A program made the translations under genes and the position numbers. From Macrostomum lignano (lineage: Eukaryota), in assembly GCA_002269645.1 (NCBI GenBank), contig NIVC01002017.1, positions 62,001 through 126,000 on the forward strand: a stretch of DNA of 64,000 nt, in the 5' to 3' direction. The notes under the pieces were generated by a model that was not told where the DNA came from, did no database searches, and saw only the letters and a list, made by a program, of their open reading frames with translations. Positions 1 through 64,000 of the stretch are shown piece by piece. The number at the start of each line of letters is the position of its first letter. The first letter of the stretch is position 1.

Positions 1-1130
1 CGGTAGACACACTTCTGTGTGACTCTCCCTGACACCCTGTGACTCCCAGTGACTCTCCGAGATACTCTGTGACTCTCCGTGACACTCTGTGACTCTCCGC
101 GACACTCTGTGACTCTCTGTAACACTCTGTGACTCTCCGCGACACTCTGTGACTTTCTGTAACACTCTGTGACTCTCTGTACTCGTAACACTCTGTGACT
201 CTCCGAGACACTCTGTGACTCTCCGAGACACTCTGTGACTCTCCGTAACACTGTGACTCTCTGTAACACTCTGTGACTCTCCGTAACACTCTGTGACTCT
301 CCGTAACACTCTGTGACTCTCTGTAACACTCTGTGACTCTCCGAGACACACTGCTGAGACTCTTCGTAACACTCTGTGACTCTCCGCGACACTCTGTGAC
401 TCTCCGAGACACTCTGTGACTCTCCGTAACACTCTGTGACTCTCCGTAACACTCTGTGACTCTCCGTAACACTCTGTGACTCTCCGTAACACTCTGTGAC
501 TCTCCGAGACACTCTGTGACTCTCCGAGACACTCTGTGACTCTCCGAGACACTCTGTGACTCTCTGTAACACTCTGTGACTCTCCGAGACACTCTGTGAC
601 TCTCTGTAACACTCTGTGACTCTCCGAGACACTCTGTGACTCTCTGTAACACTCTGTGACTCTCTGTAACACTCTGTGACTCTCCGAGACACTCTGTGAC
701 TCTCCGTAACACTCTGTGACTCTCCGAGACACTCTGTGACTCTCCGTAACACTCTGTGACTCTCTGTAACACTCTGTGACTCTCCGAGACACTCTGTGAC
801 TCTCCGTAACACTCTGTGACTCTCCGTAACACTCTGTGACTCTCCGAGACACTCTTTGACTCTCCGAGACACTCTGTGACTCTCCGCGACACTCTGTGAC
901 TCTCCGAGACACTCTGTGACTCTCCGAGGCACACTGCTGGGACTCTTCGTAACACTCCGCGGCTCTTCGTGACTTCCCGTGACTCTCGATAACTCTTTGA
1001 CTGTCTGTGATTCTTTGTGACTCTATATGGCTCGCCATGACTCACTGTGACTTCCTGTGAATCTCCGTGACTCTTCGTGGCTCCCAGTCTCTCCCAATAG
1101 CTTTCTGCCACTCTCTGTGACACCCTGCAT
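1..1130. repeat. 20-bp minisatellite (ACTCTGTGACTCTCCGTAAC and variants), degenerating at both ends
   Basis: Directly visible 20-nt period; variable TCCGTAAC/TCCGAGAC/TCTGTAAC core. Confidence 0.95.
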
Positions 1131-1577
1131 CTCTCTCCCAGTTTTCTGGCAAAAATCCTTCAAATCAGACTGACACCAGCGCCCCCCAGCCGCGGTCAAA
1201 AAGCCATTAAAAAATCCAAACCCCAGCGCCTGAATTTCCCCAACAGCTGTTTTTTTCAAGCTCCAAGAGTCTTCTTCTGCGCCTCTATGCCCCTGTGTTT
1301 GCCTGAATCCTTCCCTTGTTCACTTGGGCTGTCGTGATGAGATTTTTAACACAGAGCGCCGCTGCTGCCACTGGCAGGATGACAGCTCTTGAGTATTGAT
1401 GAAGCAAAGAATCACAACCTAACTGAACGAGGGGAGACTCCAGACAGTTCGACGGCGTAGAGGACTTGAGAAATCAGTCATAATTTTGTAGTTATGACTC
1501 TTTTGCACGCTTTTTTCATTTCATCAGCCGTGTGTTGTTTTAAAAAGAACGCGCAAAACTTTTTTAAAAACTCCCGA

Positions 1578-2160
1578 ATTCACTCATGAACTCACCCATG
1601 AACTCACTCATGAACTCACTCATGAACTCACTCATGAACTCACTGAACTCATAAACTCACTCATGAACTCACTCATGAACTCACTCATGAACTCACTCAT
1701 GAACTCACTCATGAAATCGATGATGAACTCATTCATGAACTCACTCATAAACTCACTCATGAACTCACTCATGAAATCGATGATGAACTCATTCAGGAAC
1801 TCACTCATGAACTCACTCATGAACTCACTCATGAAATCGATGATGAACTCATTCATGAACTCACTCATAAAATCACTCATAAACTCACTCATGAACTCAC
1901 TCATGAAATCGATTATGAACTCACTCACTCACTCACTCACTCACTCACTCACTCACTCACTCACTCACTCACTCACTCACTCACTCACTCACTCACTCAC
2001 TCACTCACTCACTCACTCACTCACTCACTCACTCACTCACTCACTCACTCACTCACTCACTCACTCACTCACTCACACTCACTCACACTCACTCAATCAT
2101 TCACTCAATCATTCACTCAATCATTTACTCACTCATTTATTCAATCATTCACTCACTCAT
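1578..2160. repeat. 12-bp ATGAACTCACTC array grading into an (ACTC)n microsatellite
   Basis: 12-mer units to ~1921, then pure ACTC; generates the spurious MNSL/THSL ORFs. Confidence 0.95.
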
Positions 2161-2584
2161 GAAAGCACTCGGCAGTCTCATGAATTGGAAAAAATCACGC
2201 ACAGGCCGAGAGAGGCAGGGCTGAGTCCAGTCACTGGTCTGGTCAGCTGGTGGCATGCTGCACAGCTTGAAAAGAAAGCGGAGAACAGGACCGAGAAACA
2301 GCGATCGCAAAGCATTTGGCGTCAGCTCTGACAGAACTGGATTTAGAGAGGCGAGATAGGGGGCCAAAAGCAATTCAGACTGGGATTATGGTGGTAATGA
2401 GAGGAGAGCAGTCTGGGATAAGATCTTAATTAAGGATAGGGGAGTTTCCTCTCTTGAGAACATTTTTTACGAGCTGCAAGGGCTCAGCATCCAGTGGCTG
2501 CAATGGATAAATATACACAACTCAAGTAATTGCGAGCTCTCCGAAGCTAGAACAGTTTCTGTGTTTTACAATCATTGATCAAGT

Positions 2585-3690
2585 CATACTACTGACAGAC
2601 AGTATCACACTACTGATACAGACAATATCACACTACTGATACAGACAATATCACACTACTGACAGACAATATCACACTATTGATACAGACAATATCACAC
2701 TACTGACACAGACAATATCACACTACTGATACAGACAATATCACACTACTGACAGACAATATCACACTACTGACAGACAATATCACACTACTGACAGACA
2801 ATATCACACTATTGATACAGACAATATCACACTATTGATACAGACAATATCACACTATTGATACAGACAATATCACACTATTGATACAGACAATATCACA
2901 CTATTGATACAGACAATATCACACTACTGACACAGACAATATCACACTACTGATACAGACAATATCACACTACTGACAGACAATATCACACTATTGATAC
3001 AGAAATATCACACTATTGATACAGACAATATCACACTACTGACACAGACAATATCACACTACTGATACAGACAATATCACACTACTGATACAGACAATAT
3101 CACACTACTGATACAGACAATATCACACTACTGACAGACAATATCACACTATTGATACAGACAATATCACACTACTGATACAGACAATATCACACTACTG
3201 ACAGACAATATCACACTACTGACAGACAATCCTATACTACTGATACTACTGATACAGATATTATCACACTACTGACAGACAATATCACACTACTGATACA
3301 GACAATATCACACTATTGATACAGAAAATATCACACTATTGATACAGAAATATCACACTATTGATACAGACAATATCACACTATTGATACAGACAATATC
3401 ACACTACTGATACAGACAATATCACACTACTGACAGACAATATCACACTATTGATACAGACAATATCACACTACTGATACAGACAATATCACACTACTGA
3501 CAGACAATATCACACTACTGATACAGACAATCCTATACTACTGATACTACTGATACAGATATTATCACACTACTGACAGACAATATCACACTACTGACAG
3601 ACAATCCTATACTACTGATACTACTGATACAGATATTATCACACTACTGACAGACAATATCACACTACTGATACTACTGATACTGACATA
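2585..3690. repeat. 21-23-bp minisatellite (ACAGACAATATCACACTACTGAT)
   Basis: Directly visible tandem units with 2-nt indel variants. Confidence 0.95.
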
Positions 3691-4132
3691 TCGCCCTACT
3701 GACTAAGACAAAAATTCTACTGACTCAGACAAATCATGCTACTGAGAAAGAATCATGTTACTGTAACAGAGAATCACACTACTAACAGTAATAGAAAACA
3801 ATTTGTTGTACAAAATAAAAAAGCTAAAAGCATTGAGGCGCTTTGGCTGCCGCTTAATGTTCCAGTGGTTGTGAAAGTTTTCAATTCTGCTATGGCTTCA
3901 GTTCTGTGACGCAACCAGTCAGCATACATTTGTGATTCAAATATTAAGTATAGATTTGCATCTGAAAATTAATACAAGCATTTGAATAAACTGCAACTGT
4001 CATTTGAAGCTTTGAAGCGTTAATTTCACATTTCAGAGTTTCACAGATCGAAACTGACCATTTTGGGAGGCGTCGCATGTTAAACGCTTTTTACTTATAA
4101 AATCAGGACATGGGTTACCATTGAAAATTAAA

Positions 4133-4842
4133 ATTAAGCTGTTTCAGAGGATAAACTGTTTCAGATTGTAAACTGTTTCAGATTGTAAACTGTTTCAGAT
4201 TGTAAACTGTTTCAGAGAATTAACTGTTTCAGATAGTAAACTGTTTCAGAGGATAAACTGTTTCAGATTGTAAACTGTTTCAGATTGTAAACTGTTTCAG
4301 AGGATAAACTGTTTCAGAGGATAAACTGTTTCAGAGGATAAACTGTTTCAGAGGATAAACTGTTTCAGATTGTAAACTGTTTCAGATTGTAAACTGTTTC
4401 AGAGAATTAACTGTTTCAGAAGATAAACTGTTTCAGATTGTAAACTGTTTCAGATTGTAAACTGTTTCAGAAGATAAACTGTTTCAGATTGTAAACTGTT
4501 TCAGAAGATAAACTGTTTCAGAAGATAAACTGTTTCAGATTGTAAACTGTTTCAGAGGATAAACTGTTTCAGATTGTAAACTGCTTCAGAGGATAAACTG
4601 TTTCAGATTGTAAACTGCTTTAGAGGATAAACTGTTTCAGATTGTAAACTGTTTCAGATTGTAAACTGTTTCAGATTGTAAACTGTTTCAGATTGTAAAC
4701 TGTTTCAGGGGATAAACTGTTTCAGATTGTAAACTGTTTCAGGGGATAAACTGTTTCAGATTGTAAACTGTTTCAGAGGATAAACTGTTTCAGAGGATAA
4801 ACTGTTTCAGATTGTAAACAGTTTCAGAGGATAAACAGTTTT
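4133..4842. repeat. 17-bp minisatellite (AAACTGTTTCAGATTGT / AAACTGTTTCAGAGGAT)
   Basis: Directly visible 17-nt period with two main variants. Confidence 0.95.
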
Positions 4843-5021
4843 TGATGAAAAAAGCAGACAAAAAGATAATTAAAAGATAATTAAAAGATAGAAAGATAAC
4901 AATTTAGTTATAAATTTTCCAGAAGCTACATTTTGTTGAATTTCCAAAAAAGCAGAAATTCCCCAAAAGACTCAGAGCCTTCTCTCCAGAGTTTCTCAGG
5001 CAGTGAATGCCTTCACTGAGC

Positions 5022-7990
5022 TCAGTCGGCTTCTTGCTCAGCGGTGGAAGATTTCGCAGTTTTCATAGCATCAGCAGCAGCGACCTCCTTCTGCTGGTCG
5101 CCTGCCCCCGTCCTCGGCCCGCCCAGCTTGGCCGACAGCTCATCTGCGATGTCATCGGTGCTGCGGTTCTTCGTCTCGGGCATGAAGAAGAACAGAAACA
5201 CCAGGCCGGCGGTGACCGGCACAATGTAGATCAGGTAGACGAAATGCCCCAGAGACTTCTCCAAGGTGTAGTAGGTGAGCACAACCAGAGCGTTGCTGGT
5301 CTGCAGCACTCCCATAGCAACTGAGTTGGCAGCTCCGCGGGCTTTCTGTTGGAAAATCTCGCTGATGTACATGACGGTGATGCAGCCGAGACCGATGGCG
5401 AACCCGACAACGTAGATGAAGACGAGAGCGCAGGCAACTCCAGACAGAGCCTTCTGGGTGGCCGTGGCGGTGCTGAAGGACTTGGGCGTGAACTGGCTGA
5501 CTATCAGCAGAGCCACCAGGCTCACCAGCACAATGGCCAGAGACAGCAGCAGCAGGAGCCGGCGGCCGAACTTCTCCAGGATGGGCAGAGCCACGATGGT
5601 TGACAGCACGTTCAGCGCGTACACACCGAGTGTCACCAGCGGCACCGTGGACTTCTGGACTCCAGTGTTCTCAAGCATGATGCTGGAGTATTGCATCACC
5701 TGGGAGGGGCATGCACGATGATATAGGAACAATCATGGTTATTCAGCAGAAAGCCAAATAAGAGGCAAGAATCCGCCAAGGAATCTGCGACAAGTACAAC
5801 AGAATCTGCAACAAATGTAACAACAGAATCTGCAACAAATGTAATAACAGAATCTGCAACAAATGCAACAGAATCTGCAACAAATGTAACAACAGAATCT
5901 GCAATAAACGTAACAACAGAATCTGCAACAAATGAAACAGAATCTGCAACAACAACAGAATCTGCAACAAATGCAACAGAATCTGCAACAAATGCAACAG
6001 AATCTGCAACAAATGCAACAGAATCTGCAACAAATGCAACAGAATCTGCAACAAATTTAACAACAGAATCTGCAACAAATTTAACAACAGAATCTGCAAC
6101 AAATGCAACAGAATCTGCAACAAATGCAACAGAATCGGCTTTGAGAAGAATTAGCAGAGCACTCAGAAGATGACGCACTCACCACATTGATGCCGCTGAG
6201 CTGCTGCACCACCACCAGCACCAGGGTGATCAGCAGGGCCATGCGGTACCGCTTGCTGGTAAACAGAGTCCCAATAGAGAACTTCTCCGCCGCCTCCTGT
6301 TGTTCCATCTTGACTTTCTCCGACCTCAACGCCAGCATAGCTTCGTCGACTTCGGCGGGAGCGCAGAATCGCTGCACAGCCTGCTTGGCGGCAGCCTCGT
6401 CGCCTTTGTTGAGGTAGAGAAACCGGGGACTCTCGGGCAGGAGCGGCAGCGCAATGCTGGACACCAGGGATGGCAAGCCGCTCAGAGCGATGGCGACCAC
6501 CCAGTACTTCTCGCGGTTGAGCGCCTGCTCCAGGCCGACCAGGCCGCCAACGAAGATGCCGATGGTGATTGACAGCTGCCCGCTGGAGCCGATGGCGCCG
6601 CGGAGTCGAATAGGCACGATCTCAGTGACGTACATTGACGTCATGGGGATGGTCAGGCCTGAAGGGCAGTGGGATCAGTGAGGAATGATGAATTCATAGG
6701 ATAAACGGTTTCATTGGATAAACTGTAAGCAGATAAAATAAAATAAGAGATCGAAACAGCTTACCGTTGTGAAGGCCTGACAGAGCTCTGGTGATGTACA
6801 CAAAAATAGGCAAGTTCGCAGCGAGTGTTGGGGCGATGGATATGGCAGCCAGCACTGAGAATACGTTGGCCATAACCAGGCCTGTTCGCCTGGAATGGAA
6901 TATAGTGAGACCTAGGTGAGGTGGGCGAGTGAGGGGTGAGTGAGGGGTGGGTGGGGGTGGGTGAGAGCTGGGGTGAGAGCTGGGGTGAGAGTTGGGGTGA
7001 GAGCTGGGGTGAGAGCTGGGGTGAGAGCTGGGGTGAGAGCTGGGGTGAGAGCTGGGGTGAGAGCTGGTTTTCAAGTCGCTCACCTGCCGAATCGCTCGCT
7101 AATAAGGCTGGTCATGAAGCCCCCAACAGCGGCGAAGACAACCCACACCACCTGAGTCATGGTGTACATCCAGCGCAATCTGTTGTCGTCTCTAGATGAC
7201 AGCCGATCCGAGAGCTGCTCCTCCTTGATGCAGTTGTCAAGAAAAGCGCCCCGGTCTATTGAAGAGTTTTTCAGCGTGAATGACGACAGCCAAGTGCGCA
7301 GGAAAAAGCACTCGATTTTCTGCAAGGTTGCAGGTTCCGGTGGGGCTTCTCGGTTACCCCTCACCCACTCTCCACTTCACCCACTCTCCACTTCACCCAC
7401 TCTCCACCTCGTCCACTCTACCCCTCACCCGCTCTACCCCTCGTCCACTCTACCCCTCACCCACTCTACCCCTCAGCCACTCTACCCCTCAGCCACTCTA
7501 CCCCTCAGCCAACTCTACCCCTCACCCGCTCTACCCCTCACACACTCTACCCCTCACACACTCTACCCCTCACCCGCTCTACCCCTGGTCCACTCTACCC
7601 CTCACCCACTCAACCCCTCACCCGCTCTACCCCTCACCCACTCTACCCCTCAGCCGCTCTACCCCTCACCCACTCTACCCCTCACCCACTCTACCCCTCT
7701 ATACAACACATTAGCAAAGAGAGCACGACTTTCCCACCTGTCTGGGCGAGTTGAGCACAGAGATGCAATAGCCAAACACGAACGTGGCTCCGAAACAGGA
7801 GCTGAACACAGCCAATGCAATGCACGCCCCTGCGCGGATAAATGAAATGTGTCAGCATGTACAATAATTCCAGTCTGAACAATTCCTCATTGGCTTCAGT
7901 AAAGCAGTCACTCGCAGACTCACTTGGAGACAGACCCGAGCTGCTCCCCTCCGCCTTCTTCCCGTCCGCACTGTTGCCGCTGTTGTTCAT
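5022..7990 (-). CDS. Facilitated glucose transporter (GLUT/SLC2A-like MFS sugar porter), 6 exons: 7990-7924, 7829-7738, 7319-7084, 6889-6765, 6658-6183, 5699-5022
   Basis: All five introns are GT..AG with matching phases. Sugar-porter motifs: FVFGYCISVLNSP, ERFGRR, YVTEIVPIRLRG, LPESPRFL, QQLSGIN, EKFGRR, ISEIF, MPETKNR. Confidence 0.93.
5775..6135. repeat. 21/24-bp minisatellite in GLUT intron 5 (ACAGAATCTGCAACAAATGCA)
   Basis: Tandem units between the donor at 6182 and the acceptor at 5700; source of the FVADSV/LLQILL ORFs. Confidence 0.92.
6940..7067. repeat. 12-bp repeat in GLUT intron 3 (GCTGGGGTGAGA)
   Basis: About ten visible units. Confidence 0.9.
7357..7700. repeat. 16-bp-based repeat in GLUT intron 2 (CACTCTACCCCTCACC)
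   Basis: Visible tandem units between exons 2 and 3. Confidence 0.9.
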
Positions 7991-8484
7991 TGTGATGCAG
8001 CTAGCTCAGGCTCTCAGTTGGAGTTCTCAGAAATAAACAAGAGCAGTCTCAGTTGAACAACAGGAACTCAAAATTACAAGAGACTTCAGATTGGTTGCTC
8101 AATTAAAAACAACTGTGTGTCTGATCCCGACTTCTGGCACAGCCTGTATTTACTGATTTTTATAAGCGAGAGAGGTACGGCCATAAACTAAGGTAAAGAT
8201 ATTTGCATGTTCTTTTCTGGCTGCGGGAACATTTCTTAGAGTTTGCTACTCAATCGCTACAATCTTAAGGTGCAAAATAAAAAGCGCACAGGTTACACTA
8301 AGCACTGGTCTTTACACTTGTACAGCAGAGCAATAATTTGGTCAACTTCAGAAATTCAAATAAATAATTTGCGCACACAATAAATCAGTGACGGCCTTTA
8401 ACTAAATAATATGCAATAACAAAAATGCGACTATAGTGAACTGGGGTCAGCGAAAGGTCGCTTAGACAAGAAGTATCTCGACGG

Positions 8485-9145
8485 TCAGTCAGTCAGTCAG
8501 TCAGTCACCCACTCACTCAAGTCAGTCACCCACTCACTCAAGTCAGTCACCCCCTCAGTCAGTCAGTCAGTCACCCACTCACTCAAGTCAGTCAGTCAGT
8601 CAGTCAGTCAGTCACCCACTCACTCAAGTCATTTAGTCAGTCAGTCAGTCAGTCAGTCAGTCAGTCAGTCAGTCAGTCAGTCAGTCAGTCAGTCAGTCAT
8701 TCAGTCAGTCAGTCAGTCAGTCAGTCAGTCAGTCAGTCAGTCAGTCAGTCAGTCAGTCAGTCAGTCAGTCAGTCAGTCAGTCAGTCAGTCAGTCAGTCAG
8801 TCAGTCAGTCAGTCAGTCAGTCAGTCAGTCAGTCAGTCAGTCAGTCAGTCAGTCAGTCAGTCAGTCAGTCAGTCAGTCAATCACCCACTCACTCAAGTCA
8901 GTCAGTCAGTCAGTCAGTCAGTCAGTCAGTCAGTCAGTCAGTCAGTCAGTCAGTCAATCACCCACTCACTCAAGTCAGTCAGTCAGTCAGTCAATCACCC
9001 ACTCACTCAAGTCAGTCAGTCAGTCAGTCAATCACCCACTCACTCAAGTCAGTCAGTCAGTCAGTCAGTCAGTCAGTCAGTCAGTCAGTCAGTCAGTCAG
9101 TCAGTCAGTCAGTCAGTCAGTCAGTCAGTCAGTCAGTCAGTCAGT
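8485..9145. repeat. (TCAG)n microsatellite with interspersed CACCCACTCACTCAAG units
   Basis: Directly visible. Confidence 0.95.
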
Positions 9146-9579
9146 ATGTGGGGGATGCTTCGGGCGCTGCCGCAGTTCCTGCCGCAAGAAGTGAAAAAGC
9201 AGTTTTGCCGCTTTTTGGCGAACTTAAACTTGGATTGGTAAAGAACTTTCGGACAGTCAAAAAGAGCAGCAGAAAGAGGCCAGTTTATTTTATAGAAGAA
9301 AACGTGTTGAACACATGCTGAATCGTCGAGATTCAACAGTAGTATGTATGCACACGTAATGCTAAAATTGGATTGATTGAGAGAAGGCAATTATTGCTTA
9401 TATAGAAACATTTTAGTGCGTTGATGATTTTTATTGCATTTGTAGGCACGCAGCAAACTGGATCTCCAGGCAAATTTGCTGTTCGGCACCCATCAATCAC
9501 CGTATCACATGCAGTGCAATAATTCAGTACGCTGAACTGTTAAATAGTCAGACATTGAATCTCAACTCAGCCAATCAAA

Positions 9580-11606
<2,027 letters not shown>

Positions 11607-11690
11607 TGTTGCGGCAGTTCAGCACGGGAGCGGGTTAAAGTGAACTGAGGGCCGGGCGCAAGAGGTGCGGAGAGGCCTTTGAATCGGTGC

Positions 11691-11696
11691 TTTATA
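11691..11696 (-). promoter_or_regulatory. TATA box of the cathepsin L gene
   Basis: GGCTATAAAGC on the minus strand, 85 nt upstream of the ATG. Confidence 0.55.
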
Positions 11697-12338
11697 GCCT
11701 GCCTCTGCTGCAGGTTCAGCTGCGCAATTGTCATGTGACAGAATGTGCAACTTTTAACGATGATGAGTCACCCAGACTTGATTAGAAATTAAAGTTAAAA
11801 TCAGTAATGACGTCTATTTCAAGAAAAAGGCTGTTTATCTTATTGATTAGAAATGTTTACTGCAAGCAGTCGCACTAGCGAACTTGTGTAAACAGAAAGC
11901 TGAATGTTTGGACCGGATACCTGTTGGGCTGGATGGCTGCACCGCTTGTGCTTGATGAGAACTTCTTCTGCTTTCACCTGTTAATTAGTAGCTTTACACA
12001 TGTGGAACAACGGTTTCACCTGTTAACTAGTACAGTCTACATGTTAAGCAGTTTTTAATACATGTATTTGTGCCTCTAGATAGATCAGCAGGTGCCCAAC
12101 TGTGTGCAAATCATTCCCCGGCCAGGTGGGCCCATGTAGTGACTGCAATATTTGTTTATAGTCAATTCCAACTAAGAGCTGTGCCAAGTTGCAATTCTCT
12201 GCCGTTAATTCCACGGTTAGCCTCGGGTCTTTTCTGCGAAATTCCATCCAGTCACGTGGCATGAGTCAGCAACAGTTTTAGGCTCGTTGCAAGATCAAAT
12301 TAAGATTAAGATTCCGGTTCCATACTGACCTTCTTAGT

Positions 12339-12432
12339 TACTGACTGACTGACTGACTGACTGACTGACTGACTGACTGACTGACTGACTGACTGACTTG
12401 AGTGAGTGGGTGACTGACTGACTGACTGACTA
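12339..12432. repeat. (ACTG)n microsatellite
   Basis: Directly visible. Confidence 0.9.
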
Positions 12433-12654
12433 ACTACATAACTCATTGACCGACAAGCAAGCAAAACACAACTAACTAATCTACTGTAAAAAGCAAGTGA
12501 CGATTATTTCAATTGCAAAAAAACAATGCCATTAACATAGTAAATTTTCAATTCTTCTTAAAGACAGCACCAAAAATGCAATATATGCTGATAAAATATA
12601 TATTTATGCCGCGAAGGCTGTGCCTCAATCAGAACAGCATTCAAAGGCATCCAA

Positions 12655-15600
12655 TCACTTCTTTCCTTTATTATTGCTCTTGTTTTTCTTTTTCTTGCCG
12701 CCGGGCGTGAAGCCGGTGACATATTTCTTAGAAATCTGATAGTCCTCCGTGAGCAGCCGGTACAGGTAAGCCAGCTGGTCGCCTTGCACCGACACCACCT
12801 CGCCGGAGCCTCCGCCGGTGGGCGCCGACTGTACACCCGCGCTGACTGAGAGCGCGCGCTGCACCCGTTTAGCGAACTGCGCCGCGTCCACCCCGAAGTC
12901 GGGCAGGCCGGCCAGCAGGCTCACGCACTTGTTCGACGCGCGCGACTCGACGCGCATCGATACGCGCGGAGCGGCGCCGCGCCGTTCCAGCAAGACGGCG
13001 CCGTGACAGTCCAGCACCCTGTAGCCTGGTGTCATGCAAGCCGAGCACACCTGTGAATGGGTGTTGGCTGTACTGTGAATGGGTGTTGGCTGTACTGTGA
13101 ATGGGGTGTTGGCTGTACTGTGAATGGGGTGTTGGCTGTACTGTGAATGGGGTGTTGGCTGTACTGTGAATGGGTGTTGGCTGTACTGTGAATGGTGTTG
13201 GCTGTACTGTGAATGGGGTGTTGGCTGTACTGTGAATGGGGTGTTGGCTGTACTGTGAATGGGTGTTGGCTGTACTGTGAATGGGTGTTGGCTGTACTGT
13301 GAATGGTGTTGGCTGTACTGTGAATGGGGTGTTGGCTGTACTGTGAATGGGTGTCGGCTGTACTGTGAATGGGGTGTTGGCTGTACTGTGAATGGGTGTT
13401 GGCTGTACTGTGAATGGGTGTTGGCTGTACTGTGAATGGGGTGTTGGCTGTACTGTGAATGGGTGTTGGCTGTACTGTGAATGGTGTTGGCTGTACTGTG
13501 AATGGTGTTGGCTGTACTGTGAATGGTGTTGGCTGTACTGTGAATGGGTGTTGGCTGTACTGTGAATGGGTCAGATCAGAGAATCAAGCGAATACCTGAA
13601 ACAGCCGCTCCCAGGGCAGCGAGTCCTCCAGCACAGGCCGGCCGCACTGGCTGGCCAGACGGCTCAGCAAAGCGTCCAGGGTGACCTCGCCCGGCCGGCC
13701 TGCCATCTGCGGGCGTTGCATTCGGTGCGACTGGTGCATCATCCCCCATCCTCCAGCTGCCACCCCCTCCCCGATCCTCCAGCTGCCATCCCCTCCCCGA
13801 TCCTTCAGCTGCCACCCCCTCTTTGATCCATCAGCTGCCACCTCCTCCTCGATCCTCCAGCTGCCATCCCCTCCCCGATCCTCCAGCAGCCACCCCCTCT
13901 TTGATCCATCAGTTGCCACCCCTCACCGATCCTTCAGCAGCCATCCCCTCCCCGATCCTTCAGCTGCCGTCCCCCGATCCGTCCCCCTCTATTTACACAA
14001 ATTCGCACATAATATCCGTTCAAGCTACTTATATGAAAGAAGACATCAGTAGCATATCCCCAGCCACTCACCTGCAATCCCTCAGCCTTAGCGTACTCCG
14101 TAATCAACTGTCGGACCTGTTTGCCAGTCAAGCAGCTGCCTTTGCAGTGGCCCCAACGTTTGAACAGCTCCCCGCTGCTGGCCGTGACGAACAGGACGTC
14201 CTCGATGGTCAGCGGGCCTTCGCCAGCAGCGCCGGAGCTGGCGGCACCAGCAGCCGCCGTCGACGCCGATGCAGCAGCCGGATCAACGTAGGTGAGCGAA
14301 GGCTGAAGTTCCCCCTGCAACAGCGGGTGTCGCCAGTTGATTGACACAACCGACATGACGCCCTTATCGTTGTTGAGCTCCAACAGACCTTCGTCTTTCA
14401 TTGCTTGCACAAATGCGCCAAACTTCTTATAGCTGGTAGCCTTGAGATTTAGCGGGCTGCCGGACGAATACCTGGACATGTAGTTGGCTAGCAGGGAGCT
14501 GCACAGTATTGGCAAGTCTTTGTCGTGGATCTTTTGTAACAAAGAGTGCAATAGGCAGTTCAACAGGTGCCGATCTGCGGACTGAGTGGTGGCATAGTTG
14601 GTCAATTTTTTCTAGCCAAGTTCTTTTCTCTTTAACAATTTTTACACTCCACTGAATCTCCCACCAAGGGATTTTTTCCACTCCACTGAATCTCCCACCA
14701 AGGGATTTTTTCGACCTACTGAATCTCCCATCAAGGGATTTTTTACACTCCACTGAATCTCCCATCAAGGGATTTTTTACACTCCACTGAATCTCCCACC
14801 AAGGGATTTTTTACACTCCACTGAATCTCCCATCAAGGGATTTTTACACTCCATTGAATCTCCCATCAAGGGATTTTTACAATCCACTGAATCTCCCATC
14901 AAGGGATTTTTTCGACCCACTGAATCTCACATCAAGGGATTTTCACAATCCACTGAATCTCACATCAAGGGATTTTCAAATCCACTGAATCTCCCATCAA
15001 GGGATTTTTACAATCCACAGAATCTCCCATCAAGGGATTTGAAACTAAAAAACTCATTAAATATCCCACAAATCGAGTTTTAACACCTCCAAACGCACCT
15101 CTACAGCGGCCTCCGCATCGCTCTCGCCGGAGTCCTCGTCGAACTGCTCGTTAGGTTTGTTACAGCTCGAGTCCACGGACGCCGCGCCCATCTCTTCGGA
15201 CAGTTGCGCCACCTTGACTTCAGCTTCTTCTTCTACAGCAGCGGCAGCAACGGCAGCGTCGGCAGTCGTGGGGCCGACACTCTGGTCTCCGCGCAGCCAC
15301 AGCTGATCGCCGATCACGTGATCAACCAGTACGGCCCTGCCCCGGCCTCCGCTCTTTGCCAGCTCGGCCGCGGTGGCCGCCGCCCGGCCAACAGCCACAA
15401 ACTGGCCAGCAAGCCGCAGGCAGCACGGAGCGCCGCGAGCTAACGAATCCGGCATCGGCGCCACCAAGCCCGGCGCCATCAGATCGGCGCCGTTCTGCAG
15501 CACCGACAACAGGCCGGAAGCGGCGTCAACGCACGCGCCATTAGACATAAGCGGAGCGCGCCACAAGGCGTAGACAGTGGGGCGGAGGCCTTCACTAAAA

Positions 15601-15851
15601 TTGTACAGTATTGGCTGGCCGGCTGCAAAGTACACGAAGCCCGTCTGGTCCGTGTGCGCCACAATCTTAGATTTGAACAGGTCGCACTTCCGGTTGCCAC
15701 CGAGCAGGCGAATTTCCGCCTCGTCGCCTCCGGAAATTGCGAAAGCGTCTGGGTAGCAACGGCGAAGCTCGTCGAGCAGCTGCCGGCGCTCAGTGGATTT
15801 CAGCTTGGCGTGCGATTTGACGCGGAAGGGCTTGTGAAATAGACCGGGCAT
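12655..15851 (-). CDS. EIF2D: Translation initiation/recycling factor eIF2D (ligatin): PUA + SWIB-like + SUI1. Exons 15851-15099, ~14611-14072 (5' boundary uncertain), 13706-13596, 13050-12655
   Basis: N-terminus MPGLFHKPFRVKSHAKLKSTERR; PUA region NGADLMAPG..DHVIGDQLW; DLPILCSSLLANYM..LNLKATSYKKF; SUI1 RASNKCVSLLAGLPDFGVD..VQGDQ; phase-0 GT..AG junctions. Confidence 0.92.
13051..13570. repeat. 21-23-bp array in eIF2D intron 3 (CTGTGAATGG(G)(G)TGTTGGCTGTA), abutting the splice acceptor
   Basis: About 24 units; on the sense strand each unit ends CCATTCACAG. Confidence 0.95.
13740..13985. repeat. ~26-bp C-rich repeat in eIF2D intron 2
   Basis: Units like GATCCTCCAGCTGCCATCCCCTCCCC. Confidence 0.85.
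14630..15040. repeat. ~33-35-bp repeat in eIF2D intron 1
   Basis: Units like CCACTGAATCTCCCATCAAGGGATTTTTTACACT. Confidence 0.9.
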
Positions 15852-15899
15852 TGTTGGGCTGTGGTTGCTGCAATTGTTATCAAATTGGGAATTTACCCA

Positions 15900-17075
15900 G
15901 CAATCAAGACTCTCTCCTTAGCAACGCAGATTCTACCTTGGCAACCAAGATTTTCTTCTTAGCAACGCAGATTCTACCTTAGCAACCAAGACTCTCTCCT
16001 TAACAACGCATATTCTACATTAGCAGCTCTCTTTGGCAACGCAGATTCTACCATAGCAACTGAGACTCTCTCCTTAGCAACGCAGATTCTACCTTAGCAA
16101 CCAAGACTCGCCTTAACAACGCATATTCTACATTAGCAACTCTCTTTAGCAACGCAGATTCTACCATAGCAACCAAGACTCTCTCCTTAATAACGCATAT
16201 TCTACATTAGCAACTCTCTTTAGCAACGCAGATTCTACCATAGCAACCAAGACTCTCTCCTTAATAACGCATATTCTACATTAGCAACTCTCTTTAGCAA
16301 CGCAGATTCTACCATAGCAACCAAGACTCTCTCCTTAATAACGCATATTCTACATTAGCAACTCTCTTTAGCAACGCAGATTCTACCATAGCAACCAAGA
16401 CTCTCTCCTTAATAACGCATATTCTACATTAGCAACTCTCTTTGGCAACGCAGATTCTACCATAGCAACTGAGACTCTCTCCTTAATAACGCATATTCTA
16501 CATTAGCAACTCTCTTTGGCAACGCAGATTCTACCATAGCAACTGAGACTCTCTCCTTAATAACGCATATTCTACATTAGCAACTCTCTTTGGCAACGCA
16601 GATTCTACCATAGCAACTGAGACTCTCTCCTTAATAACGCATATTCTACATTAGCAACTCTCTTTGGCAACGCAGATTCTACCATAGCAACTGAGACTCT
16701 CTCCTTAATAACGCATATTCTACATTAGCAACTCTCTTTGGCAACGCAGATTCTACCATAGCAACTGAGACTCTCTCCTTAATAACGCAGATTCTACCTT
16801 AGCAACCAAGACTCTCTCCTTAATAACGCATATTCTACATTAGCAACTCTCTTTGGCAACGCAGATTCTACCATAGCAACTGAGACTCTCTCCTTAATAA
16901 CGCAGATTCTACCTTAGCAACCAAGACTCTCTCCTTAATAACGCATATTCTACATTAGCAACTCTCTTTAGCAACGCAGATACTACCATAGCAACCAAGA
17001 CTCTCTCCCTAGCAACGCATATTCTACCTTAACAACCAAGACTATCTCCGTAGCAACGCAGAATTTTCCTTACAA
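15900..17075. repeat. 74-bp composite minisatellite upstream of the eIF2D ATG, probably in a 5'-UTR intron
   Basis: 74-nt period (e.g. 16371 to 16445) built from related GCAAC/CTCTC subunits; candidate acceptor TTGCAG at ~15868-15873 and donor GTGAGT near 17216-17221 on the minus strand. Confidence 0.88.
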
Positions 17076-17563
17076 ACAATATTTGCTACATCAGCAAGCA
17101 ATACAAAACCCTGGGAACTTGGACCCTACCTAGGAAACAACTTATATCGATAGACCTCACATTAGCAAGCCCGAAATTCCAAATAGAGCCAAAAAAGAAA
17201 CAAAACAGAAAAATTACTCACTGATAATAGATCGGTCAGAAAGGTTTGTTAAAGTCTGACTTAGATAAAATTTAAATTAAACCAGTCAAAAACTTGCGCA
17301 CCAAAAAGTTCTCCCAGTAAAGTGTACAATTCGCAAAGGGGTGAGGTAACGAAAAAAATGATTGAATTGCAGGACGTCATTGACAACCGTTAAGAAATTA
17401 ACAATGCAAAAACATTACTACTTTTTTGTCTAAATTTAAGTAGTAACAACGAATGTTTCTTGTGGCAAAAAAATCGCTAAAATATGCTAAAATGCAATGC
17501 AGTTAAGCATTTGCAGAATAATATTTTCCACTATTCACTAAAACTAGAAGACAGAACTGCTGC

Positions 17564-18599
17564 CTACTCTTCAACAGGCGGAGACCTGTGCGAATACCAG
17601 GACAGGAACACGTCCCACACGGCGGCCAGGCCTGTCACAAAGAACAGCCGCAGCCTAGTTGGCAGCCAATAGAAATTCACGGCCTGAGCGGCCGGCCACA
17701 CGCAGGCTTCGACAGCCAGGGCGGTGGGAAATTTATCCCGACAGTAATACAGGCTGTCGCGCCAGGACCGGCCTTCCATCAGAGGCAGGGCGGTGAAGAA
17801 GGCCAGGTTGAAGCAGACGCCAAACACCGCCTGGTCCAGCAGAATCTGCAGTGAAGAGGGTGGCGGGGAGCCTGAGGAATCAGGGAGGGACATATCGGGG
17901 AGCCTGAGGAATCAGGAAGGGGACATAGCGGGGAGCCTGAGGAATCAGGGAGGGGACATGGCGGGGAGCCTGAGGAATCAGGGAGGGGACATAGCGGGGA
18001 GCCTGAGGAATCAGGGAGGGGACATAGCGGGGAGCCTGAGGAATCAGGGAGGGGACATAGCGGGGAGCCTGAGGAATCAGGGAGGGGACATAGCGGGGAG
18101 CCTGAGGAATCAGGGAGGGGACATAGCGGGGAGCCTGAGGAATCAGGGAGGGGACATAGCGGGGAGCCTGAGGAATCAGAAAGGGGACATAGCGGGGAGC
18201 CTGAGGAATCAGGGAGGGGACATAGCGGGGAGCCTGAGGAATCAGGAAGAACTACGGACAGAAGCCAAACGCTACCTTGGCCAGCATAGTTCCAGGTGTC
18301 CGTCCAGGCAACCGCCTGTCCAGCGTAAGGTACCAATAGTGAGCCGGCACGGCCCCAATCAGGCCAATCAGGCCCAGCCTGCCGGAGCGGCGCCAATCGT
18401 GCGCCCTAATGGCGCTGCTACCGCCAGCCAGAGTTTCAATTCGTTGAGCGGCGCAATCGGCCAGAACGAAGAGGCTGCCAGCTGTGGCGCAGTTCGTTGC
18501 TAAGAGGTAACGCGGCGAATAGGCCGCTGCCAGGAGGCGCTTGGCTGCTAGCTGCCAGGACTGCAATGGTGGGATTGCATTGTTTGAGGTATTTCCCAT
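17564..18599 (-). CDS. MPV17L2: Mpv17/PMP22-family membrane protein, MPV17L2-like, copy 1; exons 18599-18276, 17845-17564
   Basis: YLLATNCATAGSLFVLAD, HYWYLTLDRRLP, K|ILLDQ, VWPAAQAVNF, WDVFLSW; phase-0 GT..AG intron. Confidence 0.88.
17866..18248. repeat. 33-bp repeat in the MPV17L2 intron (GGGGACATAGCGGGGAGCCTGAGGAATCAGGGA)
   Basis: About 11-12 near-identical units; source of the GGDIAGSLRNQ ORF. Confidence 0.95.
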
Positions 18600-18679
18600 T
18601 GGAATTTTTTGTTTCTGGGATTAGTGCCAAAGTATTTGGGATTCGGACGGTTGGGATCTGGGCTTATTGTGTCATATCC

Positions 18680-19440
18680 ATGGGAATTTGGAAGGTTGGA
18701 ATAGTGGCAGATGGGGATTTGGAAGGTTGGAATAGTGGCAGATCGGAATTTGGAAGGTTGGAATAGTGGCAGATGGGGATTTGGAAGGTTGGAATAGTGG
18801 CAGATCGGAATTTGGAAGGTTGGAATAGTGGCAGATGGGGATTTGGAAGGTTGGAATAGTGGCAGATGGGAATTTGGAAGGTTGGGATAGTGGCAGATGG
18901 GGATTTGGAAGGTTGGGATAGTGGCAGATGGGAATTTGGAAGGTTGGAATAGTGGCAGATAGGAATTTGGAAGGTTGGAATAGTGGCAGATGGGGATTTG
19001 GAAGGTTGGGATAATGGCAGATGGGAATTTAGAAGGTTGGAATAGTGGCAGATGGGGATTTGGAAGGTTGGAATAGTGGCAGATGGGGATTTGGAAGGTT
19101 GGGATAGTGGCAGATAGGTATTTGGAAGGTTGCAATAGTGGTAGATGGGGATTTGGAAGGTTGGGATAGTGGTGGATAGGGATTAAATGAATGGATGGGA
19201 TAATGGCATGGCAGATAGAGATTGAATGGTTGGGATAATGGCAGATACTGATTAAATGAATGGTTGGGATAGTGGCATGGGCATGGCAGATAGAGATTTG
19301 AATGGTTGGGATAATGGCAGATATTGATTAAATAAATGGTTGGGATAATGGCAAATAGGGTTTTGGATAATTAGGAAAGTGGTAGATAGGGATTTAGAAG
19401 GTTGGGATAATGAAGATAGGGATCTAGGCAGTTGGAATAG
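18680..19440. repeat. 31-bp repeat upstream of the MPV17L2 ATG (GAAGGTTGGAATAGTGGCAGATGGGGATTTG)
   Basis: Visible units, decaying after ~19150. Confidence 0.9.
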
Positions 19441-21559
19441 GGCCTATATGAATATAAATATTAGCTTTATATCAAATAATGAATATACTATAAACTTTAT
19501 ATAGAAGTAAAAACTAAATAATTATATTATTAATATTAGCATTATACAAGCTAAGGGAAATATTCTGCTAGCATCCAAAAAGTAATTAATTATTATCCCT
19601 CATATAGTTACATAATTGAGAAGTCAAGTAATTATCTTACCAATGGGATGCACATAGCTATTTTCTTATAATATTCTTCTGAATTTTTTTAATGCAATCA
19701 TTAAAATTGGTTATAGAGTCTCTTGAATGCATGCACACTGAAAAAATAGAAAATTAGCTTTATAAGTTTTGCAGCTGATCTTACTCTTTCTTTTAAAAAG
19801 TGGTTTCATCTGTTGGCAGGCAAAAAGGAGGTAGACAAAAGGACTGCAAACCCCAATTTATGCATATTTCATATCTTTTGATGAAGAAATGGTAAAATTG
19901 CTTGAACTGTTTGGGAGATATAATAGATTGCATATATATACAAAGGCTTTTTTCATTTTTAGTATATTATTTTAGTATATTGGAATTTTTAATGCTGACT
20001 TACTAATACTATAGTCTAAGAAGAAATTTAGCAACAAACATACACATAAACAAATAAATATTAATAGACTTTTAGTATATTTAAGGCTATAAGCTTAAAA
20101 GTATTTATAATCAAAAATGCAATTAAATTTTAAAATCTAAGTTTATGTAGGCCCCTAATTAGTTAGCTTGAATTATGAATTCATATAATTTACAACAATT
20201 TATATTTTTTATAATCAAATTAATATTGTTATACTGTTATATTAAACTTTTTCATAATTGTTTAATGTTTATAAACTAATATAGAATAATATTTTGTATA
20301 TAACTATAAAGTATTAAAGTAAAATAGCATTAGTTTATGCTTTAGACTTATGCTTTAGCATTAGATAAAATGCCTAAGGCAAAAAATAAAATGATATATG
20401 TAACAATGAGTAATGAGAAAGGATTATGTTGTATTTCTACTTAAATTATAATAAATTATTACAAGCCTCTTTCATTTTATTGCATGTCTTATTGTTGATA
20501 CTACTTTACTAATCAGTAATCACTAATCAATTTAAAATTTACCTAGACCTAGGCTAGTTCTTTCAGGATGACATTATTCGACTTAATAAATAGGCCATCT
20601 AGCTGGCTAGCCAACTGATAGCAATGCCAAGCTTACAATTAAAGATGTAGACTTTTAGAAAGTACTTTAAACATATGATTTGTAATTCGAATCTTCGACG
20701 CAATACAGGCGAAATAGCGAAAATACTAGTAGGGCTTCGGCCCCCAGCTGGACACAGACGGGCGCGCGCGCTCGCCGCGATAATTACCAAACGACGACTT
20801 TGAATATGCGCGATATAGATGATTAAACTGACGACCGCCGATCATTGCTTACAATTGAAGCTAACAATGTGTCTTTGTTCGGATATTGGACCAAAATTCT
20901 CTTATAAATTGCGACACTTTCTGGATAAACAAACACATCCATAGGGTGTTTAAGTTACTTAATTGCTCTGGGAAATTTTTCGTTTATAACAGATATAACC
21001 AAACAAACGAGCGCATGGACAAACAACATTTATATAGAGTGGTTCTCTATAAAAATATTTTCTCTGCGAACTTTTTCGTTTATAACAGCTAGCCTACACC
21101 AGCTTCTAGGTCAGGTAAGTCCCCGACTGCTACTGGTACCATATGTAAACCATGCAGTTAATACATGTCTGTTGGTGGAATGATCGGCGAGTTATAATCG
21201 GCCCCCAATAGTTCAGCCTATACTAATTAGGAGTGTGTCTGGACACGTTGCAGTGCAGGATGAAAAACAAGACCTGCCAAAAGGCGGATGAACTCATGAG
21301 TCAACGGCTATCCAGCTAGAGATGATGTCTCAACAACATTAACTGAGGCAGCAAGCTATGGCAAACTATACTGCCGTCATCTTGACCCACATTACCAAAA
21401 AGCTGATGAGGGTTCGAATGATGAGCGCGAAACAGAGATTACGACCACGTTGAGATCTCTGAAGTTCAGTGCGGGGCTTTGTTGAGGACTGTGGTGCCCG
21501 AAATGCCATTCTCGCTGTTCGATTCCTGAGTGAAAGAGCTATATTGAAATGAAGAAGAA

Positions 21560-27103
<5,544 letters not shown>

Positions 27104-27328
27104 TCCTTGTGCTCTTTTACCTTGGGGTTGCGATAGGGGCCTCGCGGCCTATTCGCGGCGCCTGCGCCCCCCGTCAGTAGTAAGTAAGTAAGTAAGTTGG
27201 CCATATTATGAGAAAGGGAGGAATGGAAGATTAAAGGAAGCTGGAGATCGTGGAAGACAGGCAGCAAGCTTTCTAAAGAACCTGTCTCAATGAATGAACA
27301 TGAACAGCTTGGAAATGACTTCACGCCC

Positions 27329-27330
<2 letters not shown>

Positions 27331-27416
<86 letters not shown>
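27331..27416. repeat. (GA)n microsatellite; shorter paralogous copy at 32659-32735
   Basis: Directly visible. Confidence 0.95.
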
Positions 27417-27419
<3 letters not shown>

Positions 27420-28186
27420 GGAGAGCCTAAACTTGCAGGCGTTGGAAAGCATCCGACATATGGTGCATGTACATTTATACATACATTGGCAATTTGGCAC
27501 TGCTTTGGTGGCACGCGCGCATGAATATGCATATAAATTCATGTCAACAAAGTCATTTAAAGGGATGGATTTCGATTTTTTTCTGAAGTAAACTGCTCAC
27601 TCATTATATTAGCGGTTTGCTCAAAAGAACAGTTGTTGACAAAAGTATCTCGAAATTTATAAAACGCGAGCTGGCGTATTAGCTAGGGAATCTAGGGGAT
27701 CTAGGGGATTTCGCTGTTTATTCAAAGAATGCAAAGCTTTTTGAGATATTGAATATTTAAAGATTTCAATTGCAAGCTTCATTAACCAGGTTAATTGTAA
27801 CCCTGAACCTTAGACCCGGAAAGTTTATTGGTAGACTTGAAGAGTTTTAAGACTGTATGTGATACAACTGCAAACAAAAACATTTACAACTTCCTCCTAT
27901 ATATGGCCGCAACGAACGCCCATGTCAGCCAATCTTCAGTGCCGAAGTGCCTCCTTGAGAAAAAAAATCGAGAGATCTTTGCGTTCCTCTGCAAGTGTCT
28001 CTGAGTCAATGCTCAACAAAGATAATTGCGCCTGATACTAACTTACTAAATCCATGCATCCTAAGAATCCAATCTCTTTCGTTCACGCCAAAGAAGCTTG
28101 CAACTGAATCCATCGATTTCAACACTCCGATCCCTTATAACGCCTAGCATTCTATTGTAACTCGGTTCAGTTAGAGTTGCTCATCG

Positions 28187-28921
28187 TTAATTATTGCAGC
28201 CGTCGTGGACGCACACAGCCAAACCTCTGTTACAGCTCGAGTCCACGGACGCCGCGCCCATCTCTTCGGACAGTTGCGCCACCTTGACTTCAGCTTCTTC
28301 TTCTACAGCAGCGGCAGCAACGGCAGCGTCGGCAGTCGTGGGGCCGACACTCTGGTCTCCGCGCAGCCACAGCTGATCGCCGATCACGTGATCAACCAGT
28401 ACGGCCCTGCCCCGGCCTCCGCTCTTTGCCAGCTCGGCCGCGGTGGCCGCCGCCCGGCCAACAGCCACAAACTGGCCAGCAAGCCGCAGGCAGCACGGAG
28501 CGCCGCGAGCTAACGAATCCGGCATCGGCGCCACCAAGCCCGGCGCCATCAGATCGGCGCCGTTCTGCAGCACCGACAACAGGCCGGAAGCGGCGTCAAC
28601 GCACGCGCCATTAGACATAAGCGGAGCGCGCCACAAGGCGTAGACAGTGGGGCGGAGGCCTTCACTAAAATTGTACAGTATTGGCTGGCCGGCTGCAAAG
28701 TACACGAAGCCCGTCTGGTCCGTGTGCGCCACAATCTTAGATTTGAACAGGTCGCACTTCCGGTTGCCACCGAGCAGGCGAATTTCCGCCTCGTCGCCTC
28801 CGGAAATTGCGAAAGCGTCTGGGTAGCAACGGCGAAGCTCGTCGAGCAGCTGCCGGCGCTCAGTGGATTTCAGCTTGGCGTGCGATTTGACGCGGAAGGG
28901 CTTGTGAAATAGACCGGGCAT
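28187..28921 (-). CDS. Chimeric truncated eIF2D: 231 aa of eIF2D exon 1 plus 13 aa (RGLAVCVHDGCNN) from the neighbouring Cys-rich gene
   Basis: Same protein sequence as the 15851 ORF up to SVDSSCN, then in frame with the C-terminus of the 33505 gene; junction at 28228-28229. Confidence 0.85.
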   Translation of the reverse strand: MPGLFHKPFRVKSHAKLKSTERRQLLDELRRCYPDAFAISGGDEAEIRLLGGNRKCDLFKSKIVAHTDQTGFVYFAAGQPILYNFSEGLRPTVYALWRAPLMSNGACVDAASGLLSVLQNGADLMAPGLVAPMPDSLARGAPCCLRLAGQFVAVGRAAATAAELAKSGGRGRAVLVDHVIGDQLWLRGDQSVGPTTADAAVAAAAVEEEAEVKVAQLSEEMGAASVDSSCNRGLAVCVHDGCNN

Positions 28922-29805
28922 TGTTGGGCTGTGGTTGCATCAATTGTTATCAAATTGGGAATTTACCCAGCAATCAAGACTCTCTCCTTAGCAACGCAGA
29001 TTCTACCTTAGCAACCAAGACTCTCGCCTTAACAACGCATATTCTATATTAGCAACTCTCTTTAGCAACGCAGATTCTACCTTAGCAACCGAGACTCTCT
29101 CCTTAATAACGCATATTCTACATTAGCAACTCTCTTTAGCAACGCAGATTCTACCATAGCAACCGAGACTCTCTCCTTAATAACGCATATTCTACATTAG
29201 CAACTCTCTTTAGCAACGCAGATACTACCATAGCAACCGAGACTCTCTCCCTAGCAACGCATATTCTACCTTAACAACCAAGACTCTCTCCGTAGCAACG
29301 CAGAATTTTCCTTACAAACAATATTTGCTACATCAGCAAGCAATACAAAACCCTGGGAACTTGGACCCTACCTAGGAAACAACTTATATCGATAGACCTC
29401 ACATTAGCAAGCCCGAAATTCCAAATAGAGCCAAAAAAGAAACAAAACAGAAAAATTACTCACTGATAATAGATCGGTCAGAAAGGTTTGTTAAAGTCTG
29501 ACTTAGATAAAATTTAAATTAAACCAGTCAAAAACTTGCGCATCAAAAAGTTCTCCCAGTAAAGTGTACAATTCGCAAAGGGGTGAGGTAACGAAAAAAA
29601 TGATTGAATTGCAGGACGTCATTGACAACCGTTAAGAAATTAACAATGCAAAAACATTACTACTTTTTTGTCTAAATTTAAGTAGTAACAACGAATGTTT
29701 CTTGTGGAAAAAAAATCGCTAAAATATGCTAAAATGCAATGCAGTTAAGCATTTGCAGAATAATATTTTCCACTATTCACTAAAACTAGAAGACAGAACT
29801 GCTGC

Positions 29806-30775
29806 CTACTCTTCAACAGGCGGAGACCTGTGCGAATACCAGGACAGGAACACGTCCCACACGGCGGCCAGGCCTGTCACAAAGAACAGCCGCAGCCTAG
29901 TTGGCAGCCAATAGAAATTCACGGCCTGAGCGGCCGGCCACACGCAGGCTTCGACAGCCAGGGCGGTGGGAAATTTATCCCGACAGTAATACAGGCTGTC
30001 GCGCCAGGACCGGCCTTCCATCAGAGGCAGGGCGGTGAAGAAGGCCAGGTTGAAGCAGACGCCAAACACCGCCTGGTCCAGCAGAATCTGCAGTGAAGAG
30101 GGTGGCGGGGAGCCTGAGGAATCAGGGAGGGACATATCGGGGAGCCTGAGGAATCAGGAAGGGGACATAGCGGGGAGCCTGAGGAATCAGGGAGGGGACA
30201 TAGCGGGGAGCCTGAGGAATCAGGGAGGGGACATAGCGGGGAGCCTGAGGAATCAGGGAGGGGACATAGCGGGGAGCCTGAGGAATCAGGGAGGGGACAT
30301 AGCGGGGAGCCTGAGGAATCAGGGAGGGGACATAGCGGGGAGCCTGAGGAATCAGGGAGGGGACATAGCGGGGAGCCTGAGGAATCAGGGAGGGGACATA
30401 GCGGGGAGCCTGAGGAATCAGGAAGAACTACGGACAGAAGCCAAACGCTACCTTGGCCAGCATAGTTCCAGGTGTCCGTCCAGGCAACCGCCTGTCCAGC
30501 GTAAGGTACCAATAGTGAGCCGGCACGGCCCCAATCAGGCCAATCAGGCCCAGCCTGCCGGAGCGGCGCCAATCGTGCGCCCTAATGGCGCTGCTACCGC
30601 CAGCCAGAGTTTCAATTCGTTGAGCGGCGCAATCGGCCAGAACGAAGAGGCTGCCAGCTGTGGCGCAGTTCGTTGCTAAGAGGTAACGCGGCGAATAGGC
30701 CGCTGCCAGGAGGCGCTTGGCTGCTAGCTGCCAGGACTGCAATGGTGGGATTGCATTGTTTGAGGTATTTCCCAT
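29806..30775 (-). CDS. MPV17L2: MPV17L2-like gene, copy 2; exons 30775-30452, 30087-29806
   Basis: Translated ORFs identical to copy 1; the intron has two fewer 33-bp units. Confidence 0.85.
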
Positions 30776-31683
30776 TGGAATTTTTTGTTTCTGGGATTAG
30801 TGCCAAAGTATTTGGGATTCGGACGGTTGGGATCTGGGCTTATTGTGTCATATCCATGGGAATTTGGAAGGTTGGAATAGTGGCAGATGGGGATTTGGAA
30901 GGTTGGCGACGACGACGACGACTTTGAATATGCGCGATATAGATGATTAAACTGACGACCGCCGATCATTGCTTACAATTGAAGCTAACAATGTGTCTTT
31001 GTTCGGATATTGGACCAAAATTCTCTTATAAATTGCGACACTTTCTGGATAAACAAACACATCCATAGGGTGTTTAAGTTACTTAATTGCTCTGGGAAAT
31101 TTTTCGTTTATAACAGATATAACCAAACAAACGAGCGCATGGACAAACAACATTTATATAGAGTGGTTCTCTATAAAAATATTTTCTCTGCGAACTTTTT
31201 CGTTTATAACAGCTAGCCTACACCAGCTTCTAGGTCAGGTAAGTCCCCGACTGCTACTGGTACCATATGTAAACCATGCAGTTAATACATGTCTGTTGGT
31301 GGAATGATCGGCGAGTTATAATCGGCCCCCAATAGTTCAGCCTATACTAATTAGGAGTGTGTCTGGACACGTTGCAGTGCAGGATGAAAAACAAGACCTG
31401 CCAAAAGGCGGATGAACTCATGAGTCAACGGCTATCCAGCTAGAGATGATGTCTCAACAACATTAACTGAGGCAGCAAGCTATGGCAAACTATACTGCCG
31501 TCATCTTGACCCACATTACCAAAAAGCTGATGAGGGTTCGAATGATGAGCGCGAAACAGAGATTACGACCACGTTGAGATCTCTGAAGTTCAGTGCGGGG
31601 CTTTGTTGAGGACTGTGGTGCCCGAAATGCCATTCTCGCTGTTCGATTCCTGAGTGAAAGAGCTATATTGAAATGAAGAAGAA

Positions 31684-32650
31684 TCTGTACGTAGTTGTGT
31701 TTTATGGACTATGCAAAGGCCTTTGATAGTGTCAGACATGAAGAATTGATGAAGATGTTCGAAGAAATTTGACATTGATGGAAAAGACCTTCGAGTTCTT
31801 AGCAATCTGCATTGGAAGCAAAGCGCGGCTATAAAGATTGACTGAACTGACAAAGTTTGCGGTGACTAAGAAAGGTGTCAGGCAAGGCTTTGTCCTCTCT
31901 CCTGGTGTATTCAACCTGTACAGTAAGAAGATTCTGTGAGAGATTGGAGACCTACCAGGACTCGTCATTGGAAGACAGAACTTGACCAAAATGAGATATG
32001 CTGATGAGACAGTGCTCATTACGAAAACGGAAGAGAAGTTGCAAGAAACAGAGTGGTGCGAGCCACTGGAAAGTGAGAAGATGGGTTCAGAAGGCATTGG
32101 TTGCTACCAAACAGAAGCTTCAGTACGCAACATTACCATAAATGGTGAACATGCGAAGCAAGTTTGCAAATGTAACTATTTAGGGAGTTTAATAACTTCG
32201 GGTGGAAAATGTGAACACGGAGAATCAAACGGAGAATCAGCATGGCAAAGGATGCCTTCCATGCAGCAGATGAAAAAATCCAGACAAATGGGTAAGTCGA
32301 AGAAGTTAAGAATTCTTGTCTGCTGTCTCCCTGTTCTCACACATGGGTCGGAGTGCTCAACAATAACACCGGCAATGGAGAAAAGAATCGAGGAAGAGGA
32401 ATTGTGGTTCTCGAGGTGAATTCTCAAAGTGAGCTGGGTCAGTCACAGAGAATGAAGATGTTCTGCTGGTTGTAGAAGGAAGTTGATAGCGAAAATTCGG
32501 AGATGGTAGAGTAGATGGAGTTCTTTGGCCATATTATGAGAAAGGGAGGAATGGAAGATTAAAGGAAGCTGGAGATCGTGGAAGACAGGCAGCAAGCTTT
32601 CTAAAGAACCTGTCTCAATGAATGAACATGAACAGCTTGGAAATGACTTC
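31684..32650 (+). mobile_element. Degenerate RTE fragment, copy 2, uninterrupted (LINE empty site)
   Basis: Same sequence as 21560-22413 joined directly to the sequence that follows 27209. Confidence 0.8.
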
Positions 32651-32656
32651 ACGCCC

Positions 32657-32737
<81 letters not shown>

Positions 32738-33504
32738 GGAGAGCCTAAACTTGCAGGCGTTGGAAAGCATCCGACATATGGTGCATGTACATTTATACAT
32801 ACATTGGCAATTTGGCACTGCTTTGGTGGCACGCGCGCATGAATATGCATATAAATTCATGTCAACAAAGTCATTTAAAGGTATGGATTTCGATTTTTTT
32901 CTGAAGTAAACTGCTCACTCATTATATTAGCGGTTTGCTCAAAAGAACAGTTGTTGACAAAAGTATCTCGAAATTTATAAAACGCGAGCTGGCGTATTAG
33001 CTAGGGAATCTAGGGGATCTAGGGGATTTCGCTGTTTATTCAAAGAATGCAAAGCTTTTTGAGATATTGAATATTTAAAGATTTCAATTGCAAGCTTCAT
33101 TAACCAGGTTAATTGTAACCCTGAACCTTAGACCCGGAAAGTTTATTGGTAGACTTGAAGAGTTTTAAGACTGTATGTGATACAACTGCAAACAAAAACA
33201 TTTACAACTTCCTCCTATATATGGCCGCAACGAACGCCCATGTCAGCCAATCTTCAGTGCCGAAGTGCCTCCTTGAGAAAAAAAATCGAGAGATCTTTGC
33301 GTTCCTCTGCAAGTGTCTCTGAGTCAATGCTCAACAAAGATAATTGCGCCTGATACTAACTTACTAAATCCATGCATCCTAAGAATCCAATCTCTTTCGT
33401 TCACGCCAAAGAAGCTTGCAACTGAATCCATCGATTTCAACACTCCGATCCCTTATAACGCCTAGCATTCTATTGTAACTCGGTTCAGTTAGAGTTGCTC
33501 ATCG

Positions 33505-33862
33505 TTAATTATTGCAGCCGTCGTGGACGCACACAGCCAAACCTCTGGGCTCGTACCAGCGTCGAACCGATTCGTCCGGCGGCTGTCTCGACTGGACGCA
33601 GCCGCGCATGACTCGGCCAGCGCGAACCGGCCAGTTGTACAGCTGCTTGACGGCCGATTCGCCCAGGCGGGTCAGGCGGCCGCGAAAGCAGAATGGCTTG
33701 TCAGCGTCGCAGCGCTCGAGGCTGTCACGCAGGACGCCGCTCGCCTGGTCAAGTCGGGTCACGAAGCAGCGCCTGCTGAAGGCGGCGTCAACTTCGAAGG
33801 CGACCTGCAGGCTCAGAAGCAGAGCGACAGCAGCCGCCGAGACCGGGGACTTTAGGAGAGCC
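33505..33862 (-). CDS. Terminal exon of a small secreted Cys-rich protein (Ly6/uPAR three-finger-like C-x4-C-N end); start exon not located
   Basis: Extending the 33762 ORF upstream gives ALLKSPVSAAAVALLLSLQVAFEVDA (signal-like), then 6 Cys ending CVHDGCNN; pyrimidine-rich acceptor TCTCCACTCAG at 33863. Confidence 0.55.
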
Positions 33863-34694
33863 CTGAGTGGAGATGGAGAAAAATGAGGAATGAAGAAAGG
33901 TTTCTGAATATGAGGAATATTGCCTGTCTCTCGATAACTTACTTAGCCATGTTAGACTGACTCAATGCTGTCAAAATTTGGAACAGAAATAATTTAGTGT
34001 AGCTGAAAATCTCTCAGCAGATTCTTCACACAATGCAGAGAGAGCAAAGAAACTCTTGAAATCCGGCAACCCTTATATGCATTTTTGTGTTCGGGGGTGG
34101 GAAAGGCTGGCTGGCAGGACTGGGCTAATGTCAGAGCATTGCGTGGGCGACTTGAGCTTCCGCAATGCTCTTGCAGTGCTCTGCAAGCCCGTCCCCAACC
34201 AGTAGGGAAGAAAATGATTTTATTAAAAAAAAGTCAACTCAGACAAGCCCAGCTTCTATCAGCAGTTTTTTTAATGCAGGAAGCTGCTGGCTGGTTCAGC
34301 CGCCGCCCCCACAGATGGGCAGATGCACGCAAGCCGCACTATAAACCATTAATCAATTTCCTCAGACACTATTGATATGGCAGAATCAATAGAAAAAAAT
34401 AAATTGATTTCCAGTTATTTTAAAGTTAAATACCGCTATTGCAGCCAGCCAGTTAGAGGAAAACTGCTGAACCGAATCCTCTTGAGTGATGCCTATGGGA
34501 AATCTGAGCAGCGGCGACGCGGGTGCGTTCACGATGCTGGCGAAGAAGTCGCGCAATTCATTCCTGCGCTCCTCCGGGGTGTCGCCGGCCAGGTTTAGCG
34601 CCGGCTGTTATTTAAAAATCACTAAAAACCGTTTAGAAAACCTTCTGAACCTTTTGAAGCAAAAATAATAGAACTGTGGCCCTTGTCTTTTCAG

Positions 34695-35478
34695 CAGCTA
34701 AGCCAAAGAGTATTTAGGTCGCCTAGTATAGTGTGCCAATAAGGATGAAAATCTGAAGCCGATTTTTAGAATCCACCCACCCCCTCCGGTCACCAAGCTT
34801 TTTAGTCTATGGCACAAGTTGTGGCTAGAATAGTGTACAAAGCCGATGCTCAGAAATATAAGACATTTCACACTTAGCTAATTTCCTTCTTTGCCGAATT
34901 CTTTTTCCTCCTGCGTTCTAAACACATCGAAAAGGCTAGTCGCGACAAGCTTCATGGTCTATCTGTGCGGAATCGGTTGCACAGAACAATAATCTTCATG
35001 AATTTTAGATATTCTTCTGGCGATCGAGGCTATGACTCCTCTCCTCTCTCACTTGACATGTTTGCTACATTACTTCCTGCTTATTTGCTCATAGTACTGT
35101 TTTCTTTCGCTCTGCCTGTTTATCACTTATGTTTTTGTCTTTCCGACTCTGCTGCAAGAATCCTGCTCAACTTCTTTTCTCCTTACACAATGCAATCATC
35201 GTACGTACGGTTACAGTATAGATACAGAAATAAAGTCTTGAGGACGTTTTAAGCATACATAGTATTCGTCCAGCTACATTAGCTACTTGTATTTTTCTCA
35301 TGCACTCTATGCATATTTCTGAGCATCGGCTTTGTACACTATTCTAGCCACAACTTGTGTCATAGACTAAAAAGCTTGGTGACCGGAGGGGGTGGGTGGA
35401 TTCTAAAAATCGGCTTCAGATTTTCATCCTTATTGGCACTCTATACTAGGCGACCTAAATACTCTTTGAGCTAAGCTG
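34695..35478. mobile_element. Non-autonomous DNA element (MITE-like) with ~160-bp near-perfect terminal inverted repeats
   Basis: CAAAGAGTATTTAGGTCGCCTAG...GATGCTCAGAAATAT (34704-34859) is mirrored at ~35313-35468; no coding interior. Confidence 0.85.
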
Positions 35479-36292
35479 ATCGTAATGCATCTAATGCATG
35501 AAAAACTGGGCGCCCATAGACTCAAACGAACCCCCAACCTTTTTCACCATGATTTGGCTCGTTTCGCGTCCCGAGTGTTTTAGTTATCCCTGGCCAGCTG
35601 GCAAAGCTGATTGTGAAATATTTTCAACGGTAAAATTAAACACATTTTCACCACTTCAGCTGCTATTATACAGACAGAGATTGCATTGAAAATTCTATAT
35701 TTAATTGAACCAAGAGTCCTTATCCGAGCCAGACCAAACATTGGCAGCTTGCCTTCGAATTCAAGTTTAATCACAGAATATCCGCACTATGCTAAGCTAT
35801 GCCAACTGCAGCGCTAATATATAGATTTTCTAGCTGTCTGTGTACGCGCCTCTTCCTGCTGCTCACTTGAGATGAAAAGATTTAAAAGAAAAATCTATAT
35901 TGTTTAAATAATAATATAATATAATAATTTTTATATTAAGAGGAAGATAGGAAGATTAGTAATTTTATAACAAAAAATCACAGCTGCATGTACGAGTAGC
36001 TTAGTCTGCTCAGACAGAGAAATTATATACCGACACGATAAACTGGCGGCAAGGAGAAAACAAAACTATTAATATTAAACGTACAGGAGTACTTTGGGCT
36101 ACTATTAGGAGTTAACAGAACAGTATAGTTGTCTAATTTAGTCAATATGCGTTAGTTGAACATGTAGTGCCACTTGCTAAATATAATATGTTCACTACAT
36201 GTACTAGCTGTCTGTAAAACAAGAATCCGTTAGCTAAACAGGCTTCTTTTCTGTCTGTTAGTCAGAGCTGCGATGCGATTCGAATAATTCTT

Positions 36293-39200
36293 CTAGTCCT
36301 CGTACTCAGTCGTGCTGGTATAGGTCTCCATGCGAGTGATGTACACGCTACCGTCAGCCTCCTTCTTGCACTGGCACTTCTTCACCGATCCGTGCACCTT
36401 ACAGCTGAAATCGGTGCCGGAGCTGGACGCCCTCACGCATTTGCCATTGGTACTCAGGCAGTCGGAGCGGTAGGGTCGGCTGGAGCTCGGGTCCTTGCTG
36501 CACTTAAAGTGGAAGCACATGCTGTCGGCCTTGCTCACCCAGGACTGTCCGGGCTTGTACTTGTGGCTAGTGTAGGGATCAATGCAGTAGTGCTCAATGT
36601 GTGACGTTGTCTCCCAGTGGCCATGGTCAGAGTCACCACTGGTCTCTGAGCTGGTGCTTGTGCTGGTGCTGGTGTGTGTGCTGGTGCTAGAATCCGTGGT
36701 TGTCTCATCGGTGCCAGAGCTCGAGCTGCCACCATGAGGGCGAACAAGTCCCGTGCCAACGCACGAGTAGGTGCGAACGAATCGGCAGCCGCAGCCTACA
36801 ATTGGTTAGCCAAGACTATTCACTATTCATAGTGCTAGAATGGAAACTTATAAAGCTATTACAAGTAAAATGTATAACCATACTACATGTAGCTCTGCAG
36901 GAAGACACAAAGATTCCAATTAGCGTGACTTACGGCCAGACATTACTCGAGACAGCTCTCTGGCGTTGCGAGGCAGAACTCCGAAGCTGAAGCGTCCAGC
37001 AACCGCGCCCTGATGAACGACATCACCTGGATTGTAAAGAAGCAATAGTCAACGCATGGCCACTAACAAATAACGAAAATCAATCGGCAATATCGATAAT
37101 TATACAGTACGTACTTTTGACGCCAATTTCATTCCGAGTTTGGAGAAGCGACCTCGAGTCTTCCGGGCGATGGCTTTGTACGCGCCGCCACTATGTCCGC
37201 ACAGATTTCCGGAGGCGATGATGAAGAAGCGGATGTTCTTGGAAGCCAGCAATTTGGCCACAGATTTGTGCATGCGCGAGTCCTTGGCGGAGGCGTCGGT
37301 GAACAGGAACAGGACCGAGTTTCGGTCGGCGGCAGCAGCGGCATCGCGAACTCCATGCATAGACATCTCAGGACAGTCGCCACCCCCGTGAGGACGGACG
37401 CGTCTCAGGAACGCGAGTGCCTGGTGGGCGTTCCTTGTCTTGAGCACGTTCCGTTTGTAGGGATCTCCGTACGTACCAAGAACGTAGTTATTGAAGCGCT
37501 TGTTCGCCCTGATGATGCTTTGAATGTGGTTCCTGACGGCTTTGATGACGCGGCCCATGCTGCCGGTGTCATCGACAACGAAGATCAGCGATCCTCGCTT
37601 TCCAGGTCGGGGAGCAACAGGCTTGCATGAGCAGACCTTCTTCTTGGTGGAGATCCTGCGGCCACCTCGAGGGCAGCGCTTAGGTTTGGGACGGACTGGT
37701 GGTCGGACAGGTGGGCGGACGGGAGGCCGAACCCCTCCGGTTCCAACGCACTTGTGAGTACGGACAAAGCGGCATCCGCATCCTGAAGAGAAAAAAGTCT
37801 AAGATGGAACTAGATGGCTTAAGCTTTCCTTAAATCTCGGGTCAAGAAAACTCGTTTTAGGGATGGGTAGACGCTAGGCTGACAAGTGTACCCCGAAGAG
37901 TTACTAAATAATAGAAATAGCTACACTATGCTACATGTATATACATTTATCGTTTGGGCTTTAATGGGAACATTGAGGGGTTAAGCTACGATACTGCTTT
38001 ACCAGTAGGGTTGAGGCCGAATTATCTTAAAAATTGCCAACAGATACACGACCAGCTAACACAATTCGGGCAGCCAAGCAAAATATCCTGGAAATCTTGA
38101 AAAGAGAGATGATCGATGATCACTTACGGCCAGACATCACTCGAGACAGCTCTCTGGCGTTGCGAGGCAGAACTCCGAAGCTGAAGCGTCCAGCAACCGC
38201 GCCCCTGATGAACGACATCACCTGGATTGTAAAGAAGCAATAGTCAACGCATGGCCACTAACAAATAACGAAAATCAATCGGCAATATCGATAATTATAC
38301 AGTACGTACTTTTGACGCCAATTTCATTCCGAGTTTGGAGAAGCGACCTCGAGTCTTCCGGGCGATGGCTTTGTACGCGCCGCCACTATGTCCGCACAGA
38401 TTTCCGGAGGCGATGATGAAGAAGCGGATGTTCTTGGAAGCCAGCAATTTGGCCACAGATTTGTGCATGCGCGAGTCCTTGGCGGAGGCGTCGGTGAACA
38501 GGAACAGGACCGAGTTTCGGTCGGCGGCAGCAGCGGCATCGCGAACTCCATGCATAGACATCTCAGGACAGTCGCCACCCCCGTGAGGACGGACGCGTCT
38601 CAGGAACGCGAGTGCCTGGTGGGCGTTCCTTGTCTTGAGCACGTTACGCTTGTAGGGATCTCCGTACGTACCAAGAACGTAGTTATTGAAGCGCTTGTTA
38701 GCCCTGATGATGCCTTGAATGTGGTTCCTGACGGCTTTGATGACGCGGCCCATGCTGCCGGTGTCATCGACAACGAAGATCAGCGATCCTCGCTTTCCAG
38801 GTCGGGGAGCAACAGGCTTGCATGAGCAGACCTTCTTCTTGGTGGAGATCCTGCGGCCACCTCGAGGGCAGCGCTTAGGTTTGGGACGGACTGGTGGTCG
38901 GACAGGTGGGCGGACGGGAGGCCGAACCCCTCCGGTTCCAACGCACTTGTGAGTACGGACAAAGCGGCATCCGCATCCTGAAGAGAAAAAAGTCTAAGAT
39001 GGAACTAGATGGCTTAAGCTTTCCTTAAATCTCGGGTCAAGAAAACTCGTTTTAGGGATGGGTAGACGCTAGGCTGACAAGTGTACCCCGAAGAGTTACT
39101 AAATAATAGAAATAGCTACACTATGCTACATGTATATACATTTATCGTTTGGGCTTTAATGGGAACATTGAGGGGTTAAGCTACGATACTGCTTTACCAG

Positions 39201-42200
39201 TAGGGTTGAGGCCGAATTATCTTAAAAATTGCCAACAGATACACGACCAGCTAACACAATTCGGGCAGCCAAGCAAAATATCCTGGAAATCTTGAAAAGA
39301 GAGATGATCGATGATCACTTACGGCCAGACATCACTCGAGACAGCTCTCTGGCGTTGCGAGGCAGAACTCCGAAGCTGAAGCGTCCAGCAACCGCGCCCT
39401 TGATGAACGACATCACCTGGATTGTAAAGAAGCAATAGTCAACGCATGGCCACTAACAAATAACGAAAATCAATCGGCAATATCGATAATTATACAGTAC
39501 GTACTTTTGACGCCAATTTCATTCCGAGTTTGGAGAAGCGACCTCGAGTCTTCCGGGCGATGGCTTTGTACGCGCCGCCACTATGTCCGCACAGATTTCC
39601 GGAGGCGATGATGAAGAAGCGGATGTTCTTGGAAGCCAGCAATTTGGCCACAGATTTGTGCATGCGCGAGTCCTTGGCGGAGGCGTCGGTGAACAGGAAC
39701 AGGACCGAGTTTCGGTCGGCGGCAGCAGCGGCATCGCGAACTCCATGCATAGACATCTCAGGACAGTCGCCACCCCCGTGAGGACGGACGCGTCTCAGGA
39801 ACGCGAGTGCCTGGTGGGCGTTCCTTGTCTTGAGCACGTTCCGTTGTAGGGATCTCCGTACGTACCAAGAACGTAGTTATTGAAGCGCTTGTTCGCCCTG
39901 ATGATGCTTTGAATGTGGTTCCTGACGGCTTTGATGACGCGGCCCATGCTGCCGGTGTCATCGACAACGAAGATCAGCGATCCTCGCTTTCCAGGTCGGG
40001 GAGCAACAGGCTTGCATGAGCAGACCTTCTTCTTGGTGGAGATCCTGCGGCCACCTCGAGGGCAGCGCTTAGGTTTGGGACGGACTGGTGGTCGGACAGG
40101 TGGGCGGACGGGAGGCCGAACCCCTCCGGTTCCAACGCACTTGTGAGTACGGACAAAGCGGCATCCGCATCCTGAAGAGAAAAAAGTCTAAGATGGAACT
40201 AGATGGCTTAAGCTTTCCTTAAATCTCGGGTCAAGAAAACTCGTTTTAGGGATGGGTAGACGCTAGGCTGACAAGTGTACCCCGAAGAGTTACTAAATAA
40301 TAGAAATAGCTACACTATGCTACATGTATATACATTTATCTTTGGCTTTAATGGGAACATTGAGGGGTTAAGCTACGATACTGCTTTACCAGTAGGGTTG
40401 AGGCCGAATTATCTTAAAAATTGCCAACAGATACACGACCAGCTAACACAATTCGGGCAGCCAAGCAAAATATCCTGGAAATCTTGAAAAGAGAGATGAT
40501 CGATGATCACTTACGGCCAGACATCACTCGAGACAGCTCTCTGGCGTTGCGAGGCAGAACTCCGAAGCTGAAGCGTCCAGCAACCGCGCCCTTGATGAAC
40601 GACATCACCTGGATTGTAAAGAAGCAATAGTCAACGCATGGCCACTAACAAATAACGAAAATCAATCGGCAATATCGATAATTATACAGTACGTACTTTT
40701 GACGCCAATTTCATTCCGAGTTTGGAGAAGCGACCTCGAGTCTTCCGGGCGATGGCTTTGTACGCGCCGCCACTATGTCCGCACAGATTTCCGGAGGCGA
40801 TGATGAAGAAGCGGATGTTCTTGGAAGCCAGCAATTTGGCCACAGATTTGTGCATGCGCGAGTCCTTGGCGGAGGCGTCGGTGAACAGGAACAGGACCGA
40901 GTTTCGGTCGGCGGCAGCAGCGGCATCGCGAACTCCATGCATAGACATCTCAGGACAGTCGCCACCCCCGTGAGGACGGACGCGTCTCAGGAACGCGAGT
41001 GCCTGGTGGGCGTTCCTTGTCTTGAGCACGTTCCGTTGTAGGGATCTCCGTACGTACCAAGAACGTAGTTATTGAAGCGCTTGTTCGCCCTGATGATGCT
41101 TGAATGTGGTTCCTGACGGCTTTGATGACGCGGCCCATGCTGCCGGTGTCATCGACAACGAAGATCAGCGATCCTCGCTTTCCAGGTCGGGGAGCAACAG
41201 GCTTGCATGAGCAGACCTTCTTCTTGGTGGAGATCCTGCGGCCACCTCGAGGGCAGCGCTTAGGTTTGGGACGGACTGGTGGTCGGACAGGTGGGCGGAC
41301 GGGAGGCCGAACCCCTCCGGTTCCAACGCACTTGTGAGTACGGACAAAGCGGCATCCGCATCCTGAAGAGAAAAAAGTCTAAGATGGAACTAGATGGCTT
41401 AAGCTTTCCTTAAATCTCGGGTCAAGAAAACTCGTTTTAGGGATGGGTAGACGCTAGGCTGACAAGTGTACCCCGAAGAGTTACTAAATAATAGAAATAG
41501 CTACACTATGCTACATGTATATACATTTATCTTTTGAGCTTTAATGGGAACATTGAGGGGTTAAGCTACGATACTGCTTTACCAGTAGGGTTGAGGCCGA
41601 ATTATCTTAAAAATTGCCAACAGATACACGACCAGCTAACACAATTCGGGCAGCCAAGCAAAATATCCTGGAAATCTTGAAAAGAGAGATGATCGATGAT
41701 CACTTACGGCCAGACATCACTCGAGACAGCTCTCTGGCGTTGCGAGGCAGAACTCCGAAGCTGAAGCGTCCAGCAACCGCGCCCTTGATGAACGACATCA
41801 CCTGGATTGTAAAGAAGCAATAGTCAACGCATGGCCACTAACAAATAACGAAAATCAATCGGCAATATCGATAATTATACAGTACGTACTTTTGACGCCA
41901 ATTTCATTCCGAGTTTGGAGAAGCGACCTCGAGTCTTCCGGGCGATGGCTTTGTACGCGCCGCCACTATGTCCGCACAGATTTCCGGAGGCGATGATGAA
42001 GAAGCGGATGTTCTTGGAAGCCAGCAATTTGGCCACAGATTTGTGCATGCGCGAGTCCTTGGCGGAGGCGTCGGTGAACAGGAACAGGACCGAGTTTCGG
42101 TCGGCGGCAGCAGCGGCATCGCGAACTCCATGCATAGACATCTCAGGACAGTCGCCACCCCCGTGAGGACGGACGCGTCTCAGGAACGCGAGTGCCTGGT

Positions 42201-45200
42201 GGGCGTTCCTTGTCTTGAGCACGTTCCGTTGTAGGGATCTCCGTACGTACCAAGAACGTAGTTATTGAAGCGCTTGTTCGCCCTGATGATGCTTTGAATG
42301 TGGTTCCTGACGGCTTTGATAACGCGGCCCATGCTGCCGGTGTCATCGACAACGAAGATCAGCGATCCTCGCTTTCCAGGTCGGGGAGCAACAGGCTTGC
42401 ATGAGCAGACCTTCTTCTTGGTGGAGATCCTGCGGCCACCTCGAGGGCAGCGCTTAGGTTTGGGACGGACTGGTGGTCGGACAGGTGGGCGGACGGGAGG
42501 CCGAACCCCTCCGGTTCCAACGCACTTGTGAGTACGGACAAAGCGGCATCCGCATCCTGAAGAGAAAAAAGTCTAAGATGGAACTAGATGGCTTAAGCTT
42601 TCCTTAAATCTCGGGTCAAGAAAACTCGTTTTAGGGATGGGTAGACGCTAGGCTGACAAGTGTACCCCGAAGAGTTACTAAATAATAGAAATAGCTACAC
42701 TATGCTACATGTATATACATTTATCTTTTGAGCTTTAATGGGAACATTGAGGGGTTAAGCTACGATACTGCTTTACCAGTAGGGTTGAGGCCGAATTATC
42801 TTAAAAATTGCCAACAGATACACGACCAGCTAACACAATTCGGGCAGCCAAGCAAAATATCCTGGAAATCTTGAAAAGAGAGATGATCGATGATCACTTA
42901 CGGCCAGACATCACTCGAGACAGCTCTCTGGCGTTGCGAGGCAGAACTCCGAAGCTGAAGCGTCCAGCAACCGCGCCCCTGATGAATGACATCACCTGGA
43001 TTGTAAAGAAGCAATAGTCAACGCATGGCCACTAACAAATAACGAAAATCAATCGGCAATATCGATAATTATACAGTACGTACTTTTGACGCCAATTTCA
43101 TTCCGAGTTTGGAGAAGCGACCTCGAGTCCTCGTGGCGAGAGATTTGTACACATTTCCCGGTCGGCCGCACAGATTTCCAGAAGCAACAGTGAAGAAGCG
43201 GATGTTCTTGGAAGACAGCAGGCTGGCGACAGAGCTCTGCAAGTGGGCGTCCTTGGCGGAGGCATCGGTGAACAGGAACAGGACCGAGTTTCGGTCGGCG
43301 GCAGCAGCGGCATCGCGAACTCCTTGCAGAGCCATCTCAGGACAGTCGCCACCCCCGTGAGGACGGACGCGTCTCAGGAACGCGAGTGCCTGGTGGGCGT
43401 TCCTTGTCTTGAGCACGTTCCGCCTGTAGGGATCTCCGTACGTACCAAGAACGTAGTTATTGAAGCGCTTGTTCGCCCTGATGATGCTTTGAATGTGGTT
43501 CCTGACGGCTGTGATGACGCGGCCCATGCTGCCGGTGTCATCGACAACGAAGATCAGCGATCCTCGCTTTCCAGGTCGGGGAGCTACCGGCTTGCATGAG
43601 CAGACCTTCTTCTTGATGGAGATCCTGCGACCACCTCGAGGGCAGCGCTTAGGTTTGGGACGGACTGGTGGTCGGACAGGCGGTCGGACAGGTGGGCGGA
43701 CAGGCGGTCCACCGGATGGAATGCAATTGCGAATTTTGACGAATCGGCAACCGCATCCTACAACGCCAGTTTTAAATGTTTATGGTTATGTTGGATAGAC
43801 AATATTTGACTGCTCTAACTTGACAACGGAGCATTTGACTGCCAGACATTGACAGGCATGGCACAAACTATAAACTGCCAATCCATAACCAAATCACTAA
43901 CTGAAAGCTGATTTTGCCTACAGTCAGACGGCCAGGAGTGAAATTTCTTGGTAGTCAAATGTCGCGCTCCTGGTTATGTTTTTTCTGTTATGTGGATATT
44001 TTCAATACATGTATTTAAAAAGGGAGCACGAGAATTTCCCACAGGAAGTTTTCCCGCCGAGGTTTTCCCCCGAGAGTTTTCCCGCCGAGGTTTTCCGCAG
44101 GGTTTTTCCTGTCGGAATTTCAAGTCAAATCCAGTCAATAGACAATGCTGGACTAGATTAAAACCAACCTAGACTAGACTTGACTAGACTAGACTAGACT
44201 AGACTGGACTAGACTAGACTAGACTGGACTAGACTAGACTAGACTGGACTAGACTAGACTGGACTGGACTAGACTAGACTAGACTGGATTAGACTAGACT
44301 GGACTAGACTAGACTGGACTAGACTAGACTAGACTGGATTAGACTAGACTGGACTAGACTGGACTGGACTAGACTGGACTGGACTAGACTAGACTAGACT
44401 GGACTAGACTGGACTAGACTAGACTAGACTGGACTAGACTGGACTAGACATAAACTAGACCAGATGAAAAACTAGACTATATTAGAACTAGACTAGACTA
44501 AATTTCAAATCCGATTAGATTTGACTTGAAATTCCGACAGGAAAAACCCTGCGGGAAAACCTCGGCAGGAAAAAATCTCGCGGAAAACCTCCTGCGGGAA
44601 ATTCTCATAGTAGAACCTCTTAAAATATGCTCCTTAACGGGAGGGAATTGGAATGTTTATAAAATTTTTTTCGGTTAGGCTAGTGTGGCCAAGAGCAGCA
44701 GCGTTGGGCATCATTTACTTAACAAAAATTTTTGCTGAAAAGGTGGTTTTTGAGCTAACTTTTTGCTATCGTTAATAATAGCAAATAGTGCAGCTATAAT
44801 TGGACTATTTCATATGCACACAGGATTTTGTGGTTTTCAAACCATGGTTGTAAAGAAATGAGTTTTGAAAAATCATTCCAAAGGACTGAATAAATTTTGA
44901 TTCGACCACTGAGCTGTATTGAATTGCATGTTAATATTAACAAAAAAGTAGCCGGACAACTTCTTTCTGGCGATTAAAAGGTGATAATTACAATATGAGT
45001 AATATTAGTATCAGATATTTAAATTTCTTGAACTACCTTTACGAGAGTAACTTTTCTAAGAAACTTACTTCTTTCAAACGTATAAAAACTAGTCGTTACA
45101 ACTTTTTTGCCAGTTAAAGTAAACTTATTGCTATTAAATACCTACTAACTGTAAACTGACTTTGCACAGCATTGAAAGGCAGAAATAAATCGACTAAATT

Positions 45201-48130
45201 TTAACTGTTCATACACTTTTAGAAGCATTTGCTCAGGTTAATAAGCACTGTGACAGAAAGGTTTCAGTACCCAGGAAAAATCTACTCACGGCCAGACATC
45301 ACTCGAGACAGCTCTCTGGCGTTGCGAGGCAGAACTCCGAAGCTGAAGCGTCCAGCAACCGCGCCCTTGATGAACGACATCACCTGGATTGTAAAGAAGC
45401 AATAGTCAACGTATGGCCACTAACAAATAACGAAAATCAATCGGCAATATCGATAATTATACAGTACGTACTTTTGACGCCAATTTCATTCCGAGTTTGG
45501 AGAAGCGACCTCGAGTCCTCGTGGCGAGAGATTTGTACACATTTCCCGGTCGGCCGCACAGATTTCCAGAAGCAACAGTGAAGAAGCGGATGTTCTTGGA
45601 AGACAGCAGGCTGGCGACAGAGCTCTGCAAGTGGGCGTCCTTGGCGGAGGCATCGGTGAACAGGAACAGGACCGAGTTGCGGTCGGCGGCAGCAGCGGCA
45701 TCGCGAACTCCTTGCAGAGCCATCTCAGGACAGTCGCCACCCCCGTGAGGACGGACGCGTCTCAGGAACGCGAGTGCCTGGTGGGCGTTCCTTGTCTTGA
45801 GCACGTTCCGCCTGTAGGGATCTCCGTACGTACCAAGAACGTAGTTATTGAAGCGCTTGTTCGCCCTGATGATGCTTTGAATGTGGTTCCTGACGGCTGT
45901 GATCACGCGGCCCATGCTGCCGGTGTCATCGACAACGAAGATCAGCGATCCTCGCTTTCCAGGTCGGGGAGCAACAGGCTTGCATGAGCAGACCTTTCGC
46001 CTTCGGAAGCTGACCCTTTCGCCTCTTCGGCATCCTAAAGTAGCATTTAATTTGGCGAAAACATGTAGATTTGCATTATACAAATTTTAATATCTATCGC
46101 AGAAGGATCTTACTTCTTGGCGGTTTTGGTTTCTTTCCGCCACCACCTCTGCACTTGTAGTGACGAACCACGCGGCATCCGCAGCCTAAATGGATTGAAA
46201 AATTCAATAAATGAAGAGTCATGCTTGCTTTTAAGCTATAAAACGTAGCTTGTGTAATCGTTCGAAATTAAGAGAAAGAAAAAAATACTTTCAATTCTTT
46301 TACTCACGACCAGACATTACTCGGCGTAGTTCTCCAGCATTTCGAGGAAAGACGCTAAAGCTGTAGTGTCCCGAAACAGCCTTGCGAATGAAGTGCATTA
46401 CCTGCAAATTTTTATCCAAAATAATACAATGTAGCCATGACAGTACACATAATACTCAAAAAAAATCTTTCCCAGCTTAAGAGTTAATGATGCACTAAAT
46501 TTACGGGTTACTGTAAGTTATAGATCAAAACTTACGGATTTGGTATATGCGTTGCCCAACTTAGAAAACCGACCTCGAGTCCTCGTGGCGAGAGATTTGT
46601 ACACATTGCCCGGACGGCCGCACAGATTTCCAGAAGCAACAGTGAAGAAGCGGATGTTCTTGGAAGACAGCAGGCTGGCGACAGAGCTCTGCAAGTGGGC
46701 GTCCTTGGCGGAGGCGTCGGTGAACAGGAACAGGACCGAGTTTCGGTCGGCGGCAGCAGCGGCATCGCGAACTCCTTGCAGAGCCATCTCAGGACAGTCG
46801 CCACCGCCGTGAGGACGGACGCGTCTCAGGAACGCGAGTGCCTGGTGGGCGTTCCTTGTCTTGAGCACGTTCCGCCTGTATGGATCTCCGTAAGTAGCGA
46901 TGACGTAGTTGTTGAAGCGCTTATTCGCCCTGATGATGCTTTGAATGTGGTTCCTGACGGCTGTGATGACGCGGCCCATGCTGCCGGTGTCATCGACAAC
47001 GAATATCAGCGATCCTCGCTTTCCAGGTCGGGGAGCTACCGGCTTGCAGGAGCAGACCCTCTTGCTGGTGGCAACTGGCCTGCCTCCACCGGGGCATCCT
47101 GTGAATTTCAAGCGCAATAATTTTTTCAGTACGAGTATTTGTAGCTGAAACTTAACCAACAAACGAAATGCAACCTGCAAGCTGAACGGGATTAAATGTG
47201 AGTGTCAAATCGCAAAGTCCTCCCTAATCTGCGTAACCCCGCTTGCTTGGTCCGGAGCTCCGGGTGTGTTTGTAGCCCGGTCAATATAGCTATAGCCGTC
47301 CGCTCTTGTATACGCATATGCTGTATCTACGGTGTCTTACAGCAGTTTAGGGTAAGATGCTTTGAAGCCACATTAAGCGTAAGCATAGAAAAAGGACGCG
47401 TCAGCCTCGCAGTCAGCGTCCAAGTCTCCGCTCTCTAAATAATTCTACACGTAGGTTTTCTAAATGACGTAATAGGAGTATTGATTTGCAGGGGTCAGAA
47501 AACTTCTTTTTCTCAAGGGAGAGAAGAGGAAAGGGGAGAAAAGAGCAGAGAGCTGAGAAGAGACACAAACCCCTTCATTTAAGGTGGGTCGCCATCACAA
47601 ACCCGAAAAATCACGACTCCGAAAAGCGCTTTCCAAAAAAGCGGTTTATAATGGGCGTTGCTATTTTATTTTCCAGAGTTATGATATTTCGCGTTTGTGA
47701 TATTTCGGGTTTGCGATATTTCGGGTTTATGATATTGCGGGTTTATGATATTTCGGGTTTATGATATTGCGGGTTTATGATATTTCGGGTTTGTGATATT
47801 TCGGGTCTATGATATTTCGGGTTTGCGATATTTCGGTTTTGTGGTATTTCGGGTCTATGATATTTCGGGTTTGTGATATTTCGGGTCTATGATATTTCGG
47901 GTTTGTGATATTTCGGGTCTATGATATTTCGGGTTTGTGATATTTCGGGTTTGTGATGCCCCCATTTAAGGTGACATGACATTTTTAGCGGCCTTTGCAC
48001 ATGCACAATGGGAACAGCAAACCCCGCGGCGGAGCAAACGTCACCCGGAAAACTTACGCGGCATGCTTCGCCCTTCGCTCACCGCCAGGATGACCAGGGC
48101 AAGCGCCAGAAACTTCAGTAGATGACGCAT
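36293..48130 (-). CDS. Secreted protein with 8 tandem hemicentin/VWA7-type vWA modules, Pro/Arg linkers, a Ser/Thr stalk and a C-terminal VWC/SVWC-like domain (~2180 codons if intact; four units carry 1-nt deletions as assembled)
   Basis: Signal exon 48130-48058 (MRHLLKFLALALVILAVSEG); vWA exons 47098-46536, 46185-46114+46034-45472, 43757-43084, 42556-41890, 41362-40697, 40171-39505, 38977-38310, 37782-37115, each followed by a 94-nt exon (93 nt in the last unit); terminal exon 36795-36293. Motifs LIFVVDDTGSM, GGGDCPEM, FLFTDASAKD; terminal CIDP..YKPGQSW..C..FKC. Confidence 0.88.
44030..44610. mobile_element. Foldback/MITE-like element: ~85-bp imperfect inverted repeats around a (GACTA/GACTG)n microsatellite
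   Basis: GAGAATTTCCC..CCTGTCGGAATTTCAAGTCAAATC (44048-44130) is mirrored by GATTTGACTTGAAATTCCGACAGG..GGGAAATTCTC (44518-44607); pentamer array ~44165-44500. Confidence 0.75.
47586..47962. mobile_element. Small TIR element (Mutator/Foldback-like) with 10-11-bp TSD and an internal 16-bp tandem array
   Basis: Direct repeats CATTTAAGGTG at 47576-47586 and 47963-47973; CATCACAAACCCGAAA versus TTTCGGGTTTGTGATG at the ends; GATATTTCGGGTTTGT array ~47690-47955. Confidence 0.75.
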
Positions 48131-48235
48131 TAAGCTTAGTTTTGCCTGCTTTTTGTGACTTTACTAAAGCGGCTGGACATTTAATTAAAAAAATGAAATG
48201 TTGGGCGCATAAGACTTGATGCAGCGGGACCTCGC

Positions 48236-48242
48236 TTTTATA
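48236..48242 (-). promoter_or_regulatory. TATA box of the multi-vWA gene
   Basis: GAGTATAAAAGCG on the minus strand, 106 nt upstream of the signal-peptide ATG. Confidence 0.65.
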
Positions 48243-48454
48243 CTCATCTGCTCAGGCACAGCCCCCGCCTCTTCTGGCGGCACGTTTTTGCCGCACGAGT
48301 GGCAAAAAGCAGCCTAGCTAATTGTGTTTTGCTTTCACGTTTTTCATCCCACTTGATTTTACAGTGGCACCGAGGCTACAGCTTGAGGGGGTTTGCTTCA
48401 TTCCCTCAGTCTATTGTTAAGACGCAACTGTTTTTATCTGTCAGTGGAGCGTAA

Positions 48455-48458
<4 letters not shown>

Positions 48459-48514
<56 letters not shown>
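48459..48514. repeat. (GA)n microsatellite
   Basis: Directly visible. Confidence 0.95.
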
Positions 48515-48518
<4 letters not shown>

Positions 48519-49540
48519 CAGCAGGTAGCTTAAGGTAATCTTCTAGAGAGTCTGGAACAGTTGTGCCTGCTTGCTTGTGAGTTTCAAGAGCCCCGTGGAC
48601 TGTGTAAAATTCCAGATGAAAAATTTCACATCAAACCTGTTTACAGCGTTCTTTCTTTCACTGTTGGTCCTTAGCCTCCAGCAATTCGTGCTCAATTATG
48701 TCAGCTGACACGTGCTCGTGCTCACAGAGGCTGGACAGAAGCCTCGATCTTTATTGCTATATTTTTGTCTACAGCTTGCAGCTTGATTAATGACAGAGTA
48801 TAGAAATGGCAAAGGTAAAGAAATTCGGTTCAAGTAAACAAAAACTGCAAAGCTTGTTTTAACAGTAACCCGACGGATGGCGCCTTTCCACTCAAAACGG
48901 TTCTTTACGCCGTGCAGTCTGTGGGTAAATTGATGTCAACTCTAGCTCACTATTCCAGACGGCTAATTCTGCTGAGCCGAACGATTGACCATAGATATCT
49001 GCGTGGCGCTGCAGTTCAGGACTGATGACCTGCATGGCAGGCCATCCGCTAATTCAGCAGAAGCAAAGACACGGTATTACGCTGTGGTTCAGATAATTAA
49101 ATTTATGAAAGAGAACAGAACCGTTATTAAAGTGAATATTTTTTTACTTTTTACTCAATCTGACAAATAGCAAAAAGTGCCTGCGGTTTCAACAAGAACT
49201 TTAAAAATTCGAATACGAAGATAAACTTTCGGGAATTTACCATGTCAATTACTGAGAACGAAATGCTGCAAGAATCAACATATAGAGTTAATTCAATTGT
49301 GCTATATTCGATTATTTATTTGATTTGCTCGTAATTTATTAGTCAGAAAACGATTTAGCACAATTGAATTTATTTTATTATGTTGAATCTCGCTTTCGTG
49401 TATCTACTTTTTATCAAGCGAGCTACTTTACCTAAAAGAGATTTAAATAACAGAGTATAGCAGAAATTTCAACTCGTTTTCTGCCAGTACCAGAGTTGAC
49501 CATTAGCTGACGCACAGTTGTGCGCAGAAATGAGAGAAAT

Positions 49541-50091
49541 TTAGCGGAACCCACCAGCCTTCGAATACAAAATCCAGCAATTGTGCACTCCCTGAAGTAG
49601 CAGGTGAAAACCTAGGCGGTGAAACCAACGGTAAGTCTTACGACAGGCCAAGTACGGCTGTAGAGAACCATCCAGCCTGTCCACTCCGCCAATGTTCTTG
49701 GAGTAAACAACAGCCGTAATCGGCTTTGTTACCACCTCTTGCTGACCGCCACGTCGAATTCGGGTGATCTCGGCGGTACCAGCAATGCTCCTGGTGTCAA
49801 TGAAGTTAACCGTCTTAACTCCACTCCACTTTGCAGCCAGCTGCCGTAGACAGTCTGGAATCCCGCGATCTTGTCGAACTGTGCCCGTCAGAAATGAGGA
49901 TTTAGACAGCAGGAACTTGCAGGAACCTTTTTCCTCGTTGACGCAGGTGCACTTGCCAACAGCTCTCTTTCAATGTCTTCATTTGTGATCATCTTAAAGC
50001 GTTGGACTCCTCCGTTCTTCTCTTCGTAGAAGTCGAGCAGCTCCGCAGAAATAAAAAACTCCGACGGGTTTTGAGAAGCTCTATTTTCCAT
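49541..50091 (-). mobile_element. piggyBac-like transposase remnant (internally deleted)
   Basis: KPITAVVYSKNIGGVDRLD..Y..RK..RW..LGFHLL...HNCWILY matches the piggyBac C-terminal catalytic block; no intact ORF and no TIRs located. Confidence 0.7.
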
Positions 50092-50405
50092 GTCAATTGA
50101 TTCAGTTTATTAATTGATTGATTTAGCCTCGCAGAATATCTTCACGGCCATATACACATTTTGGGGAGGGTCCCAGGCTGGGCTATGCCCAAGGTTAAAT
50201 ACGACACTACCCCCCAAAAACGTTTCTTTGGCCATGAAATTATTACTCAGTTCGTGTCAAGCAACAGAAATTCTAAAGTACTCGGGCCAATAAATAATTT
50301 ATTGGCCCGGCCAAATAAATTTCTTTCGCATCAAAGAAATGCTTTTCTTAGTCTATGACCGGGCCTAACTGGGTAATAAAAATAATTTTCTTCCCTTTCT
50401 TATTG

Positions 50406-50436
50406 GCCACCCCGAAGGGTGGCAGAAGATTGCTAG
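50406..50436 (+). mobile_element. Helitron-like 3' terminus (GC hairpin + CTAG)
   Basis: GCCACCC-CGAA-GGGTGGC stem-loop, 9-nt spacer, CTAG, followed by T. Confidence 0.5.
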
Positions 50437-51184
50437 TCCACTATACTAAAAATAGTTTGTCTCTATGTATCTACCTGTAAGTATCTATGTTTATAAACCA
50501 TCATTCGTTTTAAGCCTTCAACATACGCTTAGGCCACCGAGTTCGCCAGATTTCATTTTTCAACAGAAAATCGTACATATAATTTAATTGTTACTTTTTT
50601 ATTTTTAAAATAACAATAATTGTAATTAACTATTTTTAGCAGTTAAAAAAACAATCTACTACATGTAAATCACAGTCGAGAGCAATTTTATTGACACGAG
50701 CGTAAATTTGAGCTGAGTTTAAATTAACAAATTTGGCCAAATAATAAATTTACACTCTTCTTCTAACTGTAATCGAAAAAAATTACTCTACTTATACAGT
50801 TAAAGCTGTTCTTAGGGCTGTCTGACCTCTGACCTTAGATTAGACCCTGGAATATCGACAGGCAAGTGTTAATAGACAGTAAAACGACAGCGCAACCTGA
50901 AGTCCAAGAATATTCCGCATTATTGTACAAATCAGCAACAAACTCTTAGCGCTGTCAACATCAGCATGCAAAAGTATTGCGAAAAAATAGATTTAGCAAT
51001 CTGACGAAGCGGACAATTAAGTTTCAGACATAATAAATTATTTATATTCAATACTGGCTGCCGAAATCTATATTAAAACTTTTATATACTACTAATGGTA
51101 GCTTTAACCGAACTTTAACAAAACCGGTTAGAAAATAACAATTTGTGATGCTACGTATGGTGCAGGATCGGAATATACACTCAC

Positions 51185-52430
51185 TAAAATGGGGGTCAGT
51201 TGACTGCCATTACTCTTAGATTAACTAAGGGGGAGGGTCAGTTGACTCTTCTGACTCTCAGACTAACTAAGGGGGAGGGTCAGTTGACTCTTCTGACTCT
51301 TTGACTAACTAAGGGGGTCAGTTGACTCTTCTGACTCTCAGAGTAACTAAGGGGGTCAGTTGACTCTTCTGACTCTCAGACTAAGTAAGGGGGGGTCAGT
51401 TGACTTCCATCACTCTCAGCCTAATTAACTAAGGATAGATTGATTCTCCTGACTCTCAGAGTAACTAAGGGGGTCAGTTGACTCTTCTGACTCTCAGACT
51501 AACTAAGGGGGTCAGTTGACTCTTCTGACTCTCAGACTAAGTAAGGGGGGGTCAGTTGACTTCCATCACTCTCAGCTTAATTAACTAAGGATAGATTGAT
51601 TCTCCTGACTCTCAGAGTAACTAAGGGGGTCAGTTGACTCTTCTGACTCTCAGACTAACTAAGGGGGTCAGTTGACTCTTCTGACTCTCAGACTAAGTAA
51701 GGGGGGTCAGTTGACTTCCATCACTCTCAGCTTAATTAACTAAGGATAGATTGATTCTCCTGACTCTCAGAGTAACTAAGGGGGTCAGTTGACTCTTCTG
51801 ACTCTCAGACTAACTAAGGGGGTCAGTTGACTTCCATCACTCTCAGCTTAATTAACTAAGGATAGATTGATTCTCCTGACTCTCAGACTAACTAAGGGGG
51901 TCAGTTGACTCTTCTGACTCTCAGACTAACTAAGGGGGTCAGTTGACTTCCATCACTCTCAGCTTAATTAACTAAGGATAGATTGATTCTCCTGACTCTC
52001 AGACTAACTAAGGGGGTCAGTTGACTCTTCTGACTCTCAGACTAAGTAAGGGGGGTCAGTTGACTTCCATCACTCTCAGCTTAATTAACTAAGGATAGAT
52101 TGATTCTCCTGACTCTCAGAGTAACTAAGGGGGTCAGTTGACTCTTCTGACTCTCAGACTAACTAAGGGGGTCAGTTGACTCTTCTGACTCTCAGACTAA
52201 GTAAGGGGGGGGGTCAGTTGACTTCCATCACTCTCAGCTTAATTAACTAAGGATAGATTGATTCTCCTGACTCTCAGAGTAACTAAGGGGGTCAGTTGAC
52301 TCTTCTGACTCTCAGACTAAGTAAGGGGGGTCAGTTGACTTCCATCACTCTCAGCTTAATTAACTAAGGATACGCTCGTAGATTGATTCTCCTGACTCTC
52401 AGAGTAACTAAGGGGGTCAGCTGAACCCCC
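51185..52430. repeat. Higher-order minisatellite of three related ~36-42-bp monomers, just 3' of TMEM104
   Basis: Monomers AACTAAGGGGGTCAGTTGACTCTTCTGACTCTCAGACT, ..GTCAGTTGACTTCCATCACTCTCAGCTTAATT and AACTAAGGATAGATTGATTCTCCTGACTCTCAGAGT recur in ordered blocks. Confidence 0.9.
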
Positions 52431-52468
52431 CCCCCCCAGTTACATATTAGTTAAGCGAGGGCTAACCT

Positions 52469-55400
52469 TCAGTTCAATTGCAGCGTCAGAGCCGGCCGCA
52501 AGCCGGACACCCTGGGTCCAGCAGCGGTCACATTGGCCAGTGCAGCATCCTCCATCAGGTGATCGGCCGTGACCAGAGCCATGCACGCCAGTGTCCAGCC
52601 GAGTATAGCAACCAGACAGGCCGGATGACCGAACGGGCTGACGTGAATCGGCGCGTAGCGACTGTCGGCATCGAGTGGCGGCAGCTGCGAGGCGGCCTTC
52701 CTCCTGCTGTAGTGCAGCAGCAGAGCTGGCACAGCGTACTGCAGCAGTGCGCCAGCGTATGAGCCTGTGTAATTCACCAGAGCGTCCACGCTGCTAGTGA
52801 CGAAAGCCAACGCCACAGGCGGCCCGACTGCCAGCAGAGGAAAAGCCGCCTTCTCTACTAGCCAGTGAAACTGCCGACCGTTGCTGCCGCCGCCGGCGCG
52901 CGACCGAATCAAGCCGAACAGAGCTTTCAAATTGCCGCGCAAAGTGATGGCGATGATTGGGAAAGAGGTGCTCAGCGCGAACACGGGGAACAGGGCCAGG
53001 AAATAGCGCACTGGCTGCCACACCTGGGTGAAGAGTTCGTGAGAAAGGAAGCTGGCTCAGTACTCGTAGGCTTATAGAAAATTGTAAATATGTTTTTATA
53101 TTTTACAATGGGTCGCATCATCGAAGACGGTAAAATTGGGCAGATGTGCAACCGACAGCTCAGCCGCAGCTATTTGCGCGGCGCATCTGAAGGCTGCGTA
53201 CGGCTGTTCAGTCCAAGGACTGGGGGCCGCCACATACACCCTCAATTACCCCAGCTAATGCTGGCAGACATTTTACAGCTGGGTGAACTGAAGCAATGCA
53301 GAGTTAAGTGTCTTGCTCAATGACACAAATTGTTCCAGTGGGATCGGGAATCGAACCCCCAACCTTCAACTCGTGAGTCCAACGCTCTAACCACTAGGCC
53401 ACAAATACAAGCCCCTATGAGAAGGGATGAGAAGAAACATGCATAAATCATAAATCTGCGACGCAAACTCCGGACCTCCAAATGGACTGCTCAAACCTGT
53501 TCTATCAGTGGGCTGCTACCCCCATCCTACCTGTTCTATCAGAGGGTGGCTACCCCCATCCTACCTGTTCTATCAGTGGGCTGCTACCCCCATCCTACCT
53601 GTTCTATCAGAGGGTGGCTACCCCCATCCTACCTGTTCTATCAGAGGGTGGCTACCCCCATCCTACCTGTTCTATCAGAGGGTGGCTACCCCCATCCTAC
53701 CTGTTCTATCAGTGGGCTGCTACCCCCATCCTACCTGTTCTATCAGTGGGCTGCTACCCCCATCCTACCTGTTCTATCAGAGGGTGGCTACCCCCATCCT
53801 ACCTGTTCTATCAGTGGGCTGCTACCCCCATCCTACCTGTTCTATCAGAGGGTGGCTACCCCCATCCTACCTGTTCTATCAGTGGATGGCTACCCTATCC
53901 TAATCAGTGGGTTGCTACCCCCAAGTAGCCGGCGAGGTATTCACACGTTCAAAGCAAACGCAAGTTGCTCCCGCCTTTTACCCGGCACAGAAGATCAGTC
54001 AAACTCACCCCAATAGCCAGCCGCCTTCCTGGCTGAAAGTTAAGCGTGTACAAATCTTCCAGATGGCCGAACGCGAATATGCCAGTATAGGCCAGGCTAA
54101 GGTAGAACACTAATATTAGCGAGAAGTCGGCCAGCAGTACCAGACGCAGATGGCGTTTAGGCGACATGGGAGTGAGCAGGGCAGGCAGCGAGTGGTGGCA
54201 CATGAAAGAGTACACGGATGCGCCGAACAGCTGGGGAATTCTTGTCCAATTAACTGGGCCTGAATCAGTTATTGGCGGTTGCGAGGTTGCACTGGTCAAC
54301 GGTGTTGCCAAAAATAGTTCATTATTTTTAAATGTCAGAGGTTCAAGTTAGCCAATGGTTTATACACAGGCAGTAGTACGTGCTACAAGCTGATGCGGAT
54401 AACAAATTAGCAACCATATTTGGCGGTTGAAATTACAACAAATAACAATTTAGCAGGATAGGTATAGGTATAGGTAAGTATAGGTAACAGGATGCTTATA
54501 CTAGAGAATATCTAGATAACAGGGTGTCATTACTAGAGAATATCTAGATAACAGGGTGTCATTACTAGAGAATATCTAGATAACAGGGTGTCATTACTAG
54601 AGAATATCTAGATAACAGGGTGTCATTACTAGATAATATCTAGATAACAGGGTGTCATTACTAGATAATATCTAGATAACAGTGTGTCTATACTAGATAT
54701 GTCTAGATAACAGTGTGCCTATACTAGAGAATATCTAGATAACAGGGTGTCATTACTAGAGAATATCTAGATAACAGGGTGTCATTACTAGAGAATATCT
54801 AGATTACAGGGTGTCATTACTAGAGAATATCTAGATAACAGGGTGTCATTACTAGATAATATCTAGATAACAGTGTGTCTATACTAGATATGTCTAGATA
54901 ACAGTGTTCCTATACTAGAGAATATCTAGATAACAGGGTGTCTATACTAGATAATATCTAGATGGCAGGGTGTCTATACTAGAGAATATCTAGATAACAG
55001 GGTGTCATTACTAGAGAATATCTAGATAACAGGGTGTCATTACTAGAGAATATCTAGATAACAGGGTGTCATTACTAGAGAATATCTAGATAACAGGGTG
55101 TCTATACTAGAGAATATCTAGATAAAAGGGTGCCTATACAAGATAATATCTAGATAACAGGGTGTCTATACTAGAGAATATCTAGATGGCAGGGTGTCTA
55201 TACTAGAGAATATCTAGATAACAGGGTGTCATTACTAGAGAATATCTAGATAACAGGGTGTCTATACTAGAGAATATCTAGATAAAAGGGTGCCTATACA
55301 AGATAATATCTAGATAACAGTGTCTATATTAGAGAATTATGAGAATATCTAGATAACAGGGTGTCTATACTAGATAATATCTAGATGGCAGGGTGTCTAC

Positions 55401-56796
55401 ACTAGATAATATCTAGATAACAGGGTGCCTATACTAGAAAATATCTAGATAACAGTCTGTCTATGCTAGAGAATATCTAGATAACAGGGTGTCTATACTA
55501 GATAATATCTAGATAACAGTCTGTCTATACTAGATAATATCTAGATAACAGTCTGTCTATGCTAGAGAATATCTAGATAACAGGGTGTCTATACTAGAGA
55601 ATATCTAGATAACAGGGTGTCTATACTAGAGAATATCTAGATAACAGGGTGTCTATACTAGAGAATATCTAGATAACAGGGTGTCTATACTAAATAATAT
55701 CTATAAAACAGGGTAGCTGTACTAGAGAATATCTGGATAACAGGATATCAACGCATTCGGATTTCTATACCCTAAGATATCTGTGCACTAGGGTATGCAT
55801 ACATAAAGGTATCTAGTTGTTAGGGTATCTAGATATCAGAATAATCTAGATAGACACCACGACATATAGATTCTAGACCAGACATTTGGGTATCGCTACA
55901 GGATATCTCACAGTTATAAACCAGCAGGAATAGCATGCGAAGCCAATTCAGAACTGACCTGGATGGCCGCTACCCTGGCCGATGGCTAAAGTGGTGGCTG
56001 CCAAAGTCAGCATGACACCGAAGGCCAACCAGCGAGACAGGCTGGTGGCCACTTGCAGATACTTGGTCTTCTGCACATTGAAGAAGGCAAACGGACAAAC
56101 CAGCAGGCTGAAGGCGCCAACAAACAGTCTGTAGGCGTCTCGGCGGGTTAAGCCAGACTGGGGTGACCAGCAGTAATCCGTTTCTGTCCGATTGTCAGTG
56201 TCGGTGCTGCTGGCATTTGGCCAATAAGTGCAAGCCACGTCTCTGAGTGACTTGGGCACCGCAACAGCATAGATAGCAAGATCGCCGTACAGGTAAATGC
56301 AGATCACGGCATAGAATGCCACAATCAGGTAGGAATTAAAGTACATGTGCGCCATCTGGCCCAGTTCAAATCGTCGAGTGATTTCAAATGGCATCGAATC
56401 GGCGGATGGTGCAGTAGGCGCTTCTGACTGCACAATCCTGCCTGGATAGCGAAGCTCATCGATTTCATTGCCGAAGCTGTCAGCTGACGAGCGGATTAGT
56501 GGAGAACTTTCGCTATTCAAGCTGTCAGTGTCAGTCAGTCGCTGCTCATCTTGGCGCTTGACCAGCGCATTGGTGGTTGACATGACCTCTACAATGTAAC
56601 TCACTGTGATGAAGCTGAGGAATGCCAGGCAGACAATAGTGAGGCCGCCAGCTAGCCAGCCAGCAATGGCAAATGCCTTTGGCAGAGTGAGAGCGCCAGT
56701 TCCTACGATAAGATTAAAGATGAACACCATGCCTGTAAGTGGTCTGTAGCTGGCCTCTGCTTGACCTCCATTGTTGCTACCCAATTGCCCAGCCAT
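52469..56796 (-). CDS. TMEM104: TMEM104 (amino-acid transporter family), 3 exons: 56796-55959, 54259-54009, 53023-52469
   Basis: FNLIVGTGALTLPKAFAIAGW, YLYGDLAIYAVAVPKSL, FNVQKTKYLQ, SFMCHHSLPAL, FPVFALSTSFPIIAITLRGNL, TGSYAG; intron phases 1 and 0 match GT..AG. Confidence 0.93.
53105..53402 (-). mobile_element. tRNA-derived CORE-type SINE in TMEM104 intron 2
   Basis: Minus-strand A box TGGCCTAGTGG (53401-53391) and B box GGTTCGATTCC (53357-53347); plus-strand CATTTTACAGCTGGGTGAACTGAAGC..AGTTAAGTGTCTTGCTCAATGACAC resembles the antisense MIR CORE; the 3' limit is approximate. Confidence 0.72.
53495..53905. repeat. 34-bp minisatellite in TMEM104 intron 2
   Basis: GCTACCCCCATCCTACCTGTTCTATCAGAGGGTG with an alternative AGTGGGCT variant. 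Confidence 0.93.
54490..55745. repeat. 32-bp minisatellite in TMEM104 intron 1 containing the palindrome TATCTAGATA
   Basis: TACTAGAGAATATCTAGATAACAGGGTGTCAT period. Confidence 0.93.
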
Positions 56797-57775
56797 TTAT
56801 TGAGATATGGCTAATTGACTTTTTGCTAAATATTCTATAGACTAGTGAAACCTGCAATAGTTAGAGTTTAGATTAGTGTTAAAAAAGACTTTAATTTAAT
56901 AAACTATATGAATCTAAATATAAATTAGTGACTTATAGTTCAAACAAAATTAACAAAAAATGACATTCTAAATTTTTTATAATAAAGTCTTATACTATAA
57001 CTGTTTTTAATAGCTTTGTTTTTGTATCACAATATATCATGATAAATTTTGTTTTACTTAGGTATTTCCAATTTAAACCAAGAATGCTAAATGGCAATGA
57101 TTATTTTATGATATTTAAAATATTGGTAATTAAGGCTAGATTTAACTAAATAAAAATATATTAGTTGGCTTCTCTAGAAATTATGTTACTGGAATGCATG
57201 ATAACATAGTTAATATATATCAAGTATATTAAGCATTTATTAATTGCTAAAAAGTTTTTAAGTTGGGTTCTTGTCTAGCTAATCAGTGCCAAGAAAAGTA
57301 TCTAGTAGATAGTTTCACTAAGGATCAATGTAACAAAATTGCATGGAAATTTTAAATTTAGAAAAAAATTAGAAAAAAGTTTTTTCCATTTGTCAAAATG
57401 GAAAAAACTTTAAATTTCACAAAATTAGCTCCTAGAAATTTATAAAACTTGGTTCAATTGCAGAAATACCAAAAAAATCTATATTATAGAAATACAAATT
57501 TATTTGCTTTTGTTGGCCTTGAGCCGATAATAATAGTAATCAATACAATTAATTATGGACAGGAGAATGTCACATGATTTAAGGAATTAAGATCAGATGA
57601 CAAGTTGCTGAAATTATTGAATTGTAGTTTACTACCTTTTGAACATTAAGGTTTTGCAATAAGAATAAAGCATCAAGCGATTTGGTCCAAGCCTAGCAAA
57701 AAGTTCTAAGAAACAGCTAAGAACCAGCTATTTAAATAAGAGATCTAAAACGTATGAAACATTCGCCGACACTTA

Positions 57776-58035
57776 GGGCCTTTTCATATTACCAATTCCA
57801 GAACCAGAATCGGTTTAGAATTCCAAGAAAAACAGCAGTATAACTATTAAACTCTGTTAATATTTGACTGCCTTAACAACCTAACTTAGCACAATTTTTC
57901 ACTTTCTTCTTGGCGATTGTCATTCAATAATAAAAACTTTATAGCACGTATCTCCCTCTAGTTATGGAGACAAAAAGTTATACTTCACAAATTGGTTCTG
58001 GTTCTGGAACCAGAGCAAGATATATGAAAAGGCCC
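57776..58035. mobile_element. 260-bp Tourist-like (PIF/Harbinger) MITE
   Basis: Perfect 14-bp TIR GGGCCTTTTCATAT / ATATGAAAAGGCCC flanked by TTA on both sides (57773-57775, 58036-58038). Confidence 0.85.
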
Positions 58036-59444
58036 TTATTCAGACACTTCTACAGACACTTTAGTTTCTGTCGTACGGTTAGGAACAAGCATTAAATTTG
58101 TCTAGGACACTTCCTAATTCATATTTAATGAAATAAAGCAGTCCATGCATAGTTTTAATTTTGAAATTTTGTTTTTGTGCACTCGTTCCAGACTTTCAAA
58201 TTATGGCTTTTATCGCGTAGCGTGCACATGCATCGTGTACAACGATTAGCTGCAGTGTGCTAAATAGTTCACTGAGGTATTAAAAGCGTACAAGGAGACG
58301 AACCTCAAGTATTTGTACATTTTAGTTGAAGTTAAAAGTTCAAGCTTTTAGTGAATCATTGGAAAATAAAACTATCCGTTTTAAATCGTGCAACATATTG
58401 TTTTGTCTCGGACATTTGTGACACTGTCACTTAGGGTTGCAAGGTTTTTAAAAAGAGAAACTGTTGCTTTTCCAATGCTGAAGTATTTGTGTTGTATGGA
58501 TCAGGGTTTTTCGTCAAAATTTGGATGCATGTATACATCTAAACATGTATATGCAGATGGAAATATAATAATCAAGATGCCATATGTACATTTGCCAACA
58601 TTTTCAGATTTTGTATAAAAATGATCAAGGTTGAGGATTACCCTATGGTATAACTGTTTTCTCCATTTTACTATTTCAAAGTGCCCACGTGAAGTTAGAT
58701 TTAGCATGCCAGCCTTAAAAAATAAAAAAAATCTACATAGTGTATAATTGTATACTCTTTTATTTAAGGCTATATTATATTCCCAATATATTTGCTTAGA
58801 TAAATCAAAAAGTATTTACTTTACTTGAAAAAAATAATGTTCACTACAAATATTTCAATGTAGAAACCAGGAAACATAAACCTATTAAGTCTTATATAGA
58901 AATGAAGGATAAAGATATGGATAGAATATAATAAAACCATTGTGGGCATTAAATATAAAACAAAAGAATCACTTAAGGCAAAATTTGAAAAAAGTGAATT
59001 TTTGGCATGCTCCAAGAAAAGAGGCTTATAATTTGAAATATTTTTGCTTTTGTTTGACAAAAAATATGTGTAGATTTATACTTTTGGGCAAGGTTTATTT
59101 TCTCTTAAAATTCTAATTGTAAATTTGCCAGTAAGCTTAAAAATTGTTGTAAGTTGAAGCTCAAATAAAATTAGTCTTAACTCCAATCTGACTTTCCAAA
59201 GTAAATCCCTAAATTATTTGTTACAATTGCTTTTAAAAACTTGCCATTTCATTCATTCATTAATCAAAATTTTGTTCTAGAAACTGATACCTATAGAAGG
59301 TTTATAGTTTTTAAGAAATCTAGTAACTAGTGTCAGAGAAATATGTTTATATAGGTTTTATATATATCAACCTTATATATAAAAAAGGTTTCACACTGAG
59401 ATTTAAATACAGCTTCTAACATGTGTGTCCAGAGGTGAGATTAT

Positions 59445-60835
59445 GGCCAACTGCACACCAATAGCATACCAACTCCATACTGACATGCCAACTGTATACC
59501 AACTGTATACAAACACCATATCAACTCCATACCAATATGCCAACTGCATACCAACTCCATACCAACTGCATACCAACTCCATACCAACATGCCAACTGCA
59601 TACCAACTCCATACCAACTGTATGCCAACTGCATACCAACTGCATACCAACTCTATACCAACTATATACCAACATGCCAACTGCATACCAACTGCATACC
59701 AACTCCATACCAACTACATACCAACATGCCAACTGCATACCAACTGCATACCAACTATATTCCAACATGCCAACTGCATACCAACTACATACCAACATAT
59801 CAACTCCATACCAACTGCATACCAACTCCATACCAATATGCCAACTGCATACCAACTCCATACCAATATGCCAATTGCATACCAACTCCATACCAATATG
59901 CCAATTGCATACCAACTCCATACCAACTGCATACCAACTCCATACCAACACCATACCAACTGTATGCCAACTGCATACCAACTCCATACCAACATGCCAA
60001 CTGTATACCAACTGCATACCAACTCCATACCAACATGCCAACTGCATACCAACTGTATGCCAACTGCATACCAACTGTATGCCAACTGTATGCCAACTCC
60101 ATACCAACTGTATGCCAACTGCATACCAACTCCATACCAACATGCCAACTGCATACCAACTGCATACCAACTGCATGCCAACTGCATACCAACTACATAC
60201 CAACTATATACCAACATGCCAACTGCATACCAACTGCATACCAACTCCATACCAACTATATTCCAACATGCCAACTGCATACCAACTGCATACCAACTCC
60301 ATACGACCATACCAACTATATTCCAACATGCCAACTGTATACCAACACCATACCAACTGTATGCCAACTGCATACCAACTCCATACCAACATGCCAACTG
60401 CATACAAACTACATACCAACTGCATGCCAACTGCATACCAACTCTATACCAACTATATACCAACATGCCAACTGCATACCAACTGCATACCAACTCCATA
60501 CCAACATGCCAACTGCATACCAACTGTATGCCAACTGCATACCAACTGTATGCCAACTGTATGCCAACTCCATACCAACTGTATGCCAACTCCATACCAA
60601 CATGCCAACTGCATACCAACTCCATACCAACATGCCAACTGCATACCAACTGCATACCAACTCTATACCAACTATATTCCAACATGCCAACTGTATACCA
60701 ACTCCATACCAACATGCCAACACCATACCAACTCCATACCAACATGCCAACTGCATACCAACTCCATACCAACTGCATGCCAACTGCATACCAACTCCAT
60801 ACCAACATACCAACTACATACCAACATGCCAACTT
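59445..60835. repeat. CCAAC-based degenerate satellite (9-11-bp units such as CCAACTGCATA, CCAACTCCATA, CCAACATG)
   Basis: Directly visible; ORFs in all frames are low-complexity artefacts. Confidence 0.95.
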
Positions 60836-60893
60836 ATATTATGCCACACTAAACGAAAACATGGCAAATTCATACCATTGTTTCATGTTTCAG

Positions 60894-63240
60894 GCTTCTT
60901 TGCATGGCAGCGAAGAAAAGTGTGTACGACACTTCTGAAGCCATTAGCGGTGACCAGTCAGGTGCTGCTGGTGCACAAGTTTTTTCTGCTGGAGGTGTTT
61001 TTTTGGAATCATGCATATCAACTAATCTCTTCGTGAATCACTTTGATACAAGAACTTGTAAACTTAAGCCTTCTTGGTTTGATGAAGTCATTTATCTACT
61101 GTTAAGACAGCATGGTGAGTATTGTCAGTTCTCAGTTAATAAGGTTAGACTGCGTGCATTTAAGCGCCATCGGAAGGACTGAAGTTTTCTTTGGATGCGC
61201 CTAGTCTGTGCCGAAGGCTCTGGTTGCAGTATGGCATTCGTCGTCACCTTAAACAAGGCGCCGACTGATGGGCAGTCCTCTACACTGACGCTACGAAGAA
61301 TCTCAGAGCACTCGAGGAATGATGTTCCATCAAGTTGTTCCTCTTATCGCTATCTGTGGCAACGAGGTTCACAAGAGTGCCGTAACTTTGTTTTATCTCA
61401 GGCCAACAACGCTGCTGCCAAGCCAACGCAGATCTATGTGAAAGCAATCGAGCTGTTTGGTAGCGAAGCATGCTCTCTATCTGCTGTCCGTACAACTGTT
61501 AGTCGGACAAAAGCTGCCGACGACAAGTCTCCAGACGACATAAGAGATTTAAGACTCCAAATGAAAGACTGGAAGTTGACTATAAACGAGGATGGAGTCA
61601 TTAGCGGCTATATCCAAAAGATTGACGTTGCACCAGTTGGTGTGATTCTCCATACCTCCATGCAGTTGGATTTGCTTCGCGACGTGCTGAAAGGCAATCA
61701 GCTTGCTCCTCTCCACTTAGACGCCACCGGCGGAATTGTGCGACAGACCCAGAACGTGCCGAGCACTGTACTTCTGTGCAGTGCTGTTGTTGCAACCCCG
61801 GATATAAAGAGAACAGCTGTATCAGAAAGCATCATGGAGGTCACGCGCTCGGAAAATGTGTCCAGTTGGCTAATGCATTTTTTAGCAGATTTCGCTCGTC
61901 ACTGCAACATAGGACTGTGGGAACTACCCAAGAAAGGTCCGCAAATCTACGTGTCTGACTTTAGCTGGGTTTTCATTCATGTTATTCTCCGAGCCGCATG
62001 TACGACCTGTGTTACAGACTACCTGCGTGTACAGTACAATCGACTTCGGAGTGCTGATCTGAAGCCACCTGAATCTCCTGTTGTGTTTATCTGTAGCTCG
62101 CATTTGCTGCGCGCTGTTGCCAGGACTTTGAAGTCACCAGATAAAATCGATAAGGTTACTTATCGCGAGTTCATGCTCTCTTTTGCACTATTAGTGACGT
62201 CGAAAACTTTGCGTTGCGCCCAAGCTGTTTGGAAGGCAATGGTCGAGGTGTTTACCTCCAGGCGAGTAGGTCCTGCCACTTTGAAGGCTTTACAAATTCT
62301 ACATGGTAGGTTCGACTTCAGTTCGTTGGAGATTCCTGATGAAAACCAAGTGGCTGAAGATTCTGCTAATGTCTCAAATGCAGTGCAAGAAGACGTCGCA
62401 TTGGCTGAATTGGAGACTGGACTACGAGCCTCATCACCTTTTGCGAAGTACTTCAACGATTTGACAAGCGAAGTGACAGCAAGCGATGGCAATGGCGTGC
62501 TGAACAATCTTTTCTACCCTCAGGCTGTTCAGGTTGTATTGCGAAAGTGGATGTCACTGTTTCCTCTTTGGAGTGTGGCAGTGTTTGGAGGAAATCGTAG
62601 CGCACACGTGACCAACGCCGCTGTTGAATCATGGTTCAGCTGGGGCAAAAGCGAAGCACTGCCTTCTCCAAGTTCTCGGCTCAGGTTACCAAGATTTGTC
62701 CGTGCGCAACTAACAACCGTAAAACTGCAACTGAAGCGGTTGCAGCACGAGCAACATCCAATTCGCCCCCCGAAGCGTGCTAGAGGACGCAAATGTGGCT
62801 TTGATGCTCCGTTAAACCCACCTGGAGATCCCTGGAAAAGGTCCAGAGCCTCAAAAAGACAAAGAACCAGCTTCATTCAATCGGCATTATCAATTCCGCC
62901 AGCCGTTGCACCCACGACCTGTACTCTAGCTGCGCCTGCTGCAAGTGGGTCTCGCTCGGGCAGCCAGCCCGTCATTGTCCAGGTTCGGCCTGCTATTGCA
63001 CGCACGACCTGTACTCTAGCTGCGCCTGCTGCAAGTGGGTCTCGCTCGGGCATTTCACCTGCACCAACAGCACAGAATACCACCTGTCACAGCCTACCAG
63101 ATGAGCAAATTGTGAGTGATGAAATTGCATTTTTTCAGTTTAGAAATACCTTCAGTCAACCCTTGTATTGGTTTACGTATTGTGTATGCGCCGTACACTC
63201 ACTCCGCCACAATTTGCGTCTCCCACTAGATCTGTCGTAG
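60894..63240 (+). mobile_element. Mutator-superfamily (FB-NOF/Phantom-like) DDE transposase coding region with one in-frame TGA at 61180-61182
   Basis: LHLDATGGIV (D1), YVSDFSWVFI (D2), FICSSHLL (CxxH), TNAAVESWF (E); ORF 60904-61182 is in the same frame as 61195-63240. Subfamily assignment is from motif memory, not a search. Confidence 0.75.
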
Positions 63241-64000
63241 TAATGTATGTGCCATGTCTCAGCAACTTGTGGGTAAGGTGCAACCTTATCAATCAACTCT
63301 CTTTGTAGGCCTCCTCCGTCTCGACTGGCACAGGTATTTATATTGCACAATCCAACATGTTCCGTATGATGCACGTTTCTGTTACGTGATTGTTCTCTGA
63401 TTAGAGATCTAAAGTTTATGATTCTATCATTTTTTTGCTTTTCGTGTCACCGATTATGCCCTTTTAAGTTTTACTAATTTCCATGAATTAGCATTCAACA
63501 TGTTGCTTTCCATAAGTATTTGTACTTTTAAGTTTCGTTTCTTTTGCTTACGTCGAGGCGCCATTTTTTGTTGTTAAATGGATGTGACTGGGCTGTTCAC
63601 TGGGACATTTTGATGGTAAATTCGTTCCTAACCGCCAATTTTATTAGGACGCGCCGACACTGCAGTGTCATTTCCTGCACTATCGCCACGGTCGCCAGAG
63701 GGGCCACCGAATCCGACGGGCACGTATTGTGCTTTCAATGCCGCCAGTCAATGCTTGGTTGCAACATTAACGAGCGCACTATCGTGTGATGCAGATTCAC
63801 CACTTGCGCTGTTCCTTAACTGCCTAATGACAGGCAAAGACGTTCTGTTGCTGCATTCAGCCGCGTTTCAGTGGTGCAGTAAAGCATTTCATATGGATCC
63901 TATGGCACAAAACTGTGCCTTAGAGTTTCTGACCGGAATGCTGTTTCTTTCTGAGCTCAAACCGCGATTTAGCTGCGAGGTAAGGGTGAACGGTTTATTA

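Follow-up and report, generated by a model that had tools for sequence, protein, structure and literature searches.

Tandem duplication is a standard and already known route to chimeric genes, and in Drosophila about 10% of the tandem duplications that capture genes yield parallel chimeras (PMC4069613). The proteins of interest at the locus described here belong to the eIF2D and MCT-1·DENR systems. In the latter, a zinc-finger peptide of DENR binds a hydrophobic surface that Leu82, Leu170 and Trp175 form on MCT-1. eIF2D does not conserve the cysteines of DENR, the interface has been reported to be specific to DENR and MCT-1, and the two proteins are mutually required for stability and activity (PMC6013234).

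In this study, we describe a chimeric open reading frame (ORF) from the flatworm Macrostomum lignano that joins the beginning of an eIF2D gene to the end of a small cysteine-rich gene. It lies within a window of 64,000 nucleotides, the whole stretch of DNA that was analysed, in which both parent genes are also found and have been left whole after the duplication. The cut separates the MCT-1-like half of eIF2D from its DENR-like half (domain scheme of PMC11260288). A sequence-only reading of the locus had proposed a chimera born by duplication; mapping of the complete tandem structure by self-BLAST supports this origin.

Results

Parent genes and the chimeric ORF

Judged by its alignment and domain content, the parent eIF2D is a genuine full-length, orthodox member of its family. 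Residues 4-579 align with residues 1-581 of human eIF2D (E=1.2e-69), and the Pfam domains Pre-PUA, PUA, WH_eIF2D and SUI1 are all present. Exon 1 (15851..15099) comprises 251 codons and ends at the donor GAG/gtgcgt, where the slash marks the boundary. Introns 1 and 3 of this gene (14638-15040 and 13051-13571) consist largely of minisatellites with periods of ~22 bp and ~33 bp. The second parent encodes a protein with a hydrophobic, signal-like segment at its N-terminus, for which no Pfam family was matched. Near-identical database proteins in an exhaustive HMMER search are restricted to two M. lignano UniProt models, A0A1I8FH69 and A0A1I8FK88, which are ridden with frameshifts and are both of the parent type rather than the chimera.

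The chimera is identical to exon 1 of the parent eIF2D at 694 of 694 nucleotides through codon 231 (15158-15851 compared with 28228-28921), and departs from it after this codon, 60 nt ahead of the donor. What follows is RGLAVCVHDGCNN and TAA, and then ~1 kb, all of it from the 3' end of the cysteine-rich gene. The fusion point connects codon 231 of eIF2D with codon 109 of the 121-aa cysteine-rich gene, both on the minus strand; the chance expectation of an in-frame join is, as a prior, 1 in 3. At the breakpoints the parents read TGTAACA/AACC and GAGCCCA/GAGG and the chimera reads TGTAAC/AGAGGT, so written from the junction letters TGTAAC/AGAGGTTTG. The DNA sequence that spans the junction is TGTAACAGAGGTTTG, and the junction-diagnostic sequence, a target for proteomics or ribosome profiling, is SSCNRGLAVCVHDGCNN. 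A 41-mer across the junction occurs once in the window, which is free of any N.

Downstream of the stop, the AATAAA signal is reached after 361 nt, and the 3' UTR region differs from its counterpart at 32525-33547 by one substitution and by the length of a (GA)n tract. Earlier inspection of the letters had described 231 residues of eIF2D exon 1, cut before the donor and fused in frame to 13 codons, the stop and the 3' region of the cysteine-rich gene with its AATAAA, as well as an undamaged ORF. All of this is borne out, with the 244-aa frame free of differences from the parent in its coding part. The accompanying claim that the upstream region was duplicated together with the exon holds as well: ~4.6 kb has been copied, up to 33547. 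The copies are not identical, as minisatellite copy numbers and a dinucleotide at positions -19/-18 differ.

Table 1 Coordinates of the features of the locus, given as positions in the window.
Feature	Position	Strand	Details
Chimeric ORF	28187..28921	minus	244 codons + stop; eIF2D residues 1-231, then RGLAVCVHDGCNN (ORF list, sequence)
eIF2D-derived part, codons 1-231	28229..28921	minus	matches parent exon 1 (15159-15851) without any difference
Last 13 codons + stop	28187..28228	minus	native frame of the cysteine-rich gene; identical to 33505-33546
Duplication junction	28228..28229	minus	2-bp microhomology (CA); BLAST blocks overlap by 2 bp
3' UTR from the cysteine-rich gene	27824..28186	minus	AATAAA at 27829-27824 and again at 27722
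Chimera-only upstream ATG	28938..28940	minus	parent ttgCAGcaacc, chimera ttgATGcaacc; changed bases 28939-28940
74-bp minisatellite	28969..29304		4 units, ~50 bp upstream of the chimera start (TRF)
Parent eIF2D, intact	12655..15851	minus	4 exons: 15851-15099, 14581-14072, 13706 or 13730-13596, 13050-12655; 589-597 aa
Parent cysteine-rich gene, intact	33505..33951	minus	2 exons, 121 aa, 6 Cys, ends CVHDGCNN
Mpv17/PMP22-like gene, fully duplicated	29806..30775	minus	twin at 17564-18599; Pfam PF04117, E=7.7e-18
Unit 1	15158..28229		13.1 kb; two additional inserts, 18731-20790 and 22414-27196
Unit 2	28228..33547		compact, 5.3 kb
Collinear block	15158-16214 = 28228-29278		direct
Collinear block	16732-18183 = 28982-30425		direct
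Collinear block	17928-18730 = 30105-30906		direct
Collinear block	20791-22413 = 30915-32537		direct
Collinear block	27197-28229 = 32525-33547		direct; 98.9%
Non-LTR retrotransposon, full-length	22414..27196	plus	4,783 bp, unit 1 only, (TAAG)n tail

Architecture of the duplicated segment

The two units are adjacent and in direct orientation, and self-BLAST resolves them into collinear blocks of 94.7-99.94% identity (Table 1). Unit 1 is the longer of the two because it carries two inserts. The larger is a non-LTR retrotransposon bounded by a perfect target-site duplication of 13 bp, TTGGCCATATTAT, at 22401-22413 and 27197-27209, while the empty site is whole in unit 2 at 32525-32537. The element is apparently intact: besides an ORF1-like ORF of 283 aa, it has an ORF2 (1155 aa) for endonuclease, RT and RNase H. 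It runs towards the chimera and terminates ~600 bp beyond the poly(A) signal of the latter. As it occupies one of two units that are 99.9% identical, it must have inserted very recently and may remain active today. Its presence in unit 1 together with the empty site in unit 2 indicates that the units are distinct DNA that has been evolving since the duplication.

The second insert, ~2 kb at 18731-20790, is found in unit 1 and not in unit 2, and either an insertion or a deletion could account for it; it opens with an expanded 31-bp minisatellite and has (CGA)n at its bounds. Repeat lengths differ as well. The 74-bp minisatellite upstream of the eIF2D start has ~13 copies at the parent (15899-17062) compared with 4 at the chimera (TRF), a 33-bp repeat in the intron of the Mpv17-like gene has 11.7 copies (17863-18246) compared with 9.7 (30105-30422), and the (GA)n tract has 42.5 copies in one unit and 37.5 in the other. 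Minisatellite copy numbers have shifted fast between two young units, and the abundance of minisatellites in the window agrees with the published picture of the M. lignano genome (PMC5730564).

Between the two parents, the duplication has copied a complete Mpv17/PMP22-like gene, the exon ORFs of which are identical between both copies. This gene lies on the same strand as the chimera and 885 bp upstream of it, with no AATAAA or ATTAAA between the two, and the spacing fits the repeat-adjusted operon distance that has been used for M. lignano (PMC8629364). The Mpv17-like gene and the eIF2D-type gene may form an operon-like arrangement.

Elsewhere in the window, two further minus-strand genes, at 5022-7364 and 9580-11606, encode a Sugar_tr sugar/MFS transporter, the introns of which are packed with minisatellites, and a cathepsin L-like cysteine protease with an I29 propeptide and a Peptidase_C1 domain. 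A tandem array at 36928-43689 consists of ~5.7 copies of a 1,194-bp unit at 97-99% identity; further copies, which have diverged, lie at 45280-45996 and 46561-47071. In each unit, a minus-strand ORF of 152 aa encodes a von Willebrand factor A domain (PF25106, E=1.7e-28). The array could reflect tandem amplification of an exon or gene, or else a VWA protein of highly repetitive structure. An Rfam scan of the whole window gave no matches.

The 5' end and expected expression

Unit 2 runs on into the original upstream sequence, so that the upstream context of eIF2D passes in full to the chimera. With this context and a ready-made 3' UTR containing a poly(A) signal, the chimera is probably transcribed. 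An origin of its 5' end as a retrocopy of an SL-spliced mRNA, suggested by a new ATG at the place expected for the ATG of the spliced leader, was also considered and is ruled out: the sequence upstream is genomic outron and minisatellite rather than SL, and the duplication extends ~4.6 kb further. The exact chimera protein is missing from a collection of 15 billion sequences, with no contig recorded for it, for the parent exon-1 ORF or for one of the parent-type UniProt models, which is weak evidence given that such collections cover M. lignano poorly.

The dinucleotide at -19/-18 is the sole difference in 743 bp around the start (parent 15868-15873 compared with chimera 28938-28943). The SL acceptor motif of M. 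lignano is [T/C]TNCAG (PMC8629364), and the TTGCAG found 18 nt upstream of the parent start fits this motif, while the chimera has TTGATG instead. The upstream ATG created in this way opens a 26-codon uORF that is out of frame and overlaps the chimera start (translation MQPQPNNARSISQALPRQIARQAEIH). As far as the letters can tell, this change may lower expression of the chimera. On the other hand, a second AG (ccacAG/CCCAAC), 7 nt upstream of the start, is kept in both copies, and one of the M. lignano UniProt models of the parent type starts exactly at PNNAR (CCC AAC AAT...), right after it. This second AG may be the acceptor that is really used.

These features bear most directly on the possibility that the duplication is real and the gene was dead on arrival, either through loss of the acceptor combined with the overlapping uORF or through convergent transcription from the retrotransposon downstream. 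The exchange of TTGCAG for TTGATG and the uORF both point in this direction, as does the presence of an ATG in every unit of the upstream minisatellite, which means that the mature 5' end must lie very near the start. However, the second AG is intact at both copies and coincides with the start of the UniProt model, and a parent spliced at TTGCAG would bear the same handicap, since the terminal ATG of the SL (PMC8629364) would then occupy the same position and frame as the upstream ATG of the chimera and open the same 26-codon uORF. We regard a gene silenced from birth as unlikely.

Recent origin of the duplication

Five substitution events, affecting six nucleotides, and a single 1-bp indel distinguish the two units over ~4.6 kb; the resulting divergence of ~0.12% was computed on unique sequence only, with minisatellites left out. 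By comparison, SNP divergence among the three subgenomes of M. lignano amounts to 1.4-2.4%, and the inbred DV1 line shows negligible heterozygosity within each subgenome (PMC10733133). The tandem duplication thus took place long after that of the whole genome; gene conversion between the units could make it look younger than its true age. A divergence of ~0.12% predicts less than one change across 735 nt, and the intact ORF therefore provides no evidence of constraint; with zero coding differences, dN/dS of the chimera cannot be computed.

The same numbers help to decide whether the animal carries a chimeric ORF at all, or whether alleles or haplovariants of one locus were laid end to end during assembly. 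M. lignano assemblies are known to carry wrongly collapsed or expanded paralogs (PMC10733133), redundancy amounts to 180 Mb in Mlig_3_7 (PMC5730564), and the units differ chiefly in large indels and repeat lengths, as haplovariants do. Against such an artefact, the join falls within two coding exons at a clean 2-bp microhomology, is free of gaps and offers an assembler no shared repeat to loop through. In substitutions, moreover, the units are 0.12% apart, less than a tenth of the divergence between the subgenomes. An origin from two alleles is likewise not easy to reconcile with negligible heterozygosity within a subgenome of an inbred line (PMC10733133). Subgenome haplovariants joined by the assembler are ruled out as the main explanation by the contrast between 0.12% and 1.4-2.4% together with the microhomology junction, and an assembly artefact of any kind appears quite improbable. 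The direct tandem duplication is, in all likelihood, real.

Predicted product and its possible partners

The chimera retains two Pfam domains, Pre-PUA (PF17832 at 5-100, E=1.2e-11) and PUA (PF01472 at 118-180, E=6e-6). Winged-helix, SWIB/MDM2 and SUI1 domains are absent from it, WH_eIF2D and SUI1 being contributed by exons 2-4 of the parent only. Among solved structures, its closest relative by phmmer is human eIF2D, residues 1-202 (5OA3, E=4.6e-26), with MCT-1 (3R90) at E=0.7, and the top matches of an exhaustive HMMER search are mostly eIF2Ds of 550-620 aa.

An AF2 model built on an alignment of 68 sequences reaches a pLDDT of 87.6 and is confident over residues 1-190, while a model from the single sequence was unusable (pLDDT 38). 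Residues 196-220 are modelled as an acidic helix, and the tail at 221-244, which includes the 13 borrowed residues and has a pLDDT of 52-56, is probably disordered. In Foldseek, the model ranks eIF2D on the 40S subunit first (5OA3, E=4e-16), followed by MCT-1 in its free form (3R90) and on the 40S subunit with DENR (5VYC), with E-values from 3e-12 to 1e-10 and TM scores, normalised to MCT-1, of 0.72-0.76. According to the model, the chimera holds a complete pre-PUA+PUA module, and its predicted fold spans all of MCT-1. The description of the product as an MCT-1-like half in the sequence-only reading is thus apt for architecture and predicted fold, but fails on ancestry: the relationships among sequences (E=4.6e-26 compared with 0.7) place it with eIF2D and not among the orthologues of MCT-1, and the label "de novo MCT-1" is overstated.

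The MCT-1 residues contacted by DENR, L82, L170 and W175, align to V93, I180 and W185 of the chimera in an alignment whose human MCT-1 sequence was verified to be identical to 5ONS. The match is conservative, but the same is found in full-length eIF2Ds, which do not use DENR, and it therefore weighs neither for nor against pairing with DENR. No DENR sequence is present in the window. The mutual dependence of MCT-1 and DENR (PMC6013234) speaks against an active lone PUA module, and dominant-negative competition by the chimera at the 40S site is, on mechanistic grounds, conceivable.

A functional new gene, whose product would either pair with DENR as a stand-alone MCT-1-like protein or compete in a dominant-negative way with eIF2D and MCT-1 for the 40S subunit and so alter recycling and reinitiation, would fit the complete MCT-1-type predicted fold, the DENR-contact triad (present as in eIF2Ds generally), the entire upstream context, the poly(A) signal, and the lack of an intron past the stop, owing to which nonsense-mediated decay is not expected, but we consider it very improbable in view of a divergence that has left no time for selection to mark the sequence, an ancestry in eIF2D rather than MCT-1, a zinc-finger interface specific to DENR and MCT-1 with cysteines not conserved in eIF2D, the instability and inactivity of MCT-1 without DENR (PMC6013234), and the gain of an upstream ATG with loss of the acceptor motif in the chimera copy. 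It is just as doubtful that an expressed, free N-terminal module of eIF2D binds in trans to the C-terminal half of that protein, or else to DENR or the 40S subunit, and measurably alters 40S recycling or uORF reinitiation.

Discussion

We conclude, with a probability of roughly 0.7, that the chimera at this locus is real, arose very recently by tandem duplication, is probably transcribed and bears no sign of a selected function. The direct duplication, ~5.3 kb of the Macrostomum lignano genome, broke within eIF2D exon 1 on one side and, on the other, within the final exon of a parallel gene for a small, putatively secreted cysteine-rich protein, and the ends were joined via 2 bp of microhomology. 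It kept both parents, copied the Mpv17-like gene between them and made a single-exon chimera at the junction. The architecture of the duplication, its junction and age, and the domain content and fold of the product are shown by the analysis; transcription, translation and any effect on the ribosome are inferred. If translated, the product would begin with a soluble pre-PUA+PUA module, the half of eIF2D that binds the 40S subunit and tRNA, and continue with an acidic helix and a disordered tail of 13 residues. It would be devoid of the WH, SWIB and SUI1 parts needed for the release of tRNA and mRNA. Most likely, the chimera arose as a by-product that is neutral or mildly harmful, and it either does nothing or competes weakly at most for the 40S site of MCT-1 and eIF2D, without having been shaped by selection.

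The locus offers a fully resolved example of the birth of a chimera, with breakpoints, microhomology, dating by a transposable element and both parents in one window. Its value is mainly one of annotation, where it should be flagged as a young chimera that is neither a second eIF2D nor an MCT-1 gene. Were the product expressed and active, it would amount to a natural experiment on the MCT-1-like half of eIF2D working or interfering alone. In that case it would also bear on the divergence of the eIF2D and MCT-1·DENR systems, as a newborn 'split' mirroring an ancient relationship.

Comparison with known systems

Like eIF2D (ligatin, Tma64), to the human form of which it is ~35% identical over 191 columns of a structural alignment, the chimera includes the DUF1947/pre-PUA domain, the PUA domain and a portion of the linker. 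Unlike eIF2D, which acts through the eIF1-like site near the P site, it would be unable to fill this site, as judged from the domain roles assigned in PMC11260288. The resemblance to MCT-1 (MCTS1, Tma20) lies in the plan of a stand-alone DUF1947+PUA protein with a core of similar size and a similar predicted fold (TM 0.72-0.76). The chimera is not an orthologue of MCT-1, however: the two share 18-21% identity (phmmer E=0.7), the chimera has ~55 additional C-terminal residues, and Phe104, which contacts tRNA in MCT-1, is Val in the chimera. Another new MCT-1-type coding gene that arose by duplication, MCTS2, is a mammalian retrocopy of MCTS1, and is neither a truncation of eIF2D nor a product of tandem segmental duplication.

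The closest parallels are the duplication chimeras of Drosophila yakuba, D. simulans and D. melanogaster described by Rogers et al. (PMC4069613, PMC5460883). The M. lignano chimera differs from these in its host, a neopolyploid flatworm with SL trans-splicing, and in a 3' partner that gives only 13 codons. As in Drosophila, on the other hand, the 5' part of one gene with its promoter is joined to the 3' part and UTR of another, and the duplication is direct, tandem and very young, with intact parents and copies that were later modified, here by a transposable element and by changes in repeat length.

Follow-up and report, generated by a model that had tools for sequence, protein, structure and literature searches.

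The window examined here, a 64-kb stretch of Macrostomum lignano DNA, carries on its minus strand a 19-exon gene that runs for 11.8 kb from an ATG at 48130 to a stop at 36293, exactly the limits proposed in a first-pass annotation of the sequence. In the spliced gene model, all exon junctions are GT-AG with consistent phases, and there is a single start, a single signal peptide and a single stop. The junctions that connect exons 2, 3, 4 and 5 are those of the UniRef model P0001. As assembled, the frame remains open for 867 codons only; a 2179-aa ORF is recovered once five bases are inserted.

All features of the gene lie on the minus strand. A TATA box, read directly as TATAAAAG, is located at 48242-48235, ~105 nt upstream of the ATG. 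Exon 1 (48058..48130) contains the start codon and signal peptide (MRHLLKFLALALVILAVSEGRSMP) and ends in a phase-1 donor, GTAAGT. Its product, MRHLLKFLALALVILAVSEG, is signal-peptide-like by inspection, and the promoter and signal-peptide exon described previously are thus both present. The paralogue P0006 likewise carries its signal peptide on its own first exon. Exon 2 (46536..47098) encodes a CPGGG...CSC cap and vWA unit 1, whose last helix falls on the 94-nt exon 3 (46308..46401). Exon 4 (46114..46185) supplies a CGC...C cap and a Gly/Lys/Pro linker between units 1 and 2. Unit 2 spans 45290..46034 (exon 5, 46034-45472; exon 6, 45383-45290), and the region at 42902..43757 (exon 7, 43757-43084; exon 8, 42995-42902) provides a CGC cap, a PVRP spacer, a CP..CSC cap and unit 3. 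Units 4-8 occupy exons 9-18 (36934..42556), a two-exon cassette present five times. Exon 19 (36293..36795) holds the last CGC...C cap, a Ser/Thr-rich acidic stretch (about 36626-36733) that corresponds to the stalk noted earlier, an 8-Cys tail domain (about 36368-36586) and the TAG stop (36293-36295). The minus-strand orientation, the near-identity of units 4-8 and the five frameshifts had gone unremarked in the first-pass annotation.

The C-terminal tail stands apart from the rest of the protein. Searches of Pfam, the PDB and protein databases returned no relatives of the C-terminal 113 aa. With Pfam at E <= 10, we obtained only sub-threshold fn1 and SH2 matches (fn1: E 0.14, 12.8 bits against a 27-bit cut-off, 20 residues) and no SVWC or VWC match, while PDB sequences gave only noise (angiopoietin, E 0.2). 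A single-sequence AF2 model of the tail reached a pLDDT of 47.5, too poor for a fold search. The tail resembles SVWC, VWC and fibronectin type I modules in its eight Cys and in the C-x-D-x5-Y-x2-G-x2-W start of the first sub-domain, but it differs from them in lacking an SVWC, VWC or PDB match or a homologue. The VWC/SVWC-like end proposed earlier thus has no profile, PDB or homologue support. Because the tail has no relatives, the only features that place exon 19 in the mature transcript are its phase, its ORF length and the homologous CGC cap.

vWA units and their Macrostomum relatives

A tblastn search of the 64-kb window with one unit as query identified vWA modules only between 36.7 and 47.1 kb, where exactly eight occur, each on the minus strand. 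A family HMM also detects eight domains in the protein. Both results agree with the eight hemicentin-type units first described, although the count is provisional. Two units match the Pfam family PF25106 (VWA_4) at 120-123 bits (E about 1e-35; cut-off 27 bits). The motifs originally reported, DDTGSM, GGGDCPEM, TDASAKD, CGC, CSC and (PVRP)n, are all found in the spliced translation. Every domain retains a conserved Cys pair as well as the metal-site motif (D-x-T-x-S, GGGDCPE, TDA), and a 26-row family alignment shows no variation at D72, S76, G135, D137, C138, P139, E140, D164 or C196. The product of exon 7 (unit 3) was modeled by AF2 with a pLDDT of 87.4 and a pTM of 0.71. A Foldseek search of the PDB with this model returned the integrin alpha1 I domain, CMG2, ITIH1 and integrin beta I-like domains at probability 1.0, so that the predicted structure confirms a vWA fold (Rossmann-like/integrin I-domain) for the unit.

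Small Cys caps bracket each domain, CPxG...CxC ahead of it and CxC...C behind. PVRP spacers follow only units 2-7, which is six of the seven inter-unit linkers; the earlier description of such linkers between units applies to these and fails after unit 1. With the frame restored, the intact protein has 2179 aa, a pI of 11.5, a K+R content of 20% and 72 Cys. These values bear out the Lys/Arg-rich composition seen at first reading and, together with the gene model and signal peptide, the proposal of a single secreted chain of hemicentin-type vWA domains that is multivalent, cationic and Cys-containing. Motifs and composition suggest that the units may bind metal and polyanions.

Representative homologues were sought with a single-exon part of a unit. 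Close relatives comprise only M. lignano proteins and a few environmental or transcriptome fragments, in line with the suggestion that the protein is lineage-specific. A search for chains with at least three such domains had been recommended; 221 of 247 relatives contain a single VWA_4 domain, and eukaryotic relatives reach a maximum of three clear domains, in M. lignano paralogues only. The sole model with four matches, P0002, contains a duplicated segment, and one bacterial-looking protein has five to seven VWA_4 domains. The architecture is therefore unusual, as had been claimed. The further claim of a stand-alone undescribed system does not hold: a paralogous family with one to three units is already in UniProt/NCBI, and multi-vWA matrix proteins are classical.

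These M. lignano paralogues are recorded as uncharacterised "VWFA domain-containing proteins" and have signal peptides. P0013 has one unit, P0006 two, and P0004 and P0005 three, while P0007 is arranged as VWA_4-LCCL-VWA_4. P0119/PAA86075.1 (4112 aa) combines two units with K/R/Cys-rich repeats and a VWD domain, which gives it a glue-like composition. The paralogues share with the window protein the signal peptide, VWA_4 units at 39-47% identity, and the CPxG...CxC and CxC...C inter-unit caps, and several are as basic (pI 11.4-11.7). In contrast, they have at most three units rather than eight and are without the PVRP spacers, the Ser/Thr stretch and the 8-Cys tail. Some paralogues, such as P0004 (pI 6.7), are neutral, so charge is not a defining trait of the family. 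The window protein has the signal peptide, VWA_4 units and flanking caps that characterize the secreted multi-VWA_4 family of Macrostomum, and sequence comparison places its gene as the largest member of this already recorded, uncharacterised paralogous family. The joining of units in one transcript is predicted by gene models only (P0001, P0004-P0006). Our literature and database search returned no cDNA, expression-site, proteomic or functional record for the gene or any paralogue, and the papers searched mention neither the family nor the gene identifiers of the paralogues.

Cassette amplification, unit number and reading frame

The two-exon cassette of units 4-8 repeats with a period of 1191-1195 nt (1.19 kb), and its five copies are about 99-100% identical, introns included. 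An intact copy contributes 668 + 94 nt, or 254 codons, in phase 1-1. Comparing unit with unit, dN/dS ranges from 0.07 to 0.48, a sign of constraint on the coding sequence, and units 7 and 8 differ by four synonymous changes and one non-synonymous change. We propose that the array expanded by repeated unequal crossing-over of the 1.19-kb phase 1-1 cassette and that the latest rounds would be very recent. A homologous exon B-intron-exon A cassette, with 51-57% aa identity, occurs in a metagenome contig from another species (L002). At 1280 nt, it is a circular de Bruijn contig whose ends overlap by 55 nt, and the 723 nt of coding sequence that it carries are in phase. As judged from its sequence, it is the same cassette collapsed from a tandem repeat, which would make the tandem cassette biological.

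Five 1-nt deletions interrupt the assembled sequence, near 42229, 41102, 41036, 39844 and 37011, and the frame is lost after codon 867. The first, TACAA-CGG in unit 4 (42228..42230), lies where unit 8 has A and unit 7 has G, and it recurs at about 41036 in unit 5 and at about 39844 in unit 6. The second deletion of unit 5, CATTCAA-GC (41100..41103), affects a position where unit 7 has G and the remaining units have A. The deletion in exon 18, ATCA-GGGCG (37010..37013), falls where units 4-6 have A and unit 7 has G; as assembled, it leads to a TAA stop ahead of the last exon. All three deletion positions thus fall on A/G-variable columns, of which there are just seven among 762 exon columns. 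By our estimate, the probability of this coincidence by chance is about 1e-4 to 1e-5. Deletions at sites that vary between A and G among the units are the signature of a consensus artefact. The five deletions are therefore most likely consensus errors of the assembly, and the gene is probably intact, encoding 2179 aa. In keeping with an artefact, the single-copy gene TMEM104 alongside is unbroken, and older ML2-derived models of the locus, P0118 and P0129, are visibly frame-garbled.

The frameshifts and the near-identity of five units are what make the count of eight provisional. The gene could be real and the number eight a product of assembly, the near-identical cassette having been expanded or collapsed so that the true number of units differs. 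We consider this somewhat unlikely, but it deserves serious weight. Identity of about 99-100% across 1.19 kb in units 4-8 would allow it, and the deletions at variable sites point to reads from different units or haplotypes mixed in the consensus. Moreover, the ML2-derived P0129 has a unit order (SMHG-type, then ITAV-type) that is absent from the window. However, unit-specific substitutions separate units 4-8 into at least three variants, one represented by units 4-6 and two more by unit 7 and by unit 8, and the homologous cassette is tandemly repeated in another species too. Together with the clearly different units 1-3, these variants give at least six distinguishable units.

Alternatively, the frameshifts are real. 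The gene would then be decaying or truncated. Its product, of 867 aa, would stop within unit 4 after three and a half vWA units and lack the tail, and units 4-8 would be dead copies amplified after the first lesion. The assembled sequence itself reads this way, and the TACAA-CGG deletion common to units 4-6 is parsimoniously explained as one event followed by duplication. Next door, the single-copy TMEM104 has no frame breaks, indicating that the assembly is not generally poor. Against these points, independent mutations would not be expected to land exactly on variable sites in three of three cases, the differences between units 7 and 8 are mostly synonymous, and every splice site is intact. 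Moreover, every lesion removes 1 nt from a short run of A or G, and the only stretch with ambiguous read placement contains them all. We regard real lesions as unlikely. A search with TMEM104 for an independent copy of the locus outside the assembly gave the UniRef model P0248 only and no contig.

A putative cationic cross-linker and its known counterparts

Taking these observations together, we assign a probability of about 0.6 to the joint reading that the gene encodes one secreted chain of eight VWA_4 domains, intact at ~2180 aa and with a pI of about 11.5, that acts as a multivalent cationic cross-linker. Such a protein would be stored within a glandular secretion or matrix or be discharged together with it. 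The metal site of each domain would be completed by an acidic ligand group, while the basic surface and spacers would bind polyanions, for example acidic or sulphated glycans. A flexible chain bearing eight of these sites could then provide avidity and cohesion.

The same protein might instead serve as a polycationic defence or reproductive secretion (an antimicrobial coating, a seminal-fluid protein or an egg-shell/cement component) and not as part of a cohesive matrix or glue. The protein is predicted to be secreted and has a strong positive charge, its family is rapidly expanding and lineage-specific, and reproductive secretions of M. lignano are reported to be rich in lineage-specific, fast-evolving proteins (PMC5977470, PMC7336406). 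On the other hand, the supplements examined from the seminal-fluid and positional RNA-seq papers (Weber 2018, Arbore 2015) contain no vWA/hemicentin entry for the family. We think this role distinctly improbable, though the present results do not separate it from a cohesive one. It is next to inconceivable that each unit is a gene of its own or that the locus is a gene cluster. Mechanical ORF lists do give each unit its own ATG-started ORF, but these ATGs (MGRVI...) sit past the first β-strand of the domain, and the signal peptide and TATA box occur at exon 1 alone. Every cassette is phase 1-1, its GT-AG sites are conserved and no stop separates one unit from the next; in the databases, the models P0001 and P0004-P0006 place units together on a single chain. 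Splice phases and the absence of signal peptides or promoters at the units thus rule out one gene per unit.

More speculatively, the cross-linker reading can be extended. The multi-VWA_4 proteins, including the eight-unit gene and P0119, could form an undescribed macrostomid-specific class of polycationic, metal-site-bearing structural secretion proteins, a further component of glue, cement, mucus or egg attachment whose valency is tuned rapidly by gain and loss of the phase 1-1 cassette. Such tuning is suggested by the second species, in which the tandem cassette is found collapsed, but we hold the extension as a whole to be doubtful.

If intact and expressed, the gene would encode the first long hemicentin/VWA7-type vWA array in a eukaryotic protein and offer a clear case of an exon cassette amplified very recently. 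We know of no established ligand for vWA domains of this type. M. lignano is amenable to in situ hybridisation, RNAi and transgenesis, its bioadhesion is an active research topic, and an intact, expressed gene would make these tools a practical route to the ligand of VWA_4. Its folded, polycationic, multivalent module might also aid cohesion beside the low-complexity K/R regions of Mlig-ap1. Should the frameshifts prove real, the gene would be an unremarkable case of decay within an expanded family. Either way, the coincidence of deletions with variable sites warns of consensus errors in near-identical tandem repeats.

Secreted proteins with several vWA domains are a classical matrix architecture, seen in collagen VI alpha3, matrilins, AMACO/VWA2, cochlin and the A1-A3 domains of vWF. 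Like the window protein, these are secreted chains of several vWA domains, and they build or cross-link extracellular material, as we predict here. They differ in using PF00092-type domains with collagenous, coiled-coil, EGF or LCCL partners and in being old, conserved genes, whereas the window protein uses VWA_4, is lineage-specific and extremely basic, and is in part only a few substitutions old.

The N-terminal vWA domains of hemicentin-1/-2 and VWA7 belong to the same PF25106 family (E about 1e-35) as the window units and have in common with them the motifs DxTGSM, GGGDCPE and TDAxAKD and the Cys pair. VWA7-like proteins of animals, fungi and bacteria are 30-40% identical to the units. However, hemicentin carries one VWA_4 domain with Ig, EGF and fibulin modules, in contrast to eight VWA_4 domains in a polycationic chain, and Pfam finds no Ig-C2 array, G2F/EGF or fibulin-type C-terminus in the window protein. 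VWA7-like proteins combine one VWA_4 with PF23560, PF25107 and PF23619 modules, all three of which are absent here.

In the adhesive organ of M. lignano, the cohesive protein Mlig-ap1 owes its cohesion to K/R-rich regions, and its positive charge is considered central to function since heparin blocks adhesion (PMC6410801). We found no sequence homology between Mlig-ap1 and the window protein. Its charge resides in low-complexity KR regions beside C-type lectin, vWD-C8-TIL and EGF domains, without VWA_4. Pfam detects no C-type lectin, vWD-C8-TIL core or EGF repeats in the window protein, and VWD occurs in paralogue P0119 only. Because the defining partner domains are absent, we rule out orthology with hemicentin, VWA7 or Mlig-ap1. 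Nevertheless, Mlig-ap1 comes from the same animal and, like the window protein as predicted, is large, secreted and very rich in K/R, and its cohesive function offers a parallel to the cross-linking role proposed here.

Gene model and domain architecture

In the interval 36.3-48.1 kb, all vWA-like reading frames lie on the minus strand. Reading this strand and placing GT-AG introns gave a 19-exon model from an ATG at 48130 to a stop at 36293, exactly the span proposed by the first-pass annotation. Exon 1 (48130-48058) starts with the ATG and encodes MRHLLKFLALALVILAVSEGRSMP, which by inspection has the shape of a classical signal peptide, and the TATA box TATAAAAG (48242-48235, minus strand) is located approximately 105 nt upstream of the ATG. 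Exons 2-6 make up units 1 and 2, whose intervening linker is its own 72-nt exon, and every unit from unit 3 onward follows a two-exon cassette layout. The large cassette exon, of 674 nt in unit 3 and 668 nt in units 4-8 when intact, runs from the preceding unit's C-terminal cap through a spacer and the N-terminal cap into the vWA domain, most of which it encodes, while the 94-nt second exon encodes the domain's last helix. Because each cassette begins and ends in phase 1 and the intact version in units 4-8 spans 254 codons (762 nt), the frame is preserved however many cassettes are present. Exon 19 (36795-36293), which we assign to the gene on the basis of phase, a 166-codon open frame and a homologous CGC cap, encodes this CGC...C cap, 35 Ser/Thr/Asp/Glu-rich residues, an 8-Cys region and a TAG. 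Using one unit as query, tblastn found exactly eight modules, all at this gene and none elsewhere in the window, and the database model P0001 reproduces the exon 2-5 junctions. The gene model is sound, and the original observation is confirmed.

Each unit matches the hemicentin/VWA7-type domain that had been recognized by eye (Pfam PF25106, VWA_4) with a score of 120-123 bits (cut-off 27), and general vWA models match more weakly. The exon-7 product was modelled with AlphaFold2 from a 26-row family alignment, giving a mean pLDDT of 87 and a pTM of 0.71. The model's top PDB matches are integrin alpha1 I domains, CMG2/ANTXR2, ITIH1 and integrin beta I-like domains, each with probability 1.0. The family-invariant residues are D72 and S76 of the DDTGS motif, GGGDCPE, the TD of FTDASAKD and C196. 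They make up a MIDAS-like, putatively metal-binding site and a conserved Cys pair.

Cys spacing in the linker is fixed (CGC-x7-C, spacer, C-P-R-G-G-x10-C-S-C). Paralogues share the caps (CPxGY...C...C before the unit, CxC...C after), but without the PVRP spacer. Each repeat contains eight Cys, an even number that fits fully intramolecular pairing, and disulfide links between molecules are therefore not implied. The Lys/Arg-rich composition was borne out: the conceptual mature protein has a pI of 11.5, 20% K+R, 4.6% D+E and a net charge of about +334. It contains no N-x-S/T sequon.

The VWC/SVWC-like label given to the C-terminal end has a C..Y..G..W start and the Cys count as its only basis, and this identity is unsupported. 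The last 113 residues have no Pfam match at E ≤ 1, and the sole match at E ≤ 10 is a 20-residue stretch of fn1 (E 0.14). No relative was found in the PDB and no homologue in a 5.8-billion-protein collection. A single-sequence model was unusable (pLDDT 47).

Intron 1 contains 17 copies of a 16-nt tandem repeat (47682-47957). The 1.5-kb intron 6, between units 2 and 3, holds (CTAGA)x66 (44169-44500) bordered by short 14-nt repeat arrays (44047-44106 and 44538-44601), a block that may be an inserted element. Some 220 nt upstream of the TATA box there is a (GA)x28 microsatellite (48459-48515); beyond it, a degenerate reading frame (49480-50100) looks transposase-like by eye. Elsewhere in the window, 15158-22413 and 28228-32537 form a segmental duplication (95-99.9% identity) that takes in the 5' part of a pre-PUA/PUA (eIF2D/MCTS-like) gene. 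A LINE (23636-27103) situated between the two copies has an intact 1155-aa ORF encoding endonuclease, reverse transcriptase and RNase H. Ordinary neighbours include genes for an MFS sugar transporter (5022-7083, minus) and a papain-family, cathepsin L-like cysteine protease (Peptidase_C1; 10085-11606, minus). Long satellite-like tandem arrays with 76-91% internal identity occupy 1-1024, 2584-3745, 15891-17079, 51191-52424, 54471-55744 and 59403-61036, and some yield long spurious ORFs of repeated peptides. A 681-aa ORF (61195-63240, plus) has no Pfam match and may derive from a mobile element.

Frame breaks in the near-identical units

Units 4-8 repeat in tandem every 1191-1195 nt and are approximately 99-100% identical to one another, introns included; against them, units 1-3 have exons about 87% identical and different introns. 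The large exons of units 4, 5 and 6 measure 667, 666 and 667 nt rather than 668, and exon 18 measures 93 nt rather than 94. As a result, the assembled frame stays open for 867 codons and is lost within unit 4, a break absent from the first-pass annotation. Five 1-nt deletions at three positions account for the interruptions: TACAA(A)CGG in units 4, 5 and 6, CATTCAA(A)GC in unit 5 and ATCA(G)GGGCG in exon 18. Adding one base at each of the five sites recovers a single ORF of 2179 codons.

We conclude, with a probability of about 0.75-0.8, that these breaks are consensus artefacts of assembly. Substitutions affect just 7 of 762 exon columns among units 4-8, and all three deletion positions coincide with such columns, each an A/G difference between units. 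By our estimate, this would occur by chance with a probability of 1e-4 to 1e-5, given a placement ambiguity of about three columns per deletion. The coincidence points to a mixed-read consensus, from units or haplotypes, at a disputed base and not to independent mutations. A real deletion followed by amplification would be parsimonious, and the presence of the same deletion in three units fits a single event before copying. However, every lesion falls within the sole stretch without unique read placement, and the single-copy neighbour, a three-exon TMEM104 homologue (Aa_trans family; 52469-56796, minus), has no frame breaks when aligned to M. lignano and Owenia homologues. P0118 and P0129, older ML2-derived models of the eight-vWA locus, are visibly frame-garbled. 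The last exon of P0248, an ML2-derived UniRef model of the TMEM104 gene, looks frame-garbled relative to the window. Units 7 and 8 differ by four synonymous changes and one non-synonymous change, and dN/dS is 0.23-0.48 for older unit pairs; the units thus evolved as coding sequence.

By the same reasoning, the number of near-identical units, and with it the count of eight, is provisional. At least three variants within units 4-8 are defined by unit-specific substitutions, so the whole gene has at least six distinguishable units.

Relatives and a second tandem cassette

The top database matches are M. lignano proteins. P0001 and P0118 are fragmentary models of the locus itself (96-97% identity), and the paralogues, at 39-47% identity, are uncharacterised and annotated as 'VWFA domain-containing' or 'hypothetical'. 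These paralogues contain one unit (P0013), two (P0006, pI 11.4), three (P0004 and P0005, pI 6.7 and 8.6) or a VWA_4-LCCL-VWA_4 arrangement (P0007). Another paralogue, P0119 (PAA86075.1; M. lignano, 4112 aa), combines a signal peptide, two VWA_4 units, K/R/Cys-rich repeats spanning >3000 aa (K+R 26%, Cys 8%) and a VWD domain. It is a giant secreted, uncharacterised protein of glue-like composition, distinct from Mlig-ap1 and Mlig-ap2 as described.

A full scan of 1.84 billion representatives returned 1138 matches at E ≤ 1e-3, and almost all of the best 150 have a single domain. According to the family HMM, 221 of 247 collected relatives contain one domain, and no eukaryotic relative among them has more than three clear domains, a number confined to M. 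lignano paralogues. P0002 shows four matches, but a segment is duplicated within it; P0180, a bacterial-looking Logan protein, has five to seven domains. VWA_4 is thus common, arrays are rare, and eight is without precedent in the proteins surveyed.

A 58% identical protein (P0120) is encoded on a 1335-nt ENA metagenome scaffold (ERZ23496033 scaffold_24478), on which an intron separates a homologue of the 94-nt exon from a following linker-plus-vWA exon. Its exons total 723 nt in phase 1-1. The first and last 55 nt are identical, so the scaffold is a circular de Bruijn contig that repeats every 1280 nt. From this layout, the scaffold is probably a collapsed array of identical cassettes, so an array of this kind is apparently present in a second species, where the linker is not basic.

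The earlier interpretation is partly supported. Rather than a new system, the gene represents an extreme case, amplified very recently, within an uncharacterised family of flatworm proteins that is built from a known domain.

Possible function

We found no expression, proteomic or functional record of the protein in the text of the papers searched or in the supplements of two M. lignano screens. Its anatomy, with eight predicted metal-site domains on one secreted chain, proline-rich spacers and a uniformly basic surface, suggests, in the reading we favour, that it could bind several acidic or sulphated partners at once and cross-link them. A role in reproductive or defensive secretions would be equally compatible with the data. 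The fusion of VWA_4 units, K/R/Cys repeats and VWD in P0119 points toward cross-linking and cohesion. The nearest functional precedent comes from the same animal: the K/R-rich regions of Mlig-ap1, the cohesive protein of the adhesive organ, provide cohesion, and heparin neutralises them (PMC6410801).
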